Virus record (IMG/VR): IMGVR_UViG_3300044970_000999
Coordinates: 1-63,492 of that record
Direction: 5' to 3' (one strand)
Length of the DNA: 63,492 nucleotides
Source: a virus
Taxonomy: Duplodnaviria; Caudoviricetes
The translations under genes and the position numbers were made by a program. Each line of letters begins with the position of its first letter. The stretch's first letter is position 1. Shown here one piece after another: positions 1 to 63,492 of the stretch. The notes beneath the pieces are model-generated. The model searched no databases and was not told where the DNA came from. It saw nothing but the letters and a program-made list of their open reading frames with translations.

Positions 1-3000
1 GGATATGTTTTACCATCAATTTTAGTTGTTAACTCAGGTAAGAAACTATCTTGAGGAGTTGGGAATGTTCTGTGCCATACATCTCTATTAATGCCATCTA
101 CACCAAATATATATCCGGTTCCAGCTTGAAGATCTAACATAGCATTTTCTGGTCCTAATCTTTCTATAGAGAAATTACCTTTACCACCTAGATTAATACC
201 AATAACTGGATACTTAATGGCAGACCTACTTTCATCTACATCATTATGCGAGGATATAAATGTATCTTTTTCATATAGATTTATAATAGCTCCATCATAA
301 TTAGTCATATCTACACCTGTAGCTTTTTGCATTAGTTCTCTAAACCTTGGTGTAATTTCTCCTAAAGGTTGACCATTAATTGATTCATTATAATAACCAT
401 ACTTAGTTTTGTTTCCTGGATTAATTACATCAGGTATTTCAACTGCTTGTCTACCTACGTTATTATTTTTATAATCCCATCTTAGTCCAAGACCAATCAT
501 TTTACTAGCATTAGCAGCTTTAAGTGTTTTAGCAGCTTGTTCTTCTAAGAATGGTTTTAGATAGTTAAATAGTTCAAGTTGTTCTTCTTTTGTAAGGGCT
601 CCTTGATTTACATAGATACCTTCTTTAACTTCTTTACCTTTTGGTTTATTTGTTTTTCTTACACTAGGTTGAGTAGGACCTTCACCCTCCTTAAACATTT
701 GGTATCCTGTTTCTAAATCTACATTTTCATAGTATACTGTACCTGCCATATCTGAGTCTGCACCTATCTCCACCATGTCATACAAGTTATTGTCATTCAA
801 TAACCAAGCTGTACTATTTGGCATACCTTGTTGTCTCCCATTATAGAATTCAGAAAACTTAGTATTTGGTGTTGTCCATCTTTTAGGTTTAACACCATTA
901 TTTTTTATTAATACTGAATTATAAAGTTTAACATCTTCATCTAAGATAAGTCTGTCTCCTCTTTTAAATTCTTCAGGTATACTTTGTTTTCCTTCATTTA
1001 TATCAAACTCTTCTTCCCCTGCTTTTTGAAGTTCTATATCCACTTGCGTGGCTATTTGCTCCATGTCACTATTATAATAAATATTACGAGGACTTGCAAA
1101 AATATTAAAATTAGAAGCCTCTAAAGTTTTATTAAAAATAGTAGCAAGGACTAAATCAGAAACATATAAGTTGTCAAACTTTTCATTAGTTTCAATATAG
1201 TTACTCATAAATGCAGGAGTGATATCTTGCATTAAAGATTTATATTGTGTAGAATCTAGTCCTTTTACAAAGCCTGTTGTGGTCTTTCCAATACCATGTT
1301 GATAATACATCATCAATGAAAACACATTGAATAGATCACTGATTCTTTTATCTTTAGAAGCAATCAATGGATCATTTTTAGGATTATCTAATTTTTGTAT
1401 AGAGTAATCCCCCAACTGTCTTATTTGATTAAAATACTCTTGAGCTAAAGCACCCTTTATATCATTTCTATTATTTAGTCTTATAATTTTATAACCATCT
1501 CTATTTCTTTGTGGAGATATCTGAGATAGTATAGTAAATTTTTCAAATAATGCCGGGTAGTTTTCTAATGAATTAAGAAGCTCTAGGATATTATCTCTAT
1601 AACTATATTTAGTTTTACCCATGATATACATAGGATTATAACTATTTAGTAATGCTCTTTCAGATATATATTGTTTATATGCATTTTCCGCATTACCATC
1701 ATTTTTAGCAACAAGACTAATAAAGTAATCATCATTACTAAGAGTATCTATACTATTTTTACTTTCTAGTATTGCTCTTTCTATATTATATCTGTAAAAT
1801 GATCTTAAACTTATAAAAGGATCTTGACCCAATTTAAATGTATCATACCCCCTACCTTCATATGATGTTTCTGGATTCCTATTTTCTAAATAGTTTTTAG
1901 TAGCATAATCAAATTCAATAAGTCTTGTATTTACTATAATTTTATCTTCTTGAACTAATACAGGAGTATTTATATCATTATTTATTTCAATTGTTTTTTT
2001 ATCAGTGCTTTGTGGTAAATTAGATAGTTTACCACTTTCATCATAAAAGTTTGTTTGATAATTTTGATATATATAGTTAATTAGATTATTACCAAAAGCT
2101 CTTGTGAAATTAGCTCTTCCATCAGCACCTCTACCATATTTTAAAATAATTTCAGCTCTTGTATTATCAATACCTCTTTTTAAGAAGCTAGTTATTTTTT
2201 CATTAAGTTTTATTTCAAATAGGGGAGTAACCAAATCAATTGTTAAGTCATCAAACATTAATGAAGATATAACAGACTGCTTTGTCATATATTTTACAAA
2301 GTCTTGATCTATTTCTTCATCTTTTTCAAAAGTTTTTAATACATTTTTTCTATCTTTTGCTTCTTGTACTGTTGTTAGTTTAGATGTATCTGGAGAAAAT
2401 GCTTGTTCAAAGTCACTCATTCTTGAGTATTGATTTTCTAATTCTAAATAATGCAAGAAAATTAAAAGAGCTTTACTACTTGACGCATCCTGAATATTTA
2501 GAACACTATATAAATCAGATTTAGTAATTTTATCTTTATTTGTAAGATTAACTTTTGCTAATTTTTCAATTAAAAAATATAAATTTTCTTTATGAGACAA
2601 CCAATTTGCACCTAATATTCTATTGTAAATTTTAGTACTTTCTTCATCAGCTGATCTGATTCCGGATATTAAATTAGGGTTTATCTTTTTTGTGTTTAAA
2701 GAATTTCTTAAATCTTTTACAGTTGTGTTTTCTATATTTTTACCTATAGTAACAGTAATTTTCAAATCTTCGGGTAAAGATTTTAACGTTGCTGATAACT
2801 TATCATTACTAACATCAGCTATTAATTTTTTTATTTGATCCTCATTTAATTGAGAATTTAATACATCTAAAATTATCTCATTTTTAATTTCAAAATCTTT
2901 TTTAGAACCAAACAATGCATTATTAATAGATGAATTATTCATCTTTTGCATATTTAAATACTTTGCAACTAGTGGTTGATTAAGTAAATAAACTATGTCT

Positions 3001-6000
3001 TCCTGATCCATACCAGCTCTGGTTAAATAACCATAAACTGTCATTGCTTCAGGGACTAATTTTAATTCAAAAGGGAATGTTGCCTTAGCTCTATCCAATA
3101 CTCCTTGTAAAGAGTGAGATGTTGTATCAGATATGTTTTCTCCGGCTACATTATTTTCAGCACCAACTGAAACTACTTCTTCATTATTAGAATTTACTGT
3201 AGTATTAACATCAAATCTTACTTTTAATGGTACTTTTAATGTATCTGAGATTCTATATCTTGCTGGCATTTTTGCACCAGCAGCTTTATATAATGGAATT
3301 GATTTAGTCAATTTAGCTAAAATACCTAATGAAGGTTCAAGAGATAAATTAGCTTCATGAACATATAAATTATATCCAATAGTAAAGTGGCTTGTTGGAC
3401 TTGGAATTTTTTCACCTTTTGTATTTACATCAGAAGGTCTATTATCAACATTTTTAAACTTATCATAACCTGTTCTATTTGCAGTAACGTTTTCCTCATA
3501 CCTATCCATTAAATATGTACCATTAGGTTTGATTAATGTTACTGCATTTTCAGGAAGCATTAATATTTCTACAGATGCTTGTAAGTACTTGTTCTGTAAA
3601 TATTTTTTCTGTAAATTAATTAACTGTCTAGATGTAAGTCTACCTTCAGGAAGCTTGTTTTTCTTCTCAAGTTCTTTAGTCTCTTCTAAAACTTTATAAA
3701 AATTTTCTACTCCTTTGTCAATATAGTTTCCTTCAGAATCTATGTTAGGCATAGACATAAATAATTTATCCCCATCAAAATCTGACCCTGCTTTTGCTAC
3801 AATTTCAGTTGGTGTGATAATAGTATTACCAAATGACTCTGGTAAGAAATGCCAGACTGTAGCTGCTTCAATAGTATTGTGAGCATCATTAGGAATTCTA
3901 GGTCCAAATAGTGTAAGTGATTTTTTATTTTTTGCAAACCATTCAGGATTTTTAATTAATTGATTTAATCTTTCAATTGTTTCAATCTTATTTCCATCTA
4001 AATCTTTTGCATTAAGTAAATTTCTAAAGTCTCCTTGTAAAGCAATTGCAACTTTCATTTCTTCAGATCTAGTCTCTCCATTTATTAAATAAAAAGGAAG
4101 AGTATTAGTACCTAAAAGTTTTTGAATTTCTTTTAATTCAGTAAGACCTATGTAAGGAGAATCCCAAATACCATTTGTAAATGTTGCTGGAGATTGAACT
4201 AATGGCTCACCTTTAGTTTTTTGTTTAACAACCCCTCTTTGTATTAAACTTACAAGTAATTTTTCAATACTATCTGATTCAGGATGCAATGATAAATCCA
4301 TTGCAAGTTTTCCGTCATTATCTGTATTAATTAATTTTATTAAATGTTGTGGTGTATCTCTTTCTGTAAGTTCACTTCTGATTATTTCAACAAACTTTGT
4401 AAAATCACCAATTACTCTACCATCTATTAACTCAATACCTAACCCATTTAGTAGATCTTCTTTTAATAATTTTGAGTATTCTTTAATTGTATTAGAATAT
4501 TCATCTACAACAGCTTTATTATTTGAATTTTTTAATTCTCCATCTTCAAATAAGTTGTCTATTATAATAGCTCTTGTTTGTGTAGCAATTTGAAGTTCAC
4601 CCTTATAGGAGTCATTCATCACTGTTACCTCTTTAAGATTAGCTAAATAAATTGGATTATTTGTAAACTTAAATATATTCTCACCTTCATCATTAACTTC
4701 TGTATTTACAAACTTCATTTCTTTATCTGAAAAAACATTATCAGTTTTTCCATCTGAAGTTAAATAAGCACCTTTTGATCCTGAACCAAATGTTACAAGT
4801 TGAATATTTTGTTTTAACATTAGCTTATGAAGTTTTTCAAGCTCAGAACCAGCTACTGCATTTACACCAGGGATAAGTGGAATAACAGAAAATTTATACA
4901 TTCCTCTTACGGGTAAAACATCATTTTCAATTGTTCCAAAATAATGCAGTTTATAGATTGAATAAAACTGATCTATATCTTTTGATGTAATTGTTTCATT
5001 ATTAATTATTTTTTGATACAATGCTTCTTCAGCCAAGCTCCAACCTCTTCCTGTTTTCTTGAGTGTCCGGTATGCATCAAGTGTAACATATGCCATACCA
5101 TCTGATTCTTTCATTTTTTTATATAACTCAGCATCTGCTGCTGCTTTTTCTTTTGCAACTTCTGGACTAAATCTTTTTAGATAATCTTTTTCCCAAAGTT
5201 TTTGATATTCTTTAATATATATTGATTCTCTTACTGGATCTTCAATAACTGCTGAATTAAGTTTCTCAGAAAAAACAAAGTTATCATAATTAATACCTTC
5301 TTTTTCAGTTAGTTTAGAAGCATATGTTTCTTTATTAAATACATCATTTATAAAGCTTTGTGTTTGTTCATCAAACATAAACCCAATACCATCTGATGTA
5401 AGGCCAGGAATTCTTTTTGACCAGTCTTGTTTGCCGTGATCCCATTGTGCATGATCCCCAAATAATATAATACTTGTCTCATATTTGTGTATAAAATCAT
5501 TAAACATATATGATTTAAGCAATGCATTAACTAATTTATTATCTTTTTGAAATTGTTCAAGAGCATCACCAGACAAGTCTTCTCTTTTAATACCAACTTT
5601 TTCAAATAGAGATTTAGATATATAAGGTATGTTATTAAAGTATAAGGATTTTATATCTGACAAAATTTCATCAAAGTATTTTTTTATATCATTCTTAATC
5701 ATTGTACCAAGCTCTTTATCCACTTCTTTGACATAACTTAATATATCAATATCAGATTGTTGGTCTGCAAGTTCATACAATTTATTTTTTGTATTCTGAC
5801 TTAACATTCCTTTGAATGCTACAAAAGTTTCTCCAGAATAAAGTTCTTTACCGTTTTCAATAACTCTATTATTATATCCTTTAATTCTAAGATATTTATC
5901 TTTATCTGGGCCTCTAAACTTTTTAATTCTGTCATACTCTCCTTGGATATAGCCATACAAGTATCCTACTCTTGCAATTTGCTCACCTTCTTCTGTTAAA

Positions 6001-9000
6001 AATTTATTAGTATTTATATATAAATTTTTATCTGATTCAGAAGCATCAAAACCTAATCTTGCTTGGTCTATACCACCATTAATTTTAACTCCATATGAAA
6101 ACTTTTTATCAGAAGTTCTTGGAAGTTCAGCTACACCTGCTAAACTAAAACTATGGAATTCAAATATAAATTTAGATAGAGGGTCTAGATCAGTTGTGAC
6201 ATTTCCAGAATTATTTCCAAAATAATCTGTAAATGCAAATCCATCTTGAGCAAATACTTCTAAACTTTTATTTTTCTTTTTCTCACCTTTATTTTCAAAA
6301 TTGAATAATGTTGACATTATTTTAAGGTGTCTAACATGAGTATTTATTTCTGGATTAAGATGAGACATACTGTTATATCTTGGATCTGTCCAAAGTTGAT
6401 GCATATATTGAACTTGGTTTAATGCATATGCTGCAGCATGAAGTGAACTCCAGTTAACTTCCTTATAACCAACGGTTTGATTAGATCTAATTATAGCAGT
6501 ACTTGAACTATCATAACCATACATTATTTGTAGTTCAGCTAACCTTTTAAGCTGTGTAAGTTCGCTTACTTTACCTTTTTTACTTTTATCTAATACAGAT
6601 TCTGAGAAGCCAACAGATAAAACTTTTAAAGGATTTTTCTTAAAATTATTAAGTAAAAGTTTTTGTTCTTCAGTTATTGTTTCACCATTAGACTCTAAAA
6701 TATCTAGTTGATTTACTTTTTTAAGAATATCATAGATATATGCTAAACCATAATAACTAACGCTAGTAGGTTTATCTAACTCTTTTTTAATATTGTCATT
6801 GTCCTGTAATTCAATACCCAATATTTTTGCAAATTGTATTTGTTTATTTAAGTTTAAAGTATCACTTTTGCTATCCTTAAAATCTTTTACAACCTCAGAT
6901 AAGTTTAAAGATCTAATGTTATCTCTTGAAACATTTACATATTTACTTTTCTTAAGTGTCTCAAAAGTATTAATCCACTTAGTTACAACATTATCAACTG
7001 CAAGATCTGATTTTTTAACTATAAAGTCTAATTCTTTATCATCTTCTCTATAGTATGCATAAAGTTGTTGGTAATCAATCTGAGGTTTTGCAAAGTCTTG
7101 AAAAAATCCTCTTGCTAAATCAAATTCAAATGTATTAACTTCAGCTCCTGATTTATTAGGATCAGGAAATTTATATTTAAATAACTGTTTTAATTCTGGA
7201 AACTTTTCTGATTCTTCTTTTAACCTTGTATATGCTTCATTTCTATCTCTTATACCCCCTATTGTTTTAGCAACTATAGCAAAAGTTTTACTAAATTCTG
7301 CTCTCTCTATAATTCCAAATCTATCTTTTACAAAATTACCTTCTGAATCTACTTTCAATAATGTTTTTAAAACAAATATTGTTTGTTTACTCATTGTTTG
7401 TTGTAAAGATTGTTTTCCAGTTTTTTCATTATTCTGCTCTAGACCTCCTTTGTTTTCTTCTTCATCAACTAGTTCTCCATTTTCATCTAATTCTTGATCT
7501 TTATTTTGAATAACTGAATCATCTTCAACAGCATATTTTTTTCTAGATACTTCATAAGCTGTATTTTCCATATGGTATTTTATTATACCACTTTTTTCAT
7601 CACCCCAGTTTTTTAATGTAGTTTGTAATATTCTTACATTATCTCTAATAGTTTCTTGATCTTGATCAATCTCTACTTTATCTAAGACAGGTTGTTTTAT
7701 GAGTTCAGTAAAAACTTTAGCCTTAGCTTTTTTATAATTATCAAATTGAGTTTGTGCATCTTGTGATCTTGTAACTAGAACAATGTCTATATTTCTTCCA
7801 TTCTTTTTTATTGTCCCATGTTTGTAAAAATCACCAACTATTCTAACACTATCTTTATAATCCTCTCCTCTTACTCTTTCTCCTCTTTTTGTAGATGGTA
7901 ATAAGTTATTAAAGTCCCTAACTTGTGATGTTAAAAAGAAGTATTTATTTTTTCCATCAGAAGCTTTCATTACAGCAATGGCATTACTTTCTATCTCTTC
8001 TAATGTCTTTAACTCATTAAAATCTTTAACACCCTCTAGTGTTTTAAGTTTAGCTTCCTCTTGTCTTAAAATTTCTTCAAATTTTTCTCTAGCATCATTG
8101 TATAAATATGATTTATATTTTGGATTCATGAGTGCTGAAAGACTTACGCCAACACTTTTACTTTCTTCCTGAAGCTCATTTATTTTTTCAGCAAAAAAAT
8201 TGTCAATAGAATTAGAAATCAATAGACCATCCCCAGGAGATAATGCATCTTGTGATGGATATTCAACCTGTCTTGGTCCTCTATCTAATTGAGTAAACAT
8301 TTGATTATCAATACTTGGAGAGTACTTATTAAAGTCTCCAATATATAGTTCATTAAATAATCTTTGAGCCATTGGCGAGTTAAGACTATTTATAACTGTA
8401 TCTTGTTTTTTAAACTTCTTAAGCACCTTACCAAATAGTTGTTTTAAGAACTCAACTATTTTTCTAAATAAAGTATTTCTTTTTGGAGCTGCTTGTTTTG
8501 CTTTTCCTGTTTTAACATAGTTACGGAAATCTTCTGCAAGCATTTCTTCTAATTCTCTAAAGCTCATTTTACTATAAGGAGTATTTCCTTTAGCATCTTT
8601 GTAGTTCTTGAGCTCATTGTATAAATCTAACTTTTGTTGTTTAGTTAAAAACAACTGGGAGAATACGTGCCATGCTTCATGATAAATAGTAAGGTTTTGA
8701 TATATACTACCCATCTTTTTATTAACCTCTAACCTACCCATAATACTTGTATCAGCAAGAGTAGCACCTGCTACAATAAATCTTGCATATACATCTGAGT
8801 TTACAATGTTTGCCATATGACCAAACTCAATGAGTTTTCTCATTGGCTCCATCTCTTTACTATTCCACCAACTCTTAGCTTGTCTAACTTTTAGTGGACT
8901 AATAAATTCTGGCTTTATGCCTGACCTTTCAAAATACTTTTTATTTTTTTCAGATATTTTTTCTTCTTTAAATATATCATTTACTGGAGTATTATTCTCT

Positions 9001-11258
9001 GGAGAATTATTTTTAGAAGCAATACCCTCACTTATCTGTTCTTCTATAGGAGGATTAGTTTTTTCAGAAGCTGTTTTTTGAGAAAATTTAGTTTTATTAA
9101 TTTCTTTTAAAATTAAATCTTTTTGATTTTGATTTAAAACTGAATTATATCCCTCTGAAAGTAATTTAAATATATCTTCAGCAAATTCCCTAGTTTGATT
9201 TTTACTATAGTTATTTGTTATCTCTTCAATAAAATATTTAGTAATTAAAAAACTATCGTAAGGATTTGCTTGGTCAATAGTAGATTTGTATGCATCTGAT
9301 GTTGCAGTATTTACTATTCTATATGCTTCCTCTTCATATACTGTTGGTTTTGGTGGAGCAAAGTCTTCATCAAAAGGATCTTGCTCTTTTAAAATCTCTT
9401 TACCAAATGAGCTATTATCTGTAGTAAAATTGACTACATAATTATAAAATCCTGGATCTGCATTTGTAAGCTCTATATCTGACTTTAGACCTTTTATAAA
9501 ATCAAAATAATCTGCATTTCTATTAAAGCCTGTACGTTCTGTGTTTAATCTCATATAAACACCACTTGCTAAAGCTGTATTTTTAAAAATAATTTGTGTT
9601 CTATTAGAATTTTTCTTTAATCCTTTTTGTGTAAGATATTCTACTATATACTCTTTGTATTTATTTATTACTTCATCTCCAGCTTTTTTAAGAGCCTCTT
9701 GATCTAATTTTATTTTTACATCAAGTTTCTTTGCATCTTTTCCAAAACCATCATATAAGTTAAAGTAAATTGATTTACCATCTTTACTATAAAATAAATC
9801 ATACTGTTTACTAGTTCTTCCTAAATCAAATCCTTCAAAAAACTGATTGGTATATTCTTTTTTATCCTCATTCTTGATATTTTTATTAGTCAATACCTCT
9901 GCAATTTCTAATGCTAAGTCATCAGTGATAAGTGGTCTATTTATAAAAAAGTCATTACCATTAATTTTTATAAATGCTGATCCACTTTTAAAGTTTTTTT
10001 GATCAAATGGAATTGTATAAATACTCTTTAAAATTTCAGATACTTTATCTTTAAAAGATGGAAGATTTATTAAATCATTTAAATATATTTTTGTAGCTGA
10101 TAAATTAGTGGGAACACCATTTGTAACATTTGTTATTGGTAAAATTTTGGTTTCTCCATTTAATATTTCATTTTGAATTGTATACAGTTCTTCAAGATCC
10201 TTATTTCTTTGTTCTCTTACAAGTTTTGTATATTCTTCTTTTGTTCCATCTATTTCTGGATTGTAGGTATTCTCAACAAAAGCTTCAACAGATATTAATA
10301 AGTCTTCAGTATTGTACATATTGGTAGCAGAATATTCACCATTTTTTTCTCTTATGGTTCTCATAAACTGATACACTGGTTTACCAAGTTCTGCTGTTGT
10401 TATATTACCCTCTTCATCAAAGTAAAGAGTATTTCCTTTATCATCACTAATTAATAATATTACTCTTTGATTAGCTTGTTTAATGTCTTCAGAAACTTTT
10501 AAATTTCTATCAACTATAGCATTAGACTTATCTATTTCACTTTGTGTAGATTTATCAAGATATTTTAAATTCTGAGGTGTTGCATACGCACTTAATGTGA
10601 TAGCTTTAAACACTAATCTTTTTCCTTGATATACTATTCCATTTAATGGATTTGTAGTATTCTGTATTTCTTTTATTCTATCAAAAGTCTTAACCATATA
10701 TGTAAGTTCTTGGTTAAGATCTTCAATTGATAAAAAAGGATTCTTTTCTTTCTTATTTGGATCTAATTTTACATATGCTTGAGAAGTACCACCATAGGCA
10801 CTTAGTGTACTAAACCTTTCTGGTAGTCTTACAACTGGCGGTTCAATTGAAGGATTTTGATCTAAACTTATTTCATTTTTTTGTTCATTTTCTATTATAT
10901 CTTTTTTTTCTTGTAACTCTGAAATATCACTTAAGGTATTAATGATTGATGCAACACCAGTATCTGGATTTTTAAATTCTGTATTTAAATCATCTAGTGC
11001 ATCTAATCTTAATCCTTCTTTTAATTTTAATTGTTCAAAAAAATTATTTTTAACATCAATAATTATTCTTGGTATAGACTGTAGAAATTTTGCTGCAACT
11101 TCTGGTGAACTTTGCTCAGAAAAATCTTTGAAAAGATTTTTCATATAATCCATAGCATCAAATGTGCTATTTGATTTTAGAGCTTGGTTCATTGAACCAC
11201 TTACATCAGAATATAGTTCAGCTATAATAGCGTCATCATTAATGCTACAAGTTATCAT
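1..11258 (-). CDS. Giant virion RNA polymerase polyprotein (crAss-like vRNAP, phi14:2 gp66-like) with zincin and AlkB-like domains; 3'-truncated by window edge, >=3752 codons; missing from ORF track
   Basis: ATG at 11258 overlaps the upstream TAA (TAATG) and begins MITCSINDDAIIAELYSDV. Hand translation in the same frame gives IYHEAWHVFSQ (HEAWH 8667-8681), SDGMAYVTLDAYR (~5070-5105), GPRIPNDAH (~3880-3905), AKAGSDFDGDKLF (DFDGD 3768-3782) and an AlkB-like domain at the left end. Six antisense shadow ORFs keep a constant register with this frame. I did not translate every codon. Confidence 0.93.
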   Translation of the reverse strand, partial: MITCSINDDAIIAELYSDVSGSMNQALKSNSTFDAMDYMKNLFKDFSEQSSPEVAAKFLQSIPRIIIDVKNNFFEQLKLKEGLRLDALDDLNTEFKNPDTGVASIINTLSDISELQEKKDIIENEQKNEISLDQNPSIEPPVVRLPERFSTLSAYGGTSQAYVKLDPNKKEKNPFLSIEDLNQELTYMVKTFDRIKEIQNTTNPLNGIVYQGKRLVFKAITLSAYATPQNLKYLDKSTQSEIDKSNAIVDRNLKVSEDIKQANQRVILLISDDKGNTLYFDEEGNITTAELGKPVYQFMRTIREKNGEYSATNMYNTEDLLISVEAFVENTYNPEIDGTKEEYTKLVREQRNKDLEELYTIQNEILNGETKILPITNVTNGVPTNLSATKIYLNDLINLPSFKDKVSEILKSIYTIPFDQKNFKSGSAFIKINGNDFFINRPLITDDLALEIAEVLTNKNIKNEDKKEYTNQFFEGFDLGRTSKQYDLFYSKDGKSIYFNLYDGFGKDAKKLDVKIKLDQEALKKAGDEVINKYKEYIVEYLTQKGLKKNSNRTQIIFKNTALASGVYMRLNTERTGFNRNADYFDFIKGLKSDIELTNADPGFYNYVVNFTTDNSSFGKEILKEQDPFDEDFAPPKPTVYEEEAYRIVNTATSDAYKSTIDQANPYDSFLITKYFIEEITNNYSKNQTREFAEDIFKLLSEGYNSVLNQNQKDLILKEINKTKFSQKTASEKTNPPIEEQISEGIASKNNSPENNTPVNDIFKEEKISEKNKKYFERSGIKPEFISPLKVRQAKSWWNSKEMEPMRKLIEFGHMANIVNSDVYARFIVAGATLADTSIMGRLEVNKKMGSIYQNLTIYHEAWHVFSQLFLTKQQKLDLYNELKNYKDAKGNTPYSKMSFRELEEMLAEDFRNYVKTGKAKQAAPKRNTLFRKIVEFLKQLFGKVLKKFKKQDTVINSLNSPMAQRLFNELYIGDFNKYSPSIDNQMFTQLDRGPRQVEYPSQDALSPGDGLLISNSIDNFFAEKINELQEESKSVGVSLSALMNPKYKSYLYNDAREKFEEILRQEEAKLKTLEGVKDFNELKTLEEIESNAIAVMKASDGKNKYFFLTSQVRDFNNLLPSTKRGERVRGEDYKDSVRIVGDFYKHGTIKKNGRNIDIVLVTRSQDAQTQFDNYKKAKAKVFTELIKQPVLDKVEIDQDQETIRDNVRILQTTLKNWGDEKSGIIKYHMENTAYEVSRKKYAVEDDSVIQNKDQELDENGELVDEEENKGGLEQNNEKTGKQSLQQTMSKQTIFVLKTLLKVDSEGNFVKDRFGIIERAEFSKTFAIVAKTIGGIRDRNEAYTRLKEESEKFPELKQLFKYKFPDPNKSGAEVNTFEFDLARGFFQDFAKPQIDYQQLYAYYREDDKELDFIVKKSDLAVDNVVTKWINTFETLKKSKYVNVSRDNIRSLNLSEVVKDFKDSKSDTLNLNKQIQFAKILGIELQDNDNIKKELDKPTSVSYYGLAYIYDILKKVNQLDILESNGETITEEQKLLLNNFKKNPLKVLSVGFSESVLDKSKKGKVSELTQLKRLAELQIMYGYDSSSTAIIRSNQTVGYKEVNWSSLHAAAYALNQVQYMHQLWTDPRYNSMSHLNPEINTHVRHLKIMSTLFNFENKGEKKKNKSLEVFAQDGFAFTDYFGNNSGNVTTDLDPLSKFIFEFHSFSLAGVAELPRTSDKKFSYGVKINGGIDQARLGFDASESDKNLYINTNKFLTEEGEQIARVGYLYGYIQGEYDRIKKFRGPDKDKYLRIKGYNNRVIENGKELYSGETFVAFKGMLSQNTKNKLYELADQQSDIDILSYVKEVDKELGTMIKNDIKKYFDEILSDIKSLYFNNIPYISKSLFEKVGIKREDLSGDALEQFQKDNKLVNALLKSYMFNDFIHKYETSIILFGDHAQWDHGKQDWSKRIPGLTSDGIGFMFDEQTQSFINDVFNKETYASKLTEKEGINYDNFVFSEKLNSAVIEDPVRESIYIKEYQKLWEKDYLKRFSPEVAKEKAAADAELYKKMKESDGMAYVTLDAYRTLKKTGRGWSLAEEALYQKIINNETITSKDIDQFYSIYKLHYFGTIENDVLPVRGMYKFSVIPLIPGVNAVAGSELEKLHKLMLKQNIQLVTFGSGSKGAYLTSDGKTDNVFSDKEMKFVNTEVNDEGENIFKFTNNPIYLANLKEVTVMNDSYKGELQIATQTRAIIIDNLFEDGELKNSNNKAVVDEYSNTIKEYSKLLKEDLLNGLGIELIDGRVIGDFTKFVEIIRSELTERDTPQHLIKLINTDNDGKLAMDLSLHPESDSIEKLLVSLIQRGVVKQKTKGEPLVQSPATFTNGIWDSPYIGLTELKEIQKLLGTNTLPFYLINGETRSEEMKVAIALQGDFRNLLNAKDLDGNKIETIERLNQLIKNPEWFAKNKKSLTLFGPRIPNDAHNTIEAATVWHFLPESFGNTIITPTEIVAKAGSDFDGDKLFMSMPNIDSEGNYIDKGVENFYKVLEETKELEKKNKLPEGRLTSRQLINLQKKYLQNKYLQASVEILMLPENAVTLIKPNGTYLMDRYEENVTANRTGYDKFKNVDNRPSDVNTKGEKIPSPTSHFTIGYNLYVHEANLSLEPSLGILAKLTKSIPLYKAAGAKMPARYRISDTLKVPLKVRFDVNTTVNSNNEEVVSVGAENNVAGENISDTTSHSLQGVLDRAKATFPFELKLVPEAMTVYGYLTRAGMDQEDIVYLLNQPLVAKYLNMQKMNNSSINNALFGSKKDFEIKNEIILDVLNSQLNEDQIKKLIADVSNDKLSATLKSLPEDLKITVTIGKNIENTTVKDLRNSLNTKKINPNLISGIRSADEESTKIYNRILGANWLSHKENLYFLIEKLAKVNLTNKDKITKSDLYSVLNIQDASSSKALLIFLHYLELENQYSRMSDFEQAFSPDTSKLTTVQEAKDRKNVLKTFEKDEEIDQDFVKYMTKQSVISSLMFDDLTIDLVTPLFEIKLNEKITSFLKRGIDNTRAEIILKYGRGADGRANFTRAFGNNLINYIYQNYQTNFYDESGKLSNLPQSTDKKTIEINNDINTPVLVQEDKIIVNTRLIEFDYATKNYLENRNPETSYEGRGYDTFKLGQDPFISLRSFYRYNIERAILESKNSIDTLSNDDYFISLVAKNDGNAENAYKQYISERALLNSYNPMYIMGKTKYSYRDNILELLNSLENYPALFEKFTILSQISPQRNRDGYKIIRLNNRNDIKGALAQEYFNQIRQLGDYSIQKLDNPKNDPLIASKDKRISDLFNVFSLMMYYQHGIGKTTTGFVKGLDSTQYKSLMQDITPAFMSNYIETNEKFDNLYVSDLVLATIFNKTLEASNFNIFASPRNIYYNSDMEQIATQVDIELQKAGEEEFDINEGKQSIPEEFKRGDRLILDEDVKLYNSVLIKNNGVKPKRWTTPNTKFSEFYNGRQQGMPNSTAWLLNDNNLYDMVEIGADSDMAGTVYYENVDLETGYQMFKEGEGPTQPSVRKTNKPKGKEVKEGIYVNQGALTKEEQLELFNYLKPFLEEQAAKTLKAANASKMIGLGLRWDYKNNNVGRQAVEIPDVINPGNKTKYGYYNESINGQPLGEITPRFRELMQKATGVDMTNYDGAIINLYEKDTFISSHNDVDESRSAIKYPVIGINLGGKGNFSIERLGPENAMLDLQAGTGYIFGVDGINRDVWHRTFPTPQDSFLPELTTKIDGKTY
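3..630 (-). other. AlkB-like 2OG-Fe(II) dioxygenase domain inside the vRNAP polyprotein (C-terminal part beyond window)
   Basis: Translation: GIYVNQGALTKEEQLELF...YGYYNESINGQPLGEITPRFRELMQKATGVDMTNYDGAIINLYEKDTFISSHNDVDESRSAIKYPVIGINLGGKGNFSI...LDLQAGTGYIFGVDGINRDVWHRT. HxD lies at 240-248 and the distal His at 72-74. It is collinear with E. coli AlkB motifs as I recall them (DACLINRY, SLHQDKDE, PIVSVSLG, HGDVVVWGG, YHG). Confidence 0.88.
8520..8700 (-). other. Zincin metallopeptidase motif within the vRNAP polyprotein
   Basis: HEAWH (HExxH) followed downstream by ELEEMLAEDFRNY, a candidate third-ligand helix. Zincin domains are known in crAss-like RNAP-associated proteins. Confidence 0.8.
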
Positions 11259-14200
11259 TATAAACAGTTTTTTGTTTTATTCAATAAATTTTTTCTATTT
11301 TCTTCAGGAGTATTTTTAATACCCTTTTCATAAGCTTTAGTTTTGCTATCTTGATTTTGTAAGAAATTATTTACAGTAACTTGACTTTCGTTAAGTATTT
11401 CTTTTTCTGTATCTGTTACTTCAACAGTAGGTGGAGTAATATTACCTGAGTCCATTTCTATTTTAGTTATATAGTTATCTGCAAAAGTATCAATTTTAAC
11501 TGTTATTGCCTTACCTCTTGGAGGAGATAATACATAAGAATCTTTAGTTTTTTCTTTGACTTTATATGGTGTATTATTATTTTTCTTTCTTGAATATACT
11601 ATATCACCAACATTAATATCTGTATCAAATTCATCTATAAATTCTTCAACAATTTCTGATTCTTGTACTTGCTCAACTATATCTATAGGCATTTCATATG
11701 TATCTATTAATGCCTCTTTAAACTGTTCAATGTCTAATATTTCCTTTAAGATTTTAGTTTTTCTAACATCACTAGTAAATTCTTTATTATATTCTGAATT
11801 TAAGTTATTTAATTTTATATTTAATAAATCAATAGCTTGTTTAGTTCTTCCTGTTTTAGAAATTTTTTCAGCATCCTCAAATAATTGTACTAATGAAACA
11901 TCATTAGAATTTATTTTAGTTGCTTTCATTAAATCAAATATATTTTTTTGATACTCACGAAAATCTTTAGATTTTTCAACACTTGATGTTTTTAAATATT
12001 GAATTCTTTTTACACCCTCATGAATTAATTCTGATGCTTCAGCCATTGACAAATATTTTATATCAGCATCTGATATATCTGTATCTGTTAAGAGACCAGA
12101 TTCTTTCATAGTTTCAATAGCAACAATTTGATTATCTGTTGGACTTCTATCTACTGCATTTTTATAAAAACTATTATGTTGATCAAAATAATATTTAAAA
12201 TTTGAATCAGATTCAAGTTGTTCTTTTATAAAATCACTTTGTTCATTAAATATTGATTTATCTACATTATCAAATGAAACATTAGACTTAATTTTTCTTA
12301 ACTTATCTGATTGTTCTTTTAAGTTCTTTTCGGAAGAATTTAAATTCTTTTTGTATTTGTCTATTACTGATTTAATTTTTTCTTTGCTAGTATACTGTTT
12401 TAAGTTTTTATTTTTAGATTCATATTGCTCAATAATATCTTTTGGAATAGATATATTTTGTTTTACTGCATTACCAATTAAAACTTTTATAATTGCTAGA
12501 TTTTTAACATTTATGTCACTTAACTCATCAGTTATTTCAGATAGTCTTTCTCTAATATTGTTAATTCTATTTGCTATTGCTCTTTTACCACCAGGTTCAA
12601 GTTCACCTAATTTTTTGGGGAAGAGTTTATCCATCTCTTCTTGAACTGACTCTCTATATAATGGAACTAAGAAATCAAACTTATATTTATTACCAGTTAT
12701 AGTAAATTGTTTTTCATTAAATGGTTTTTTGGTTTTTGGATCTATTTTTTTGTTTATTACAATTTTTCCATCTTCATCTACTTTATACTCTAATTCATTA
12801 AAGAACTGACCAGACAAAGGTTTACCAGCTTCAATTACTTGATTAGTTTTTTTGTTAGACTCTCTTTGGATAGGAAGCATTGCTATTCCAGCAACTTTTC
12901 TATCTATCATTTTTTCTAACATTGTAGCATATGCAGCAGTTTGAAGTGTATACTCATTTCTCTTAGTAAACTTTTTATTAGTTGTGCTTAAATTATTAAA
13001 GTTTAAAAATTTATTAGTTTCTCCAGACTTAATATCTACTACATAAATACCATCTTTATCTACTAAAATAAGGTCAATTTCACCAGCTATTCTATCTTTC
13101 TTACCATCTTGATGAACTATATCTGAATCATATACAATAAGGTCTCTACCTACTATGTATAATTCCCCAGAGTCCACTCTTTTTTTAATGGTATCTAAAT
13201 ACTCTATTAAACTATCATATGCTTCTCTTGTAATTATTTCTTCATTAAACTCTGGTTTTTTACCAGACTCCAGATAGTCTTTAGCTAAGTCAAAGAAATT
13301 ACCAGCAATTCTACTATCTTCATATGTATTTTCTGCAAAAAATGTATCTATTATATTCTTAGTAGTATTCTTCTTAGTAGCTGTATCAAAATTATCTTTA
13401 GTAGTTGGTTGAGCTGTACCTTCTAAAGCAGCTAGTTCTGCATCATAGTTAACAAGAATATTTCCTTTAGAGTCCGTAGTAACAGTATAATCTTTACTTA
13501 AAGTTTTATATATATTAGGTACCATTACACCTTTTCTCATTTCTGAAAAAGAGTATAAACCTTTTACGCCAGAAGGTAAATTTTCTAATATATACTTATA
13601 TGAATTAGTAGCTATTTTTTTATTTTGATATTCCTTTTTAGTACTTACTTCATAAACGTTAATATATTTTTTACCATCTATGTCTATTATATTTCCTTGA
13701 AACTTGAATATCGGAACATTTGAGAAAGTACTTTTTTTATCATATACTTTTAATGTATACTCATCATTTTCAAGAGTAACTTCTGTTGTATAATCATTTT
13801 TATTAAAAAATGAAGATATTTCTTGTCTTCTTTTTTCTATATCAGCTTTAGCATCTGTAGAAACAGGAGCTGTATAAGCACCATCAATTTTATTTTGAAT
13901 TTCTTCAGCCTGATCAAATAAAGCTTGTTGTTTAGCAAGATTCTTTTCTTTATTTGCTTTTGTTAAAATTTCATTCTTTTGCCCTTCTAATTCAATTTGC
14001 TCAGCTGTCATATTAGGCAGAGCATTAAGTTCTTGTTGAAGTTTGTTAAAGAATATATCATTAGTTCCAGGGAGAGCTGCTTCACCAGTATCTGGAAGAG
14101 AACGTAATCTATCTACAAACTCTTTTATAGATGCAGGATTTAATCCTTTTTTAGCTATTGTTTGTTTAAAAATAGTATCTACTTGTTCTTGACCTTGATA

Positions 14201-17200
14201 TTCATATGTTTCATCAATAACATCTTGTATAGCTTGTGTTGTTCTTCTATGAAACTTACCGTTTATTCTATATGCCTTTTGACCCTTTTTTAACCCTGTT
14301 ACTTCATCATCTTCAGTAAGTTCTACTCCTTTTTCTACTTTACTTTGAGCTTTAAATATCTTTTGTATACTCCTTACAGCAGATTTAATTTCTTCTGGAA
14401 AATTAGCAAACTGTCTAGCACTAATAATATTATTTAAATTTTTTAAATTTAAACTTAATTCTTTATTTTTTTCTTCGTACTTTTTAATTTGTTCTTTTTC
14501 AGTTTCAGGATCTAAAAAATTTATTTCTTCATTATTTGAAGTAATTTGATTATTAACATCATCTCTATATGCAATTAGTTGCTCTAATGTTTTTGTATTA
14601 GTATTTACTTCTACCCCTCTAATATTCATGATAGTTTCTTGCTTAGAAAGCACAGGTCTATTTGCATTATTATACTCATCAAAGTATTTTTTGTTCTCTG
14701 GTCTAGAGTACCATTCTTCAAATGTTTTATTATTTAAATCTTCATCTTCTAATAGAGCATTTTTTTCAGAAGGACTAAGTTTATTAACATATTCTTTTTG
14801 ATAATTATTATACAGTTCTTCTTTAAATTCAGAAAGATCTGGAGTATCTAAATTAGACTCTGGAGTAACATCTTCATATGGAATCTCTAATTCCATATTT
14901 TCTTTTGAAGCTACATATGCTTCCTTAACTTCCTCTATTTTATCATTATAAAAGTTAGTAATTTTTTCAATCTCTACTGGATCTGATACTTTATCTATAG
15001 TATAGATTCTTGCAGAAGAATATCTTTGTGTTGTATCTTCACTATCTAAAATATCTCCTTCTTCATTTTTTAATCTGAGTTGTCCAACTTTGTCTTTATA
15101 TACAGTTACGGTTTCTAATTCAGAAGTAATAGAATCATCTATTTGCTCAGTATATTCAGTTTCTGACAAAGTTTTTAAAGGAAGACCAGCTGCATCAACT
15201 TCACTGATGTTATAAGTTGCTGTACCATCAGGATATAATTCTACTCTAGCTTTATAGTTTTTATTTCCAATTTTTATTGTTCTTGTGCTTGTATTAGATG
15301 CTGCAGGCATAGTTCCAGTTTCTCCTGTAACTCCTTCTTCTTGTGCAGCTTTTATTTCTTCATCACCAATGAATTTTCTTCCACGTTTTGTATTACCATT
15401 TTCATCTTCTAAAATTTCAGTAAGTGTAGAAATAGCTTCTCTAAATTCACCATATTGTGGAATAACACCATTTATTTCTAATTTTTTTTCTATTTCATCT
15501 CTATCATTAGTGGAGCCTTTTTCTTGATAAACTTTTAGTTCAGCATACTGATCATTTTGAATTTCTTGTGATAAAGATTTTAATGATATTTTTCCCTCTA
15601 AATTGTTTATTTGTGTCTCTACATCTTCTTTAGGAAGTGCATCAATTTTTTCTTGTTTTTCTTTCTCTAATGCATTTATTTGTTGCTGATATGCTTCATC
15701 AATTATTTCTGATTTATTTGGATTTAAATCTTCTTTTAACTCTTCATACTTTTTAAAATAATCCTGATATATTTGAGAATATTCTTTTGAGCCAATAGGA
15801 TATATTTTTTTATTTATATCATCATATATTTCAGTTGGAGGTACTCCATCTGCAAAATAATTTAACATGTCTTCAGTACTTATGAATAAACCTTTATTTG
15901 CAAGAGCATTTAATAAAGCATTAGCTCTAATATTATCCATTTCTTCACGGATAATTTTTTCATAGTACTCAATTTTTTTAGCAGTAACTTTTTTAAGCCA
16001 ATCATTATTTCTCCTTACAGCTTCTAAGAAAGCCATTGGATCATTTAAAACATCAACATATTTTGAAATTTTTGTTTTTTCTATATCTAAGTCATAGTAG
16101 TCTTTCATCAACTCCCATGTTTCATCTATATCTTCATTAAAAATTTCTTGACCATTTTGTTTTGCGTGTGTTTTTAAATAATTAGTGTATGAGTTTCTTA
16201 AATTTTTTAGTAACTCATCTCTTTTTTGTGTATCATTAACAGCACCAAATTCATCCTCCATGTACTTTAATACTTGCTCATCGGTGTATTCAGTTCCTGT
16301 TTCTGCTTTTAGTTTTTCTTTAATTAAACCAACATATTCTTCTCTTCTTTGGAAGATGTCTAATGCTCTATATTGTTCAGCATAATCTTTTGTTAGATTA
16401 ATTTGCTCTTGAAGCATTTGTATCTTAGCTGGATTTTTTGTAGTTTCTTTTTCTAAAGCAAGTTCTTTTTCTAAGAGATTAATTTCTTCTAGCATATCTC
16501 CGGTTGGAACACCTACTCCATCAATAGCTTCTTTAGTTTCATTAAAAGGTCTTATAGGGTTAAACAATAAATTTCTTTTTCTATTGCTTATATTTTTTAG
16601 TTTTTTATTGTTATTATACTTTTTATTTATTTCCGATCTTCTATATAATATGTCATCATAAGTTTCATTAAAGAAAACTATGTTTCTATTAACTGTTTCC
16701 CATGCATGATATAATATTAATTTATCTTGGTATTCCGGGTCATCTTCCTTAAGATCACTTACATTAATTGGATTAGGATTTTTTCTTTCTACTCTTTCGT
16801 ATAGATTTTTAATTTTATTTAATCTTTCAATGGAAGAATCTACCCTTGCTCTATATTTATTAACTTGATCTTTTTCTATACCAACAGCTTCAGCAAATTC
16901 ATCATCTGTTAAATTGTGTAAGTCTTTTAATTTTTCAGAAAAAATACCAAATGTACCTGTTCTTTTTAATAATTGAACTTGTGATATATATGCTTCTGTT
17001 TCAGCATCTAATGCTTCTTTTTTAGTTCCTTTTTGTTTAGTAGCTGCTACTTTTTCTTGAACACCTAAATTTTGAGTATAACCATTTAAAAAAGTTTCTA
17101 AATTAGTATTATTAAGTTCATTAACTAAATTTTGAGCAACAGTAGTTTGTGCTTCTTTCCATCTTGTATACTCTTCTTTATTAAACATTCTATTATAAGT

Positions 17201-19009
17201 TCTGCTTAAAAATGGAACAGCTGAATTTAATGGACCAGCCATTGTACCCATTGCAAAACCAGAAGCAAAAGTTTCAAAACCTTGAGCTGTAAAAGGATTT
17301 TGTTGAGCCCATGCATCACTAAAATAATCAAGCCTTCCTTTATTTATTCCTTTTATAGCAGCTCTAGAATAAAGCATAGACTTTAATGTAGGGCTATTGT
17401 AAGAATCCATAAAATATTTTTCATTTGCTTGAGCAATAGTCTCTTGTAAGTTTTCTTGAATACCTTCTGAAAAATTTGCTTTAAAATAACCTACAGTTTT
17501 ACCAACAGATTTATGAATTGGATTTTTTAACCATCCCTTAGCCCATGTTTTTAAATTATTTGCTTCTAATTCAAAAGCCTTTGAAGTTCTATTATATATT
17601 ACTTTACCAATTTTACCAAAGTTTTTAGAACCTTCTCTAGAAGCTATTTCATAAATATCATCTGTAGTAGATTTAATAAAATTTCTAAGCCCACCTCTTG
17701 GGCCTGTTATATTATTAAAAGTAATAGCATTGGTTGCATAAATAATTCCAACATTCTCTAGTAATGTTTCATATCCTCCCTGCTCAGCTTGTTTACTAAT
17801 TTCTGCAAGCTCTTTATCACTTGGTACTTTATTGCCATTAGCTTTATAAGCTTCTCTATAAAGTTCATCATAAATTTTATTTTGAACCATTCCCCCCTCT
17901 AGCCTAGCTTCAGATAAAGCCATGTTTATATTTCTAGAATCTCTATATAAACCACCTGCCGTTTTATAAATTTTACCAAGATTTGTAAAGTTATCTGCTT
18001 GTCTTATTTGTTTTAAAGCACCCATTGTGTTATTCAATGGATTTAATTGATTCAATGTTCCTTTAAGAAATTGTGATTCTTTAATTGCATTATATACTTT
18101 TCTTGCACCGCTAATTTCTTTAGTTAAGTTTAGTGTTTGCCTAACACCTTGATAACCAGTTTTAACTCCTTTTAAAAGAGAAGGTAATTTTCTAGCATTA
18201 TTTACAGTTGTAGTAAATAAACTTGATCCTCCAGTAGGTGCTGCTAAGATTGCTCCTAGAGTTTCTTCTGCTATTGCTTCAGTAATAATACCTGCTGTAT
18301 AACTAAAATTCATAGCAGCATTATTCATAAATCCACCTATACCACCTTTAGTAGATTGACCAATTGCAGCTGCTGTTTCATATACTTCTGCATCTTCTCT
18401 ATCTGAAGATGTAAAATCTCCCCTTAGAATTTTACCAAAACTTTTAAATCCAGATGTAAATCCTTGTGTAAATAATGGCACAAAAGAATTACTCATCATT
18501 CTGCTAAAATCATCCCATCTTGTTGTCCTAGCATTAAAGTTGGCATCATTGTCTCTTAATGGTGAAAAACCAACTTCATCAAATTTTTCTTGACCATAGG
18601 CAGAATATCTTTTATAAAAAGTACTTAAATTTGTTGAACCTGCATCATATGAATATATTCTTGCATAGTCATTTAAATCTTGGTTAGATTGAAACATATT
18701 ATCCAAATAACCTTTTAATGAATCATTATATTCATTTATATCAAAAGCTTTTTGAGGAATACTTGGATTATTAATATTTGTTCTTACTACATTATCATAT
18801 ATTTGATTATTTGGGGCATTTAAATTTTCAAGTTTTGGTAAGTTTGAATATGCAATTTGATTACCCACAGGCATGTTTGGTTGAGGCAACATAACTCTGC
18901 TACCTTCAAAAGCTGTATAACCTTTAGTATCTGCTATTGGTTGATTAATTTTACCAAACTCTGGACCTAATGGATCTAATGGATTAAAGTATTCTTCTTC
19001 TTTTGCCAT
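11258..19009 (-). CDS. Giant ejected cargo / vRNAP-associated protein (2583 aa) with PD-(D/E)xK nuclease and GNAT-like domains
   Basis: Gly/Ala-rich hydrophobic N-terminal segments, long coiled coils, RIAGEIDLILVDKDGIYVVDIKSG...YTLQTAAY (PD-(D/E)xK, ~12930-13090) and EYQNKKIATNSY (GNAT motif A-like, ~13600-13635). It lies directly upstream of the vRNAP gene, as in Crassvirales. Confidence 0.8.
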   Translation of the reverse strand: MAKEEEYFNPLDPLGPEFGKINQPIADTKGYTAFEGSRVMLPQPNMPVGNQIAYSNLPKLENLNAPNNQIYDNVVRTNINNPSIPQKAFDINEYNDSLKGYLDNMFQSNQDLNDYARIYSYDAGSTNLSTFYKRYSAYGQEKFDEVGFSPLRDNDANFNARTTRWDDFSRMMSNSFVPLFTQGFTSGFKSFGKILRGDFTSSDREDAEVYETAAAIGQSTKGGIGGFMNNAAMNFSYTAGIITEAIAEETLGAILAAPTGGSSLFTTTVNNARKLPSLLKGVKTGYQGVRQTLNLTKEISGARKVYNAIKESQFLKGTLNQLNPLNNTMGALKQIRQADNFTNLGKIYKTAGGLYRDSRNINMALSEARLEGGMVQNKIYDELYREAYKANGNKVPSDKELAEISKQAEQGGYETLLENVGIIYATNAITFNNITGPRGGLRNFIKSTTDDIYEIASREGSKNFGKIGKVIYNRTSKAFELEANNLKTWAKGWLKNPIHKSVGKTVGYFKANFSEGIQENLQETIAQANEKYFMDSYNSPTLKSMLYSRAAIKGINKGRLDYFSDAWAQQNPFTAQGFETFASGFAMGTMAGPLNSAVPFLSRTYNRMFNKEEYTRWKEAQTTVAQNLVNELNNTNLETFLNGYTQNLGVQEKVAATKQKGTKKEALDAETEAYISQVQLLKRTGTFGIFSEKLKDLHNLTDDEFAEAVGIEKDQVNKYRARVDSSIERLNKIKNLYERVERKNPNPINVSDLKEDDPEYQDKLILYHAWETVNRNIVFFNETYDDILYRRSEINKKYNNNKKLKNISNRKRNLLFNPIRPFNETKEAIDGVGVPTGDMLEEINLLEKELALEKETTKNPAKIQMLQEQINLTKDYAEQYRALDIFQRREEYVGLIKEKLKAETGTEYTDEQVLKYMEDEFGAVNDTQKRDELLKNLRNSYTNYLKTHAKQNGQEIFNEDIDETWELMKDYYDLDIEKTKISKYVDVLNDPMAFLEAVRRNNDWLKKVTAKKIEYYEKIIREEMDNIRANALLNALANKGLFISTEDMLNYFADGVPPTEIYDDINKKIYPIGSKEYSQIYQDYFKKYEELKEDLNPNKSEIIDEAYQQQINALEKEKQEKIDALPKEDVETQINNLEGKISLKSLSQEIQNDQYAELKVYQEKGSTNDRDEIEKKLEINGVIPQYGEFREAISTLTEILEDENGNTKRGRKFIGDEEIKAAQEEGVTGETGTMPAASNTSTRTIKIGNKNYKARVELYPDGTATYNISEVDAAGLPLKTLSETEYTEQIDDSITSELETVTVYKDKVGQLRLKNEEGDILDSEDTTQRYSSARIYTIDKVSDPVEIEKITNFYNDKIEEVKEAYVASKENMELEIPYEDVTPESNLDTPDLSEFKEELYNNYQKEYVNKLSPSEKNALLEDEDLNNKTFEEWYSRPENKKYFDEYNNANRPVLSKQETIMNIRGVEVNTNTKTLEQLIAYRDDVNNQITSNNEEINFLDPETEKEQIKKYEEKNKELSLNLKNLNNIISARQFANFPEEIKSAVRSIQKIFKAQSKVEKGVELTEDDEVTGLKKGQKAYRINGKFHRRTTQAIQDVIDETYEYQGQEQVDTIFKQTIAKKGLNPASIKEFVDRLRSLPDTGEAALPGTNDIFFNKLQQELNALPNMTAEQIELEGQKNEILTKANKEKNLAKQQALFDQAEEIQNKIDGAYTAPVSTDAKADIEKRRQEISSFFNKNDYTTEVTLENDEYTLKVYDKKSTFSNVPIFKFQGNIIDIDGKKYINVYEVSTKKEYQNKKIATNSYKYILENLPSGVKGLYSFSEMRKGVMVPNIYKTLSKDYTVTTDSKGNILVNYDAELAALEGTAQPTTKDNFDTATKKNTTKNIIDTFFAENTYEDSRIAGNFFDLAKDYLESGKKPEFNEEIITREAYDSLIEYLDTIKKRVDSGELYIVGRDLIVYDSDIVHQDGKKDRIAGEIDLILVDKDGIYVVDIKSGETNKFLNFNNLSTTNKKFTKRNEYTLQTAAYATMLEKMIDRKVAGIAMLPIQRESNKKTNQVIEAGKPLSGQFFNELEYKVDEDGKIVINKKIDPKTKKPFNEKQFTITGNKYKFDFLVPLYRESVQEEMDKLFPKKLGELEPGGKRAIANRINNIRERLSEITDELSDINVKNLAIIKVLIGNAVKQNISIPKDIIEQYESKNKNLKQYTSKEKIKSVIDKYKKNLNSSEKNLKEQSDKLRKIKSNVSFDNVDKSIFNEQSDFIKEQLESDSNFKYYFDQHNSFYKNAVDRSPTDNQIVAIETMKESGLLTDTDISDADIKYLSMAEASELIHEGVKRIQYLKTSSVEKSKDFREYQKNIFDLMKATKINSNDVSLVQLFEDAEKISKTGRTKQAIDLLNIKLNNLNSEYNKEFTSDVRKTKILKEILDIEQFKEALIDTYEMPIDIVEQVQESEIVEEFIDEFDTDINVGDIVYSRKKNNNTPYKVKEKTKDSYVLSPPRGKAITVKIDTFADNYITKIEMDSGNITPPTVEVTDTEKEILNESQVTVNNFLQNQDSKTKAYEKGIKNTPEENRKNLLNKTKNCL

Positions 19010-19011
19010 TA

Positions 19012-22000
19012 TTATTTGTATTGATTTTTTATTTGATTATTAGCATCTTGTACTTGTTTTAAGAATGCTAAGAAATTATCTCTATTAGCTGCTAAATTTC
19101 CTTGTTGTAATAAAGATGTTGCAGTATATGTTTCCATCTTTGTTTTTTTAGTATTAGGATCATAAGATGGATATGTAGCTTTTATACTATAATCTCCTGT
19201 ATTATTTTTATTTTTAGTTATTTTATAACTTGCATTAGGATCTCCTCCAATATTATTTAAAGTATAAGATCCTGCATAATTTACATATGCTTCAAGTGGA
19301 GATTCATATGAAGATCTATATAAAGATGATCTTTTTAAATCTTGCACTGGAATAAAAAAGTTAATTCCATTGTTTGCTAATTTTGTAGAGAACCAACTTT
19401 TAATTTCTGAATCTGAAAGATCATCATCATCTAAATCTTCTTTTGCCATTTGTTTTATAGATGATGTAAGACCAGCAGCATCAACATAATCTTTTATCCA
19501 TTCCCTATTTGGTTTAATTGTTATTGCACCTAAACTAGAATTATTTGCTGCAATTGGATGTGACTCCAATGTAAAGTTTTTTAATTTTGATTCTGATTTT
19601 GGATTTTTTGCACTATTAAAATCCCTTATTAAGTCTTGAACTAATGAATTTGCTAAAGATCCATCAAGCCTAAACTTATCTTTAGCAGTTTTAGTTATTC
19701 CTCCAATTGATACTGAAGAAATTTTAGTAAAATCCCCATAATCTGTACTATTAAGTATTGGGATGATTTCATTAAAATACAATTTACCTTTTGACGTTCC
19801 TCTAGGGTTTACAGTAATTGTAGATTTTTTAAACGCATATGTTCCTGTCCCAGCTTCTGTTGGTCCTACAGAAATTCTTGGTGGTGCTTTTTTAATATAT
19901 TTTGAACTAGATGCAATTTTATCAGCTTCTTCTAAAATATTTTCATATCTTAAATTACTAATTTCACTATCACCAAGTTCATCTCGAATTTTATATACAG
20001 CTGCCACAGGAGGTACAAGCCAATCCCACCAATCTACATCTTGCCCTTCTATATTATTATTTCTTCTTCTATTATTATAAATTCTTGCTTCAGTTGATGT
20101 AAGTATTCCTTCTTTATCTAATAATGCATAATATTCCTCTTTACTCCTTTTTATTCCATTCTTATCATATAATAAATGTCCATTTGCAAAACCTCTATCT
20201 TTTAAGACTTTTGCAACTATATCTGCAACTTCTCTATTATATTCTATATCAGCTTTTTGATAAAGCACATAGTCAGTTATTTTAGTAGAGCTGTTTACAT
20301 AATCTTCATATAATTGAGTTTTTTGACCATTTAAAGTAAACATATCTAACTCTCTATTTTGCTCAACCCACTTTCCTATTTTTTTATTAATATTTTCCCA
20401 TTCACCTTTTTCATAAAGTGCAAAATGATCTCTAAAACCTCCAGGATTATTCTTTAGTCTATTATAATTATCTTTAAATTGTTTATATGTATATTTAGTG
20501 CCACCAAAAAAGCTATTTGCTTGTTGTTCACTTAACTTACCTTCACCTAAAGCTTTACCAATTATTTGTATATAAGATGTAACTGCAGGATCTAAGTACT
20601 CACTTCTTGTTAAATCTTGAATTTGTTGACTAAGAACTTTTACATTTTGTTCATCAGTCACATTACCCTTATCTTCAATACCTGAAGAAATAATATTCTG
20701 ACTTTGATCTTCAACTAAATTTCCATTTTCATCTTCATAGTGTGTGCCAGCTTCTATTAGTCTTTTTTTCCTTGCTTCTTCTGCTGCTTTTTCAGCTCGA
20801 ATTTGTTCTATCTCTAATCTATATTGTTGTTGTTGATCAAGAACTGCAAAAGGATCAGCTTTTACATCTGTTTTAGCTCCTCTTTTAGAAAGTGAATGTG
20901 CTGCTTCATCAAAATCTTTTTGCATTAACATTGATGCCACACCATTATCAACTTTATATCTTAAAGATTCAAGATCTCCATATGGATTTTTAAAACCAGT
21001 AGTAGTTGTTGCTGTACTAGATTCACCATTTGATATAGTTTCAAAATCCTTTTTTGCTCTTTCTAATACTTTAGTATTAATATCTTTATTTTGTAAATAT
21101 GCATTTAGTAAATTTTCTGCGTCTGGTCCAGCTGTTCCATCAGCAATTTGTTTTTGAAGATCTTTAATTCTAGCATCATATGTAGAATTTGCAGCTTCTA
21201 TATTTTTATATCTAATTCTTGATTGCTCTTTAAGTACATTAAAGTTTTCTTCAAGATATTTCATCTCTGCTGCATTCTTATCTCCATTAAATTGAGCAGC
21301 ATTAGAATAAGCATAATCTTTTCTATTTACATATGCTTGAGTTTGATATACAGACTGTATCTGTGCATTACTTCCTAGATTAGCTTCAAATAAATGTTGT
21401 AATGGTTCTTCTAGTTGTTCACCATTTGTCTTAGTAACAATATATCTACCATCATCAGACCAGTCTACAGATTGTATATCTCCAAAAGATTTAGCTAGTT
21501 CTAAAGCTTTGTTTTGAACATTTACATAAGGAGTATAAGCTATATTTTCAAATGCCAAAGCTTTATCTGCAGAAGCTTCCTTAAACTCATCTCTTTTGTA
21601 TTGTAAAAATCTTAAACCAGCATCCCAAAATTCTCCTCTTCTTTTTTCATCTGCAGAACCTTGCAAAGCTTGAGCAGTCCCAACTTGCATATTATAATTT
21701 TTGGTCCAAGCCATATCTTTCATTAAGCCTTTATCTTCATAAAAAGGTTTAAATATTTGTGTGGCTTGTGATACATTTTGCTGTAGAGAAAGATCTAATC
21801 CAGCAACTCTTTTAAGATTAAAATTAATTTGATCTAATAAATAATCTTTTTTCTTTATATTATCATCTCTAGTTAAATCAGCATAAAAATACTGACCATA
21901 TATTTTATTTAATGATTTCCAATTACTATCATATTGTGTTTGCTTATTCTGTATAATGTTAGAGTACAGATTAAGATCAGGTTGATAAGGTTGAATCTGA

Positions 22001-22032
22001 GGTATAAATGTGGCTGCTGCAAACGTTGCCAT
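19012..22032 (-). CDS. Virion cargo/ejection protein (1006 aa)
   Basis: Long ORF in the cargo block. The N-terminus (PYQPDLNLY...KQTQYD...LDLS) resembles crAss-like internal virion proteins. Function inferred from position. Confidence 0.65.
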   Translation of the reverse strand: MATFAAATFIPQIQPYQPDLNLYSNIIQNKQTQYDSNWKSLNKIYGQYFYADLTRDDNIKKKDYLLDQINFNLKRVAGLDLSLQQNVSQATQIFKPFYEDKGLMKDMAWTKNYNMQVGTAQALQGSADEKRRGEFWDAGLRFLQYKRDEFKEASADKALAFENIAYTPYVNVQNKALELAKSFGDIQSVDWSDDGRYIVTKTNGEQLEEPLQHLFEANLGSNAQIQSVYQTQAYVNRKDYAYSNAAQFNGDKNAAEMKYLEENFNVLKEQSRIRYKNIEAANSTYDARIKDLQKQIADGTAGPDAENLLNAYLQNKDINTKVLERAKKDFETISNGESSTATTTTGFKNPYGDLESLRYKVDNGVASMLMQKDFDEAAHSLSKRGAKTDVKADPFAVLDQQQQYRLEIEQIRAEKAAEEARKKRLIEAGTHYEDENGNLVEDQSQNIISSGIEDKGNVTDEQNVKVLSQQIQDLTRSEYLDPAVTSYIQIIGKALGEGKLSEQQANSFFGGTKYTYKQFKDNYNRLKNNPGGFRDHFALYEKGEWENINKKIGKWVEQNRELDMFTLNGQKTQLYEDYVNSSTKITDYVLYQKADIEYNREVADIVAKVLKDRGFANGHLLYDKNGIKRSKEEYYALLDKEGILTSTEARIYNNRRRNNNIEGQDVDWWDWLVPPVAAVYKIRDELGDSEISNLRYENILEEADKIASSSKYIKKAPPRISVGPTEAGTGTYAFKKSTITVNPRGTSKGKLYFNEIIPILNSTDYGDFTKISSVSIGGITKTAKDKFRLDGSLANSLVQDLIRDFNSAKNPKSESKLKNFTLESHPIAANNSSLGAITIKPNREWIKDYVDAAGLTSSIKQMAKEDLDDDDLSDSEIKSWFSTKLANNGINFFIPVQDLKRSSLYRSSYESPLEAYVNYAGSYTLNNIGGDPNASYKITKNKNNTGDYSIKATYPSYDPNTKKTKMETYTATSLLQQGNLAANRDNFLAFLKQVQDANNQIKNQYK

Positions 22033-22051
22033 AGTTTTATATTATATAGTA

Positions 22052-22083
22052 TAAATATATTAAAATTTTGTAAGTTTAATAAA
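22052..22083 (-). promoter_or_regulatory. Putative phage promoter TTTA-N20-TATATTTA
   Basis: Matches the motif repeated in other intergenic gaps and resembles Bacteroidota -33 TTTG / -7 TAnnTTTG architecture. Confidence 0.6.
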
Positions 22084-22093
22084 CATATAAAGT

Positions 22094-25000
22094 TTATTCA
22101 TAGTAGTAAAAGGGGTAAACAGTATCTCCATAAACCATTCCTCCAATCTGCATAACCCTACCTCCATACCTACCATACTGTGTTTTAAAGATTAATTCTT
22201 GCATATCTTCAGGTAAATGTGAACCTTCAAGCTTTTGAGCAAAAGCTATCATGTCATCAGTAGGTTGTTCAGGACTAATTGGTTTTCCTTGTTTAAATAC
22301 TTGTACTCCAGTAACTGGATCAATTGCATACTGTTCAGATTGAATATTATATATATCAGCAGCATTTTTAATACCCTGATTCATCATTTGAGTAGTAAGT
22401 GCATCTTTAGCATTTAATTCACCTCTATAGAAATTTTCAGCAGAACCTACTTTATCCATATATGGATTTAGAACATTCTGTCTATTTTGTCCTTCTGATA
22501 AATCACCTTGATAGTTCAATATACTTTCTTGATTTTTAACAGCAAGATTTTTTGCTTGAGTTTCTGTAATTGGTCTTTGAATTCCTTCTAAAAGATCTCC
22601 TTGCAATGAACCCATAATAGATTGTTTATACTGTGATGGTGCACCAATTCTAGAAATAGTATCCATGTTTTTTGCTGCTGCAGCTTGTTGCGCTTGGACA
22701 GGAGCTAACCATTCTTGAGCTCTTAAATTTAATTCAGGTCTTTGGAATGTCATTGCTGTTGGATACTCAATACCTGTTCTTAAAGATCTTGCTCTTGAAA
22801 GATTAAGTTTATCTTGAGTTGTCCATTCAGGCCAGTAAGTTCCAGCAGGATATTCTTGTCCGGGTACATCTACTGTTTGTTCACATTCACACTTACCATC
22901 TTTTAGTGGTGTTTCTTTTTCCTCACCTGTTATAGGATCAGGACAAAAACATTTACTCACTTTAGTTGGTGGTACAAACTTAACTCTTTGCCCTAAAGTA
23001 GTATTTGTATTAAATTGATCAATACCAGATACTTGTCCTCTTTTTCCTGCAATTTCTTCATCATCTTTACCTACTTGAAAATCACCATATGGTTTATACT
23101 TTTCAGTTCCTAATAAATTCCTATAGGCAATGTATGCAGCTTGTCCTTTAAAACCACTAGAAAAATCTAAGTCACCAAGTCCATCTGGATTTTCCTTTAT
23201 TAATTTATTTGCTGCAGCATTAGTACCAGTACTTCCTGATACATTTTGTTCTGTTTTAGAAGCATCTAAACCAAAAGCTTCTAGCCTTGCATTTCTTTCT
23301 TCTTGTGCTAGTAATTGATTAACTACTCCTTGTTTATCAAGTTTTCTTAATTCTGGTGCATAACCACTATATAGTTTTTCTCTTTGACTTTTAGTATAGT
23401 TTTCTTTATTTTCAATATCTTGTTGATATTGTTTAAACAAGTCATTTTTAAAATCTTCATTTCCTTCTATTGCATTCTTAGTATTAATGAAATTAATATA
23501 AGCTTGTTTATTATTATTCCATTTTTTAGCAATTACCTCTAAGTCTTGTTTAGTTAAATCTGCTTCAGTAATTTGTCCACCACCTTGGAATTTATTTAAA
23601 TTGTATGTGCTTCCACCATTTGACATTATTAAAGGCATATGCATACCACCCATAATAATACCTTGTTTAGCCATAAATGGACCACTCCCTTGCAGTTTTT
23701 TAGTTCTACCTAAATAATTATTTGGATTTCCTCCACCTAATGTTATACCATATTGTGCATATTGGCTATTACCTCCAAATTGTCTTTTAAGTCTTGCATA
23801 TTCTTCAGGGTACATTTGTTGAAAGTATGTTTCTCCTTGACTATCAAATCCTTCTCTTTCTTGATCATACTTATACTGTAACCAATCTTTAGGATCATAC
23901 CATTGACTTACTTCTTCTTCTGCAGTATAATTTTCTAATTCATCTTTTGCACCTGGTTTTAAAACTGCCTTCATTGTTTTTACAGGAACTTTTAAACGAG
24001 CTATTTGTTCTTCTGGTAAAGTAACCTTTTGCCAATTAGGAAGATAGGATCCAATATCACCATATTCTCCTTGAGCCATATAGTATTGATTAGTTTTAGG
24101 ATCTTTAAAATAGTACTGTCCAGATTTCCAGTTTTCAGGATCTTGTAGTTTAGTAAAATCATATTGTGTACCAAACATTTCATTTTCAGGATCTAAAATA
24201 ATATTTCTATCTACATAAGATGTTTGCTCTGGAGATACATTTACTGGAGGTATAGTAGTTCTTACAGTTGGATCTACTATAGGTAATGTATTTTGATTTC
24301 CATAAATTTCATTACTATATTCTTCTGGTCTACCATGCATTATTCTCTGCATTAAATCATTAGCTGCAAGTCTTAAACCAGAAAGACCCATTCCTTTATA
24401 TCTATTTCTTCTTTCTTTTCTATCTGCTCTTCTTTGTTCTCTACCTCTTCTAGCTTCAGGCATTTCTTCATAGTCTTCTTCCATATCCATTTCTTCCATT
24501 GGATATTCTTCTTCTGACATCATTTGATCATTCATCTCTTGAGGAGGCATTTGTTGATCTTGTTCCATCATTGGCTCTTCAGACATAGATTGCTGTTGCT
24601 GCATCATTTGTTCTTGCTCTTGTCTTTGTTGAGCTAACTCTGGCATTAAATCTTCTTCTGTAATACCATTAGCTTCCATGTATGGTTTAGCAATAACTGG
24701 AATACCTTGCGGAAAACCTTTTTTAGATTCTTGAGCAATAGCTAATGCTCCAAGCTTCATCACATAGTTTTTAATCATCATCTCTGCAGTCTTTTTTTCC
24801 ATTTTATTAGAATCTGGATCTTGCAGTATTTTTCTATATTTATTTATTTCATATGATTTGGAAAGTTCAGCAGGAGTATATCCACCTTTTTTTGGATCTT
24901 TACCAAACATCTTTAATATCTTAGGATCAGTTATTTTCATAGAAGCTGTGTCACTGAAGATAAATGTATCATCTGGCAAGTTCATAGGAACTCCACCTGC

Positions 25001-25261
25001 TGAGTGTCTTGGTCCTTTAATATTAAAGAATGACGGGAATGTAGAACCATCTAGATCTCCTACTAATGTTTCTCCACCTTCTGCTTCTATATTAGCTTCA
25101 TCTCTAGGTACAGCACCCATTGTGTTTCTAGATTTTAATCCAGGTTTACCTATATAAGCATTATAATCTGCACCACCAAAAGCTGGAACATCATTAATTA
25201 AAGAACCTTGAACTTGATAACCAGTTCTTGCTCTTGGAAGCTTGTTTAGTTTTTTATTCAT
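22094..25261 (-). CDS. Virion cargo protein (1055 aa), crAss001 cargo-protein-1-like N-terminal domain
   Basis: EANIEAEGGETLV...KGPRHSAGGVPMNLPDDTFIFSD resembles the conserved EGGE/GPxHxxGGV/IFSD motif of crAss-like cargo proteins (recalled). Also has a Q/E/M-rich low-complexity tract and many xxxGG motifs. Confidence 0.7.
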   Translation of the reverse strand: MNKKLNKLPRARTGYQVQGSLINDVPAFGGADYNAYIGKPGLKSRNTMGAVPRDEANIEAEGGETLVGDLDGSTFPSFFNIKGPRHSAGGVPMNLPDDTFIFSDTASMKITDPKILKMFGKDPKKGGYTPAELSKSYEINKYRKILQDPDSNKMEKKTAEMMIKNYVMKLGALAIAQESKKGFPQGIPVIAKPYMEANGITEEDLMPELAQQRQEQEQMMQQQQSMSEEPMMEQDQQMPPQEMNDQMMSEEEYPMEEMDMEEDYEEMPEARRGREQRRADRKERRNRYKGMGLSGLRLAANDLMQRIMHGRPEEYSNEIYGNQNTLPIVDPTVRTTIPPVNVSPEQTSYVDRNIILDPENEMFGTQYDFTKLQDPENWKSGQYYFKDPKTNQYYMAQGEYGDIGSYLPNWQKVTLPEEQIARLKVPVKTMKAVLKPGAKDELENYTAEEEVSQWYDPKDWLQYKYDQEREGFDSQGETYFQQMYPEEYARLKRQFGGNSQYAQYGITLGGGNPNNYLGRTKKLQGSGPFMAKQGIIMGGMHMPLIMSNGGSTYNLNKFQGGGQITEADLTKQDLEVIAKKWNNNKQAYINFINTKNAIEGNEDFKNDLFKQYQQDIENKENYTKSQREKLYSGYAPELRKLDKQGVVNQLLAQEERNARLEAFGLDASKTEQNVSGSTGTNAAANKLIKENPDGLGDLDFSSGFKGQAAYIAYRNLLGTEKYKPYGDFQVGKDDEEIAGKRGQVSGIDQFNTNTTLGQRVKFVPPTKVSKCFCPDPITGEEKETPLKDGKCECEQTVDVPGQEYPAGTYWPEWTTQDKLNLSRARSLRTGIEYPTAMTFQRPELNLRAQEWLAPVQAQQAAAAKNMDTISRIGAPSQYKQSIMGSLQGDLLEGIQRPITETQAKNLAVKNQESILNYQGDLSEGQNRQNVLNPYMDKVGSAENFYRGELNAKDALTTQMMNQGIKNAADIYNIQSEQYAIDPVTGVQVFKQGKPISPEQPTDDMIAFAQKLEGSHLPEDMQELIFKTQYGRYGGRVMQIGGMVYGDTVYPFYYYE

Positions 25262-27313
25262 TTTATTTTTTATTTAATCCAGCAAGTTTAATTAAATCTT
25301 GAAAATCTGTAATATTTATTCTATTTCCTCCACTTGTAGGTTTAGATTTTTTATTTTTAATTGCCCCACCTTTTTTACCTATTACACCTTCAAAACCTTG
25401 TTGATATACATCTCTACCTGTTCTAGGATCATATCCTCCAGGATTATATCCTTCATAAGCTTTTTGTCTTTCACCTCTTGAAAACTCTGTCATTCCTGGA
25501 ATATACTTAGTTCTTCTTTCATCATAGTAATCTTTAGTATCTGCTAATAAATTCATACCATCTACCATAGCTCTTGAAATATTATCATAGTTAATGGTAC
25601 CAGATTTATTTTCTTTTAATTTTAATTGAGCTTGTGTTGGTAGTTGTTCCATTGTACGCGGACCTTGACCTGCATACATTGGATCATAACATGGACTATT
25701 AGGATCTTTTACTTCATCTTCTGTACAAGGACCTACTTTACCTTGACCAATACCACCTGGTTTTACTATACTATTTGCAGGATATGATACTGAAGAAAAA
25801 TTTATTCCATTATCAGCTCTTACAAGACCACCATTAGCACGGCCAGCATTAAAAATATTTTTCCTTTCTATTTCTCTTGCTTTTTTTCCATATGTATCCG
25901 ATATATTTTCAAAAATTCTTCTTTCTTTATCAGTCATACTCATTATCCTTTGTACAAAATTTTTACCTAAAGCTTTTGCTAGTTGTCTATTTCTATCATC
26001 ATAAAGACTATTTAAAGCGTCATCATAAAGTTTTCTTGACTCAGCTTCTGAATAATTTTTTGAATAATCAATTTTTGGATTAAATCTATTCTTTAAATTA
26101 TATATATCATGATAATAGTATGCAACTACGGGATCAAATTTTTCTGAAGCAGGATTATATCTTGGTGCAAAGTTATTTGTTGGTTGTTGATTTCTTCTTG
26201 CTCCTGTTCCTGTTCTTGTTCTTGTTCCTGTTTGATTTTTAATAACTTCTCTTTGAACTTCAGGTGTTTGTTGAGCAAACCAATCTCTTCCTTCCATTGT
26301 ATTTAAAATAGAATTTGGATTATTAATTGCTATGTCACTTGAAGAACTACCAGTTAATGGATCTACACCAAATTTATATTCTGTAGGTTGTTCATAATCT
26401 GGATTAAATGGCATCATGCTTCTATCATATGGATTAGGAGAGAAATCTGAATTATAAAAGTCTTCATCAGCTACAGGATTGCTACCTGGTTGTTGCATGA
26501 AAACATCTCCTTGATTAAATGAACCATAATTTGAAACACCAGAACCTGAAGTAAATTGACTATCTGTAAATCTTTGTAAATCAGAGTTTGGTTGTTGAAA
26601 GTAATTTTGTACTGGCTGCATGTTAGCATTAGTAACAGGACTTTCAAAAGTTTTTTCATTAACAGGACCTTCTTGTGAAACAGATGTTTGTGAGTTAACT
26701 GGTGATTGTTCAATAATTTGTTCTTCTTCAGTTTCAGGAGTTTCTTGATCTGATTGTGGTTCTTCAGTTTGTGGAACTGATGCAGGTTGATTATTTACAG
26801 CTGGAGTATTTTGCTGTGGAGTAACCATTTCTTCCTCATCATAATATTCAGGAGAATCTATATTAATAGGCTCTCCTGCAGCATTAATTACAGTAAGATT
26901 TCCTTTTGTTGCTGTAGTAGGATTATTATAAATATCTGCAGTTCTTTGTGGTGTAATATTGTTTGCTGCAGCAGGTCTTTGTTGTGCTTGAATTGCAGAT
27001 GTGCTTGTAGATGCTCCTACTGTAGGCATAGAAGGTCCAGCACCTGGAGTTGTATTTAATGCACTTGTAGAAGCTATGTTTACAGGTGTTCCAGGTGTAC
27101 CAGTAACTAGATCAGCACCTTGAGAACGGGTCATACTTGAAACAGGTGTATAAGGATTTTCTACTTTAAGATTTGATGCTGGAGTAGTTGATTGTTGTGT
27201 ATATGGTTCATCATCTTCTAAAGGTTTTCCATATTTTATTCTTTGTATTAGATCATTAGCATTAAGTCTTAAACCTGCCAGACCCATACCTTTATATTTA
27301 TTTCCTCTACGTT
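24326..27313 (-). repeat. Dispersed ~30-codon repeat shared by two neighbouring cargo genes (~24326-24413 and ~27223-27313)
   Basis: RRNRYKGMGLSGLRLAANDLMQRIMHGRP versus RRGNKYKGMGLAGLRLNANDLIQRIKYGKP. Confidence 0.85.
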
Positions 27314-29717
27314 GTTCAGTAGCTCCAGTTTGTTGAGAAACATTAGATGATGCTCCACTAGTACCTGTTGATCCTGTAGCTATTTGTTCTGGTGATCCAT
27401 AGTTTAAAGTCCAAATGCGATCTTTATTAAAACCAAGATTTCTTTCAAACCAATTACCATCTTGTTTTCTTTCTTTAGAGAATTTTACTCCAGTAGGTAG
27501 TAATCCTGATTTAGTTATAGCAGCTGCTGTTGCGGCATATTCTGCAGGATCTCCAACAGGACTAAATGTTCTTGGTCCTCTTGTAAAAGGTGAGTACATA
27601 TTAAAATATGGTTGGTATCTTCCTCTTCCACCAAAGTAACCTCTTTGACCATATTGTGGATAACCCCATACAGGTTGTCCCATACCAGCTGGATTAAAAG
27701 TTTTAGTATTTAGATCAGCAGTAAAAAAATCTCCTGGTCTAAATCCTCCTTGGTATTGACCTGTTGCATAAATTTTTGAATTATCATATTTAGCATTCTG
27801 ATCTAAAGTTCCAGATGATTTTAAATAATCAAAGGCAGCTCTATTTCCTCTCTCCGATAAATTTGGATTATATCTTTGAAAAGCAGGGCTTTGATATTGA
27901 TTAGTAGGATTACTTTGAATATTACCTGTTACTTTAAATTTATCTGAACCAATATTAAATTCTTCACCTTCAACAGCTTTGTGTAACCCTCCATGCATAA
28001 AATATGCATCTGTTACATCTTTAGAATCTGTATAATCTAAGTCAGCTTGATCTATATAATCTCCACCACCATAAATAAATTTTTGAAGATTTCCATATTC
28101 ATTCATTTGAGGATTCATAATTAATCCTCCATATTGTACAGCTAATTTTTGATTACCTTTTAAATATTTTGCTGCATTCTCTCTCCAAGATTTAAAAATT
28201 ACATCCTTTACAGATTGAGTACTTCTTTTGTCCTTTAATGCTGCCTTATAAATTTTTCTAATCTTTTCTATTGCAGCATTACTTTCATTTATGTTGCTGC
28301 TTTGAGCCATTTCTATTAAACTTTTTGGTATAGTGTATCTTCCTCCTCGAACATGTAAATGAATATCTTTTGGCATTCTTTTTTGTTCTTCTTCTTGTCT
28401 TTTTTTATTTTCTTTATCTATATCTTCTTGAGGTATTTTAGATGCATCCTCATAGTCATATTCATTTTTTTGAGGATGAGGATTTATACCATCACGAGTT
28501 TCTAGTTCTTTCTTTTTTGGAAATAAATCTAAAGCTCTTTCCCATGCATCTTGATGTTCTTTTAAGTCTGGTGAATATGTAAATTCTTCAGTATTACTTT
28601 TTGGAGTAGATTTCTTTACAGAATTACTTGCAGCACTAGATTGAGTTGCATTAGCTACTTCTTTTATAGATTCATTGTTTACATTGCTACTAATTTCTTC
28701 AACAACTAATCTACCTGGAGTAACTATTTTTTTTGTAAAGCCACCACCAAAGTTTCCATAACTTCCTCCAAATATATTACTTGCAGACACAAATGGATTA
28801 AACTGAATGTCTGCAGACCTTAGACCACCTAAAGGACCAAAATTATAATTTGCTGAAGTTACATTTGCAGGTGTATAAGGAGTTCCAAAAATTTGTCTAT
28901 TAGCTCTTCTTGTTCTTCTTCCACCAAATCTTTGATTGTATATTTGTTCTGCTTGTTTTTTAAGAAAATGATTTCTTGATTGATCTTTAACGCCAGCAAT
29001 AAACTCATTTTTAATTCCAGCATTTTCAGTAGGATTAGTCTCAGTTCCTTTTACTGTTGCTGTATTAGCTTCAGTAACTTCATCTCCTTCTTGTGCTTTT
29101 TTTAACTGATTAAATATTTTTTTTACATAGTTTCTTTTATTTGGTATTCCACCATATCTCATTTCTTCTGACTCATCTTCTTCTTGATTATATGAGTAGT
29201 CATCATCTTCTTCATCAGAATATAAAATTTGATTCATTAAATCTTCTTCTGATATACCTTGCTCAGTTTCTTCTGGCATTGAAGTCTCAGAAGTTTGTGG
29301 TATCATTATTTCTTCCTCTACAACTTCTTCTTGTGGTTGTTCGTTTGATTCAGATATTTTAGATGTAATGTTAGTTACAAACTCTAATATTTGAGGCTGA
29401 GCTTCTTTATACTCTCTTGAGTTTGGCTTTATACCATAAGCATTTGTTAGTATATAGTCAGTAATTGTATTTTCATCACTTCCTTGTTGAGCTAAAGTTA
29501 CTATAACTTGAATAATTTGGTTTTGAAAATCTTCTGAAGATCCTTGTGAAGATTTATTTTGAGAAGCACCTTGCATTTGTTGCATTATACCTGCAGTTAC
29601 TGGAGTCATACCTGACTGCATACCCATTTGTGCTTTTTGAATAAACTTTGCAGTTTTATTTATATATCCACCCTCACCTGTTGGAGATTTATAAATTCTT
29701 ACTTTTTTCTTTGCCAT
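25263..29717 (-). CDS. Largely disordered low-complexity cargo protein (1484 aa)
   Basis: Long ORF with acidic, G/Y/F-rich and P/T/Q/S-rich tracts, several xxxGG motifs, and a segment shared with the 22094-25261 protein. Confidence 0.7.
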   Translation of the reverse strand: MAKKKVRIYKSPTGEGGYINKTAKFIQKAQMGMQSGMTPVTAGIMQQMQGASQNKSSQGSSEDFQNQIIQVIVTLAQQGSDENTITDYILTNAYGIKPNSREYKEAQPQILEFVTNITSKISESNEQPQEEVVEEEIMIPQTSETSMPEETEQGISEEDLMNQILYSDEEDDDYSYNQEEDESEEMRYGGIPNKRNYVKKIFNQLKKAQEGDEVTEANTATVKGTETNPTENAGIKNEFIAGVKDQSRNHFLKKQAEQIYNQRFGGRRTRRANRQIFGTPYTPANVTSANYNFGPLGGLRSADIQFNPFVSASNIFGGSYGNFGGGFTKKIVTPGRLVVEEISSNVNNESIKEVANATQSSAASNSVKKSTPKSNTEEFTYSPDLKEHQDAWERALDLFPKKKELETRDGINPHPQKNEYDYEDASKIPQEDIDKENKKRQEEEQKRMPKDIHLHVRGGRYTIPKSLIEMAQSSNINESNAAIEKIRKIYKAALKDKRSTQSVKDVIFKSWRENAAKYLKGNQKLAVQYGGLIMNPQMNEYGNLQKFIYGGGDYIDQADLDYTDSKDVTDAYFMHGGLHKAVEGEEFNIGSDKFKVTGNIQSNPTNQYQSPAFQRYNPNLSERGNRAAFDYLKSSGTLDQNAKYDNSKIYATGQYQGGFRPGDFFTADLNTKTFNPAGMGQPVWGYPQYGQRGYFGGRGRYQPYFNMYSPFTRGPRTFSPVGDPAEYAATAAAITKSGLLPTGVKFSKERKQDGNWFERNLGFNKDRIWTLNYGSPEQIATGSTGTSGASSNVSQQTGATEQRRGNKYKGMGLAGLRLNANDLIQRIKYGKPLEDDEPYTQQSTTPASNLKVENPYTPVSSMTRSQGADLVTGTPGTPVNIASTSALNTTPGAGPSMPTVGASTSTSAIQAQQRPAAANNITPQRTADIYNNPTTATKGNLTVINAAGEPINIDSPEYYDEEEMVTPQQNTPAVNNQPASVPQTEEPQSDQETPETEEEQIIEQSPVNSQTSVSQEGPVNEKTFESPVTNANMQPVQNYFQQPNSDLQRFTDSQFTSGSGVSNYGSFNQGDVFMQQPGSNPVADEDFYNSDFSPNPYDRSMMPFNPDYEQPTEYKFGVDPLTGSSSSDIAINNPNSILNTMEGRDWFAQQTPEVQREVIKNQTGTRTRTGTGARRNQQPTNNFAPRYNPASEKFDPVVAYYYHDIYNLKNRFNPKIDYSKNYSEAESRKLYDDALNSLYDDRNRQLAKALGKNFVQRIMSMTDKERRIFENISDTYGKKAREIERKNIFNAGRANGGLVRADNGINFSSVSYPANSIVKPGGIGQGKVGPCTEDEVKDPNSPCYDPMYAGQGPRTMEQLPTQAQLKLKENKSGTINYDNISRAMVDGMNLLADTKDYYDERRTKYIPGMTEFSRGERQKAYEGYNPGGYDPRTGRDVYQQGFEGVIGKKGGAIKNKKSKPTSGGNRINITDFQDLIKLAGLNKK

Positions 29718-29734
29718 AGTACACTATATATTAA

Positions 29735-29766
29735 TAAATATACTAAAAATAAATTTATCCTATAAA
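29735..29766 (-). promoter_or_regulatory. Putative phage promoter TTTA-N20-TATATTTA
   Basis: Same motif and spacing as other sites. Shares the 16-nt string tatactaaaaataaat (plus strand) with the 43184-43215 site. Confidence 0.65.
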
Positions 29767-29776
29767 TCTTATAAGT

Positions 29777-32700
29777 TTAATCTATTTCTTCTACAATATA
29801 CCCACCATCTAAATATTTTTGAATATCTCTATCATCTACTTCTAAAATAAAACCACCCTTCTTCATATTACCTTTAATTGCATCTTGAAACATCATATTT
29901 ATATTTTGACTACTTGGAGATATTATTTTAGAGAATGCTTCTAATTGTTGAAGTCTTGGATCTGATGTTACAACTTCTTTTTTATTAGGGGACCAATCAC
30001 TATAGTCATCATCATATTCTACTTTAGATTCTGTTTGTAAATCTGGTATTAGTATATCACCAGTAATATCATTTTCATCTGTATGTTCATCATCCTCACC
30101 TGTAAATTCTATTGGCTCTATATGCCAGGGCTCATTACCCATTCTAAAATGTAAACCATACTTTTTAGCATTAGCATGTGCCCATGCTGTTGCTTCTTGA
30201 TTTTCTTCTTTACCTAATGCTCTACTATTTTCATCATGTAGATCAACAGCTAATCCTTTATTATGGTATGAACTTCCAGGAGGAGCAACCCATTTTCTTG
30301 CTACTTCAGCAGAACCATATTTTTTAAGGGCATCTTCCCACAATTGTTTTTGTTTTTCATATGATCTATATCCAGAACCTATTTTTAAATTAATCCCTTG
30401 AGATTTTGCATCATTAATAAATTGAGATAATCTATCTGCAAAATCTTCTTTGAGACCTTCTATACCTTGAATACCACCACCTTTATCCATTTTAGTTAAG
30501 CCACCATATTTCATTTGTGATGACATTCCTTGATTGTACAACTGAAAAATATTTTCAGACGTTGGAGCCATAATTTTACTAAATGCAGCAAGTTGTTCTA
30601 TTCTAGGATCTACTGGTATTGTTTCTTCTTTTTTATCAGAATCAACATAGTGTTTTCTTTTTATAACTTTTACTGTATCTTCAACTTTTCCAGGGATTCT
30701 TTTTATAGTCTTTTTTCTGTTTGGAGCAGTTAAAGATTTACCAGTAAAATTTGATATTCTTTTTTTTACATCTCCTACAGTATAGTAACCTTTTTTTTCT
30801 GAATCAAAAACTGCATTTTGTTTATAAAGAGCATCCTGATTAATTCCAAAAACTTTTGAGTCACTATCTTTAACACCTATTACAAAGTCATCTGGTTTAC
30901 CAACAGCAGCTGGTAAAAAAGTATACATATATAAATCTCCTATGTCTTTTGCTTTACCTGCTATTGGTTTATAAAACTTTTTTACATAGTCTAACTGATC
31001 AATGGCAGACATTTGTTTTAATGCATCTATACTAGTTCCTAAACCTTTAGCTGTGTTTGGCATAAACTGAATCAATCCTACAGCACCAGTATAAGGATTA
31101 ACTGCTGAAGGGTTTAATCTTGATTCATGTTGCATTATACCAACTAAATCATCTACAGTAACACCTAGCTCATCTGCTATTTCTTGCAGCTTATCATTAA
31201 AAAGAGAATTATCTGAAATCTCTATTCCATCATCTGCTTTAAGCAATGAAGATTTTTTTTCAATTAAACCACCAGATTTATAGTTTGCTCCATCATTAGC
31301 ACCATATGCAGCAGCTCCTACTCCAAGTCCTGTTGGTATAATATATGGTAACATGGATTTATATATATTAGGATTAGTCATATCAAACATTCCGTTATTA
31401 CCTATTACTCCCCCATTTTTATACTCTTTGTTTTGCATATAAGCTCCAGCTCCTATTAAAGGAGATACAGTTAACATTTTATTTAATCCTTTTGAAATTA
31501 GCTCGTAATTTTTAGGGTCTGCTTTAATTATATTAAACAATCTTAAATATTTTCCTCCTCCAGCTTCATCAAACATTGCATCTATCATAGTTTCTTTTAC
31601 CATTTCAGGAGTAATTTGAACATAAGAATCTTTAGGAATTTTACCTGTATCCATCATGTATTGCTGGACTTCTCCTAAAAATGCAGATTTTTCTGCTCCA
31701 TCTGACCCAGTTAAAAAATAATCAGTTGCATTTTGCTTATTATTTATTAAAGCTTTATACTCATCTATTTGGACAGGTTTATCAGAAACTGCTTTTCCTA
31801 TCCATTTTTTATCAGGAGTTCCTTCTCTTCTTAAAGTTAATCCTGACAATATATCATCTATTTCTGTAGTAGTTGATTCTAATGCTTTTAATTTTTCAGC
31901 AGGTGTCCCATCAATCACTTTATTTATTTTTGATTGTCTTAAAGCGTTTTGAACACCATGTTCTATTTCATGTCTTACTACTTTTTTAGGAAGTGGATGG
32001 TTAGGATTCATTGCAATTGTATTTTTTGCACCCCTATAATAACCATAAGTGTTAGGGTCTTCTACAATTTTTAAATCTTGTAAAAGCTGTTCTTCTGTAA
32101 TACCTAACTCTTTTAATCTTTTTTGACCCTCTGGAGTTCTTATTCTTTGTTTAAAATTATCAAGAACCTCAATACTTTGTTTATTTGTAGTTTGTGGTAA
32201 TTTATCAAATCTCATTTGTTCATCAAACCATTGATACATTTCTTTTTCTTTATCTGAAAGAGGGTTTTTTTTATAATCAATAGCATTATACTCTTGCAGC
32301 AAAGTTTTATTTTCTGGTATTTCTTTATTCCATTTAGCCCAATCTATTTCTGATTGAAATTTAGAATTAGGAGAACCTGGTAGTTGTTTAGGAACATCTA
32401 TTTTTTTATATCCCTTTAACCAGTGTTGTTTATAAATAGTAGCTTCATTTATTGGAATAAATTTTTCTGGATTTGTATAGACAATATCACCCAAATCTTT
32501 GCCAGATCCAAAATAAGTATTTAACGGAGTAAATCTTGAATCTTTTGCCGCATTAGAAACTTCTGTCATATAAGGACCTGGATACCCTCTATCCCAAACA
32601 TGACCAAAATACTTTCTAGTATCAGATGGAACACCCATTGTATAATAAGTTTCAGGATGTATTATTTTAATATCACTACCTTGAGAACTTGGTCTAAAAT

Positions 32701-35410
32701 ATCCACTTTCTAAAGCATCCTTTAAACCAGCTTCATCTCCAATCATTCTATAAGCGGCTTCAGGATTAGGTTTAAATGCCCAAGGGTTATATTTATATGT
32801 ATTTTTTAAAGGAGTTTCTGTAGTAATAAACTTACCTAAAGTTGAAATAGCTTCTGGTGCTGCAGAAACACCTTTAACAATACCTTTTGTCAAGTTTATT
32901 CCTAATTCAGGAATTCCTTCTAGTCCTGCATATGTTAGTGGATTTAATAATGTTGCTTCTAAGTCAGAAACATTTGCCATTTTTTCACCTGAAACAACAC
33001 CGGGTAATTCTTTATACTCTGATCCTGTTGATAACCCTCTGTTTTTTATATAATTAGTAATTACTGCTCCAGGAATATCTAATGGTGTAATCATCTCAAG
33101 AGCTCCAAAATTTGATTCTGCAATTTCCTTTTGTTCTTTTTTTGTAAGACCTGGAATATTAAACTTTAATACATCACCTTGTTCTCCGGGTAATTGTTTT
33201 ATCAAAAAGTTTCCAAGTTCTTGAGTACCTGCTAAAGCTCTAGACCAATAACTTGGTTGTAATTTAGAACTATATTTGGATTCTGCTAAAGCAGCTCTTT
33301 CTCCAGGTGTAAGTTCATCTACCCACTCTCCACGTCTCTTTGGATTAAATCCTCTTTTATCACCTATTTTGTCTATGGCATAAGTATTTGCTAAGTACTC
33401 ATATTCATCTAAATAATTTTGACGAACATTTGATGGAAAGTATGACATATTAACTCCAGCCAATTTATTCAGTCCTGGATTAGATAAAACATCTAAATAA
33501 TATCTTTTCTTTTCATCCAACCATTGATCTCTTGGATTATTTCTTTTCCACTCATCTCTAAATTTAGCAATATCAGAGGCTGGTCTTGAAACAGTAACTT
33601 CAGCTTCATTTTGAATAAACCTTGCTTCATCAGGATGCTGAGCAACATAATTAGGATCAATAGGGGTAAATGTTCTTCCTGTTGGTACACATGCTTCACC
33701 ATTCCAATAGTGATCAGGTGGACATGTATTAGGATCTCCACCTTTATCCATTCTAGTTAATGAAGGTATAGAAATATCTTCTACTATATAACCACCTTTT
33801 ATGTATTCTTCTATTTCATTATCATCAAGTTCTAATATAAATCCACCATCTTGTTTTCTTATAAGATTGCCTATAGAATGTCCATAGCTTGCTTTCTGTA
33901 GCTCTCCACCATCTTGTTTATTAAACCATCCACTAAGTAAATTGTTAAGCAAAACACTAATGTCATAAAGGTATTGAGAATTATCATTTGATTTTTTAGA
34001 AAAATCAGTAGTATTTATTACATTTTTAGTCCACTTATTTCTTTCAGACAAACCTCTTCTTTCATACTCTTTGAGCATTTTATCTTTATCTCCTTTTACA
34101 ACACCCTCTACAAAACTTGGAAACTTATTTAAAGTTCCTAGATTATATGCATAATCTGTAAGAAGCATTTGACTATTTTGAGGTAATTTATCATAAGTAC
34201 CTTTACCATATTTATCATCTACAAATTTTTCTGCTTTAGTTTGATGTGCTAAAACATCTTTTTTCTGTAAATCTCTAGCTTCCTGTTCAGTTAAACCTGA
34301 ACTAAATGATTCTCCTGGTTGTAACTTGTGACCATAAGCTATAGTATTAGCTCCACCTTCTATACTAGAATGAGGATACCACTTATTATTTCTATAACCT
34401 TTTTTAATAGAGTTTTCTAATGATCTTAAATCAGATAAATATTTTTTTAAAGTATCTGGATCTAAATCTTTAGGGGAAAGTACTCCACCAAATTGTTTCT
34501 TTGAAAAAATAGACGGATTACCTGCTTCTACATACCCCTCATAATCTCTTGCTTCACCCTCTACACTTGTAGGATTTCTATATAAATTTTCTTCAGCCTG
34601 TGCATAAGCTTCTTCTTCAGATATGTTTGGATTTTGTTCAAAAATTTTATTTAGTTCTATATCAAACTCTGCACCTCTTCTATCATAGTAAGAACCTATT
34701 GCTTCATCTGATGCAACATATGGATTAGGTCTTTGACCTACTGCCCCATATGTACTCATTGCTCCAGCTTGATTTTGTAAGTGATGAAATAATTCATGTT
34801 CTCTCCACCAAGGATTATTCATATTTGCAATAGGGTCATTTGGATTTTGTTTTATAACTCCTAATGCTGCATCATAACCATATCTTTCAGTATCTGTTTC
34901 TTCAGGTAAATCAATTACTTCTGGATATACAAAGTTTTTTAAAGCGTCTTTATAATTATTTGGTAATTGATTATATTCAATTTCTCCTCCTGGTTGAAAG
35001 TATGGTGAGTTTGGATCAAAAATTTTATTCTTAACAGACTTTGGTTTTTTAAGTAATGGATTTTTTGTAAATAATATGTTTCTAGACATTAAGCTTTTTG
35101 AATATTTTTTAGATGGTTTTTTAATCCCACCTTTTTTACCCATAGGTATTTCATACACCATGTCTCCTTCAAACTGATAGTTATTACCTGGAGTCATGTA
35201 TTGTGCATTACCTAGATTATCTATACCTAGTAAATCATCTTCTACTCCTTTCATGGTTATCTTTCCAGTAGGTGTAGGCACTGCAGTAGGAAGACCTGGA
35301 TAATCCCATTGTCCTCTTTGTGAAATAATAAATCCCTGAGTAAATCTTTTTAACTCATTTGGACCACCGGGTAAACCAGCTTTTTCATATTTCTTAAATG
35401 ATTTTTTCAT
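29777..35410 (-). CDS. Multidomain virion-associated peptidoglycan hydrolase cargo protein (1877 aa): zincin, GH24-like lysozyme, zincin, lytic transglycosylase, M15 peptidase
   Basis: HELFH (~34785-34800); EGGANTIAYGHKL...LTDYAYNLG (lysozyme, ~34020-34430); RHEIEHGVQ (~31950-31975); QHESRLNPSAVNPYTGAVGLIQFMPNTA (SLT, ~30750-31200); SGYRSYEKQ...PPGSSYHNKGLAVD...EPWHIE (VanY/M15, ~30110-30460). Confidence 0.85.
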   Translation of the reverse strand: MKKSFKKYEKAGLPGGPNELKRFTQGFIISQRGQWDYPGLPTAVPTPTGKITMKGVEDDLLGIDNLGNAQYMTPGNNYQFEGDMVYEIPMGKKGGIKKPSKKYSKSLMSRNILFTKNPLLKKPKSVKNKIFDPNSPYFQPGGEIEYNQLPNNYKDALKNFVYPEVIDLPEETDTERYGYDAALGVIKQNPNDPIANMNNPWWREHELFHHLQNQAGAMSTYGAVGQRPNPYVASDEAIGSYYDRRGAEFDIELNKIFEQNPNISEEEAYAQAEENLYRNPTSVEGEARDYEGYVEAGNPSIFSKKQFGGVLSPKDLDPDTLKKYLSDLRSLENSIKKGYRNNKWYPHSSIEGGANTIAYGHKLQPGESFSSGLTEQEARDLQKKDVLAHQTKAEKFVDDKYGKGTYDKLPQNSQMLLTDYAYNLGTLNKFPSFVEGVVKGDKDKMLKEYERRGLSERNKWTKNVINTTDFSKKSNDNSQYLYDISVLLNNLLSGWFNKQDGGELQKASYGHSIGNLIRKQDGGFILELDDNEIEEYIKGGYIVEDISIPSLTRMDKGGDPNTCPPDHYWNGEACVPTGRTFTPIDPNYVAQHPDEARFIQNEAEVTVSRPASDIAKFRDEWKRNNPRDQWLDEKKRYYLDVLSNPGLNKLAGVNMSYFPSNVRQNYLDEYEYLANTYAIDKIGDKRGFNPKRRGEWVDELTPGERAALAESKYSSKLQPSYWSRALAGTQELGNFLIKQLPGEQGDVLKFNIPGLTKKEQKEIAESNFGALEMITPLDIPGAVITNYIKNRGLSTGSEYKELPGVVSGEKMANVSDLEATLLNPLTYAGLEGIPELGINLTKGIVKGVSAAPEAISTLGKFITTETPLKNTYKYNPWAFKPNPEAAYRMIGDEAGLKDALESGYFRPSSQGSDIKIIHPETYYTMGVPSDTRKYFGHVWDRGYPGPYMTEVSNAAKDSRFTPLNTYFGSGKDLGDIVYTNPEKFIPINEATIYKQHWLKGYKKIDVPKQLPGSPNSKFQSEIDWAKWNKEIPENKTLLQEYNAIDYKKNPLSDKEKEMYQWFDEQMRFDKLPQTTNKQSIEVLDNFKQRIRTPEGQKRLKELGITEEQLLQDLKIVEDPNTYGYYRGAKNTIAMNPNHPLPKKVVRHEIEHGVQNALRQSKINKVIDGTPAEKLKALESTTTEIDDILSGLTLRREGTPDKKWIGKAVSDKPVQIDEYKALINNKQNATDYFLTGSDGAEKSAFLGEVQQYMMDTGKIPKDSYVQITPEMVKETMIDAMFDEAGGGKYLRLFNIIKADPKNYELISKGLNKMLTVSPLIGAGAYMQNKEYKNGGVIGNNGMFDMTNPNIYKSMLPYIIPTGLGVGAAAYGANDGANYKSGGLIEKKSSLLKADDGIEISDNSLFNDKLQEIADELGVTVDDLVGIMQHESRLNPSAVNPYTGAVGLIQFMPNTAKGLGTSIDALKQMSAIDQLDYVKKFYKPIAGKAKDIGDLYMYTFLPAAVGKPDDFVIGVKDSDSKVFGINQDALYKQNAVFDSEKKGYYTVGDVKKRISNFTGKSLTAPNRKKTIKRIPGKVEDTVKVIKRKHYVDSDKKEETIPVDPRIEQLAAFSKIMAPTSENIFQLYNQGMSSQMKYGGLTKMDKGGGIQGIEGLKEDFADRLSQFINDAKSQGINLKIGSGYRSYEKQKQLWEDALKKYGSAEVARKWVAPPGSSYHNKGLAVDLHDENSRALGKEENQEATAWAHANAKKYGLHFRMGNEPWHIEPIEFTGEDDEHTDENDITGDILIPDLQTESKVEYDDDYSDWSPNKKEVVTSDPRLQQLEAFSKIISPSSQNINMMFQDAIKGNMKKGGFILEVDDRDIQKYLDGGYIVEEID

Positions 35411-38400
35411 TATCTTAATGATGCTTGATTCTTACTATTTACTATTTTCAAAATATAATTTATACTTCTTTCATCTTGTGTAGCAAGTTTAGAAAGAAAT
35501 AAGTAATTTAAATAATGTCTAAACTTTTTTCTCTGTAATTGAGGTTTAGCATAATTTAAATTATTTTGATTCAAGTTTTTAATATAACCATTAGATTGTG
35601 TATTCCAAATAAATTGATCAGAATAATTTCCTTGAAGTACAGTAGTTCCCGGAACTAATGGACCTGTTGGAGGATAATTAGAACCTATTGGAAATTCACC
35701 CCTATCTTTTGTAATATCCCAGAATTGATTAAATCTATATTTGTTTTCTTCTTTTGAAAACAATACATCAAATGAAGATAAGTTAGCTTGATTTAATTTT
35801 GGATATTGTAAAGATAGAGTAATGTTATTTTTAGGAAAAATATTTAAATTTAAATATCCAGATACTTGCTCTGTGTTATATACTACAGCTTGATTAAAGT
35901 TTGCGTCAAGCACATGAAACTGATCAACACAATTAAAGTTAGAATATTTATAAGCCTCTAAAATATATTCAATTGATTTAACAACTGTTGGAGACTGACC
36001 GGTAATTATTGGGTATTCAATTTCAAAAGGATATTGCTTTCCATAAAAATTACAAAAATCTGAACAAGAATCATTATGTTTCCATATTGTATTATCCTTA
36101 GTTGTAAATATTCTTGTATTTGCAGAGAATGCTAAATCTGGATGCCAATCATGAAAGCTTATAAATATTTCAGCCTTTGGGTCATAGCTTACAGTCCATG
36201 ATGCATCTTCAAATAAAAGAGGATCTCCTAATTTATATAATGCCCCAGAATAGTTAAATCTATTTTTACCTTTATCATATACAACCTTACCAATATTATT
36301 TTTTAATTTATAGTCTTTTTTACTAATATATAATATTGAATCTTTATTGTCATACATTGTCTGTACACCAATTCCTACTACAGGATTATCAGTATGTGGA
36401 AAATCTGGAAAATCTTCTGTTAGTTTATAAGGTAAAAATAAATTCATCCACCACTTTAAACCATTCTGAGAAATTTCTTTTAAACCTTCACCATATGCAA
36501 ATACTTTTCCTTGATTCATAGATGCATAGTATAAACCTGCAGGTGAATAAAGAACTGATCTTATATTCTGTGATGAGCCATACTCAAATGGTCTATCAGC
36601 ATTTGTTGATGACTGAGGTGGTGTTGAAAATAATCCACCATCACCTATAGTTACTTTTTTTCCTGAGAGTGTTTCTAATTGATCTATACCTTGATAGAAC
36701 AATGGACCTCTTGTTGGAAATGTAAATATCATACCAGTCATACCCACACCTTTTACTGTAGTAATTTTATCTTTAAACTGTACAAAGTTTAGAGGTAGAT
36801 AAATTAGCCAGTTATTATCAAAGGATTGATCATCTTGATAAAGTGAATATAAAGACCTATTTGGATAATAAGTATAACAAAGACTTGCAACATTAGGATC
36901 ATAATTTAATCCTTGTACAGTTCCTGCAGATAAATACTGTGTAAAAAATTTAGTAACACTTAATGAGTAATCATAATTATAAAAGTTCCCTTTAGTAATT
37001 ATTTCAGGATCCATATCAAATAACTCTCTTAGATCTGTATATTGGTATGGTATATATGGTTGTTGTGCTTGGAATGTTCCCTGTGATCTAAAGTCTACAA
37101 GAACATTACTTTCTACAAAGAAATCTCTTACTCCTGAATTTGCTAAATAAAAGAATGCATTATTTATACCAAAAAATCCTTCATAAATTCCTTCAGCATC
37201 TGTAGGTCTAAAATAATTTTTATTATCTAAATTATAATATCCTTTAGGTAATATACCAGTTCCAAAATTACCAGAAGTTAAAACATTAGAAAATCCATTT
37301 ATTATTTGTGCAAGTGATAAGCTTGAAAAAGGATTTTCATCTTTTGAATATGGTGCAGTATTCATCCAATATCTTGCAGTTGGAATGTTATTGTACAATG
37401 CATAATTCCATATAGTTCCATCTGGTAAATTATATAACCAATTGTAAAAGAAAAGCATTGTATTCTTTTCTGTAAACCTATTAATATAAGTATCACCACC
37501 AAAAATTATACTTGTTGGTCTTAATTTTTTCTGTATTACTTGACCAATTGGACATGTTGCAGCTGTTACAACTTCATATACATCTCCATCTGGATTTAAT
37601 GGACCAATAATATTATTGGCATTAAATCTATATTCACAAGTTGTAGAAACAACTTGTTTAATACTTTCTATTTGCCCATATTGATTTTGAACATTATATT
37701 TTAATCCTACATAATGACTAGCAATATTTCCAAGAAATTGATTAAATCTAGTTTCATTATCAAATGATAATCCTAAACCAGCATCTTCTGCTTTACCAAG
37801 ATTAATTAATGAGTTATCTTCTTGAAAACCAATTTGTTGAACTGAACCAATATATGTACCAACTAACTCTGGTCCCATTGTTGGTGCTAATGAAGGTAAA
37901 GTAAATATAGAATTTGGAGCAGAAGTTCTTAAAAAAACTGTCTTAGTTCTATTTAAATTGTTTATTGTATATCTTTGAAAAACACCAGCACCATTTAAAA
38001 AATCTGGAACTTCTTGATTTCTATCTGTTAAGTAAAAACCATTTTCAATTTTATATCTTTTTAAAAAGTTATTGTTTGGTGTAACAAATCTAGCATAAAA
38101 ACCATGAGCAAGGGATTGTAATGCATATTGTCTAAATGGAAGAAGTGCCTGAATTATTCTTAGAGTAGCATTAAAACCTTCAGTAAAATAATAAGGGATT
38201 TGAACTAAGTATGTTCCAATTACCCCAGGAATTCCATTAAGTACAGTTGACGTATTATTTTCAGTTATTAATGTTTGTGGAGTATAGAGTCCAGCCTGTT
38301 GATAACAGGCTGCAGCTTTATCAAATATATCTTGCAAACTTGGGTTTGCTACACCACCCACAAAGGCTGCACCTAATTGTCCACCAAGAGTATTATAATT

Positions 38401-40884
38401 ATTTAAATCTGATATATAATTATTATAACATGTATTAGCTGCAGTTACAGCATTTGGAGCAAGATTTGGTTGATCAAGTTGTGGAGCAGGTGGGGGTGGA
38501 GATGGTGGTATTGCAGGATAGTTACCACCAGCAGCAGGAGTCCATGTCCAGTTATCATATTTCTGATATGGAACTTGAAAGTCAGCAACAGCTGGAGTAC
38601 TTATTTGTTCTTTACCAAGAAGATTTAAAAGAGCATTACCTAAACCAACAAATACTGCTGCAGTAACAGCGTCATTTGACATTAATTTATTTTCAGGATG
38701 CTTATTAGGAATTACAAATGAATGTACAGAATTACCTTGCAAACTTCCATATACTTTTAATTCAGTTTGATTAATAAATGGATTCCTAAAGCTTGTATCT
38801 GGAGATGTAAATGTTAGTAAGTTATATGGTATACTTTGATTTATAAAAGTTTCTTGTCCTGTTGTTGAATCTATGTCAACTGTTTTTATAAAAGGATCAT
38901 TATAGTAATAATCATGATCTCCAATGTTTGCACTATTATTCAATGGTATTGAACAGTTAAAAGGATAGTTTGCATATAATCCAGTTCTATTACCTTTTGA
39001 TTTTCCTTGTATTGGATAAGTTCTAAAGTTATTAATCATACCTTTAGCAACTATGCTTAAATTACCTTCTCTTGATCCTCTTAATATTTCATAACCTACA
39101 ATACCAGGTATATCATTGCCATCATTATCTTTTGGATAAATAATGTTGTCAAACTCTACACCCATTATTCTAATAAACTTTTTACCATCAGATGCATTAG
39201 CATTCTCTACTCTAAAGTGATATGTTTCAGGAGTTAAACCATTATCAGGAAATTTATGATGTCTTATTGGTTCTCCACAAAGATCATATCTAACATCTGT
39301 TGAGTCTGTCCAGCAATGTGCACTTGAGTTCCATACATCAGGTTGATTAGGATATTTTTCTGTTGATTCCCAATAACCCATTATACCTTTAGCTAAAACA
39401 ACACCACCATCAGGAAGTATTGGATAGTTTGGAGCAAATGTATCTGTTTGCCAAGCTGTATTTACAGTTTCAAATAATCTTTTATTATCAACAAAACTAT
39501 TTTTATCAAAGTAAGTATCAGTATCTAAAGTATTAGCAGGTACATTGTCTGGGTTAGGAGTTGGATAAATCTCTTTTGCTCTTCCAGGAATATGATAAGA
39601 TGCAGATTTATCTCCAGTATTGTATACCCATCTAATGAAGAAAGCATATACCTCATCTCTAAGATATCCTACTTTAGATCCGCCAGTAATATAATAATCT
39701 TCAGGATATTCAACTGATACCCATTTAGTACTAATTAAGTTAGCTAGTGGTTGATAGTTAAAATCAAATTTTGATGTTGGTGCAATTCTAAGTAGATACT
39801 GTCCAATATTTGCAATTTGATCTGACTTTTCATATACTGGATTTAAAATATTTAAATATGAAAGAGGAACTGTAACAAGAGTTTGTGCAATGTCATCTAA
39901 TTGTATTGTTGTTAATGATGTAGAATAATATCCTACTTGCTTTGCTTGTACATTTTCATTTATTGATCTTACTATTACTAATTCAAATTGGCTAAAATTT
40001 TCAGTATCTAAATCTAGTTTTAAAAGTAATGATCCATGAGATAAATCATTTTGTGTATATACAGGTTGAAGATTACTTGGTGAAAAATAGTTAGTTACTT
40101 TTTGTGTATTAATTGTATAAGCAATTACAGCAAAGTAAGTTCCATTTTCAAGAGTTCCTGTTCCTGGAGCAATAGATAATTCTACACAAGGTGTTTTTAC
40201 AAGTGATGCTAATCTTATTTTATCACAGTCAAGTTGATTAGTATCATTATAGATAATACATGGTCCTAATGAAGGTTTTTGTTCCCATGCTGTAATAGGC
40301 CAAAGATACTTTACACCATTTGCATCTAAATAGTAATTATAATTAAATCCTGCAGTTGTTGAATCAGAACCACCCCAAACATAATTAGGATCTGGCCAAG
40401 TTTTAGGATCACCAATGTTCATGTATCTATCAACATTTAATCCATCAGCCCAATATACTTCCCATGAACAATCTGCATTTTGTTTTGAAGCTCCAGTTAT
40501 AAGACTAGTTTCTTCAAAGTTTAAACAAGGAGATGATACAATAGGTCTATATCTACAATAGTCTTCTTCATATAAACCTATTTCAGAATTAGTAGATTTA
40601 TAGTTTACATAAGCAACAGTAAAAACAATCCATTTATCTGAATAAAGATGTACTAAGCCTATTATTTTTTTATCACCTATCATTGTTTCTCCACTTGTGC
40701 CGCAGAGATAATTAGAATCTTCATTAGATAATGTTCCTAAGCTACCTTCATCTGTATTATTTACCATGTTTCTTGCATGAACCCATAATCCAGATTGTAC
40801 AAATGAAGGGTCAGTATCTTTATTAAGACCTTTTGAAAAACTATTTGTTATACTTTGTACCGTATTTTGAATACCTTTAGCCAT
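35410..40884 (-). CDS. Tail muzzle / tail stabilization protein (Crassvirales Tstab)
   Basis: 1824 aa; FSKGLNKD..., GYLRDEVYAFFIRW, PIRHHKFPD, FGGDTYINRF, SWTVSYDP...ISFHDWHPD. Position immediately after the tail ring genes. Confidence 0.85.
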   Translation of the reverse strand: MAKGIQNTVQSITNSFSKGLNKDTDPSFVQSGLWVHARNMVNNTDEGSLGTLSNEDSNYLCGTSGETMIGDKKIIGLVHLYSDKWIVFTVAYVNYKSTNSEIGLYEEDYCRYRPIVSSPCLNFEETSLITGASKQNADCSWEVYWADGLNVDRYMNIGDPKTWPDPNYVWGGSDSTTAGFNYNYYLDANGVKYLWPITAWEQKPSLGPCIIYNDTNQLDCDKIRLASLVKTPCVELSIAPGTGTLENGTYFAVIAYTINTQKVTNYFSPSNLQPVYTQNDLSHGSLLLKLDLDTENFSQFELVIVRSINENVQAKQVGYYSTSLTTIQLDDIAQTLVTVPLSYLNILNPVYEKSDQIANIGQYLLRIAPTSKFDFNYQPLANLISTKWVSVEYPEDYYITGGSKVGYLRDEVYAFFIRWVYNTGDKSASYHIPGRAKEIYPTPNPDNVPANTLDTDTYFDKNSFVDNKRLFETVNTAWQTDTFAPNYPILPDGGVVLAKGIMGYWESTEKYPNQPDVWNSSAHCWTDSTDVRYDLCGEPIRHHKFPDNGLTPETYHFRVENANASDGKKFIRIMGVEFDNIIYPKDNDGNDIPGIVGYEILRGSREGNLSIVAKGMINNFRTYPIQGKSKGNRTGLYANYPFNCSIPLNNSANIGDHDYYYNDPFIKTVDIDSTTGQETFINQSIPYNLLTFTSPDTSFRNPFINQTELKVYGSLQGNSVHSFVIPNKHPENKLMSNDAVTAAVFVGLGNALLNLLGKEQISTPAVADFQVPYQKYDNWTWTPAAGGNYPAIPPSPPPPAPQLDQPNLAPNAVTAANTCYNNYISDLNNYNTLGGQLGAAFVGGVANPSLQDIFDKAAACYQQAGLYTPQTLITENNTSTVLNGIPGVIGTYLVQIPYYFTEGFNATLRIIQALLPFRQYALQSLAHGFYARFVTPNNNFLKRYKIENGFYLTDRNQEVPDFLNGAGVFQRYTINNLNRTKTVFLRTSAPNSIFTLPSLAPTMGPELVGTYIGSVQQIGFQEDNSLINLGKAEDAGLGLSFDNETRFNQFLGNIASHYVGLKYNVQNQYGQIESIKQVVSTTCEYRFNANNIIGPLNPDGDVYEVVTAATCPIGQVIQKKLRPTSIIFGGDTYINRFTEKNTMLFFYNWLYNLPDGTIWNYALYNNIPTARYWMNTAPYSKDENPFSSLSLAQIINGFSNVLTSGNFGTGILPKGYYNLDNKNYFRPTDAEGIYEGFFGINNAFFYLANSGVRDFFVESNVLVDFRSQGTFQAQQPYIPYQYTDLRELFDMDPEIITKGNFYNYDYSLSVTKFFTQYLSAGTVQGLNYDPNVASLCYTYYPNRSLYSLYQDDQSFDNNWLIYLPLNFVQFKDKITTVKGVGMTGMIFTFPTRGPLFYQGIDQLETLSGKKVTIGDGGLFSTPPQSSTNADRPFEYGSSQNIRSVLYSPAGLYYASMNQGKVFAYGEGLKEISQNGLKWWMNLFLPYKLTEDFPDFPHTDNPVVGIGVQTMYDNKDSILYISKKDYKLKNNIGKVVYDKGKNRFNYSGALYKLGDPLLFEDASWTVSYDPKAEIFISFHDWHPDLAFSANTRIFTTKDNTIWKHNDSCSDFCNFYGKQYPFEIEYPIITGQSPTVVKSIEYILEAYKYSNFNCVDQFHVLDANFNQAVVYNTEQVSGYLNLNIFPKNNITLSLQYPKLNQANLSSFDVLFSKEENKYRFNQFWDITKDRGEFPIGSNYPPTGPLVPGTTVLQGNYSDQFIWNTQSNGYIKNLNQNNLNYAKPQLQRKKFRHYLNYLFLSKLATQDERSINYILKIVNSKNQASLR

Positions 40885-41930
40885 TATATTATTCTATTTC
40901 CAGTTCTATTTCTATAATATGCTGCATTGGGAGAATAGCTTTCAAACATATAGTAGTATTTACCATACATAGCTTTTCTGTTTGTCCACCACATTTGTTC
41001 TAACTCTTTGAAGTTAGGTGTATTTACAACACTTAATGCATTATTTCTTGCTGTTCTAAGTCTTTGTTCAATTAAAGAAATTCTTTGTGAAACATCTTCT
41101 CCATTTAAAAATAAGTTTTCAAAGATCCTTGCTTTTAATGCATACTCATAATACTCATTTATAAGATCATGATCTGGCACCATTAAATTACCTTGATCAT
41201 CTTCCATCTGACCTTGATAATTTAAATATACTTTTCCTGTTTGAAAAGTTGTAAATAAAAATCCTCCTTTTATCCATCCTTGGTTTGGAGTATTATAATA
41301 AAGATTAGGACAGTCACATTCTATTTCTTGACTGGCTTTCATTCTTAATGGTAATAGATCTGTATAAACTCTTGTTGCACCAGAGCTATTCATTATTTGA
41401 ACAAGTTCCCATTTATCTCCTTTACAGTTCATGAATACCCTTGGAGCTATACATGTATCTCCATAAGGATTATTAGGATCATACTCTGTAGGTATTGGAT
41501 CTACTATGGGAAAATTAAGATCACAAGCTGCAGTTTTATTACATGGATTAGAATTACATGTTCTACAGTTAACAGTTGCAGGAGCACATACATCTACAGT
41601 TGCAGGAGTTTCTTGATATGGTACTTCCATTATAGTAGTACCTGCAGCATATGAATCATATCCAATATGCTGTGTATAATTACCACAAACAAATGCAAAA
41701 TTAAATGTATAAAAATCATCTGGCAATTTTACTCTACCATGACAGACATCAAGTATAACTTCTTTTTGTTGATTAATTCTTAAACCAAGATCATAATTAA
41801 TTTTTTTAACCAGCTTAATTAATTGCTGTGGCTCTATCATGTTTTCAAGAGCAAATGTATTTAAGTCAACTGTTACATCTTCTAACAATTGATCAAATGT
41901 TCTATACTTAAGTGTGTAGTTAAAGTCCAT
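40884..41930 (-). CDS. Tail ring / tail tubular protein with Cys-rich insert
   Basis: VKLPDDF, GFLFTTFQTGKVYLNY, GNLMVPDHDLINEYYEYA are typical of the crAss-like Ttub protein. Adjacent to the muzzle gene. Confidence 0.75.
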   Translation of the reverse strand: MDFNYTLKYRTFDQLLEDVTVDLNTFALENMIEPQQLIKLVKKINYDLGLRINQQKEVILDVCHGRVKLPDDFYTFNFAFVCGNYTQHIGYDSYAAGTTIMEVPYQETPATVDVCAPATVNCRTCNSNPCNKTAACDLNFPIVDPIPTEYDPNNPYGDTCIAPRVFMNCKGDKWELVQIMNSSGATRVYTDLLPLRMKASQEIECDCPNLYYNTPNQGWIKGGFLFTTFQTGKVYLNYQGQMEDDQGNLMVPDHDLINEYYEYALKARIFENLFLNGEDVSQRISLIEQRLRTARNNALSVVNTPNFKELEQMWWTNRKAMYGKYYYMFESYSPNAAYYRNRTGNRII

Positions 41931-42595
41931 TATCTAAGAGTATTTTGACCATCATCTGGACCATCTGAAGGAACAGATAGTGACATTGATAGTTCTTTAA
42001 TTACAAATTGCTCAACTTCAGAAAACAAATATTCTGGAATTGTTAATAGTTTATTTTGAGCTATTTCACATTGTTCTTTCTCATCACAAGGATCTGTTAC
42101 TCCTTGAAATATAGCTTCCATTCTAAGTGCTTCCCAATCTATATTTGGAGAGTAAAGATAACCATCTAGGTACCAGAAATATTTTCTTGTGTTATATTTA
42201 AATGTTGTTGTTTTAGTCATAGAAACCCAAGTACCAGGATCTGTTCTAAACATTTCTATTGTACCATCTATTGAAGATACTGTACGTATAATTGGACCAA
42301 ATGTTCCTTCAAGTATAGTTGGTAGTTTTTCTTTTGTTCTTTTAAAATAACACCCAGAATACACACCATAACATCCTGCTTCTACTTTATCTACATCAAT
42401 AAGCTCAAGATATGGAAGTACTTGAAAAATAGAACTAATCTTCATCAACTTAAATTGATTATCTTCTCTCTTTAAGAGTGTTTGACCATATTTAATTAAT
42501 GAGCTATAGATAACTCTATCAGTTAAAAATGGATCTTCTTTTACTGCCTTTAGAGTATTTCTAACTCTTGATACTGCTTCTCCTATGGTTGTCAT
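41930..42595 (-). CDS. Tail ring protein (crAss-like)
   Basis: 221 aa; ELIDVDKVEAGC...KRTKEKLP...YFWYLDGYLY...DD near C-terminus. Position in the tail block. Confidence 0.65.
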   Translation of the reverse strand: MTTIGEAVSRVRNTLKAVKEDPFLTDRVIYSSLIKYGQTLLKREDNQFKLMKISSIFQVLPYLELIDVDKVEAGCYGVYSGCYFKRTKEKLPTILEGTFGPIIRTVSSIDGTIEMFRTDPGTWVSMTKTTTFKYNTRKYFWYLDGYLYSPNIDWEALRMEAIFQGVTDPCDEKEQCEIAQNKLLTIPEYLFSEVEQFVIKELSMSLSVPSDGPDDGQNTLR

Positions 42596-43173
42596 AGTTC
42601 AAATTCATTATAATATTTTAATTTTTCTTTATCCTGTTGCTTAGTTCTATTAACCAAATAGTTAATAGAATTATTTAGTTTAATTCTAATTGTAGGCTCT
42701 ACAACTAAATACATATTCCAGTTTTCTGGATATGATTTAGATACAGATCTTTTAAAATCTCTGCAAGCAACAAAACTCCAAAATTCTCTATTCTTCATTT
42801 TGTGTTTTAATGCATAACTTGTAAAAAATATTTTAGCAAGCTTACCATCTGTTTCCCAGTTTTTATTAGTAACAGTTACTCCATATTTTTTTGACTTAAC
42901 AAAGTCTACGTTTTGTTTTTTAGGAGATTGACATGTACCAATAAAAATCCAACCCAACTGCTCAGGCAGTTGAGCTCCATCTCTTGTATCTATAACTGTC
43001 TGATAAAAAGACTTATTAAAATATTTAATAATTTTTCTTAAATCTTTATTATCTAAGTTTTTATACTTAGGATGCTTTTTTTTAAAATTCTCAAAGAACT
43101 CTTTATCCATAATTGTAAAAACCTCTGGTCTATATCTTGGGGCTTTTACATCTGGGCTTTTAAACTCCTTCAT
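42592..43173 (-). CDS. IHF/HU-like DNA-binding protein (crAss-like IHF family)
   Basis: Basic 193 aa protein with KIIKYFN...DGAQLPEQLGWIFI. Crassvirales typically carry IHF-like genes at this position. Confidence 0.6.
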   Translation of the reverse strand: MKEFKSPDVKAPRYRPEVFTIMDKEFFENFKKKHPKYKNLDNKDLRKIIKYFNKSFYQTVIDTRDGAQLPEQLGWIFIGTCQSPKKQNVDFVKSKKYGVTVTNKNWETDGKLAKIFFTSYALKHKMKNREFWSFVACRDFKRSVSKSYPENWNMYLVVEPTIRIKLNNSINYLVNRTKQQDKEKLKYYNEFEL

Positions 43174-43183
43174 ACTATAATAA

Positions 43184-43215
43184 TTAATATACTAAAAATA
43201 AATGACTTTAACAAA
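43184..43215 (-). promoter_or_regulatory. Putative phage promoter TTTG-N20-TATATTAA
   Basis: Lies directly downstream of a terminator and upstream of the IHF/tail operon. Confidence 0.7.
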
Positions 43216-43224
43216 TATAAGTAT

Positions 43225-43256
43225 AAAAGCAAAACCCCCGCGAGTGCAGGGGTTTT
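43225..43256 (-). terminator. Rho-independent terminator
   Basis: Minus strand reads AAAACCCCTGC-ACTC-GCGGGGGTTTT-GCTTTT: a GC-rich stem followed by a U tract, downstream of the 43290-44291 gene. Confidence 0.85.
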
Positions 43257-43289
43257 ACCAGTTGTTACAGAAACCAACAAACTGCAACT

Positions 43290-44291
43290 TTATCTTTCTT
43301 CTACCATCATCTGAGCTTGTAATAACCAACCAGGTGAGGTAATATCTTTAGTTTTAAATTTTAAACTTACTGTTTCTCCAGGGTTTAATGTGATATAATA
43401 GAAAAATGAAGAGTTAAAAGTTAACTGCCCTGATAAAAATCTAAACTCAACAGTATTTCCTGCTGTTGTTAAAACTTGATCAGGAGCAATTGATGACCTA
43501 TTAACTATATCATTTGCATTTGCACCATCTAACAATGAACCAGATAAAAGTGGTCTTGATAAATTTTGATACATTACAGTATCAATAAAACCTACAGTTT
43601 TAATAATTGCGCCATCAACCCAGTTAGAGATATTAGAGTTATTAACAGCAGAAGGTAGTGTTACTGTATCATATGATACCCAAACTTTATAATTTTTTGC
43701 AACAAGACTGGGATTAGTATATGTTAAAGTTGAATATCCAACACTTGGAAAACTATAAACACTTGGTGTTGGAACCGTTTGTATATTTACATTTTCTACA
43801 TTATCATCATAAAAGAATTCTTTAGCTGATGCATTAATAGTGTATGTTGTAGTATTACCAACAACAACTGATGTAACATTAATTCCTGTTCCACCTGAAA
43901 TAACAACAGCTGGAAGCTGTGTTGGATCAAAACATATGGTATATGTAGTAACACCAGTAGCAGGATTAGTTTCTGATGTAATGGTTAAATACTCATTTGT
44001 ATTACACACCTCTACAACAGAACCAAGATCTGGTTCAGTTATAAACTCACAAAAGAATGCAATTAAATCATTTAATGCATCTGCAAGGTTAGTGTTTGTA
44101 TTTACAACAATTTGATCTATACACTCTATAGGATCTCCACTATATATAACACATTCTGCATCAAAGTATTCTGAACATGGTAATGGATTAGGGCAACCTT
44201 CAGGAGTAGGGCATGGTGGTGGAGTTGTCAATGCTGAATCTGAACATCCACACTTTTTACATCCACAAGTTGTACAAGTATTAGTAGCCAT
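43290..44291 (-). CDS. Putative tail/head fibre protein with Cys-rich N-terminus
   Basis: CTTCGCKKCGC...CSEYFDAECVIYSGDPIEC, then T/V-rich beta repeats (GGTGINVTS...TTYTIN) and a beta-sandwich-like C-terminus. Confidence 0.6.
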   Translation of the reverse strand: MATNTCTTCGCKKCGCSDSALTTPPPCPTPEGCPNPLPCSEYFDAECVIYSGDPIECIDQIVVNTNTNLADALNDLIAFFCEFITEPDLGSVVEVCNTNEYLTITSETNPATGVTTYTICFDPTQLPAVVISGGTGINVTSVVVGNTTTYTINASAKEFFYDDNVENVNIQTVPTPSVYSFPSVGYSTLTYTNPSLVAKNYKVWVSYDTVTLPSAVNNSNISNWVDGAIIKTVGFIDTVMYQNLSRPLLSGSLLDGANANDIVNRSSIAPDQVLTTAGNTVEFRFLSGQLTFNSSFFYYITLNPGETVSLKFKTKDITSPGWLLQAQMMVEER

Positions 44292-44302
44292 AGTTTAATT
44301 TA

Positions 44303-45964
44303 TTAAGGACAAACAACAGGAGTTATTATATTAGTAGTACAAGGACTGATATGTGCAACAAGACCATCTAATGGAATTCTAAAACCACCAACAGAAGTTT
44401 CACTATTTGCATTACATGTAAATGGATATGTTAGATTATTATCATATTCTAAATCTAGACCAATTGTACCTGAAAGAGGATTACTATTAACATTAGTATT
44501 TGCATTATCAAACTTAGGAACATAATCTCCAGAAGTTACATGTGAAACAACATAATTTAAATGTGATGTATTAAATGCTGCAGTTCCTGAAAAAGCATTC
44601 TGTTCTGCATTCTTAGGTAGATTAACTGATAATAGTTTACTAGTAGAAATTGATATACTAAATAATCCAGAAAGAATTGTGCTTGTTACAGGTGCACCAT
44701 CTATTTGTACAGGTCTTGTACCAACAATAAAACTTGTTGAATAATTATTATCAAATGTTTCACCAACAGACATTATACTTGTTGGTATAACTGAATTAGA
44801 TTGATTAAATGTTATTGTTCCAGCAGAAGATGCTGTAACAGAATTAGCTCCTATTGATGCAGGAGTAACTGTTGTAGATAAATAATATGTATCAACTGCT
44901 GGAGAATTTTGTAACTGCCAAGTTAAAGGTACACCTGTTCCATCATCAATTGGAATAGTAATAAGCCCTCTAAAATAAACAGTATTTCCAATTCTTCTTG
45001 CTTGTGGTTTAAGAGTTAATGTTTCTGTTCCAGAGTAGAACCCAAAACCATTTAAGTCTACCCATCCTGAATCTAGAATTTTTGCAGATACTGTATATGC
45101 TGGTCCACCAGTAACTGTTGTCTCAATTGTGTTTGTTGTATCTCCTACAACTGTAACTGTTGTACCATTATAAATATCACATAGTACAATCCATATATTA
45201 TTTATTACATCTGCTATAGTTGATGCTGGTTGTATGAATGCAGGATATTGTACCGCATAAGTAGCAGCAGGATTTACTTTTGTAAAGTCAGTTCCTATTA
45301 TACATTGAGATGCAACTGCACTTAATAAACTTGCTGTTGATCCTGTAGCTGCATAAAAACTACACCAAACATCATTAATAAACTCTTCTAATACTATATC
45401 AATTCTATATGGATTACCTGAGATTAATGTATTAATTGGGCAGTTAATTACAAAGGTTGGTAATGTAAATGTTGGTATAACAGCATTCTCAAGATTTGTA
45501 ACTCTTATGTCAAGATTATTAATTTGATTATTTATAATAGCAATCTGATCAATAAGATTACAAATTTTTTCTCCTATTACCTGTGCATATTCCGCAACAG
45601 TCATAACCGTTATATCTCCAACTACAAAACATGGTGCAACTGTAACTAATGTTTCTCCAGAAGGACTTGTTGTTATTGTAGATGTAGGTGTGCTCTCAAG
45701 TGCACAAATTCTTTCAATTAAAAATTGAATTAATTCTTGGATATTCTGTGGTTTACAACTTGCTAAATCAAAACAAGATAAGTCATAACCATTAACATCT
45801 AATAAATCCATGATGTTACATAATTCTGTAGCAAGTTTATGAATTACATCAGATACTGTATCTCCTGTACAAAGTTTTATACAAGGAATATTTGGTCCTT
45901 GCCAAATCACACAATTACTTGATATTGGACTACATGGACTATTATCTAAATTTAAAGGTTTCAT
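44303..45964 (-). CDS. Putative tail fibre/spike protein
   Basis: CSPISSNCVIWQGPNIPC head similar to the downstream gene, a coiled coil (INNLDIRVTNLEN), and a DSGWVDL...ARRIGNTVYFRG fibre-type domain. Confidence 0.65.
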   Translation of the reverse strand: MKPLNLDNSPCSPISSNCVIWQGPNIPCIKLCTGDTVSDVIHKLATELCNIMDLLDVNGYDLSCFDLASCKPQNIQELIQFLIERICALESTPTSTITTSPSGETLVTVAPCFVVGDITVMTVAEYAQVIGEKICNLIDQIAIINNQINNLDIRVTNLENAVIPTFTLPTFVINCPINTLISGNPYRIDIVLEEFINDVWCSFYAATGSTASLLSAVASQCIIGTDFTKVNPAATYAVQYPAFIQPASTIADVINNIWIVLCDIYNGTTVTVVGDTTNTIETTVTGGPAYTVSAKILDSGWVDLNGFGFYSGTETLTLKPQARRIGNTVYFRGLITIPIDDGTGVPLTWQLQNSPAVDTYYLSTTVTPASIGANSVTASSAGTITFNQSNSVIPTSIMSVGETFDNNYSTSFIVGTRPVQIDGAPVTSTILSGLFSISISTSKLLSVNLPKNAEQNAFSGTAAFNTSHLNYVVSHVTSGDYVPKFDNANTNVNSNPLSGTIGLDLEYDNNLTYPFTCNANSETSVGGFRIPLDGLVAHISPCTTNIITPVVCP

Positions 45965-45968
45965 ATTT

Positions 45969-46000
45969 ATAATATACTAATTATTATTAAGAATTACAAG
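45969..46000 (-). promoter_or_regulatory. Putative phage promoter CTTG-N20-TATATTAT
   Basis: TTAG-TATATTAT core with a near-match upstream box at the same spacing. It sits very close to the ATG. Confidence 0.45.
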
Positions 46001-47867
46001 TAGTTATTGTAGGACTACAGTTACATGTTCCTGAACAAGAAGATGTAGGACAACAAGAATTTACTTCAGTGCATACATAATCTGGGTCTCTTAAAGCATC
46101 AAGATCTATTAATTCCTTTTTAATGGTCCACTTTAAGTCTTCTTCAGGACAACAATTTGATATACCATATCTTAATTGTAGAACTTGTTTATAATATGCT
46201 TCAGATGCTTTACAAGTTATCTTCTCATATTTTTCAATTGAGCAAACAGGTGTATTATATCCAGGTTGTACACTTCTTCTTTTGTATACAGGTGGTGGAC
46301 ATAACCATGGACTTTGTATTGTTTCTTGTGTACAGTCACCGTATGTTTCTATATAATCTGTTTGTGGATAATATTCTTTCCAAACTCTTATACAGAATTT
46401 TTCAGATTTCTCACCAGGTAATAAAACAAATTCTTGTATATCTAATCTACAGTCATAATATGAATATTCTTTTTCTGTAGAGCTATCATTTCTTACTGTT
46501 GTGCAAATACATGGAAATGTAAGTAAACATTCTTCACAGTCTTCAAACTCTGTTTCTGGAATTACAATGCCAGAATTTGTTGGAGTTTGAGATGTTTCAA
46601 CTAGCCAACATGTTTCTGGACAATATTTAATTTTAATTACAGATCCTATATATTGTGTAAGATCAGTGTAAGTGTATATTGGGTCTTTATATCCTGTACA
46701 ATCTGTAAGTTTATAATATTCTCTACCACACTCTTCACAATCTATAAATGCTGCAGATACAGTTACTACAACATCAGATGGAATATATTCTATTTCTTCT
46801 ACTAACCAACAACCTGGACATTCCCCTCTTCTTATTACTTGTCCAACAAAAGGACTTAAATCAGAACTTGTATATACAATTGTTCCTGAGTCATCACAGT
46901 TAGTAAGTTTATATTTACTTGGATTTTTACAAGTTTCACAATCATTGTATGTGAAAGTTACAACAACATCTATTGCACATTCACATTCTTCTGTATCTGC
47001 AACTATCCAGCATGTGTCATAACCTTGAATTTTAACTATTTGACCAATTATTGCATATTGACCTAGTGAAGGTTTTGTTGTATATATAGGATCTTTTATT
47101 CCTTCACAATCTACTAATTTATAACATGGTGTTGGACATTCTCCATTTATACATGGTCCAATATTAATTATTTCAAATTTTGAGTTAGGTACAATACCTT
47201 CAATCCATGGTGTTGTAGATGCACATGGTATTTCTTTCAATGTTCCAGTTAAAGGACCTGTTGTTTGAAAATTACCATCACAATCCACATAATAACAATC
47301 TTTAGAGTTTGCTATTACAGTATAACAATTGCAAGGACATTCACAATCTTCTTTATAATACAATGGACTTGAAGGCTCTACAGGGCATTGCAAATTTGGT
47401 GGTGCAAGCAATACCTGCACACATATTTCTGGAAACTCATCTGAAGCATAAAAAGTAACACTCTGACCAGTAACTGAATAAAGATATGCTGATAAATCAT
47501 AATTTGTTACAAACGGAGCTATGCTACCATCACATGGCATTAACAAGTAACATGGGCATGGTTTACATTCTACAAATAATTCACCATCTACTAAACAGTC
47601 TCTTCTTGCATCAGTTGTACTCATCCAACCTGAAAGCAGTGTTGGATATGCAGAGCCATCACCTACTTCAGATGTTACATAGTAACATGATTTAGATGTT
47701 AGTCCAAAATTAGGTCCGAATATTCCTCCTGGATCATATATTAGTACAGTAGGAAGTGTTGGAAATATTCCTGTCCAAAATATATCTACTGGATTTGTAG
47801 GTCCTTGAAAGTATAATACTTCTCCAGTACAACATGATTCAAACCTAAAATAAACTGGTGCTGCCAT
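45987..47867 (-). CDS. Cys-rich repeat structural protein (putative tail hub/fibre-associated)
   Basis: 626 aa with tandem ~70-aa repeats YKLxxC...xxYT..DL...GxVxx....CWxV, and a C-terminal YYKQVLQLRYGISNCC. Confidence 0.65.
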   Translation of the reverse strand: MAAPVYFRFESCCTGEVLYFQGPTNPVDIFWTGIFPTLPTVLIYDPGGIFGPNFGLTSKSCYYVTSEVGDGSAYPTLLSGWMSTTDARRDCLVDGELFVECKPCPCYLLMPCDGSIAPFVTNYDLSAYLYSVTGQSVTFYASDEFPEICVQVLLAPPNLQCPVEPSSPLYYKEDCECPCNCYTVIANSKDCYYVDCDGNFQTTGPLTGTLKEIPCASTTPWIEGIVPNSKFEIINIGPCINGECPTPCYKLVDCEGIKDPIYTTKPSLGQYAIIGQIVKIQGYDTCWIVADTEECECAIDVVVTFTYNDCETCKNPSKYKLTNCDDSGTIVYTSSDLSPFVGQVIRRGECPGCWLVEEIEYIPSDVVVTVSAAFIDCEECGREYYKLTDCTGYKDPIYTYTDLTQYIGSVIKIKYCPETCWLVETSQTPTNSGIVIPETEFEDCEECLLTFPCICTTVRNDSSTEKEYSYYDCRLDIQEFVLLPGEKSEKFCIRVWKEYYPQTDYIETYGDCTQETIQSPWLCPPPVYKRRSVQPGYNTPVCSIEKYEKITCKASEAYYKQVLQLRYGISNCCPEEDLKWTIKKELIDLDALRDPDYVCTEVNSCCPTSSCSGTCNCSPTITTCNS

Positions 47868-48025
47868 TATTTAATAAATTTCTTTAAATCTTCTTTTCCT
47901 CTTTGAGCTTTAAGTTTTGTTTCATATTGACCTATGCAATTACTACAAACTGGTGTCTTATCTGATGCTGTTTTTCTCTGACATCCACATGATAATTTAG
48001 CTTTGCAATTTGAACATACTGACAT
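47867..48025 (-). CDS. Small Cys-rich zinc-finger-like protein (52 aa), not in ORF track
   Basis: MSVCSNCKAKLSCGCQRKTASDKTPVCSNCIGQYETKLKAQRGKEDLKKFIK*. It fills the gap, and its stop overlaps the next ATG (TAATG). Confidence 0.85.
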   Translation of the reverse strand: MSVCSNCKAKLSCGCQRKTASDKTPVCSNCIGQYETKLKAQRGKEDLKKFIK

Positions 48026-48046
48026 AACTATTGGTTTTTATTTGGT

Positions 48047-48607
48047 TTAACAATTTGTACAAGATAGTTTATTTAAAAGCTTAATAGCATAATTATATAA
48101 ACTCATTCCTTTTTGTGGCTCTAAACAAAATTCAACTTTAGATTTTGCAGATTGTAAATACATAAAAATTAGTCTTAGTGCTTCCAACTTTTCTTTAACT
48201 TTAAAAGGTGGATCACAAGCTGCTAAATCTACATCACAAAGAACTTTGTAGTACATATTTAAAGCATGTGTAATTCTCAAATGATTATACTCTACATATA
48301 CTGTTTCATTTGGGGATACACTATATTTAATAATATATATACCATCAGGTAGATTATAATATTTAGTTCCACAATCTACAGTTTGTAACTGTAAATCACA
48401 TGCAGTAAGTGTTATAAAACCATCATTATAGAAGTTAGTTGCATCTATTTGATTAGAGTAACCAAATCCAGGAACTGTAATATTAAGTGTAGGACAAACT
48501 ACAGGTATTGCCGGATTAGCAGTTTGATACACACTTGTATCTAATATTTTAAATATGCACTCATTCATTACTTGAGGCACCTCTAGACTTAATACATGAT
48601 TTGCCAT
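48047..48607 (-). CDS. Putative tail hub protein (crAss-like)
   Basis: LDTSVY...LNITVPG...NLPDGIYIIKYSVSP motif and position after the auxiliary capsid gene. Confidence 0.6.
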   Translation of the reverse strand: MANHVLSLEVPQVMNECIFKILDTSVYQTANPAIPVVCPTLNITVPGFGYSNQIDATNFYNDGFITLTACDLQLQTVDCGTKYYNLPDGIYIIKYSVSPNETVYVEYNHLRITHALNMYYKVLCDVDLAACDPPFKVKEKLEALRLIFMYLQSAKSKVEFCLEPQKGMSLYNYAIKLLNKLSCTNC

Positions 48608-48618
48608 AACTTTCTTTT

Positions 48619-48662
48619 ATAAAAAAAGGAGAGGAGTATAAACTCTCTCTCCTCTTTTTTAT
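48619..48662 (-). terminator. Rho-independent terminator (possibly bidirectional)
   Basis: Imperfect hairpin aaaaaaaggagaggagt-ataa-actctctctcctctttttt flanked by A/T tracts, downstream of the 48680-50332 gene. Confidence 0.75.
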
Positions 48663-48679
48663 TTATTAACTTTAATTAA

Positions 48680-50332
48680 TTACAGTCCACACTGAGCTGG
48701 AAGAGCTGGGAATGCAATTGCAGAACATGTAGATTCACAATTAAATCCATTTAAACCAACTTCAATTTCACAAACTCCACAATTATCTAACCAGTCTTCT
48801 GTAGCATTTACAAATGCAGTACCGCTTGTTACATTAGTAAATACAACTTGTAACAAATATTGATCATTATCAAATGTACCAGTAGGATTGTTAAATCTTG
48901 GAACACTGTGTTGTAAGAACACATTGTAGTAAAGTGCTTGTCTGTTAACAGCATTTACAATTTGATTACCTTGAGTAATTTCCCTGATTCTGAAATCAGA
49001 AGAGAAGAAATTTTGTCTGTAAGACTCAGAAAGAATTACATCTCTAAGAATTGTTTCTCCTAGACCCATTGCTTGGCTACCAAGACACTCATTAACTACA
49101 CAAAGACCTTCAAACTGACAAGGATCTCCATTAAGATCTACTTCTGAAGGATACAAGTTAACTGGTTGTACTTCATAGAAATCAGAAATTTGGAAAGTAC
49201 AATCTCCAAATCTTGTATCTACATAAGCACCATTAAGAATTAAACCTGCACATGCACCTGGAGTATGTCCTGGAGATACATAGTTATTCCAAGTGTCAGC
49301 ACCAACTGAAGCTAAGAAAGTAGCATCTGTTCCTGGAGCATACCAGATAACACCTGCCTCATCCTGAATAGCAATTTGGAAGAATGGAGATACAATTGGA
49401 GAGTTTAATAGATCATTAGCCCAAAGGATCATTACTTCAGTAGAATCTACTGCAGTTGGAGCAATAGCTCCTGCTGGACAGCATCCTGTATAAGCAGATG
49501 CAATATAGTATGCATTGTGATTTAAGAATCTTAGAGCAGGAGAACCTTTAACATCTAAACGAAGATAGTAAGTCTCACCACACAAGAATTCTTTACAACA
49601 GTTAGTTCCAGAAATAACTGGAGCAATTGCAGTTGTAACAGTTAATACATCAATAGTAGCGTCATTATTACCACCAACAATAGTTACTGTATCACCAATA
49701 GTATAATCTTTTCCTGGGCTTAAAACTGTAACAGCTGTTACAACACCAAGAGCAACTGTAATTTCAACAATAAGTCCAGTTCCAGTACCACCAGTTACAG
49801 TTGTAGTAGAAGTACCATTTGTGTATCCTGTACCACCTACTAGTGTTGCAGGATCTAAAGTAAGAACACCACCACCTGCACTAGCATAAGTAGAACCAAC
49901 GTGTACTACATTGTTAGTAGGAGTACAAGGCTCTACATCATAAAATCTAGATACATACTTAGGATTAACAACTTTAGACTTGTTAGTCTCTTGATAACCA
50001 CCAATGAATGGGCTAACTTTATCTTTACAGTAAATAGTAGATCCAGCAAGATAAAGAGGACAACATTCACTAGCAGTACTAGGAACAACTGATAGATTAG
50101 TTTTAGGATCAAACCAACCAACATAGTTGTTTTCAAGATTACCATGTAAAGTAGTTGCAGCAGCAGCCAACTGATTTAATGTGTAAGTAGGGCGAGAAGC
50201 AGTTACCAAAAAACCACCAGTTGCACTAGCATTACCTACTGACCCACCGGATGGGTTAGTAATAGCTACAGGACCAATAGTGTCTCCTGTTGCCAAAAAC
50301 GTTTTTCTAAACGCGTGATTAAAATAAGCCAT
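48680..50332 (-). CDS. Auxiliary capsid / major structural protein (crAss001 gp36-like by position)
   Basis: 550 aa; FLCGETYYLRLDVKGSPALR, GLGETILRD, LQHSVPRFNNPTGTFDNDQY. It has its own putative promoter and terminator, suggesting high expression. Confidence 0.65.
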   Translation of the reverse strand: MAYFNHAFRKTFLATGDTIGPVAITNPSGGSVGNASATGGFLVTASRPTYTLNQLAAAATTLHGNLENNYVGWFDPKTNLSVVPSTASECCPLYLAGSTIYCKDKVSPFIGGYQETNKSKVVNPKYVSRFYDVEPCTPTNNVVHVGSTYASAGGGVLTLDPATLVGGTGYTNGTSTTTVTGGTGTGLIVEITVALGVVTAVTVLSPGKDYTIGDTVTIVGGNNDATIDVLTVTTAIAPVISGTNCCKEFLCGETYYLRLDVKGSPALRFLNHNAYYIASAYTGCCPAGAIAPTAVDSTEVMILWANDLLNSPIVSPFFQIAIQDEAGVIWYAPGTDATFLASVGADTWNNYVSPGHTPGACAGLILNGAYVDTRFGDCTFQISDFYEVQPVNLYPSEVDLNGDPCQFEGLCVVNECLGSQAMGLGETILRDVILSESYRQNFFSSDFRIREITQGNQIVNAVNRQALYYNVFLQHSVPRFNNPTGTFDNDQYLLQVVFTNVTSGTAFVNATEDWLDNCGVCEIEVGLNGFNCESTCSAIAFPALPAQCGL

Positions 50333-50364
50333 TTTTTTAAATTTTAGTTAAACATATATATACT

Positions 50365-50396
50365 ATAATATAGTAAAAAGTTTTTAATCTTACAAA
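50365..50396 (-). promoter_or_regulatory. Putative phage promoter TTTG-N20-TATATTAT
   Basis: Exact 20-nt spacing between TTTG and TATATT upstream of the auxiliary capsid gene. Confidence 0.7.
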
Positions 50397-50915
50397 TTAT
50401 TTTAAGAAAAGTAATTTGTATTTAGTTGAATTAATTGCATCCTTTACTAGATCTAAGTTATTTACAATCTCAGAATAAGGTAGCATGCCTTGTAATTTAT
50501 TAATCATTGCATACATATCTCTTAGATAAGCAACACCGTCAGAAACATCATCTAATGTTCTTGGAGCAACATCTTTTAGTGTTAAAATTTTCTCAGCAAC
50601 ACCCTGATAACCTTCAACTAAAGTATCAGCATGACCTGGTAAACCATCATAAAAATCTCCGATAGCAACATGAGCAGCATATGAGCCAGGTCCAGTTACT
50701 TTAAGATGCAGTTTGTGAAAACTATTTCTAGCATTCATTAGTTCTACTGCACATGCAGCAACCATTGTATCTAATGAACTACCACCAACACCAGCATCAG
50801 GAGTAGGTTGTGGTTTTGAAGGCTCACTCTTAGGCTGAGTTACTGTTACCTGTGGTCTAGATAGTACTCTAGATGGTTCAGGATTTCTTTTTAAAAGTCT
50901 AGATTTTGTTTCCAT
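50397..50915 (-). CDS. Dps/ferritin-like four-helix protein with Pro-rich N-terminal extension
   Basis: FHKLHLKVTGPGSYAAHVAIGDFYDGLPGHADTLVEGYQG parallels the Dps H..HW.V.G....H......Y.......D...E pattern. The C-terminus INSTKYKLLFLK resembles phage Dps-like proteins. Confidence 0.75.
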   Translation of the reverse strand: METKSRLLKRNPEPSRVLSRPQVTVTQPKSEPSKPQPTPDAGVGGSSLDTMVAACAVELMNARNSFHKLHLKVTGPGSYAAHVAIGDFYDGLPGHADTLVEGYQGVAEKILTLKDVAPRTLDDVSDGVAYLRDMYAMINKLQGMLPYSEIVNNLDLVKDAINSTKYKLLFLK

Positions 50916-50917
50916 TA

Positions 50918-51619
50918 TTAGTTATTTCTTTCTGCAGTTTCTGTACCTCTAGAGAATTGATTTCCAGATTCAATGTCTCCAGCAAGTATGCTTACTGCTT
51001 CATCTATTATTACTTCAATTATATCATCTTTAAATTCACATTCTATGTTTGCTGGAGATTGAACACTAGTATAAGGATCAACACAACCTTGTATCTGGAT
51101 TTTTCTAGGTTGTCTATAATAAGTTAAGTCTACTTCAGATACATTAAAATCATTGTTTGTATAAACATTGATTCTATCATCTATAAGTGTAACAAATGTT
51201 TCTGCCCACTGAAAACTAGGTTGTTTTAGTTTATCTCTTAAAAGAACTGAAACATTACCTTCTTCTGCAAGATATGTTACCATTCTTCTTTTATCACAGC
51301 AATCTTTTTGAGCATAGACATCTACTCTTTTCCACTGAAGATAATTTCCGGGAATGCTTAAAAAAGAATAATCTCCTTTATCTGTTAAATTAGTTATAGT
51401 AGTTTTATTAAGAAGAACTTGTAAGTCATCCTTTCTCCGGGTAGATTGCTCATCACCTTCCTTAGTTATATTAATACCATGTAACTGTCTTCTAGACCAC
51501 TCTACTTGGGCTTTATTAAATGCCTCGACTATCTGCCAACATTCCAAGTTGTCATAGTCCTGGCTATCCAACTTATTGATTCGTTGTTTTATTTTTATAA
51601 CTATTGTTGAATTTAACAT
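50918..51619 (-). CDS. Tail ring / head-tail adaptor protein (crAss-like)
   Basis: NKLDSQDY...FNKAQ...EQSTRRKDDLQVL...YYRQP...CEF...IIDEAVSI. Conserved crAss-like structural gene located after gene 75. Confidence 0.75.
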   Translation of the reverse strand: MLNSTIVIKIKQRINKLDSQDYDNLECWQIVEAFNKAQVEWSRRQLHGINITKEGDEQSTRRKDDLQVLLNKTTITNLTDKGDYSFLSIPGNYLQWKRVDVYAQKDCCDKRRMVTYLAEEGNVSVLLRDKLKQPSFQWAETFVTLIDDRINVYTNNDFNVSEVDLTYYRQPRKIQIQGCVDPYTSVQSPANIECEFKDDIIEVIIDEAVSILAGDIESGNQFSRGTETAERNN

Positions 51620-52026
51620 CTTTCTAAATATTTTATCATATTGGTTAATATTTCAACATTATCTTTTGCATAACCAATAGCAAGATTACACGTTGAACAA
51701 AGTAACCCTCTAACTTTATTTGTAGTATGACAATGGTCTACATATAATCCATTTTTTAATGCACTATGTTCAACTAAACAACAATAACATTTATAATCTT
51801 GGTCTTTTAACATTTTTTCAAAATCATCAATAGTAATGTTATAAGTAGATTTTAATACATTATGTTTTCTTTGTCTTTTATTATTTTCAGCCCAGGTTTT
51901 AGATCTTTCAATTGCTATCTCTCTATTATCATTATAAAAATTTTTTCTATACTCTAAGAGCCTCTCTTTATTTTTAAGATAGTATTTTTTTTGGTATTCT
52001 TTTTTATGTTCAAGATTTCTTCCCAT
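51613..52026 (-). mobile_element. Free-standing homing endonuclease, endonuclease VII (His-Me finger) family
   Basis: YNITIDDFEKMLKDQDYKCYCC...LYVDHCHTTNKVRGLLCSTCNLAIG, with a basic N-terminal arm. Flanked by two copies of the ring-gene start. Confidence 0.9.
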
Positions 52027-52028
52027 TA

Positions 52029-52088
52029 TTATCTATCTAATTTATTTAGCCGTTGTTTAATCTTTACAGTTATAGTACTATTTAACAT
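52029..52088 (-). pseudogene. Orphaned 5' end of the ring-protein gene (19 codons)
   Basis: Encodes MLNSTITVKIKQRLNKLDR*, 15/19 identical to the start of 50918-51619 (MLNSTIVIKIKQRINKLDS). Confidence 0.85.
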
Positions 52089-52090
52089 TA

Positions 52091-52585
52091 CTATCTATTT
52101 TTAGCAATTTTCTTTAAAGTCTTTGCAAGAGCTTTTCTTTTAGGAGTACAAGTAGGTTTAGTCATAGGTGTACAATATCCTTTATGTGCAGGATTAATTG
52201 CTTTTTGAATCCACTTCTTATCAGTTGACCCACCTTTTTTAGCTTTAAATATTGGTTTATCTTCAACAGGTACTGGGGGCGTAGAAGTTTTTGGAACTCC
52301 TCTTAAAACTCCTTTTAAAGTTCTTGTTTCCTTAGCTCTTTCAGGCTCACCATAATTTTTTTTAACTACTGTTTTGTAGTTACCATCTGGAGAATAAAAC
52401 TTCATCTTTGCTTCTTTTGGTGCTTTATCACTTAAAGCTCCTCCATTATCAAATTTAGTTCTTGCAGGTTCTCTTTTACCTATAGGAGTATAACCTTGAT
52501 CTTTAGCAGATCTAATTTTACCTGGATATCCTCTCTGTACTTTTACAGATGCACCAAACTTTGCAGTAGTCTTTTTAGTTGCCAT
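52091..52585 (-). CDS. Small Lys-rich basic protein (164 aa)
   Basis: Lys-rich; FDNGG and AKKGG motifs; C-terminal KWIQKAINPAHKGYCTPMTKPTCTP module. Confidence 0.8.
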   Translation of the reverse strand: MATKKTTAKFGASVKVQRGYPGKIRSAKDQGYTPIGKREPARTKFDNGGALSDKAPKEAKMKFYSPDGNYKTVVKKNYGEPERAKETRTLKGVLRGVPKTSTPPVPVEDKPIFKAKKGGSTDKKWIQKAINPAHKGYCTPMTKPTCTPKRKALAKTLKKIAKNR

Positions 52586-52589
52586 GACT

Positions 52590-52628
52590 TTACTTTTTTA
52601 CTTTACCTTTATTTCTACAGCTACACAT
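52590..52628 (-). CDS. Possible 12-aa basic micro-peptide MCSCRNKGKVKK
   Basis: The ATG...TAA ORF fills the gap between two basic-protein genes, with 2-4 nt spacing on each side. Confidence 0.45.
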   Translation of the reverse strand: MCSCRNKGKVKK

Positions 52629-52630
52629 AA

Positions 52631-52969
52631 TTATTTCTTTTTAGATCCACCTTTTTTCATGTAACCCATTTTATTTCTAACAGCTGTTGGTAATTTAGAC
52701 AATCCAACTTTTCCTGGAGGAACTGGTTTAAGTGATCCACCAGCAGCCATTTTTTTAATAGCACCACCTTTCTTCATAGTAGGGTTAGTTCCCATTTGAT
52801 TTTTAGAAATATCTGTGTTACCATTAGTAGGGCGCATTGGTAAGCCATTTAATGGAATACCATAGTTATAATCTGTAGCTCCACCTTTAGCCATTTTTTT
52901 TACTTTCTTAACAGGACCACCAGCTTTCATTTTGCCGCAACCCATTTTACAAGTTTTCATAGTTTTCAT
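52631..52969 (-). CDS. Small Lys/Met/Gly-rich basic protein with five MxxGG motifs
   Basis: MKAGG, MAKGG, MKKGG, MAAGG and MKKGG in 112 aa. Confidence 0.8.
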   Translation of the reverse strand: MKTMKTCKMGCGKMKAGGPVKKVKKMAKGGATDYNYGIPLNGLPMRPTNGNTDISKNQMGTNPTMKKGGAIKKMAAGGSLKPVPPGKVGLSKLPTAVRNKMGYMKKGGSKKK

Positions 52970-52987
52970 AGTAATATATATAATAAG

Positions 52988-53269
52988 TTAACAATTCCAC
53001 TTTCTTAAAGACTTGTTGATTCTAGAGTTAGGATCATTAGCAGTCTTTGAGCTTGTTAGTTTTTTCTTCATACCAGACATTCTTGCACAAAAAGATTTTC
53101 TTCTTTTTGCAGATTTACTATCTGGATCAAGTTTAGATGGTTTAGTAGTAACAGCTGTTTTAAGTTTACTTCCTGGATTAGCTCTTCTATAGGAAGCAAC
53201 ACCTTTAGCATTAAGACCTCCTTCTGGATTCTTACCTTCTTTTCTTTGCCATGCTGGAGACTTTGCCAT
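52988..53269 (-). CDS. Small basic protein of a widespread phage family (DUF6321-like, from recall)
   Basis: SPAWQRKEGKNPEGGLNAKG...RRKSFCARM...SRINKSLRKWNC. Confidence 0.75.
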   Translation of the reverse strand: MAKSPAWQRKEGKNPEGGLNAKGVASYRRANPGSKLKTAVTTKPSKLDPDSKSAKRRKSFCARMSGMKKKLTSSKTANDPNSRINKSLRKWNC

Positions 53270-53670
53270 TACTTCTTTTTTGTATTTTTAATACTACCAC
53301 CTACCTTAGATTTAATTTTAACTTTTGGTATTTTTAATTGTTTACTTTTAATTTTAGTATTTGTATTTGTTTGATTATTTTCAATATTTCTATTTGACAA
53401 TCCTCTTATTATCTGATCATCAATATATGAATCAACATACTTTGTTTGACCAGATGTCATTGGTTTATTATTTTCTATTTTATTTTCAAGTCTATTTAAT
53501 TTTTTAAAATTAAATTTTGGTGAATACTTTTCAAATTTACCTTTTATAAACTTTTTAATACCATCAATTGGTCCAGGTTCTCCACCATTAGACATTTTCT
53601 TTTTAGGTTTTTTACCAGCTTTTTTCATTGAAATAGCTATTGCTGCTTGTTGTGCTCTACTATTTGCCAT
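53269..53670 (-). CDS. Small Lys-rich basic protein (133 aa)
   Basis: SRAQQAAIAISMKKAGKKPK; MSNGG and SKVGG motifs; TAATG coupling to the next gene. Confidence 0.8.
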   Translation of the reverse strand: MANSRAQQAAIAISMKKAGKKPKKKMSNGGEPGPIDGIKKFIKGKFEKYSPKFNFKKLNRLENKIENNKPMTSGQTKYVDSYIDDQIIRGLSNRNIENNQTNTNTKIKSKQLKIPKVKIKSKVGGSIKNTKKK

Positions 53671-53674
53671 TACT

Positions 53675-54037
53675 TTACTTTTTTACACAGTTATTATATG
53701 TTTTACCATACATTGTTTTAGTACCTTTTTTTTCATAACCAGGCCAACAGCTTTTAGCAGTACCGCCCATTTTCTTTTTTGCTAATCCCTTACCCTTATA
53801 TTCGTAATTAGGATTATCCTTATGCCATTTCTTTGTAGCAGCTACTCCTTGTGCTACAGTTTTTGCTCTTCCTTTTGCAGTCAAATCTATTGTATCCCAC
53901 TGTCCTTTATCTTTAGTAGGATGGTTAACCATTATATGACCAACTTTTCCTTCTCCTTTTTTTGTAGTCTTCTTATATACTACATGTTTTTCACCACCGG
54001 CAGTAACCTTTACTTTCTTAGTTTTTGCCTGTGCCAT
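53675..54037 (-). CDS. Small Lys-rich basic protein (120 aa)
   Basis: KKMGG followed by a CWPGYEKKGTKTMYGKTYNNCVKK module. Confidence 0.8.
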   Translation of the reverse strand: MAQAKTKKVKVTAGGEKHVVYKKTTKKGEGKVGHIMVNHPTKDKGQWDTIDLTAKGRAKTVAQGVAATKKWHKDNPNYEYKGKGLAKKKMGGTAKSCWPGYEKKGTKTMYGKTYNNCVKK

Positions 54038-54039
54038 GA

Positions 54040-54285
54040 TTAAATCTTTTTGCCAGCAGCAATACTATTAAATTCTTTTGCTTTCTCAGCTGCCATCTTT
54101 TTTACATCTGCCATTAACTTAGCATTCTTCTGTATCTCAGATGCTCTTTGTAATGTAGACATAGCAGATTCAATTTCCCATTTTCTCATCTCTGCTTTGT
54201 TACCACCAAAAATGGAAATACCAACTGAAGAATTTGCTTTCTTAGCTGGTGTGGATTTTTTAGTTGTTGTTTTTTTAATTGCCAT
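54040..54285 (-). CDS. Small basic helical protein (81 aa)
   Basis: KWEIESAMSTLQRASEI core with a Lys-rich N-terminal arm. Tightly packed with its neighbours. Confidence 0.75.
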   Translation of the reverse strand: MAIKKTTTKKSTPAKKANSSVGISIFGGNKAEMRKWEIESAMSTLQRASEIQKNAKLMADVKKMAAEKAKEFNSIAAGKKI

Positions 54286-54287
54286 AA

Positions 54288-54554
54288 CTATCTATATCTT
54301 GCCGCCTTTTGGGCTATACCCTTGGGCTGTTTAACAAATTGTTTTCCTTTACTATTACCTTTAGCCTTTGCTTTATTTGTTGCAGCTTTTTCTCCTGCTG
54401 ATAAAGAACCCCAAGCAGCTTCCGGTAAATATCTTTTTTTACCTTTTGACTTTACCTCTTTAGAAGAACCTTTCTTCTTATTTGCATAAGTTCCAGATGT
54501 CATCCATTTTTGTGCTGACCAATCTCTTAAACTTTGCTGAGGATCTTTAGCCAT
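54288..54554 (-). CDS. Small basic protein; C-terminal half of a DUF5872-like family (from recall)
   Basis: QQSLRDWSAQKW...RYLPEAAWGSLS...GKQFVKQP. Confidence 0.75.
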   Translation of the reverse strand: MAKDPQQSLRDWSAQKWMTSGTYANKKKGSSKEVKSKGKKRYLPEAAWGSLSAGEKAATNKAKAKGNSKGKQFVKQPKGIAQKAARYR

Positions 54555-54754
54555 TACTTCTTAGTTTTATAACCACCACCTTTAGACTTATATTCTTTAG
54601 CTAAAAGTTGTGCTTTTCTTGCAGACCATTCTCCAGGATCTCCTCCCTTTGTACCAGCTTTAATTCTTTCAAACAAAGACTTACGCATACCAGGCTTAGT
54701 GTAAACACCAGCCTGGTTAACGCGACTTTTAGTAGTAGATTTCTTTAGTGGCAT
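54554..54754 (-). CDS. Small basic protein; N-terminal half of a DUF5872-like family (from recall)
   Basis: YTKPGMRKSLFERIKAGTKGGDPGEWSARKAQLLAKEYKSKGGGY. Confidence 0.75.
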   Translation of the reverse strand: MPLKKSTTKSRVNQAGVYTKPGMRKSLFERIKAGTKGGDPGEWSARKAQLLAKEYKSKGGGYKTKK

Positions 54755-55023
54755 TATTTCATTTTTTTAGCACCACCTTTTTTCATCATACCTGGTCTCA
54801 TAGAAGTACCATACATAGCTTTAGGAACTGCAGTTTTAGGAGCTTTAGAAGTTCCACCTGAACGTCCTTTAGCTACTTTAGATGCAGAAACTTTAGCATT
54901 CTCTCCAGAGATAACACCTTTAGATCCAGGAGTTTTATCTGCAGAAACTTTAGTATTAGCATTTACCATACCACCAGCTTTCATCATTGATTTGCCATAC
55001 ATGGCTTTTGCTATTTTTTTCAT
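54754..55023 (-). CDS. Small Lys-rich basic protein (89 aa)
   Basis: KAMYG twice, MKAGG, MKKGG, and an internal repeat NTKVSA/NAKVSA. Confidence 0.8.
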   Translation of the reverse strand: MKKIAKAMYGKSMMKAGGMVNANTKVSADKTPGSKGVISGENAKVSASKVAKGRSGGTSKAPKTAVPKAMYGTSMRPGMMKKGGAKKMK

Positions 55024-55035
55024 TTTATATAATTT

Positions 55036-56061
55036 TTAAGAGTTCCACAATTTTTCAACAGAAGTTGTAAGATCCTTAAGAATATCCTCATTAAGTGGGT
55101 TCTTTAAGTATTCTACAACATCTGATACATTTCTACCAAGTAAGCTATTAGATTTACCATGATAAATATGACCATCTGCCTTACTTATAATATACTTAAA
55201 AAATACGGAATCTCTAACAATTGATTTAATTTTTAGTGTTTCCATATCCATATTTACTGCATCAAGGAAAGATTTAGCTGCTCTCTCTTTGTTGCTTTCT
55301 CCACCTTCACCATTTATGTAAATATCCATGTTCTCATAAATGACATCATTTGGAGTAGATTTTCTATACTGTGTGCTATTAATATCTACTACTTTAGCAA
55401 CATAGAATAGTTTTGTACTGTTTTTATCAAATAACTTCTGTAGCTCAGAAAGTGCTTTGTTACGCATTTTCTTGTACTCAGTTCTGATCATTACAGTTTC
55501 TTCTTCTTTATCTAGATAAAACTTAGGTGGTTTAGCTTTAGATCTTGCATCATCATAGCTTTTAGCTACAATTGAAAATCCTCCAGCTTCAATAGCATAA
55601 AGTTTAATTCTATCAAAAGGATCTTTAGGATCAAGATAAACTGGCTCATTACCACATTTTATATCTATCTTGTTCCAAAAATCTTTATTATTTGGAGTAA
55701 GTAATTTTACTTTATTCCAAAAATCTTTATCTTCTGGATCTATAACATTTGATGCTAGCTCTCTTTCTAGTTCAACAATAGCTGTTCTAATTTCCCTTAC
55801 TTTAGCTTCTCTTTGCTCAGTAGGTAAAGTTTTAATCTCAGGTGCAAATTCATTTAAACCTGTGATGTATCTAATTACTCCATTAACCTCAAGACAGGCT
55901 AATTGCTCATGATGTTTTACTCCGTCAAATAAAACTTGATCATAAGCTTCTAATCCCATATTAGCATTATTTTTATCAAAGAACGGTCTAATAGCAATAG
56001 CTGTTTTTCTTGCGGTGGCAGCTTTATTAATTTCCACCATTGTAAATCCTGTTGTTTCCAT
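55036..56061 (-). CDS. Conserved crAss-like protein downstream of MCP (gene-75-like)
   Basis: 341 aa; YITGL, FW..., VEYLKNPLNEDIL C-terminus. Canonical position after the MCP. Confidence 0.7.
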   Translation of the reverse strand: METTGFTMVEINKAATARKTAIAIRPFFDKNNANMGLEAYDQVLFDGVKHHEQLACLEVNGVIRYITGLNEFAPEIKTLPTEQREAKVREIRTAIVELERELASNVIDPEDKDFWNKVKLLTPNNKDFWNKIDIKCGNEPVYLDPKDPFDRIKLYAIEAGGFSIVAKSYDDARSKAKPPKFYLDKEEETVMIRTEYKKMRNKALSELQKLFDKNSTKLFYVAKVVDINSTQYRKSTPNDVIYENMDIYINGEGGESNKERAAKSFLDAVNMDMETLKIKSIVRDSVFFKYIISKADGHIYHGKSNSLLGRNVSDVVEYLKNPLNEDILKDLTTSVEKLWNS

Positions 56062-56096
56062 GTTTTTTGTTGGTTTAAGTTTTTAAAAAAATAAGT

Positions 56097-56125
56097 AAAA
56101 AGAGGGAGCTGTTACCCTCCCTCTT
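56097..56125 (-). terminator. Rho-independent terminator after the major capsid gene
   Basis: Minus strand reads AAGAGGGAG-GGTAACAG-CTCCCTCTT-TTT, a perfect 9-bp stem followed by T-rich sequence. Confidence 0.85.
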
Positions 56126-56138
56126 ATACTCTGATCTA

Positions 56139-57758
56139 TTATAGAGAGCCACCAGTGATTGGGTTTCTCATAACAATTTTCAAGACTTTTGTAGGGTCTT
56201 TTACCCAGATAGCTGGCATTGTTTGAGACATCATCACACGGTACCCGTTGAATTGTCCAGAAGACTGGAATCCTTGAGTTCTACCCATGTAGTCCATAGT
56301 ACCATTTTGATACCACCACTTCAATTGGTTATCCCAAGAAAGTTTCAACATAAAGATATTATCATTAGTGTTATCAGTGATATCAAAGATGATAAAGCTA
56401 TAAGAAGATAATGGGAAACCATCAATGATTGGGTTCTCAATATCATTTGTATGAACATTGTCAAATGCTGGGTTAAGAACAAACTTAACATTTGCCAAGA
56501 ATGGAATTACATATGAAGTATAAGCAAATCCAAAGTTCAAGTCCATACCTTTACCAGTGATAGCACCAATATCAGCAGCCTGAATTAACAAACCTGATGC
56601 AATAGCTTCTTGTCTAATGGCGTCATTAACCATACGCATACCACCCATACCAGTTTGTACAATAAGAGATCTTTTTGGATCTGGTCCTTGGAACTCAACC
56701 TTACCATTGAAGAAGTTATAGATTTCTCCACGGAATAGGTCAAGAGTAAAGTTATTTTTGTTGTATACTCTTTTGAACGCATTGTTCAATTGTTGCCAAA
56801 GTCCAACAGACAATCTAATATCATCTGGACCATCTTGCTTAACTCTACCTCCTTGTCCCCACATTAAGTAAGTCTCAATGTCAGTTGCAATTTTAGAAAG
56901 GTGAGCTGCTTCCATATTTGTCAAGAAAGTTCTAGACAAATCTCCGTTATCAAATGCTTTTTTAACAGCATCTTTACCCATAACTTTAACCATATCTTCT
57001 AGAGATGTGATTGAAGGATCAGTAACATTTTTGTCAAATGTTCTCCAGATCTCAGTTACAGGAACTGTACCATCTGCATTCATACCACCTTTGATCATTA
57101 AGTCTGCTCTAGAAGAGATAGAATAATGTACGTGAGCCTCAGCACCACCAACAAAGTTATAGTATTCACGGAAACCTGCTTGAGTAATGATGTCAGAGAA
57201 TCTTTCACCATATTCACCTCTTGCAGAACCTTTTCTAAACATTCTAGTTCCATTAGCTAAATACTTGTTTTCCAAGAATTTAGTGTTGTCATTATTTACA
57301 AGTTGAACAGTGTAAATATAACCATTACCTAAAGGAAGAATGTCTTCATCTGTAATGTACATCTCAACCCCATTGTATTTGTCATAAGTGATGATATCAC
57401 CATGTCCAAATTCTCTGCGGCTTAATTTAATTTTGAAGCTTGTTCCATCAATACCTTTAAAAGTATTAAGTGGTTCAATGTCTTCAAGTACATATGGAAG
57501 ATCTGTAGAGACAGGAGTCTGCCACTTATACTCTCCACGAGCATTGTCTACCATAATTACATTTTTGCCACCAAAGCTAGAAAGCTGGTAAAGGGGCATT
57601 TCTACTTTTTGAGCCATAGCCCAAAGGTCTACTGGACCTAAATCCATAGGTTCAGCATCTTTTAACATATTCACTAAGTGATAAGAGTCTACATGCGATG
57701 AAGCTTGGTAGGCTGTATCTCTTAGGAATATCCCATTGTTTAAAATTGGAGTTGCCAT
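56139..57758 (-). CDS. Major capsid protein (Crassvirales type)
   Basis: 539 aa; GEYKWQ, GSARGEYG, GLWQQL, VQTGMGGM, NPAFD, IWVKDPTK. Located after portal and scaffold, with distinct high-expression codon usage and a terminator. Confidence 0.9.
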   Translation of the reverse strand: MATPILNNGIFLRDTAYQASSHVDSYHLVNMLKDAEPMDLGPVDLWAMAQKVEMPLYQLSSFGGKNVIMVDNARGEYKWQTPVSTDLPYVLEDIEPLNTFKGIDGTSFKIKLSRREFGHGDIITYDKYNGVEMYITDEDILPLGNGYIYTVQLVNNDNTKFLENKYLANGTRMFRKGSARGEYGERFSDIITQAGFREYYNFVGGAEAHVHYSISSRADLMIKGGMNADGTVPVTEIWRTFDKNVTDPSITSLEDMVKVMGKDAVKKAFDNGDLSRTFLTNMEAAHLSKIATDIETYLMWGQGGRVKQDGPDDIRLSVGLWQQLNNAFKRVYNKNNFTLDLFRGEIYNFFNGKVEFQGPDPKRSLIVQTGMGGMRMVNDAIRQEAIASGLLIQAADIGAITGKGMDLNFGFAYTSYVIPFLANVKFVLNPAFDNVHTNDIENPIIDGFPLSSYSFIIFDITDNTNDNIFMLKLSWDNQLKWWYQNGTMDYMGRTQGFQSSGQFNGYRVMMSQTMPAIWVKDPTKVLKIVMRNPITGGSL

Positions 57759-57786
57759 TTGATATATTAATTTAAATTGTTACTAA

Positions 57787-59028
57787 TTAAAATCTCTTGA
57801 AGAAACCTCCTCTTGAGATTGTTTTTTGTGGTTTACTTGTTTTTGTTTTATAATCATATTCTCTTTCTTCATTTACAGAAGAAGTAATTTTTCTAGATTG
57901 TTCAGTTTTTAATTGTCTTACTGTTTTCTCTACTGCTTGTTTACTACCCTGTTCTTTAACTTTACTTTTGTATCCATTAGGATCAGCAAGTAACCAAAGA
58001 GCTTCTGCAATTAAATCATGTCTTGGCTCTACAAACTGATACTTTTCTAAAAGGTGGCCTAATAAGTTTGTAGGCTTACCAGAAATAGATGGATAGTTAG
58101 GTTGTATTAATCCAGAGTATAATAATCCTTGAACTCTTTTATCTAATTTAATACCACCAATCTCACCACCTATAAGAGTGTTATATACATTGTCTGTATA
58201 CTGTCTAGCTGCTTCTTCCTGCTGTTCTTTTCTTACTTCTTGTTCTGCAAGTTGTCTAGCAACTATTTCTTCTTGCATTCTATCTAATTTTGGCTTAAAC
58301 TGATTAGCTTTTTGTTGAAGCTTATCCATGTCTTTCCAGTCATTGATTTCATTTTCTATCTCATCTGGTGTTCCAAAATTTGTAGCATATAAGTATTGTC
58401 TTGCAATTTCAGCCTGATCATACTCATCATTTGGATCTAGTTGCCTCATCTCTTCTACTTGAGCAAGAGTTCTAAACAAACCTTTAAGGTCTGTACCACC
58501 ATCTGCTACATACTTAGCTGCATATTGAAGTTCCTCTGGTAAAGATTGAAAAAATTCTTTTGGTGTATTTTCTCTAACTGCATTTTCTCTTTCTTGAAAA
58601 TTTGCTTCAAAAAGTTCACGGAAATCTTTTGTAGTATATTCTTCCAATGGTTTATCATCATCAAAAGGTACTAAAGATCCTTCCTCAATCATTTTTTGTG
58701 CTAATTCAGCAAGACCAGATTTATCAATTTTTGGTCTACCTTTATTACCAGCATCTTCTTCTTGAGTAATTAAACTATCTAGCTCAGCTATAGTTTCTTC
58801 TACTTCTTCTTTCTTTGCTACTTCTTCTTTAGAAGTAGGCTTGTCAAGGAACGTTGTGTCTACTGTTTCTTTAGAAAACATAGACTTAGGTTTTTCTTCA
58901 TCTGCTGGAAGCATAACATTTTCTGCTCCCGGCATGCCAAACATCTCATCAATGTTTACATCTATTTGCTCTACTCTTGTAGAGTCTTGTACCTGATCTT
59001 TTTCAGGTCCTTTTTCTAATTCACTCAT
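57787..59028 (-). CDS. Acidic helical protein between portal and MCP (putative scaffold, gene-77-like)
   Basis: D/E-rich N-terminus, coiled coils and conserved position. Confidence 0.65.
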   Translation of the reverse strand: MSELEKGPEKDQVQDSTRVEQIDVNIDEMFGMPGAENVMLPADEEKPKSMFSKETVDTTFLDKPTSKEEVAKKEEVEETIAELDSLITQEEDAGNKGRPKIDKSGLAELAQKMIEEGSLVPFDDDKPLEEYTTKDFRELFEANFQERENAVRENTPKEFFQSLPEELQYAAKYVADGGTDLKGLFRTLAQVEEMRQLDPNDEYDQAEIARQYLYATNFGTPDEIENEINDWKDMDKLQQKANQFKPKLDRMQEEIVARQLAEQEVRKEQQEEAARQYTDNVYNTLIGGEIGGIKLDKRVQGLLYSGLIQPNYPSISGKPTNLLGHLLEKYQFVEPRHDLIAEALWLLADPNGYKSKVKEQGSKQAVEKTVRQLKTEQSRKITSSVNEEREYDYKTKTSKPQKTISRGGFFKRF

Positions 59029-59050
59029 CTTTGTTGGTTTTGTTTATAAT

Positions 59051-59082
59051 TTAATATACTAAATAAACTTCAAAAATTTATC
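59051..59082 (-). promoter_or_regulatory. Putative phage promoter core TTTAG-TATATTAA (upstream box degenerate)
   Basis: Core matches the other sites, but there is no TTTR at the 20-nt spacing. Confidence 0.5.
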
Positions 59083-59119
59083 ACTTTGAAATTAATTTTT
59101 CGCACTATATAGCTAAGTA

Positions 59120-61867
59120 TTATTTTTCCTTTTTATTCTTTTGAGAATCAAATCTATTTTTATTCTCTTTAGCTATCTCTAATTGCCTATCTGCAATCTC
59201 TTTTTGTGCTTGAATCTTTTCTCTTTCAATATCCATCTTTTGATTTTGTCTGTAGTTTTCATTTACTTGCTTCTCTCTTTGAATATTAGTTTGTTCTTGA
59301 TATTGTTCAGATGATCTTATTTCTTTCATTGCATCAGCATAATCTGACATTTCATTTTTATTTACATCAGCCATAGATCCATAACCTGCTGCTCTAATTT
59401 CTGCAACTAAGATATCTCTTTGTCTATCTTTTTCTTTTTCCATTGCTTGAGCATCAAGTTTCATTTTTTCAGTTTCTTGCTGTGCTTGTATTTGCTGTTG
59501 TTGCAACTGTTGTGCTTGTTGCATTTCTTGCTGTTTTTGTTGTTGTAATTTATCTTCTGAGAATTTAAGAGCATTATTAAGTTCAGCAATAGAGTCTGAC
59601 TGTACAATCTTACCAAGATCATAGATAGATGCTCCGGTGGTATTATTTTGCATAGCCATTTGTTTCAATTGCTCAAGTATTGATCTATGGTTTGCAGTTG
59701 TACTACAGAATATATTTAGATCCCTCATTAAAAGATCAGTACCATTTATTTCAAAATTAACTTTTTCATCTGCTGTAGATGTGTATGTTAATCTTGTAGA
59801 TGGTTTTGTAGAGTTATAGTATTGTGCTAAGTCAGTTCTCATTTGATGAACCCTAGGCATTAAATAATCACAATGTTGTATAAAGAATACTTCTGTTTGT
59901 GCATATGATGCTGCAGCAGCTTGTTCAATACCAGTTGCTGTCATTTGAGATAACTGTTGACCCATTCTTTGTGGATTAACCCCAATTACTTCATATGCTT
60001 GTTGTTTAAAGTGATTAGCTAACTGTATCCTAGACATTAATCTTTCTGTTTGAGATAGATCAAGCTTTTGAAAATGCTGGAAGTTTAATGCATTCTCTGT
60101 ATTTGTAATAGATGTATCTAAAGGTAACATCTGAAAGTTCTTCATTGCAACATATGCTTTAGCATAGTTTCCTTTACCCCAGTCTTCTCCAAGAGAATGT
60201 TTAGGTAGAGTATTCTGATCAAGCATAATAATAGTACCTAACTCATCTACTAAGATATCTGCAATCTGATTGTTTACAATATTATATCCAATCTGATATG
60301 GTTTCATTAAGTCAATAAGTGCTGTAGATTTTGTATTTCTATCTGAGAATACAGAACCTTCTACAGGAAGTTTGCAACCATACAAGCTTTGATCACCTTT
60401 AAATTGAAACTTAAGTGGTCCAATTTTATTCTTTTGAATTCCAATATAAATAGGAGAAAAACCTCCAGGATTATTCATACCCCAGAAAGATGGAATATTT
60501 GGTCCAATTTTAATTCCTCCCCAAACTTCATTAATCCAGATCCAATCTATATGCTCTCCAAATACTAAGTTATCTTTATTTTTATTTTTAAATAATCTAG
60601 TGTCATATATTGGTTTATCTGTTACTTCATACTCTTCTGTAATTATTTCATTAATTACTTCTCCTGAATCAGTAATTTTTGTAAGGTGCCCTACTCTTTT
60701 CTGAGACTTCCAGTATGCTTGGGTTACTCTCAATAAATAAGCTGTACCTTGATCAAAGTAATCTTCACCTTGTGAAAGTATTTGATTTATAATATCTCCA
60801 CCATCAGTAATTGAGTTTGCAACTGCTGTAGTATATTGTCTATATGCAAGAGAAGGCATATTAACATTCCACTCATGAGATTTTGTACCATCATAATATG
60901 TACCGTCATTTTGATAACCACCAACTATATAACCACCTGATCTAATAGGATATATTGCTTCAAGAGCTTTTAACTGCTCCTCACTCATGATATACCCAAA
61001 CTTATCTATTACATCTGACACAGTGAACATGTCTATTTTACCAACCCAGTTACCTTGAGAAATATATCTTACATCTGGTGATTTGTGATAGAAAGTAACT
61101 ACTGGATTCCAAAGCTCTACTTCATAATCATCTTCCATCATTTGAAAATGCCAGAATTCTCTATCTGTAATAAGCATATCTCTAAATGCTCTTTCTTCTA
61201 ACTCATCCATTTTAAATCTTTCAACATCTACTTTATGTTGATGTGAAGACCACTGCTCTATCATTGATCTATAGTCTTTCTTAAAGAACTGTTCAATTTC
61301 AGGAAGTGTTTTTAAATTTTCAGGTGAAAGTTGTTGTTGTGCTTCTTCTGAACTAGGATCTAATCCTTGTTCAAGTAGTGCTGTAGCTATTTTTAATTGT
61401 GCATCTGCTAAAAGAGTTTCTTCTACCATTTTTCTTTTTTCTTCTAGCATCTCATTGTATGAGAACTCATCTACTGCACGGTAAGTTAGTTTAGTAGATC
61501 TTTTAGCAAATTCTGCTACAAGAACATTAATAACATTTGGAATAATAGGATAGAACTTTAATTCTAATGCTGTAGCTTCTTCTCTTGTTAATAGCTCTAC
61601 TATGTCTCTATATTCATTGTTTTCTTCAATGATATAATCTGATCTGTCAATAATACCTTTTGCAAGTTTGTAGTTTTTCATTAACCTTCTTGCATTTCTT
61701 CTTATTTGTTTAAGACCATTCCATTCTAACCAGTCCAAATTCCAAGCAGCCCACTCTTCATTTTTATCTTTTTTAGATAAAAATTGTAAAGGTTGGGTAA
61801 TACTACCCATCCTATTTTGTTCTGTTTTAGCTCCTTTTTTTAACTGTAATGCGTTATATACTTGCAT
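59120..61867 (-). CDS. Portal protein (Crassvirales type)
   Basis: 915 aa; YPIIPNVINVLVAE, WINEVWGGIKIG, SLIDLMKPYQ-like motif, GVNPQRMGQ and a Q-rich coiled-coil tail. Directly follows terL. Confidence 0.9.
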   Translation of the reverse strand: MQVYNALQLKKGAKTEQNRMGSITQPLQFLSKKDKNEEWAAWNLDWLEWNGLKQIRRNARRLMKNYKLAKGIIDRSDYIIEENNEYRDIVELLTREEATALELKFYPIIPNVINVLVAEFAKRSTKLTYRAVDEFSYNEMLEEKRKMVEETLLADAQLKIATALLEQGLDPSSEEAQQQLSPENLKTLPEIEQFFKKDYRSMIEQWSSHQHKVDVERFKMDELEERAFRDMLITDREFWHFQMMEDDYEVELWNPVVTFYHKSPDVRYISQGNWVGKIDMFTVSDVIDKFGYIMSEEQLKALEAIYPIRSGGYIVGGYQNDGTYYDGTKSHEWNVNMPSLAYRQYTTAVANSITDGGDIINQILSQGEDYFDQGTAYLLRVTQAYWKSQKRVGHLTKITDSGEVINEIITEEYEVTDKPIYDTRLFKNKNKDNLVFGEHIDWIWINEVWGGIKIGPNIPSFWGMNNPGGFSPIYIGIQKNKIGPLKFQFKGDQSLYGCKLPVEGSVFSDRNTKSTALIDLMKPYQIGYNIVNNQIADILVDELGTIIMLDQNTLPKHSLGEDWGKGNYAKAYVAMKNFQMLPLDTSITNTENALNFQHFQKLDLSQTERLMSRIQLANHFKQQAYEVIGVNPQRMGQQLSQMTATGIEQAAAASYAQTEVFFIQHCDYLMPRVHQMRTDLAQYYNSTKPSTRLTYTSTADEKVNFEINGTDLLMRDLNIFCSTTANHRSILEQLKQMAMQNNTTGASIYDLGKIVQSDSIAELNNALKFSEDKLQQQKQQEMQQAQQLQQQQIQAQQETEKMKLDAQAMEKEKDRQRDILVAEIRAAGYGSMADVNKNEMSDYADAMKEIRSSEQYQEQTNIQREKQVNENYRQNQKMDIEREKIQAQKEIADRQLEIAKENKNRFDSQKNKKEK

Positions 61868-61869
61868 AG

Positions 61870-63492
61870 TTATTTTATATTTTTAAATGGTGATTTTTTA
61901 AATACTGAACCATTTGTTAATCTACCGTTATTACCCATATGTCTAAATGGACTACTATTTAATTTAAATAAATTTTCTGACTTTTGCAAGTTTTTGGCAG
62001 TATCATCCATAATGATTCTTTTTGCATAACCTCTATTAGATTGTTGAATTCTCATAAATGCAACAAGAGCTGTAAATGATACTAATCTATCCACGTTCAA
62101 ACCCTCTGTATATTCTTGCATTTCTTTAATTAACATAGGATCAGGTATTCTTTCTATGCCATAAATTGTCTTAACTATAGTACCATCTGTTTTAGTTACT
62201 GTATTTAATTCTTCCTTGCAATATTCAATAGCATAACTTAATAGGTGTCCTTTAAATAGATTACCTGTATTTCTCCAACCATACTCTTGGTAAACATTAG
62301 TATTAGAGCCTATATCTTTTAAGAACATAATCTGACTTTTAGGAACAAGATATCTTTGTTTCTTTCTAGATATCATGTACTGTATAAATAAAGACACGTT
62401 ACTTTCTATAAGTGCCCATGCATTATACCACTCTATTATTAGTTCTAATCTCTGATGAGTTTTATTAATATCATCAAATCTACCACACCAAGCAGCTACA
62501 ATTTTATCTTGTTCTATGTAAGTCTCTGATTCTGTGCCAGTATGCTTAGTTACTTGAACTGGAGCTTTCATTACATATATGGAACACAGTGATTCTGAGG
62601 TAGTTGTCTTTCCTTCAGACACCGGGTCAATAGATGCATAATACTGCCCAAATTCTGCATCTTTAATTGGTCTTTCCCATACAACAAGTGTCCCTGTTTT
62701 ATCTTCTAATTTTTTAGATACAGGAAACTGCATAATTGGTAACTTATTAGTTTCTTTTACTTTAGGCTTACCATTCTCATCATAGAATATATCTAAGAAT
62801 TCATATGCATATTCTTTCTCATCTATTCTTCTTTGTTGTGCTGCTACAAGATGTGGTGGAAATATAGATACGGATCTATGTGCAAATGCCTCTTCAATGT
62901 TTCTTGGATGCTGAGATATTCTTAACTGATAGTCTTCAGGAGATAAATCTTTTTTCCATTGCTCAAACTGTTTTTCAAGAGCTTCTAATGCATCTTCTAC
63001 AAGTGAATTACCATACTCATCTATATGTGGAGGCATAGACCATTGCTCAGGAATAAACAAACCTGAGAGACCCTCTGTTCCATTTTTATCTATTAGATTT
63101 GTTTCTACTGCATAAATATCTTTAGATGTAGGATTTAATATCATATCCTTAAGTGGATTACACTGTGATAAATCTCCTACAGATCCTGCAGCTATAAACA
63201 TACCAGTAGTAATTAAACCAGATCTCATTGCTGGTCTCATATATTCATAGGTCTGGTCCATCTTTGGTGCAATACCAGCTTCCTCATGAAAGAAGAATTT
63301 TACTGGACCCCCTACACCATTTGTTGGATCTTTCTCAAATGACATGCCCTGCATTGTACCCTTGAGACCTACTTCATTTTTTCTATCTCCTTTTCTTACT
63401 TCAATCTTTTGTTGCCACATCATTACCTTATGTGGAGTCATTGGTCTATACCATGCAGTGTGTTCATTTAGGAAAGCAGCATATTCATCTAA
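61870..63492 (-). CDS. terL: Terminase large subunit, 5'-truncated by window edge
   Basis: The frame stays open to 63492 (LDEYAAFLNEHTAWYRPMTP...). Walker B-like FFFHEEAG, nuclease YASIDP, IESN and NVDR motifs. Confidence 0.92.
   Translation of the reverse strand, partial: LDEYAAFLNEHTAWYRPMTPHKVMMWQQKIEVRKGDRKNEVGLKGTMQGMSFEKDPTNGVGGPVKFFFHEEAGIAPKMDQTYEYMRPAMRSGLITTGMFIAAGSVGDLSQCNPLKDMILNPTSKDIYAVETNLIDKNGTEGLSGLFIPEQWSMPPHIDEYGNSLVEDALEALEKQFEQWKKDLSPEDYQLRISQHPRNIEEAFAHRSVSIFPPHLVAAQQRRIDEKEYAYEFLDIFYDENGKPKVKETNKLPIMQFPVSKKLEDKTGTLVVWERPIKDAEFGQYYASIDPVSEGKTTTSESLCSIYVMKAPVQVTKHTGTESETYIEQDKIVAAWCGRFDDINKTHQRLELIIEWYNAWALIESNVSLFIQYMISRKKQRYLVPKSQIMFLKDIGSNTNVYQEYGWRNTGNLFKGHLLSYAIEYCKEELNTVTKTDGTIVKTIYGIERIPDPMLIKEMQEYTEGLNVDRLVSFTALVAFMRIQQSNRGYAKRIIMDDTAKNLQKSENLFKLNSSPFRHMGNNGRLTNGSVFKKSPFKNIK

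Follow-up and report, generated by a model that had tools for sequence, protein, structure and literature searches.

The stretch of DNA analysed here, referred to below as the window, is a viral record of 63,492 nucleotides (IMGVR_UViG_3300044970_000999). It comes from a crAss-like freshwater phage and has the genes by which Crassvirales are recognized: a muzzle gene at 35410-40884 (Pfam crAss_MUZ, PF25731; 99 bits against a cut-off of 27), together with crass-type terminase, portal and capsid genes (PHROG matches to phrog_6681 terminase, phrog_6547 portal and phrog_11589 major head protein). In the block of giant genes downstream of the muzzle gene lies the gene for P0001, the subject of this study (Table 1). 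P0001 carries a cassette, made of an N-terminal bracket (M1), a payload and a C-terminal bracket (M2), in a slot between an N-flank and a nuclease core, the C-flank. All peptides quoted in a preliminary description of the locus are found in the P0001 translation, including YINVYEVSTKKEYQNKKIATNSYKYILENL (aa 1782-1811; 13577-13666) in the payload, YRINGKFHRRTT (aa 1580-1591; 14237-14272) in the N-flank, and SRIAGNFFD (aa 1899-1907), AGEIDL (aa 1975-1980) and DIKSG (aa 1992-1996) in the C-flank.

Crassviruses are among the most abundant phages known, and their giant cargo proteins are mostly uncharted. P0001 has 157 homologues at E <= 0.001, of which 120 were listed and used for the slot comparisons below; five of those listed have a precomputed Pfam match to Sigma70_r3. 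A tblastn search for cultured-phage relatives gave no match among 50,697 phage records. P0001 is probably virion cargo or a transcription-associated protein. In PhiCrAss001, large proteins encoded after the muzzle were found in virions by mass spectrometry (PMC10172136), and this finding, together with the position of the P0001 gene, suggests that P0001 may be injected with the virion contents.

Table 1. Features of the P0001 gene and their positions in the window.
Feature	Position	Strand	Residues and sequence	Basis
Host gene, P0001	11258..19009	-	2,583 aa	ORF list and translation
C-flank, PD-(D/E)xK nuclease core	12680..13417	-	aa 1865-2110	Pfam, PHROG, motifs
C-flank motif	12929-12946	-	LQTAAY	
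C-flank motif	13022-13042	-	VVDIKSG	
C-flank motif	13070-13096	-	DRIAGEIDL	
C-terminal bracket, M2	13418..13450	-	aa 1854-1864, NYDAELAALEG; core YDAELAAL (13424-13447)	
Mobile cassette (N-bracket, payload, C-bracket)	13421..13864	-	aa 1716-1863, 148 aa, VSTDAKADIEKRRQE ... NYDAELAALE	
Payload, predicted minimal GNAT-fold domain	13451..13819	-	aa 1731-1853	AlphaFold2 and Foldseek
Degenerate GNAT cofactor loop	13610..13627	-	Q1795-N-K-K-I-A1800	Alignment A2
N-terminal bracket, M1	13820..13870	-	aa 1714-1730, APVSTDAKADIEKRRQE; core KADIEKRR (13826-13849)	
N-flank of slot	13871..14332	-	aa 1560-1713; hairpin AYRINGKFHRRTT (14237-14272) and helical region	
Second variable insert	15113..15487	-	aa 1175-1299, KKLEING...SITSELE; without KADIE/YDAEL brackets	

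The payload and the nuclease flanks

The payload had been described as GNAT-like from its sequence, and structure prediction agrees. An AlphaFold2 model of the cassette on a 14-row alignment (pLDDT 84.6, pTM 0.77) has its elements in the order H-E-E-E-E-H-E-H-E-E-H. Foldseek finds 49 matches to this model in the PDB at E <= 0.001; the matches listed are GNAT folds, among them the ICL2 C-terminal domain, Rv1916, AtaT/TacT/KacT, Naa60 and NatD (best E 1.3e-5, with TM scores of only 0.45-0.58). The C-terminal domain of M. tuberculosis ICL2 binds acetyl-CoA, and AtaT, TacT and KacT are tRNA-acetylating toxins. Seven of the 14 aligned family members match Acetyltransf_1 in Pfam (best E 5.1e-6), a profile of the payload family finds 3dsb in the PDB at E 1.9e-4, and the nearest ESM Atlas clusters to the payload are viral GNATs (score 0.93). 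In Pfam, P0001 (at E <= 1) and the 167-aa cassette (at E <= 10) are both without a match to a GNAT family. Membership of the window's payload in the GNAT superfamily therefore comes through its relatives only, its own sequence having no Pfam GNAT match.

The pyrophosphate-binding loop of GNAT motif A has the form R/Q-x-x-G-x-G/A. The window payload departs from it, with QNKKIA and hence Lys at the first Gly position; the fourth position of the loop is Gly in 12 of the 14 rows of alignment A2, and Lys in the window and in its 67%-identical relative. The modelled fold suggests that the payload may be an active acetyltransferase; given the degenerate loop and the missing Pfam match, it may instead be a ligand-binding or inactive domain.

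RecB/Cas4-like nucleases are recognized by a catalytic D followed by (D/E)-x-K and by Q-x-x-x-Y. All of these are found in the C-flank (EID1979, D1992-I-K1994 and Q2023-T-A-A-Y2027), and columns D420, D433, K435, Q464 and Y468 of alignment A3 are invariant in 16 of 16 rows. Pfam PDDEXK_1 (PF12705), with a cut-off of 22, scores 26.1 bits when the whole protein is searched and 30.6 bits for aa 1865-2110 alone, and the phrog_298 exonuclease matches at E 2.5e-10. The best Foldseek matches are Cas4-family, AddA/AdnA, Exo5, MGME1 and RecE nucleases, but with the 551-aa model, in which the pLDDT of the N-flank is high and the insert region is of low confidence, no match reached E <= 0.001.

The preliminary description placed the cassette within the nuclease domain, with the N-flank supplying the N-terminal elements. 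The N-flank has invariant residues of its own (Y21, H28, R29, R30 and T32 in alignment A3) and no match to any Pfam or PHROG family; the nuclease matches begin at profile positions 83-152, which leaves N-terminal parts of the profiles unaccounted for. When the two flanks are modelled as separate chains, the interface has an ipSAE of 0.74 (median of three runs), against 0.18 for the best of three controls; 58 of 80 solved complexes, but only two of 110 mismatched pairs, attain that mark. The runs share at least 69% of contacts, with a partner pLDDT of at least 62. In this interface model the HRR hairpin contacts the catalytic strand (H1587 with R1973 and A1975), and residues flanking the slot on each side touch (aa 1705 with aa 1877). 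Since the flanks are thus predicted to pack as one nuclease unit, the slot would be an internal loop. The claim of insertion within the nuclease is in this respect favoured, through one interface prediction on our own alignment, and its N-flank part finds no counterpart in the family searches. Cassettes in other proteins also lie between domains, upstream of an HExxH motif in contig L001 and, for one cassette of L047, after the nuclease core, so that a location in a loop is not general.

Slot contents and bracket sequences

Both flanks are kept in 118 of the 120 listed homologues. The slot is empty in 27 of these 118, and in the other 91 it holds other inserts of 26-735 aa, often in tandem. 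Similarity to the payload is found in just five of the 120 listed proteins (four at 95-99% identity and one at 32%), namely three flank-bearing homologues and P0083 and P0084, which share the cassette with P0001 and lack its flanks; the same segment is thus not carried by all homologues, a point on which the preliminary description had made its proposal of a swappable slot depend. In P0002, P0003 and P0004, flanks 90-100% identical to those of P0001 enclose unrelated inserts of 119, 117 and 738 aa. C-flank identity is at least 90% in 357 pairs, of which 245 have no common slot match of at least 80 aa; slot contents are at least 85% identical in 89 pairs, of which 12 have backbones less than 65% identical. 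Other alleles include one whose PP2C_2 match is weak (E 5e-4) and falls short of the Pfam cut-off, a payload that looks GNAT-like by its motif VGKGQGS only (no Pfam match at E <= 0.01) and one with a ParB-like DGNHR motif, and many payloads have no known family. Pfam searches with ten slot contents gave only two weak matches, both below curated cut-offs.

The segment 13421-13864 is a discrete cassette with sharp edges at the brackets, and it is exchanged in frame. Its span in the P0001 translation starts with VSTDAKADIE and ends with YDAELAALE. Over 445 nt (13421-13865) it is 100% identical in three viral contigs, L001, L002 and L003, the flanks showing no nucleotide similarity; there the copy comes second in a tandem pair, and the ORF around it is an unrelated one of over 3,700 aa. 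The cassette is also present at 97-99% amino acid identity in P0051/P0064 and P0083/P0084, and in four backbones altogether. Swapping of slot contents, as the preliminary description had proposed, is strongly supported by these sequence comparisons at both the protein and the DNA level. The same description had drawn attention to four CG dinucleotides in 13441-13740. The count is right, and every other 300-nt bin of the gene has 0-2 (21 CG in 7,752 nt; Poisson p = 0.005); the excess is weak evidence, because p is uncorrected for about 26 bins.

Lake metagenomes contain alternative arrangements of the slot. In run X15, contig record 16 has a C-flank with 0 differences over 546 nt and then, from the inner edge of M2 (13445) to that of M1 (13828), 298 different letters; the junctions of the alternative payload thus fall within the brackets. 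In record 20 the N-flank leads into two copies of M1 separated by 374 letters, a sign of a tandem array, and contigs with M2-to-M1 junctions are present in three runs. The cassette was assembled as a separate contig, ending at or within the brackets, in three runs (records 9, 25 and 4); the Logan contigs searched are short and broken at repeats. It may be asked whether the mosaics are assembly chimeras joined at short repeated brackets, as the brackets are repeated, high-depth sequences in these metagenomes and short contigs do end in them. Against this, the arrangement in the unrelated giant ORF is common to three different viral contigs, five runs (which may include its source) contain all or nearly all sampled words of the window's own arrangement, the record of the P0002 cluster draws on three sources and two contigs, and the reading frame is preserved in every arrangement examined. 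The repeats are also no longer than about 50 nt, and typical sequencing reads are longer than this. Chimeric assembly is, in our estimation, exceedingly improbable.

A second possible insert had been noted at STNDRDEIEKKLE (aa 1166-1178; 15476-15514), and the position proves to be variable. The insert is missing in P0004 (...DRDEIE-TV-TVYKDK, with flanks 98% and 93% identical), is replaced by two bracketed cassettes in P0003 and is present in P0002 as in P0001. Nearly all other homologues have 7-16 aa at this site, and no relatives of the insert were found in the viral contig set (viral_contigs).

The brackets themselves are widespread. M1 (consensus [S/T]DIEAKKADIE(R/K)RRQEEL) occurs in 84 non-identical instances at 77 loci, on viral contigs and up to five prokaryote MAG contigs, and a strict M2 (consensus INAKYDAELAAL(E/G)) lies within 700 aa of 50 of these. 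The 44 payloads of at least 40 aa fall into 37 BLAST clusters, which bears out the statement, in the preliminary description, that KADIExRRQE and YDAELAAL pairs flank variable inserts in giant phage proteins. Payloads measure 23-320 aa in single units and up to 735 aa in arrays; six of the 50 complete units are bare, with 23-31 aa between the motifs (for example in P0066, L026 and L047). A muzzle gene is present in three of five other bracket-carrying records, the remaining two being just 21-22% complete. The pattern coding for KADIERRRQE, with all synonymous codons allowed, is found in 74 viral-contig stretches and in five instances in 596 billion prokaryote bases. M1 is predicted to be helical at aa 1718-1737 in the cassette model and is helical in the 551-aa model too, and M2 is predicted to form a short helix of eight residues (aa 1857-1864, pLDDT about 59).

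Conservation of the brackets extends to synonymous sites. The Ile codon of M1 is ATA in 76 of 84 instances (background 0.41). M2 (INAKYDAELAAL), in 31 non-identical instances at 30 loci, has position-specific rare codons: Ile is ATC in 19 of 29 (background 0.10, p = 7e-13), Leu is CTA in 19 of 31 (background 0.12, p = 1e-10), and one Ala is GCA in 26 of 31, the other Ala positions being GCT in 27-29 of 30-31. The codon control on backbone motifs comprised only 2-7 sequences. This conservation points to recombination in the bracket DNA. It could also come from very recent common descent of the copies, or from a translational role of the rare codons.

A purely structural explanation would make the brackets an independent helical-hairpin domain, which binds DNA, the capsid interior or the ejection channel and tolerates payloads at its tip, the brackets then not being recombination handles. 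Bare units exist, as this would have it, and the peptide motifs are conserved far beyond the payloads. It would, however, explain neither the position-specific rare codons nor why, where backbones are identical, the junctions coincide with the inner edges of the brackets. No known family matches the hairpin; Pfam gave just the two weak matches in ten slot contents, and none in ten bracket neighbourhoods. We regard it as very unlikely.

Exchange and delivery of cassettes

On balance, the window cassette probably belongs to a large family of horizontally exchanged in-frame cassettes in crAss-like giant proteins encoded downstream of the muzzle. Each cassette would consist of an N-terminal helix motif, a variable payload and a C-terminal helix motif, and would be placed in loops and linkers of giant proteins; the GNAT payload of the window would occupy a surface loop of a unit made of the hairpin-plus-helix region and the RecB/Cas4-like nuclease core. 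Exchange would take place in co-infection, by homologous recombination between the bracket-coding sequences of about 30 nt and 39 nt. The basic M1 helix may pair with the acidic M2 helix as a stalk, which would bring the payload ends together and let any fold fit the loop. The virion would carry the host protein and eject it into the cell, with the payload riding along as an early effector; the GNAT payload would there bind an acyl-CoA-like ligand or acetylate a host target.

The brackets might alternatively be the cis sites of a dedicated mobile element, inserted in frame by an enzyme such as a homing-type nuclease or a recombinase and not by passive homologous recombination, which would make it a protein-coding analogue of integron cassettes or miniature transposons. 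Several observations fit: rare codons are fixed at the nucleotide level, cassettes have turned up in new places in proteins that are not homologous, as well as at a second site which nearly all homologues have empty, the most used slot adjoins a nuclease domain, and M1- and M2-coding DNA form an imperfect inverted repeat of 12 nt (83% complementary). The repeat is not significant, because the 531 AT-rich bases contain 25 comparable pairs, this one included. We identified neither a recombinase nor a homing enzyme, and found no gene for an associated enzyme and no target-site duplication; the L001 cassettes are not beside a nuclease, and the breakpoints lie within shared sequence, as is expected for homologous exchange. 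An enzyme-driven element appears to us quite unlikely.

Proteolysis offers another explanation, in which P0001 is a polyprotein, the bracket junction is mainly a protease site, cutting after packaging or ejection frees the payloads, and recombination is a side effect. Prohead protease sites of giant phages have the form S/A/G-x-E, which A-L-E followed by G resembles, and tandem units meet in a highly conserved junction peptide (...AELAAL(E/G) followed by (x)TD(x)KADIE...). In the L001 giant ORF, which carries the same cassette, a zincin-like HEAFH motif of the HExxH type lies about 150 aa downstream, and metallopeptidase domains have been proposed by Iyer et al. to release the domains of polyvalent proteins autoproteolytically (PMC5512222). 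Pfam detects no protease domain in P0001, however; a cleavage site needs neither synonymous-site conservation nor fixed helices at both the N- and the C-terminal end, and cutting at both brackets would split the predicted single nuclease unit. We consider such processing unlikely.

Exchange of in-frame cassettes by homologous recombination, the reading preferred here, suggests a shared pool of protein modules, probably delivered into hosts. A bolder version, which we hold to be doubtful, is a community-wide cassette library, an integron at the protein level: the two-helix bracket would plug any fold into cargo loops or linkers, payloads would be injected without a targeting signal of their own, and the bracket DNA would be a dedicated exchange site, which an enzyme of the phage, for instance the PD-(D/E)xK nuclease beside it, may recognize. 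If this were true, early effectors would be shuffled among unrelated proteins and phages at an ecological pace. The finding would show phages diversifying injected proteins without new packaging signals. The bracket is searchable and marks exchangeable payloads, each bracketed segment being a candidate stand-alone effector domain with defined edges, and protein engineers may find in it a natural plug-in module with which to place a domain in a loop.

Comparison with known systems

Inteins have an N-terminal Cys or Ser, a C-terminal His-Asn followed by Cys, Ser or Thr, and a Hint fold. The cassette resembles them in its in-frame insertion, in having empty and occupied alleles and in its spread between unrelated host genes. 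An intein is ruled out: the cassette starts with V-S-T-D, ends with A-A-L-E and has a predicted GNAT fold and no Hint fold. Since the payloads are of many unrelated folds, the mature protein presumably retains the insert. With the GNAT superfamily, the payload shares the beta-alpha-beta core, and its relatives carry the RGKGIG-type cofactor loop; it differs in being minimal, at about 120 aa, and in lacking N-terminal helices of the usual kind, unless the bracket helix takes their place.

Phage tail fibres and spikes are external virion proteins, and their C-terminal receptor-binding domains are swapped at conserved linker sequences. The use of short conserved linker-coding sequences as crossover points between phages is common to both systems, but fibres have no paired N- and C-terminal bracket, and the payloads here are internal, enzymatic parts of putative ejected proteins. 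Polymorphic toxins (CdiA, Rhs and MuF-type) have a variable C-terminal domain after one conserved junction, and a paired immunity gene. They are alike in their conserved delivery scaffold, variable effectors, recombination at a conserved junction and community-wide pool. The payload described here, in contrast, is internal, is bracketed on both sides, can be in a loop, forms tandem arrays and has no partner gene.

Polyvalent proteins are giant polypeptides of phages and conjugative elements that carry several unrelated effector-type domains and are thought to be co-delivered with DNA (Iyer, Burroughs, Anand, de Souza and Aravind, 2017; PMC5512222). In the main text of that paper, where the word 'linker' occurs 0 times, we found no conserved two-sided bracket, no nucleotide-identical cassettes in unrelated proteins and no empty or tandem alleles at one slot, and the two GNAT families given there are from other phyletic contexts (PMC5512222). 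The domains of polyvalent proteins include GNATs, nucleases, peptidases and ParB-like domains, in a complement that varies between relatives (PMC5512222). P0001 likewise combines several effectors in a variable complement, with a nuclease and a GNAT-type payload in P0001 itself and other payloads in its alleles.

The giant protein and its variable slot

P0001, the 2,583-aa product of the largest complete minus-strand ORF (11258..19009), is encoded on a 63.5-kb viral contig that has an estimated completeness of 53% and holds all its large genes on the minus strand. The contig encodes crass-type terminase, portal and major head proteins and a muzzle protein that scores 99 bits with Pfam crAss_MUZ (cut-off, 27 bits), after which come giant ORFs of 1,877, 1,484, 1,055, 1,006, 2,583 and >3,752 aa. 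In PhiCrAss001, large proteins encoded after the muzzle were detected in virions by mass spectrometry and have been proposed to enter the host by extrusion (PMC10172136). From synteny, we infer that P0001 is virion cargo. A tblastn search of P0001 against 50,697 phage records gave no match at E<=1e-5, and hence no cultured relative; the runs that contain the stretch are labelled as lake or freshwater metagenomes. Five of the 120 listed homologues have a precomputed Sigma70_r3 match.

Two other giant ORFs carry recognizable domains. The 1,877-aa ORF that immediately follows the muzzle gene (29777-35410, minus strand) combines Phage_lysozyme, SLT transglycosylase and VanY D-Ala-D-Ala carboxypeptidase, and is probably a cell-wall-degrading cargo protein. 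The neighbouring ORF of >3,752 aa (3-11258, minus strand) runs past the window edge and has at its C-terminal end an AlkB-like 2OG-Fe(II) oxygenase (aa 3548-3734, E 2.9e-9, above the Pfam cut-off), a further effector-type domain on a giant protein.

The cassette of P0001 (13421-13864, aa 1716-1863) consists of a payload between two bracket motifs, M1 at its N-terminal and M2 at its C-terminal side. It occupies a slot between an N-flank (aa 1560-1713) and a C-flank (aa 1865-2110). The peptides quoted in the preliminary description all occur in the translation where it had placed them.

Positions of the quoted peptides and motifs
Feature	Residues (aa)	Nucleotides	Strand	Source
APVSTDAKADIEKRRQE	1714-1730	13820-13870	(-)	P0001 translation
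YINVYEVSTKKEYQNKKIATNSYKYILENL stretch	1782-1811			P0001 translation
NYDAELAALEG	1854-1864	13418-13450	(-)	P0001 translation
YRINGKFHRRTT	1580-1591			P0001 translation
Nuclease motifs	1899-1996			P0001 translation
STNDRDEIEKKLE	1166-1178			P0001 translation

With aa 1560-2110 as query, 157 proteins were found at E<=0.001, the best 120 of which were compared in three pieces. Both flanks are kept in 118 of these 120, and payload similarity is found in just five (P0051 and P0064 at 95%, P0083 and P0084 at 99%, and P0030 at 32%). Three homologues, P0002, P0003 and P0004, have flanks 90-100% identical to those of the window and unrelated inserts of 119, 117 and 738 aa, bounded by identical residues (...APVS on one side, ELAALEG... 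on the other) as judged from protein sequence. The search for empty or alternative alleles that had been proposed found both: with unaligned host residues corrected for, the slot is empty (<=25 extra aa) in 27 of the 118 and holds 26-735 extra aa in 91. Empty sites in P0022 (...KADVEG-TTQPTT) and P0120 (...AELAAL-STDTKADV...) resemble fused bracket ends. Many slots are tandem, with two to four units that each carry a bracket pair: P0004, P0025, P0034, P0037, P0055, P0061, P0063 and P0066. Among 357 pairs with C-flank identity >=90%, 245 have no common slot match >=80 aa and 56 have slot content >=80% identical. Conversely, backbone identity is <65% in 12 of 89 pairs with slot content >=85% identical. 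Payload history is therefore uncoupled from backbone history. Locus searches with the C-flank returned four loci in viral_contigs with the single protein, four with alignment A1, and four in metagenome_contigs.

Slot contents are mostly unfamiliar to Pfam: a scan of ten gave one PP2C_2 match (E 5e-4) and one ANIS5_cation-bd match (E 0.0084), both below cut-off. The weak PP2C_2 match concerns the slots of P0004 and P0054, which have the look of a PP2C phosphatase (ADGMGG). By motif only, the payload of P0091 looks ParB/sulfiredoxin-like (DGNHRANLL) and those of P0086 and P0114 look GNAT-like, with an intact VGKGQGS loop; among these three types, profile support exists for PP2C only. The commonest cargo is one family in 18 of 118 slots (P0004-P0006, P0008, P0017-P0019, P0050, P0055, P0063, P0067, P0072, P0092, P0093, P0096, P0098, P0103 and P0106), with the signature ...(V/I)P(F/V/I)Y(R/K/L)(S/T)(S/T)xG(T/Q)..K..G.W(Y/T)P(F/M)FG...WL(V/N)K and no Pfam match in the three members scanned. 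The units of the four-unit array of P0004 are separated by a different junction peptide, ...ETT(K)AGS(V/G)GVGGDV..., which also precedes a GNAT relative in P0125 (aa ~1000-1015) and may be another bracket type.

The second insert suspected in the same protein also proved to be a variable position. The insert of this second slot (aa 1175-1299, 15113-15487) is missing in P0004, although the sequences on either side are 98% and 93% identical; P0003 holds a pair of bracketed cassettes at this place, and P0002 shares the insert of the window. Nearly all remaining homologues have 7-16 aa there. The window's insert is without KADIE/YDAEL brackets, and no relatives of it were found in viral_contigs.

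The payload and the adjoining nuclease domain

A full scan of 1.84 billion representative proteins gave just 18 matches to the payload at E<=0.001, most of them embedded in proteins of 780-4,825 aa. In the 14-row family alignment (A2), the loop is of canonical GNAT type in relatives (RGKGIG, for example) and reads QNKKIA in the window and its closest relative. Pfam Acetyltransf_1 matches 7 of the 14 members (best E 5.1e-6), and the window's own payload sequence gave no GNAT family match in Pfam. The family profile matches the acetyltransferase 3dsb in the PDB (E 1.9e-4). The AlphaFold2 model of the payload (pLDDT 84.6, pTM 0.77) has 49 Foldseek matches in the PDB at E<=0.001, and those listed are GNAT folds, as the preliminary description had expected: the ICL2 C-terminal domain, Rv1916, AtaT/TacT/KacT, Naa60 and NatD. 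The best of them, the ICL2 domain, is a PDB entry listed as an acetyl-CoA complex. In the ESM Atlas the payload lies nearest to small viral GNAT clusters (score 0.93). From profile, AlphaFold2, Foldseek and ESM Atlas results, the predicted fold of the payload is therefore GNAT. The payload may be enzymatically active.

The C-flank matches Pfam PDDEXK_1 above cut-off and phrog_298 (exonuclease), and its D, D-x-K and Q-x-x-x-Y residues are invariant in all 16 sequences of alignment A3, which identifies it at the sequence level as a PD-(D/E)xK nuclease. A 551-aa model has confident flanks and a poorly modelled insert (overall pLDDT 69.9); its best Foldseek matches, none stronger than E 1.5e-3, are Cas4-family, AddA/AdnA, Exo5, MGME1 and RecE nucleases. 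The A3 profile gave coiled-coil noise only against PDB sequences (best E 0.015).

The cassette had been described as lying within the nuclease domain. Modelled as two chains, the N- and C-flanks reach a median ipSAE of 0.74 against 0.18 for the best control. Of 80 solved complexes 58 attain this value, as do 2 of 110 mismatched pairs; these counts are only approximate because a purpose-made alignment was used. Runs agree in >=69% of contacts, with partner pLDDT >=62. In this model the HRR-hairpin residue H1587 is in contact with R1973 and A1975, next to the catalytic EID, and residues 1705 and 1877, which closely precede and follow the slot, touch each other. The interface supports, but does not prove, the earlier picture of an insertion in a loop of one structural unit; on the other side, Pfam and PHROGs recognized nothing useful in the N-flank alone. 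The loop location is not general, as cassettes in other proteins lie between domains. At one such locus, L047, a PD-(D/E)xK core (phrog_298, E 9.5e-5) lies just upstream of a bare bracket unit.

Bracket DNA and probable movement of the cassette

The bracket consensus is [S/T]DIEAKKADIE(R/K)RRQEEL for M1 and INAKYDAELAAL(E/G) for M2. With all synonymous codons allowed, the KADIERRRQE pattern occurs in 74 viral contig stretches, compared with 5 matches in 596 billion prokaryote-genome bases. All five (L134-L138) are on MAG contigs, labelled Nitrososphaeraceae, Saccharibacteria, Gammaproteobacteria and Bacteroidetes, and may be phage contigs binned with them. M1 has 84 non-identical instances, spread over 77 loci in ORFs as long as 4,183 aa. 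That such pairs flank variable inserts in other giant proteins, as the preliminary description stated, is borne out by 50 instances with a strict M2 within 700 aa of M1 (23-320 aa between the motifs), whose 44 payloads >=40 aa fall into 37 BLAST clusters. Among five further records with brackets, three carry a crass muzzle gene, and the remaining two have a completeness of just 21-22%. Pfam recognized no family in 10 bracket neighbourhoods, and PHROGs, on 8 pieces, only the L047 nuclease and a family of unknown function in L026. That the brackets are a small domain with its own function is given little chance. YDAELAAL-coding matches in viral contigs stand in a different context (...GTDVQAYDAELAALAGLTSAADK..PYFTGS) in ~60 of 85 cases, which were set aside. 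That repeat (among L014-L093) is found, sometimes twice per ORF, in ORFs of ~180-2,400 aa, most <1,000 aa, on contigs with a GC of 0.27-0.72; one such ORF had no Pfam match.

Within the brackets, codon choice depends on the position and differs strongly from usage elsewhere in these ORFs, in per-instance counts uncorrected for phylogeny. For the Ile of M2, 19 of 29 instances use ATC (background 0.10, p = 7e-13). Of the two M2 Leu positions, one is encoded by CTA in 19 of 31 (background 0.12, p = 1e-10), the other by TTA in 26 of 31. Among the Ala positions of M2, GCA is used at one in 26 of 31, and GCT at the rest in 27-29 of 30-31. The Ile of M1 is encoded by ATA in 76 of 84 (background 0.41). 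A control for synonymous conservation with backbone motifs had 2-7 sequences only and was not decisive. The DNA of the brackets thus remains alike between payloads and hosts that are themselves unrelated, a pattern expected if recombination passes through it repeatedly or if it is under selection. Brackets as sites of a dedicated enzyme-driven insertion system are a distinctly unlikely reading. An inverted repeat between M1 and M2 DNA (12 nt, 83%) was rejected as evidence, being one of 25 similar pairs in the region.

Base composition adds little. The gene at 11258-19009 is strongly CpG-depleted (21 CG in 7,752 nt; observed/expected 0-0.5 in each 300-nt bin). The four CG noticed earlier in 13441-13740 are indeed there, with <=2 in every other bin; the excess is weak evidence, as was said at the time, because its Poisson p is 0.005 before correction.

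The window's own cassette is present in other backbones as well. Positions 13421-13865 (445 nt) are 100% identical in viral contigs L001-L003, to which blastn otherwise gives only short matches, to bracket-coding DNA of the adjoining cassette. In these contigs it forms the second member of a tandem pair, within an ORF of >3,700 aa, open at both ends and otherwise unrelated to all giant proteins of the window; in L001, whose record is a crassvirus with a muzzle gene, a HEAFH zincin-type motif follows ~150 aa downstream. In P0083 and P0084 the cassette lies inside yet another unrelated backbone.

Contigs of four coded lake or freshwater runs were mapped on 12900-14400. They come from short assemblies that break at repeats, with rough depths, so conclusions are limited to bridged sequence, and missing cover over parts of the stretch in some runs is not evidence of absence. 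A 1,166-nt contig of run X15 matches the C-flank with no difference over 546 nt up to 13445, continues with 298 other nucleotides and matches again at 13828-13865. The sequence thus switches at 13445 and 13828, at the inner margins of the M2 core (13424-13447) and of the M1 core (13826-13849), respectively. Another X15 contig extends from the N-flank across M1 and 374 other nucleotides into a second M1, which points to a tandem array in this backbone. The cassette forms a separate contig in three runs (389-442 aligned nt), ending at or within the brackets; contigs in three runs join an M2 end to an M1 start with 2-10 nucleotides between, and are tandem junctions. Many more contigs match solely the two brackets. 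In run X13 the cassette contig has a depth of 140.6 against 7.8 and 6.4 for flank contigs; this contrast is not evidence of copy number, and at most it fits the presence of the cassette in further backbones. That the arrangements are assembly chimeras is very improbable.

Probable modular exchange and known systems

The observations are probably best read as a passive but highly effective modular exchange of payloads between giant proteins. Co-infecting phages would recombine inside bracket-coding sequences, and payloads would thereby move in frame from one giant protein to another. The basic M1 and acidic M2 helices would probably pair, so that the payload ends meet. An unlikely alternative to this exchange is that the brackets are protease sites that release the payloads. 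Under modular exchange, the scaffold protein, presumably packaged and injected in the case of P0001, would carry its payload into virion and host. Some of the alternative readings are compatible with one another. An intein or intron was rejected as an explanation, since splice-type residues are absent, the reading frame remains open and payload folds are diverse.

Junction-mediated swapping is known in polymorphic toxins and tail fibres. Our literature search, with supplements and subscription papers outside its scope, found no account of a two-sided conserved bracket or nucleotide-level fixation, of empty, alternative or tandem alleles at one slot, or of an identical cassette moved between unrelated proteins, and no mention of the bracket motif strings. 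The available part of a Crassvirales review does not describe brackets or cassette exchange (PMC10136315). Polyvalent phage proteins whose effector domains vary are an already published concept, and the proteins described here are like them in carrying variable effector-type domains on phage polypeptides (PMC5512222).

Follow-up and report, generated by a model that had tools for sequence, protein, structure and literature searches.

Homing endonucleases are, to our knowledge, usually held to persist in essential genes only by way of self-splicing introns, inteins, or split genes whose products reassemble. The phage locus described here suggests a further solution, in which the element brings its own replacement for the gene piece that it displaces, in this instance a start codon and N-terminal helix. 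The locus lies in a window of 63,492 bases, comprising the whole stretch analysed of the Caudoviricetes record IMGVR_UViG_3300044970_000999 in IMG/VR, and all positions below refer to that window.

The closest precedent that we found is provided by mobile ORFs of fungal mitochondria that carry a replacement 3′ gene end, of which the phage locus would be the 5′ mirror image. Sections of PMC3630166 describe such ORFs in atp6 of Allomyces macrogynus and in atp6, atp9, cox2 and nad3 of Glomus sp. In both the systems described in those sections and the phage cassette, an endonuclease gene is inserted together with a diverged terminal segment that becomes the working end of the host gene, the native segment is displaced and kept adjacent, where it matches close relatives, and the inserted segment has diverged mostly by synonymous change. 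The same sections place the native C-terminus downstream of a replaced 3′ end, whereas the phage element replaces the 5′ end along with its start codon and leaves the native start upstream, where it could still be translated. Further, the fungal enzymes described there are of the LAGLIDADG or GIY-YIG type and belong to organelles, whereas ours has an Endo VII motif and belongs to a phage of an uncultured lake bacterium. The phage cassette is thus an analogue of the fungal mobile ORFs and not a member of that group, as it differs in endonuclease type and does not reside in an organelle.

Among phages, the free-standing Seg and Mob endonucleases of T4-type genomes, as covered in part of the review PMC2988022, likewise lie in or beside functionally critical genes; they lack an intron or intein, and flanking markers are co-converted when they are inherited, as here. 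In that coverage, mobE in Aeh1 nrdA and mobA in T4 gene 39/60 leave a gene split into two reassembling polypeptides, whereas here a single full-length ORF remains; the same part of the review describes no duplicated gene end, and the stem 'duplicat' is absent from the review. Presence or absence at one site, flanking co-conversion and the lack of an intron or intein, which together mark intronless homing, are all found at the present locus. F-CphI and the DHHRN family share the C-terminal motif of the phage enzyme (a CX2C zinc site, D-H-x-H, R, a second CX2C, and N). F-CphI stands free next to psbA, and its target is the insertion site of an intron; further members are encoded within introns, and none described in PMC6083498 carries part of a host gene. 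Homing by group I introns and inteins resembles the present arrangement in that the element sits inside conserved coding sequence, both arms come from one gene, and the product stays intact. It differs in that the phage cassette uses neither a ribozyme nor protein splicing; instead, a spare copy of the segment restores the gene at the DNA level. No phage endonuclease cassette with a replacement gene start was found in the literature searched, which included the available portions of PMC2988022, PMC10448857, PMC8351571 and PMC2248197, with subscription journals and supplements outside its scope.

All features of the locus lie on the minus strand, and the ORF list and translations bear out the sequence of stub, endonuclease and restarted gene as first described. 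Upstream stands gene X (52585..52091, that is, 52091..52585 in ascending order), which in the ORF list encodes a Lys-rich product of 164 aa with no family match in Pfam or PHROG. Two bases beyond its stop, at 52088, is the ATG of the stub ORF (52088..52029; 19 codons, stop at 52031..52029), which reads MLNSTITVKIKQRLNKLDR and matches the ring-gene starts of endonuclease-free relatives. The stub consists of native ring-gene bases 1-56 (52088..52033; codons 1-18 and part of 19), followed by an element-derived Arg and TAA. Another gap of two bases separates its stop from the ATG of the endonuclease gene (52026..51613; 137 aa), which Pfam PF02945 and PHROG assign to the Endo VII-motif, DHHRN-type homing endonucleases. 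The endonuclease stop in turn overlaps the ATG of the ring gene at 51619 (ATGTTAA). This gene, for a predicted tail-barrel ring protein of 233 aa, runs from 51619 to 50918 and has an element-borne and a native part. The element-borne replacement 5′ end occupies 51564..51619 (codons 1-18 and part of 19) and is followed by a putative co-conversion tract at 51445..51563 (ring bases 57-175), where donor-type sequence continues past the duplicated part.

The inserted mobile cassette (51564..52032) is 469 bases long and interrupts the native ring sequence between its bases 56 and 57. It is made up of 6 linker bases, the 414-base endonuclease ORF, and 49 further bases coding the ring gene start. As had been claimed, the insert is almost entirely coding, with only 55 of its 469 bases outside the endonuclease ORF. 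Codons 1 to 18-19 of the resident gene now lie upstream as a short, displaced stub ORF, and the ring gene has been rebuilt in frame from an element-borne start and the resident remainder. The most probable explanation is that the ring gene carries, within its 5′ end, a free-standing homing endonuclease cassette. The core of the original prediction, an endonuclease gene inside a coding region, with neither intron nor intein and with a diverged 5′ duplicate that keeps the gene whole, is upheld by the relatives, the cassette boundaries, the Rfam scan and the stop codons.

The two gene starts are 15/19 identical in residues and 42/57 in bases, with a longest common run of 9 bases. The peptide identity and synonymous divergence noted at the outset were recovered: most of the 15 base differences are synonymous, including a switch of Ser codon family from AGT in the stub to TCA in the copy. 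When the real start was compared with the window's six frames, the next-best match among 126,872 windows of 19 residues was 7/19, and the next-best 57-mer in the window reached 33/57 bases. The Ser4 codon is TCN in 7/7 distinct element copies and AGY in 6/6 stubs; T at base 10 occurs in only 2 of 94 endonuclease-free alleles. The copy-type start pattern was found in four IMG/VR contigs, all of which carry the endonuclease. Across the 7 distinct copies the element-borne ATG and protein sequence are kept, and change is mostly synonymous. Among all ORFs of at least 80 aa in the window, no other genuine N-terminal-upstream or C-terminal-downstream gene copy was found, the only match besides the ring-gene duplication being a low-complexity, Lys-rich one.

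Comparison with relatives provides the main evidence for insertion. Endonuclease-free relatives had been expected to carry one uninterrupted gene that begins like the stub, and they do: in L006, L007 and L009-L011 the start shares 56/57 bases with the stub, and 43/57 with the working copy. In L001-L003, gene X is present at 99% identity and ends 2 bases short of the ring ATG. Identity to L001 is 96.1% in the left flank, where it breaks off precisely at the final base of the stub, and 84.1% in the right flank. A contig from an RNA library (run X15) joins 51563 directly to 52033, so that exactly the 469 bases of 51564..52032 are absent, with 5 bases at the joint that fit either side; the same cassette boundaries emerge when the window is compared with L001 and with L161. 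L161 and L162 also lack the cassette, and their ring proteins are 97-98% identical to that of the window. The cassette is therefore present or absent among near-identical phages, and it occupies the same junction in different genetic backgrounds. In agreement with the original prediction, no endonuclease-free locus carries both copies: all six two-motif sequences among the 161 examined (five loci and the window) bear the endonuclease, as do two metagenome loci with two motif matches, and none of about 150 endonuclease-free loci has two start copies, counts that overstate the number of independent samples in that some IMG/VR and metagenome contigs are the same record (e.g. L008/L175, L012/L182).

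A patch of donor-type sequence adjoins the cassette on the ring side. Relative to L161, the closest endonuclease-free relative, 33 of the 36 ring-gene mismatches fall in bases 10-175, with 17 in bases 57-175 and 3 in the 527 bases from 176 to 702. Relative to L162, 22 of 27 fall in bases 10-120, and the patch ends near base 120. The same positions reappear as variants in runs X6 and X12, and the same mismatch pattern is seen in two further pairs (L179 vs L181, L189 vs L190). By this comparison the mismatch cluster appears to be a co-conversion patch of 120-175 bases. The stub of L189 departs at 9/54 bases from the gene start of the nearest relative without the endonuclease, which means that a stub does not in every case come from the recipient itself.

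The endonuclease matches Pfam Endonuclease_7 (PF02945) with an E value of 1.8e-21 over residues 58-135 of 137, as well as 'endonuclease VII' families in PHROG. Its residues C80, C83, D97, H98, H100, R106, C110, C113 and N114 align with C23, C26, D40, H41, H43, R54, C58, C61 and N62 of T4 Endo VII, so that the catalytic and zinc residues are all intact. The DHHRN feature set and the roles of the T4 Endo VII residues are given in PMC6083498. The catalytic motif forms the C-terminus of the phage protein, a placement that marks the endonuclease clade and not the resolvase clade (PMC6083498). The closest sequence match in the PDB is Hpy99I, itself in the endonuclease clade (PMC6083498), ahead of T4 Endo VII. 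Both the motif and its C-terminal placement thus assign the protein to the DHHRN family, and it is predicted to cleave the endonuclease-free allele in a site-specific manner.

Endonucleases of the same clade (79-93% amino acid identity) occur in eight other contigs: L018, L081, L083, L084, L085, L179, L189 and L217. Each has a stub, shortened to 12 codons in L179, and in seven of the eight the junction lies after codon 18, in backgrounds with just 75-89% identity between ring genes. In the eight loci with a visible junction, the stub stop ranges from overlapping the endonuclease ATG to lying 8 bases before it. The endonuclease ORF is broken in L084. Among ring-gene relatives of this clade, the endonuclease gene is found at this one site only. 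A second endonuclease lineage, 37-39% identical, forms an in-frame fusion within the first eight codons of the same ring gene; it has an endonuclease-free relative at 99% identity and a mismatch gradient of its own (L261 vs L263). A wider scan of 100 Endo VII-type endonuclease loci, 64 of them usable with a complete gene and a co-oriented downstream gene, found no 5′ duplication beyond the ring-gene loci. Borderline scores of 28-31 before nrdB-like genes were attributed to chance after inspection.

The host gene product belongs to PHROG 29507 ('virion structural protein'), and tblastn matches it to a 'ring protein' of the crAss-like phage csAssE-Sib (E 6e-8, at a coverage of just 44%). Single-sequence and profile searches against PDB sequences returned nothing significant. 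An AlphaFold model of the protein (pLDDT 71.2, pTM 0.68) was compared by Foldseek with the tail-barrel chains of crAss001, giving 7qoj_D at E 2.9e-13 (TM 0.71/0.73), 7qoj_E at 2.4e-10 and 7qoj_F at 3.1e-9. Passages of PMC10172136 describe the ring-protein fold as conserved helices with a beta-sandwich domain. On the evidence of the model, the host gene product is predicted to have the fold of crAss001 tail-barrel ring proteins, and it is through this match to crassvirus tail ring proteins that the ring gene is presumed to be essential. The phage itself seems to be a freshwater crass-like phage.

The duplication could have arisen in other ways. One illegitimate event between diverged phages may have duplicated the start and left a recombination scar, with the endonuclease as a passenger spread by ordinary mosaic recombination. 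Mosaicism is pronounced upstream of the ring gene, where L001, L006, L009, L012 and L018 differ in their small genes; identity shifts sharply across the endonuclease gene; nuclease genes lie at recombination boundaries in other phages, according to parts of PMC10448857; and the case for site-specific homing is built from sequence comparison. Yet a scar fits poorly with a junction shared by seven of eight other contigs in such diverged backgrounds, and with a donor patch that is so short in near-identical genomes, leaving the remainder of the ring gene almost free of mismatches against L161. Retention of every catalytic residue also speaks against a passenger, as does a second endonuclease lineage with the same design and a different junction. 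We therefore regard a scar as unlikely. There is next to no chance that the locus is an assembly artefact, in which two strain alleles were stitched into one contig as a false duplication. The source metagenome does hold several co-occurring alleles, but the order of stub, endonuclease and copy was assembled independently in the eight other contigs from different samples, and single Logan contigs span the arrangement in X6 (668 bases, no differences) and X8 (2202 bases).

A further alternative is that intron splicing, or ribosomal bypass of the kind seen in T4 gene 60, removes the insert. In that case the stub joined to the downstream part would encode the protein, and the second start would play no role. 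The X15 contig, from an RNA library, has precisely the joint that such removal predicts. However, over the 160 bases after the joint it differs from the window at 19 letters, a variant load similar to that of L161, which has 17 mismatches there; it is thus taken as a cassette-free relative and not as the spliced product that would have refuted the original reading. Contigs cannot show transcription, and the X15 joint says nothing on expression. Endonuclease-free DNA alleles with the same joint also exist, and conservation of the element-borne ATG and protein indicates that the second start matters. An Rfam scan of 50800..52700 found no intron family at E values up to 10, returning only six weak matches, none of them introns and all far under gathering scores, and the 469-base insert folds no better than shuffled sequence (z -0.77). 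A group I intron was rejected on the absence of an Rfam match, the small non-ORF remainder and the identity of the joined contig; an intein was rejected on the stop codons that separate the stub, endonuclease and ring ORFs. Removal of the insert is therefore most improbable.

For a homing cassette, we propose the following mechanism. The mobile unit would consist of a few linker bases, the Endo VII-motif endonuclease gene, and its own copy of ring bases 1-56. The endonuclease would cut within or close to the first ~60 bases of the uninterrupted allele, and in co-infected cells a genome with the cassette would act as template for repair of the break. The stub, homologous to the gene start of every recipient, may serve as the left homology arm, and the body of the ring gene as the right. 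Divergence between stub and copy, which leaves only short common runs, could block loss of the cassette by recombination between repeats, and may also guard against self-cleavage. Expression could proceed as a relay: ribosomes would start at the native ring start, end the stub just before the endonuclease ATG, and finally pass from the overlapping endonuclease stop to the new ring ATG. The gene spacing is consistent with such translational coupling. No terminator-like sites were found between the genes, and promoter-like sites are no more frequent than chance predicts (15, against 12.9 ± 3.8) in a scan that excluded Bacteroidota-type promoters.

Destruction of the target site by recoding, another element of the original prediction, may likewise contribute. 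In the window, the native allele and the rebuilt copy differ at 2 of the 15 bases beside the junction; in L083 no difference from the native sequence is seen across the 12 bases to the left of the junction, and the sole fixed difference between copy and native starts, the Ser4 codon, lies 45 bases from the junction. With the flanking bases near-identical in both copies, insertion and recoding may not remove a site centred on the junction. Further, the co-converted stretch, which is not duplicated, has also diverged (17/119 bases), so divergence of the copy need not be adaptive, as would be expected if the donor simply came from another lineage.

We tentatively suggest that the spare segment represents a distinct, selected endonuclease lifestyle in an essential phage gene, beside those of introns and inteins, with the stub acting both as a portable left arm and as a translational launch pad, and that it arose at least twice at the ring gene. 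If this is true, the portable left arm would let the cassette home into any relative despite a hypervariable upstream gene array, the stub would pass ribosomes from the native ring start to the endonuclease and then to the rebuilt ring gene, and the two origins at the ring gene would be marked by different junctions, one after codon 18 and the other inside the first eight codons. Such cassettes carry short structural-gene stretches between phage lineages. They also give rise to short orphan ORFs and to genes with chimeric starts, both of which will be misread by pipelines for pangenome and phylogeny analysis.

The system is natural and apparently still mobile, as indicated by presence and absence among near-identical lake phages, by the short conversion patch and by one degenerate copy. 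Target choice, self-immunity and expression coupling are thus directly testable on this cassette. In run X6, the contig identical to the window over the stub, endonuclease and copy has a depth of 27.6, against about 50-214 in flanking contigs, which indicates that both forms occur in nature. Counting against the cassette model, loose ends in the same run hint at a short contig that lacks the endonuclease and has a copy-like start immediately after a different upstream gene.

All features of the locus lie on the minus strand. Gene X, which encodes a lysine-rich protein of 164 amino acids without a family, ends at 52091 and is followed two bases later by a 19-codon ORF, the stub (MLNSTITVKIKQRLNKLDR; ATG at 52088, stop at 52029). 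Two bases after the stub begins the 137-aa endonuclease ORF (52026..51613), whose stop overlaps the ATG of the 233-aa ring gene (51619..50918, starting MLNSTIVIKIKQRINKLDS) in the motif ATGTTAA. The stub and the working ring start share 15 of 19 residues and 42 of 57 bases, with a longest identical run of 9 bases. The runner-up among 126,872 19-residue segments in the six frames of the window is 7/19 residues, and the runner-up 57-mer is 33/57 bases. This likeness is far above chance and confirms the duplicate gene start of the original prediction. No further duplication of this kind, nor a second copy of the endonuclease gene, was found in the window.

The original prediction held that the endonuclease had invaded the gene and brought a recoded 5′ end with it, so that relatives lacking the endonuclease should match the stub. 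A ring-protein query returned relatives with and without the endonuclease, of which 80 of 132 in IMG/VR and 80 of 278 in metagenomes were fetched, some loci being one record in both collections (e.g. L008/L175 and L012/L182). The nearest endonuclease-free loci carry a single uninterrupted ring gene, two bases after gene X or another small gene. In its first 57 bases it agrees with the stub of the window at 56/57 positions in five loci (L006, L007, L009-L011) and at 54/57 in three others (L001-L003); agreement with the window's working start is just 41-43/57. Hence the stub is where the resident gene originally began, which supports the core of the prediction. Two copies of the N-terminal motif were found in no endonuclease-free locus: the six two-match sequences among 161 (five loci and the window) all bear the endonuclease, as do both metagenome loci with two matches.

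The cassette boundaries are sharp. The left flank is 96.1% identical to that of L001 over 1227 bases, the alignment stopping exactly at the last native base of the stub, and identity falls to 84.1% to the right of the insertion. A contig from run X15, an RNA library, passes directly from 51563 to 52033 and so lacks exactly 469 bases; 5 bases (GATAG) at the joint are assignable to either side. The insert is therefore 51564..52032: a linker of 6 bases, then the endonuclease gene, then ring bases 1-56 for a second time. In run X8, a 2202-base lake-metagenome contig with the stub and endonuclease carries a further insertion, of 467 letters, at the boundary of gene X and the stub (between 52089 and 52092, after the gene X stop and before the stub ATG).

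The same cassette type recurs. Querying with the endonuclease and searching the metagenome set yielded eight other contigs with endonucleases 79-93% identical to the window's (L018 (= L082), L081, L083, L084, L085, L179, L189 and L217). All eight have the stub, and wherever downstream sequence is visible the endonuclease stop overlaps the ring ATG. Ring homology stops after codon 18 in seven, followed by 6-14 variable bases; the stub of L179 has 12 native codons and looks like a deletion derivative of an L085-type junction. Stubs vary among contigs, and the element-borne copies are alike. Indeed, the Ser4 codon is TCN in 7/7 distinct copies and AGY in 6/6 distinct stubs, T at base 10 is rare among distinct endonuclease-free alleles (2 of 94), and the four IMG/VR contigs with the copy-type start pattern all bear the cassette. 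In L084 (3001-3411) the endonuclease ORF is broken, with 79 codons left, and compared with the near-identical L081 the ring start is displaced by one base; either a decaying copy or a sequencing error would account for this. The L179 endonuclease (2094-2507) appears mosaic, its first half window-like and its second half of L085/L189 type, which suggests recombination between cassettes.

Beside the insertion lies a patch of divergence. The nearest endonuclease-free relative, L161 (among the 80 of 278 metagenome relatives fetched), has a ring protein 97% identical to the window's; 36 of 702 ring-gene bases differ, 33 of them in bases 10-175 and only 3 in 176-702. Similarly, 22 of 27 differences from L162 fall in bases 10-120. 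This clustering implies that donor-type sequence extends 64-119 bases past the duplicated part, and the patch resembles, in its sequence pattern, co-conversion during double-strand-break repair. Two more cassette loci with close endonuclease-free relatives follow the same pattern, with 15, 5 and 19 mismatches in bases 1-54, 55-120 and 121-690 for L179 against L181, and 17, 4 and 2 for L189 against L190. Runs X6 and X12 contain native-type variants exactly at the patch positions. In X6, a 668-base contig that equals the window across stub, endonuclease and copy has a depth of 27.6 and its flanking contigs have depths of about 50-214, as a population with both forms would give, contig depth being only a rough guide. 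Loose ends in X6 at 51573 and 51619 point to a short contig that seems to have a copy-like ring start (47 bases, at least 90% likeness) right behind a different upstream gene and without endonuclease; either a natural lineage with such a start or loss of the cassette could account for it.

A second endonuclease lineage follows the same design. L047, L048/L049 and L243 encode an Endo VII-type endonuclease of 168 aa with 37-39% identity to that of the window. Its ORF opens with the first codons of the ring gene itself (MLNSAILI or MLNSTILI), joined to it in frame, and its stop overlaps another ring start that has diverged synonymously. In L263 the upstream flank is the same and the ring protein 99% identical, with a single start and no endonuclease; of 17 ring mismatches against L263, 13 fall in bases 1-273. 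No duplication of a downstream gene's start was found at other Endo VII-type endonuclease genes in 64 usable loci of 100.

An Endonuclease_7 domain (PF02945, E 1.8e-21) occupies residues 58-135, at the C-terminus, of the window's endonuclease, which also matches PHROG 'endonuclease VII' families. Aligned to T4 Endo VII, it retains both zinc-binding cysteine pairs, and its D97, H98, H100, R106 and N114 correspond to D40, H41, H43, R54 and N62. According to PMC6083498, these residues define the DHHRN family of Endo VII-motif homing endonucleases (exemplified by F-CphI), and the motif is C-terminal in this family but not in the resolvases. The nearest solved structure by sequence is the restriction enzyme Hpy99I, also placed there in the 'endonuclease clade' (PMC6083498).

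The cassette thus sits inside a coding region, and the start that the element brings (51564..51619) restores the gene in frame. It is polymorphic among near-identical phages, with one junction in several backgrounds and a conversion patch beside it. We infer that the enzyme cleaves uninterrupted alleles in the region of the 5′ end and that repair copies the cassette from a co-infecting donor. The upstream genes form a hypervariable array, and the stub could serve as the left homology arm because it is homologous to every recipient's ring gene start. The stub is the recipient's own in the window and L179; that of L189 differs from its nearest relative's start at 9 of 54 bases, and the left crossover can therefore also lie at a more upstream point. 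Because stub and copy have diverged, these direct repeats would be kept from deleting the cassette. Divergence may or may not confer immunity to cutting as well, since the rebuilt gene has nearly the original sequence next to the junction and the one fixed difference is the Ser4 codon, 45 bases away. In all eight junctions seen, the stub ORF is open and its stop either overlaps the endonuclease ATG or precedes it by up to 8 bases; two deletions in L179 jointly preserve this arrangement. No terminator-like site was found between the genes, and their spacing is compatible with a termination-reinitiation relay from the native ring start.

It is unlikely that the insert is removed as an intron or skipped by bypass. 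Rfam gave no intron match, the RNA shows no excess of structure (z -0.77), the endonuclease ORF takes up all but 55 bases, and the protein sequence of the element-borne start is conserved. The joined contig from the RNA library might suggest splicing, but over the 160 bases next to the joint it has 19 other letters, close to the 17 mismatches that the endonuclease-free allele has there. A recombination scar with a passenger nuclease is improbable, as it leaves unexplained the shared junction in diverged backgrounds, the short patch and the second lineage. Independent contigs with the same arrangement exclude an assembly artefact.

The nearest precedent that we found for homing with a replacement gene end comes from fungal mitochondria. 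There, according to PMC3630166, mobile endonuclease ORFs insert with a foreign C-terminal gene segment and the native C-terminus stays downstream. The native segment agrees with that of close relatives, and most changes in the diverged inserted segment are synonymous; Allomyces atp6 is cited as the first example. The window's cassette is a 5′ mirror image of this 3′ end replacement. Unlike the fungal case, it has a phage host and a different nuclease family, and its displaced piece is still positioned for translation. In phages of the T4 type, a gene that receives a free-standing endonuclease gene becomes a split gene, and the accessible portion of that account describes no duplicated ends (PMC2988022). 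No phage example of such a cassette design was found in the largely open-access literature searched.

The interrupted protein has no Pfam family, matches PHROG 'virion structural protein' and weakly matches an annotated 'ring protein' of a crAss-like phage. With 14 relatives as input, AlphaFold gave a model (pLDDT 71.2) in which the duplicated codons fall in the N-terminal helix (residues 3-16) and which matches three crAss001 tail-barrel chains (7qoj_D, 7qoj_E and 7qoj_F), best 7qoj_D (E 2.9e-13, TM 0.71/0.73). In crAss001 these chains are described as paralogous dodecameric rings that build the tail barrel (PMC10172136). The window's source is a freshwater crass-like phage, since related contigs are 107-128 kb and the stretch occurs in runs from lake and river metagenomes. 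Next to the ring gene, on its downstream side, a gene conserved in related contigs (50397-50915, minus strand) encodes a DUF5856 protein (E 6.7e-12) with the PHROG label 'starvation-inducible transcriptional regulator'.

Upstream of the ring gene (52091-55023, minus strand) lies an array of about ten small Lys/Gly-rich ORFs without family. Its content varies among close relatives (L001, L006, L009, L012 and L018, upstream of position 4001), with genes fused, swapped or missing. The crAss001 tail barrel stores cargo proteins, and by analogy these ORFs could encode virion cargo. Further Endo VII-type endonucleases, 31-35% identical, sit among other small genes of the array in L005 (1925-2344; 139 aa) and L044-L046 (3169-3741; 190 aa), with no duplication of a neighbour's start. 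A 93-aa ORF in the array (52988-53269, minus strand; MAKSPAWQRKEGK...) has 66-77% DNA likeness to unannotated small genes of phages that infect Pelagibacter, Prochlorococcus and Synechococcus. Within a 2.9-kb query 171 phage records match, and among the matches listed, most fall on this ORF.
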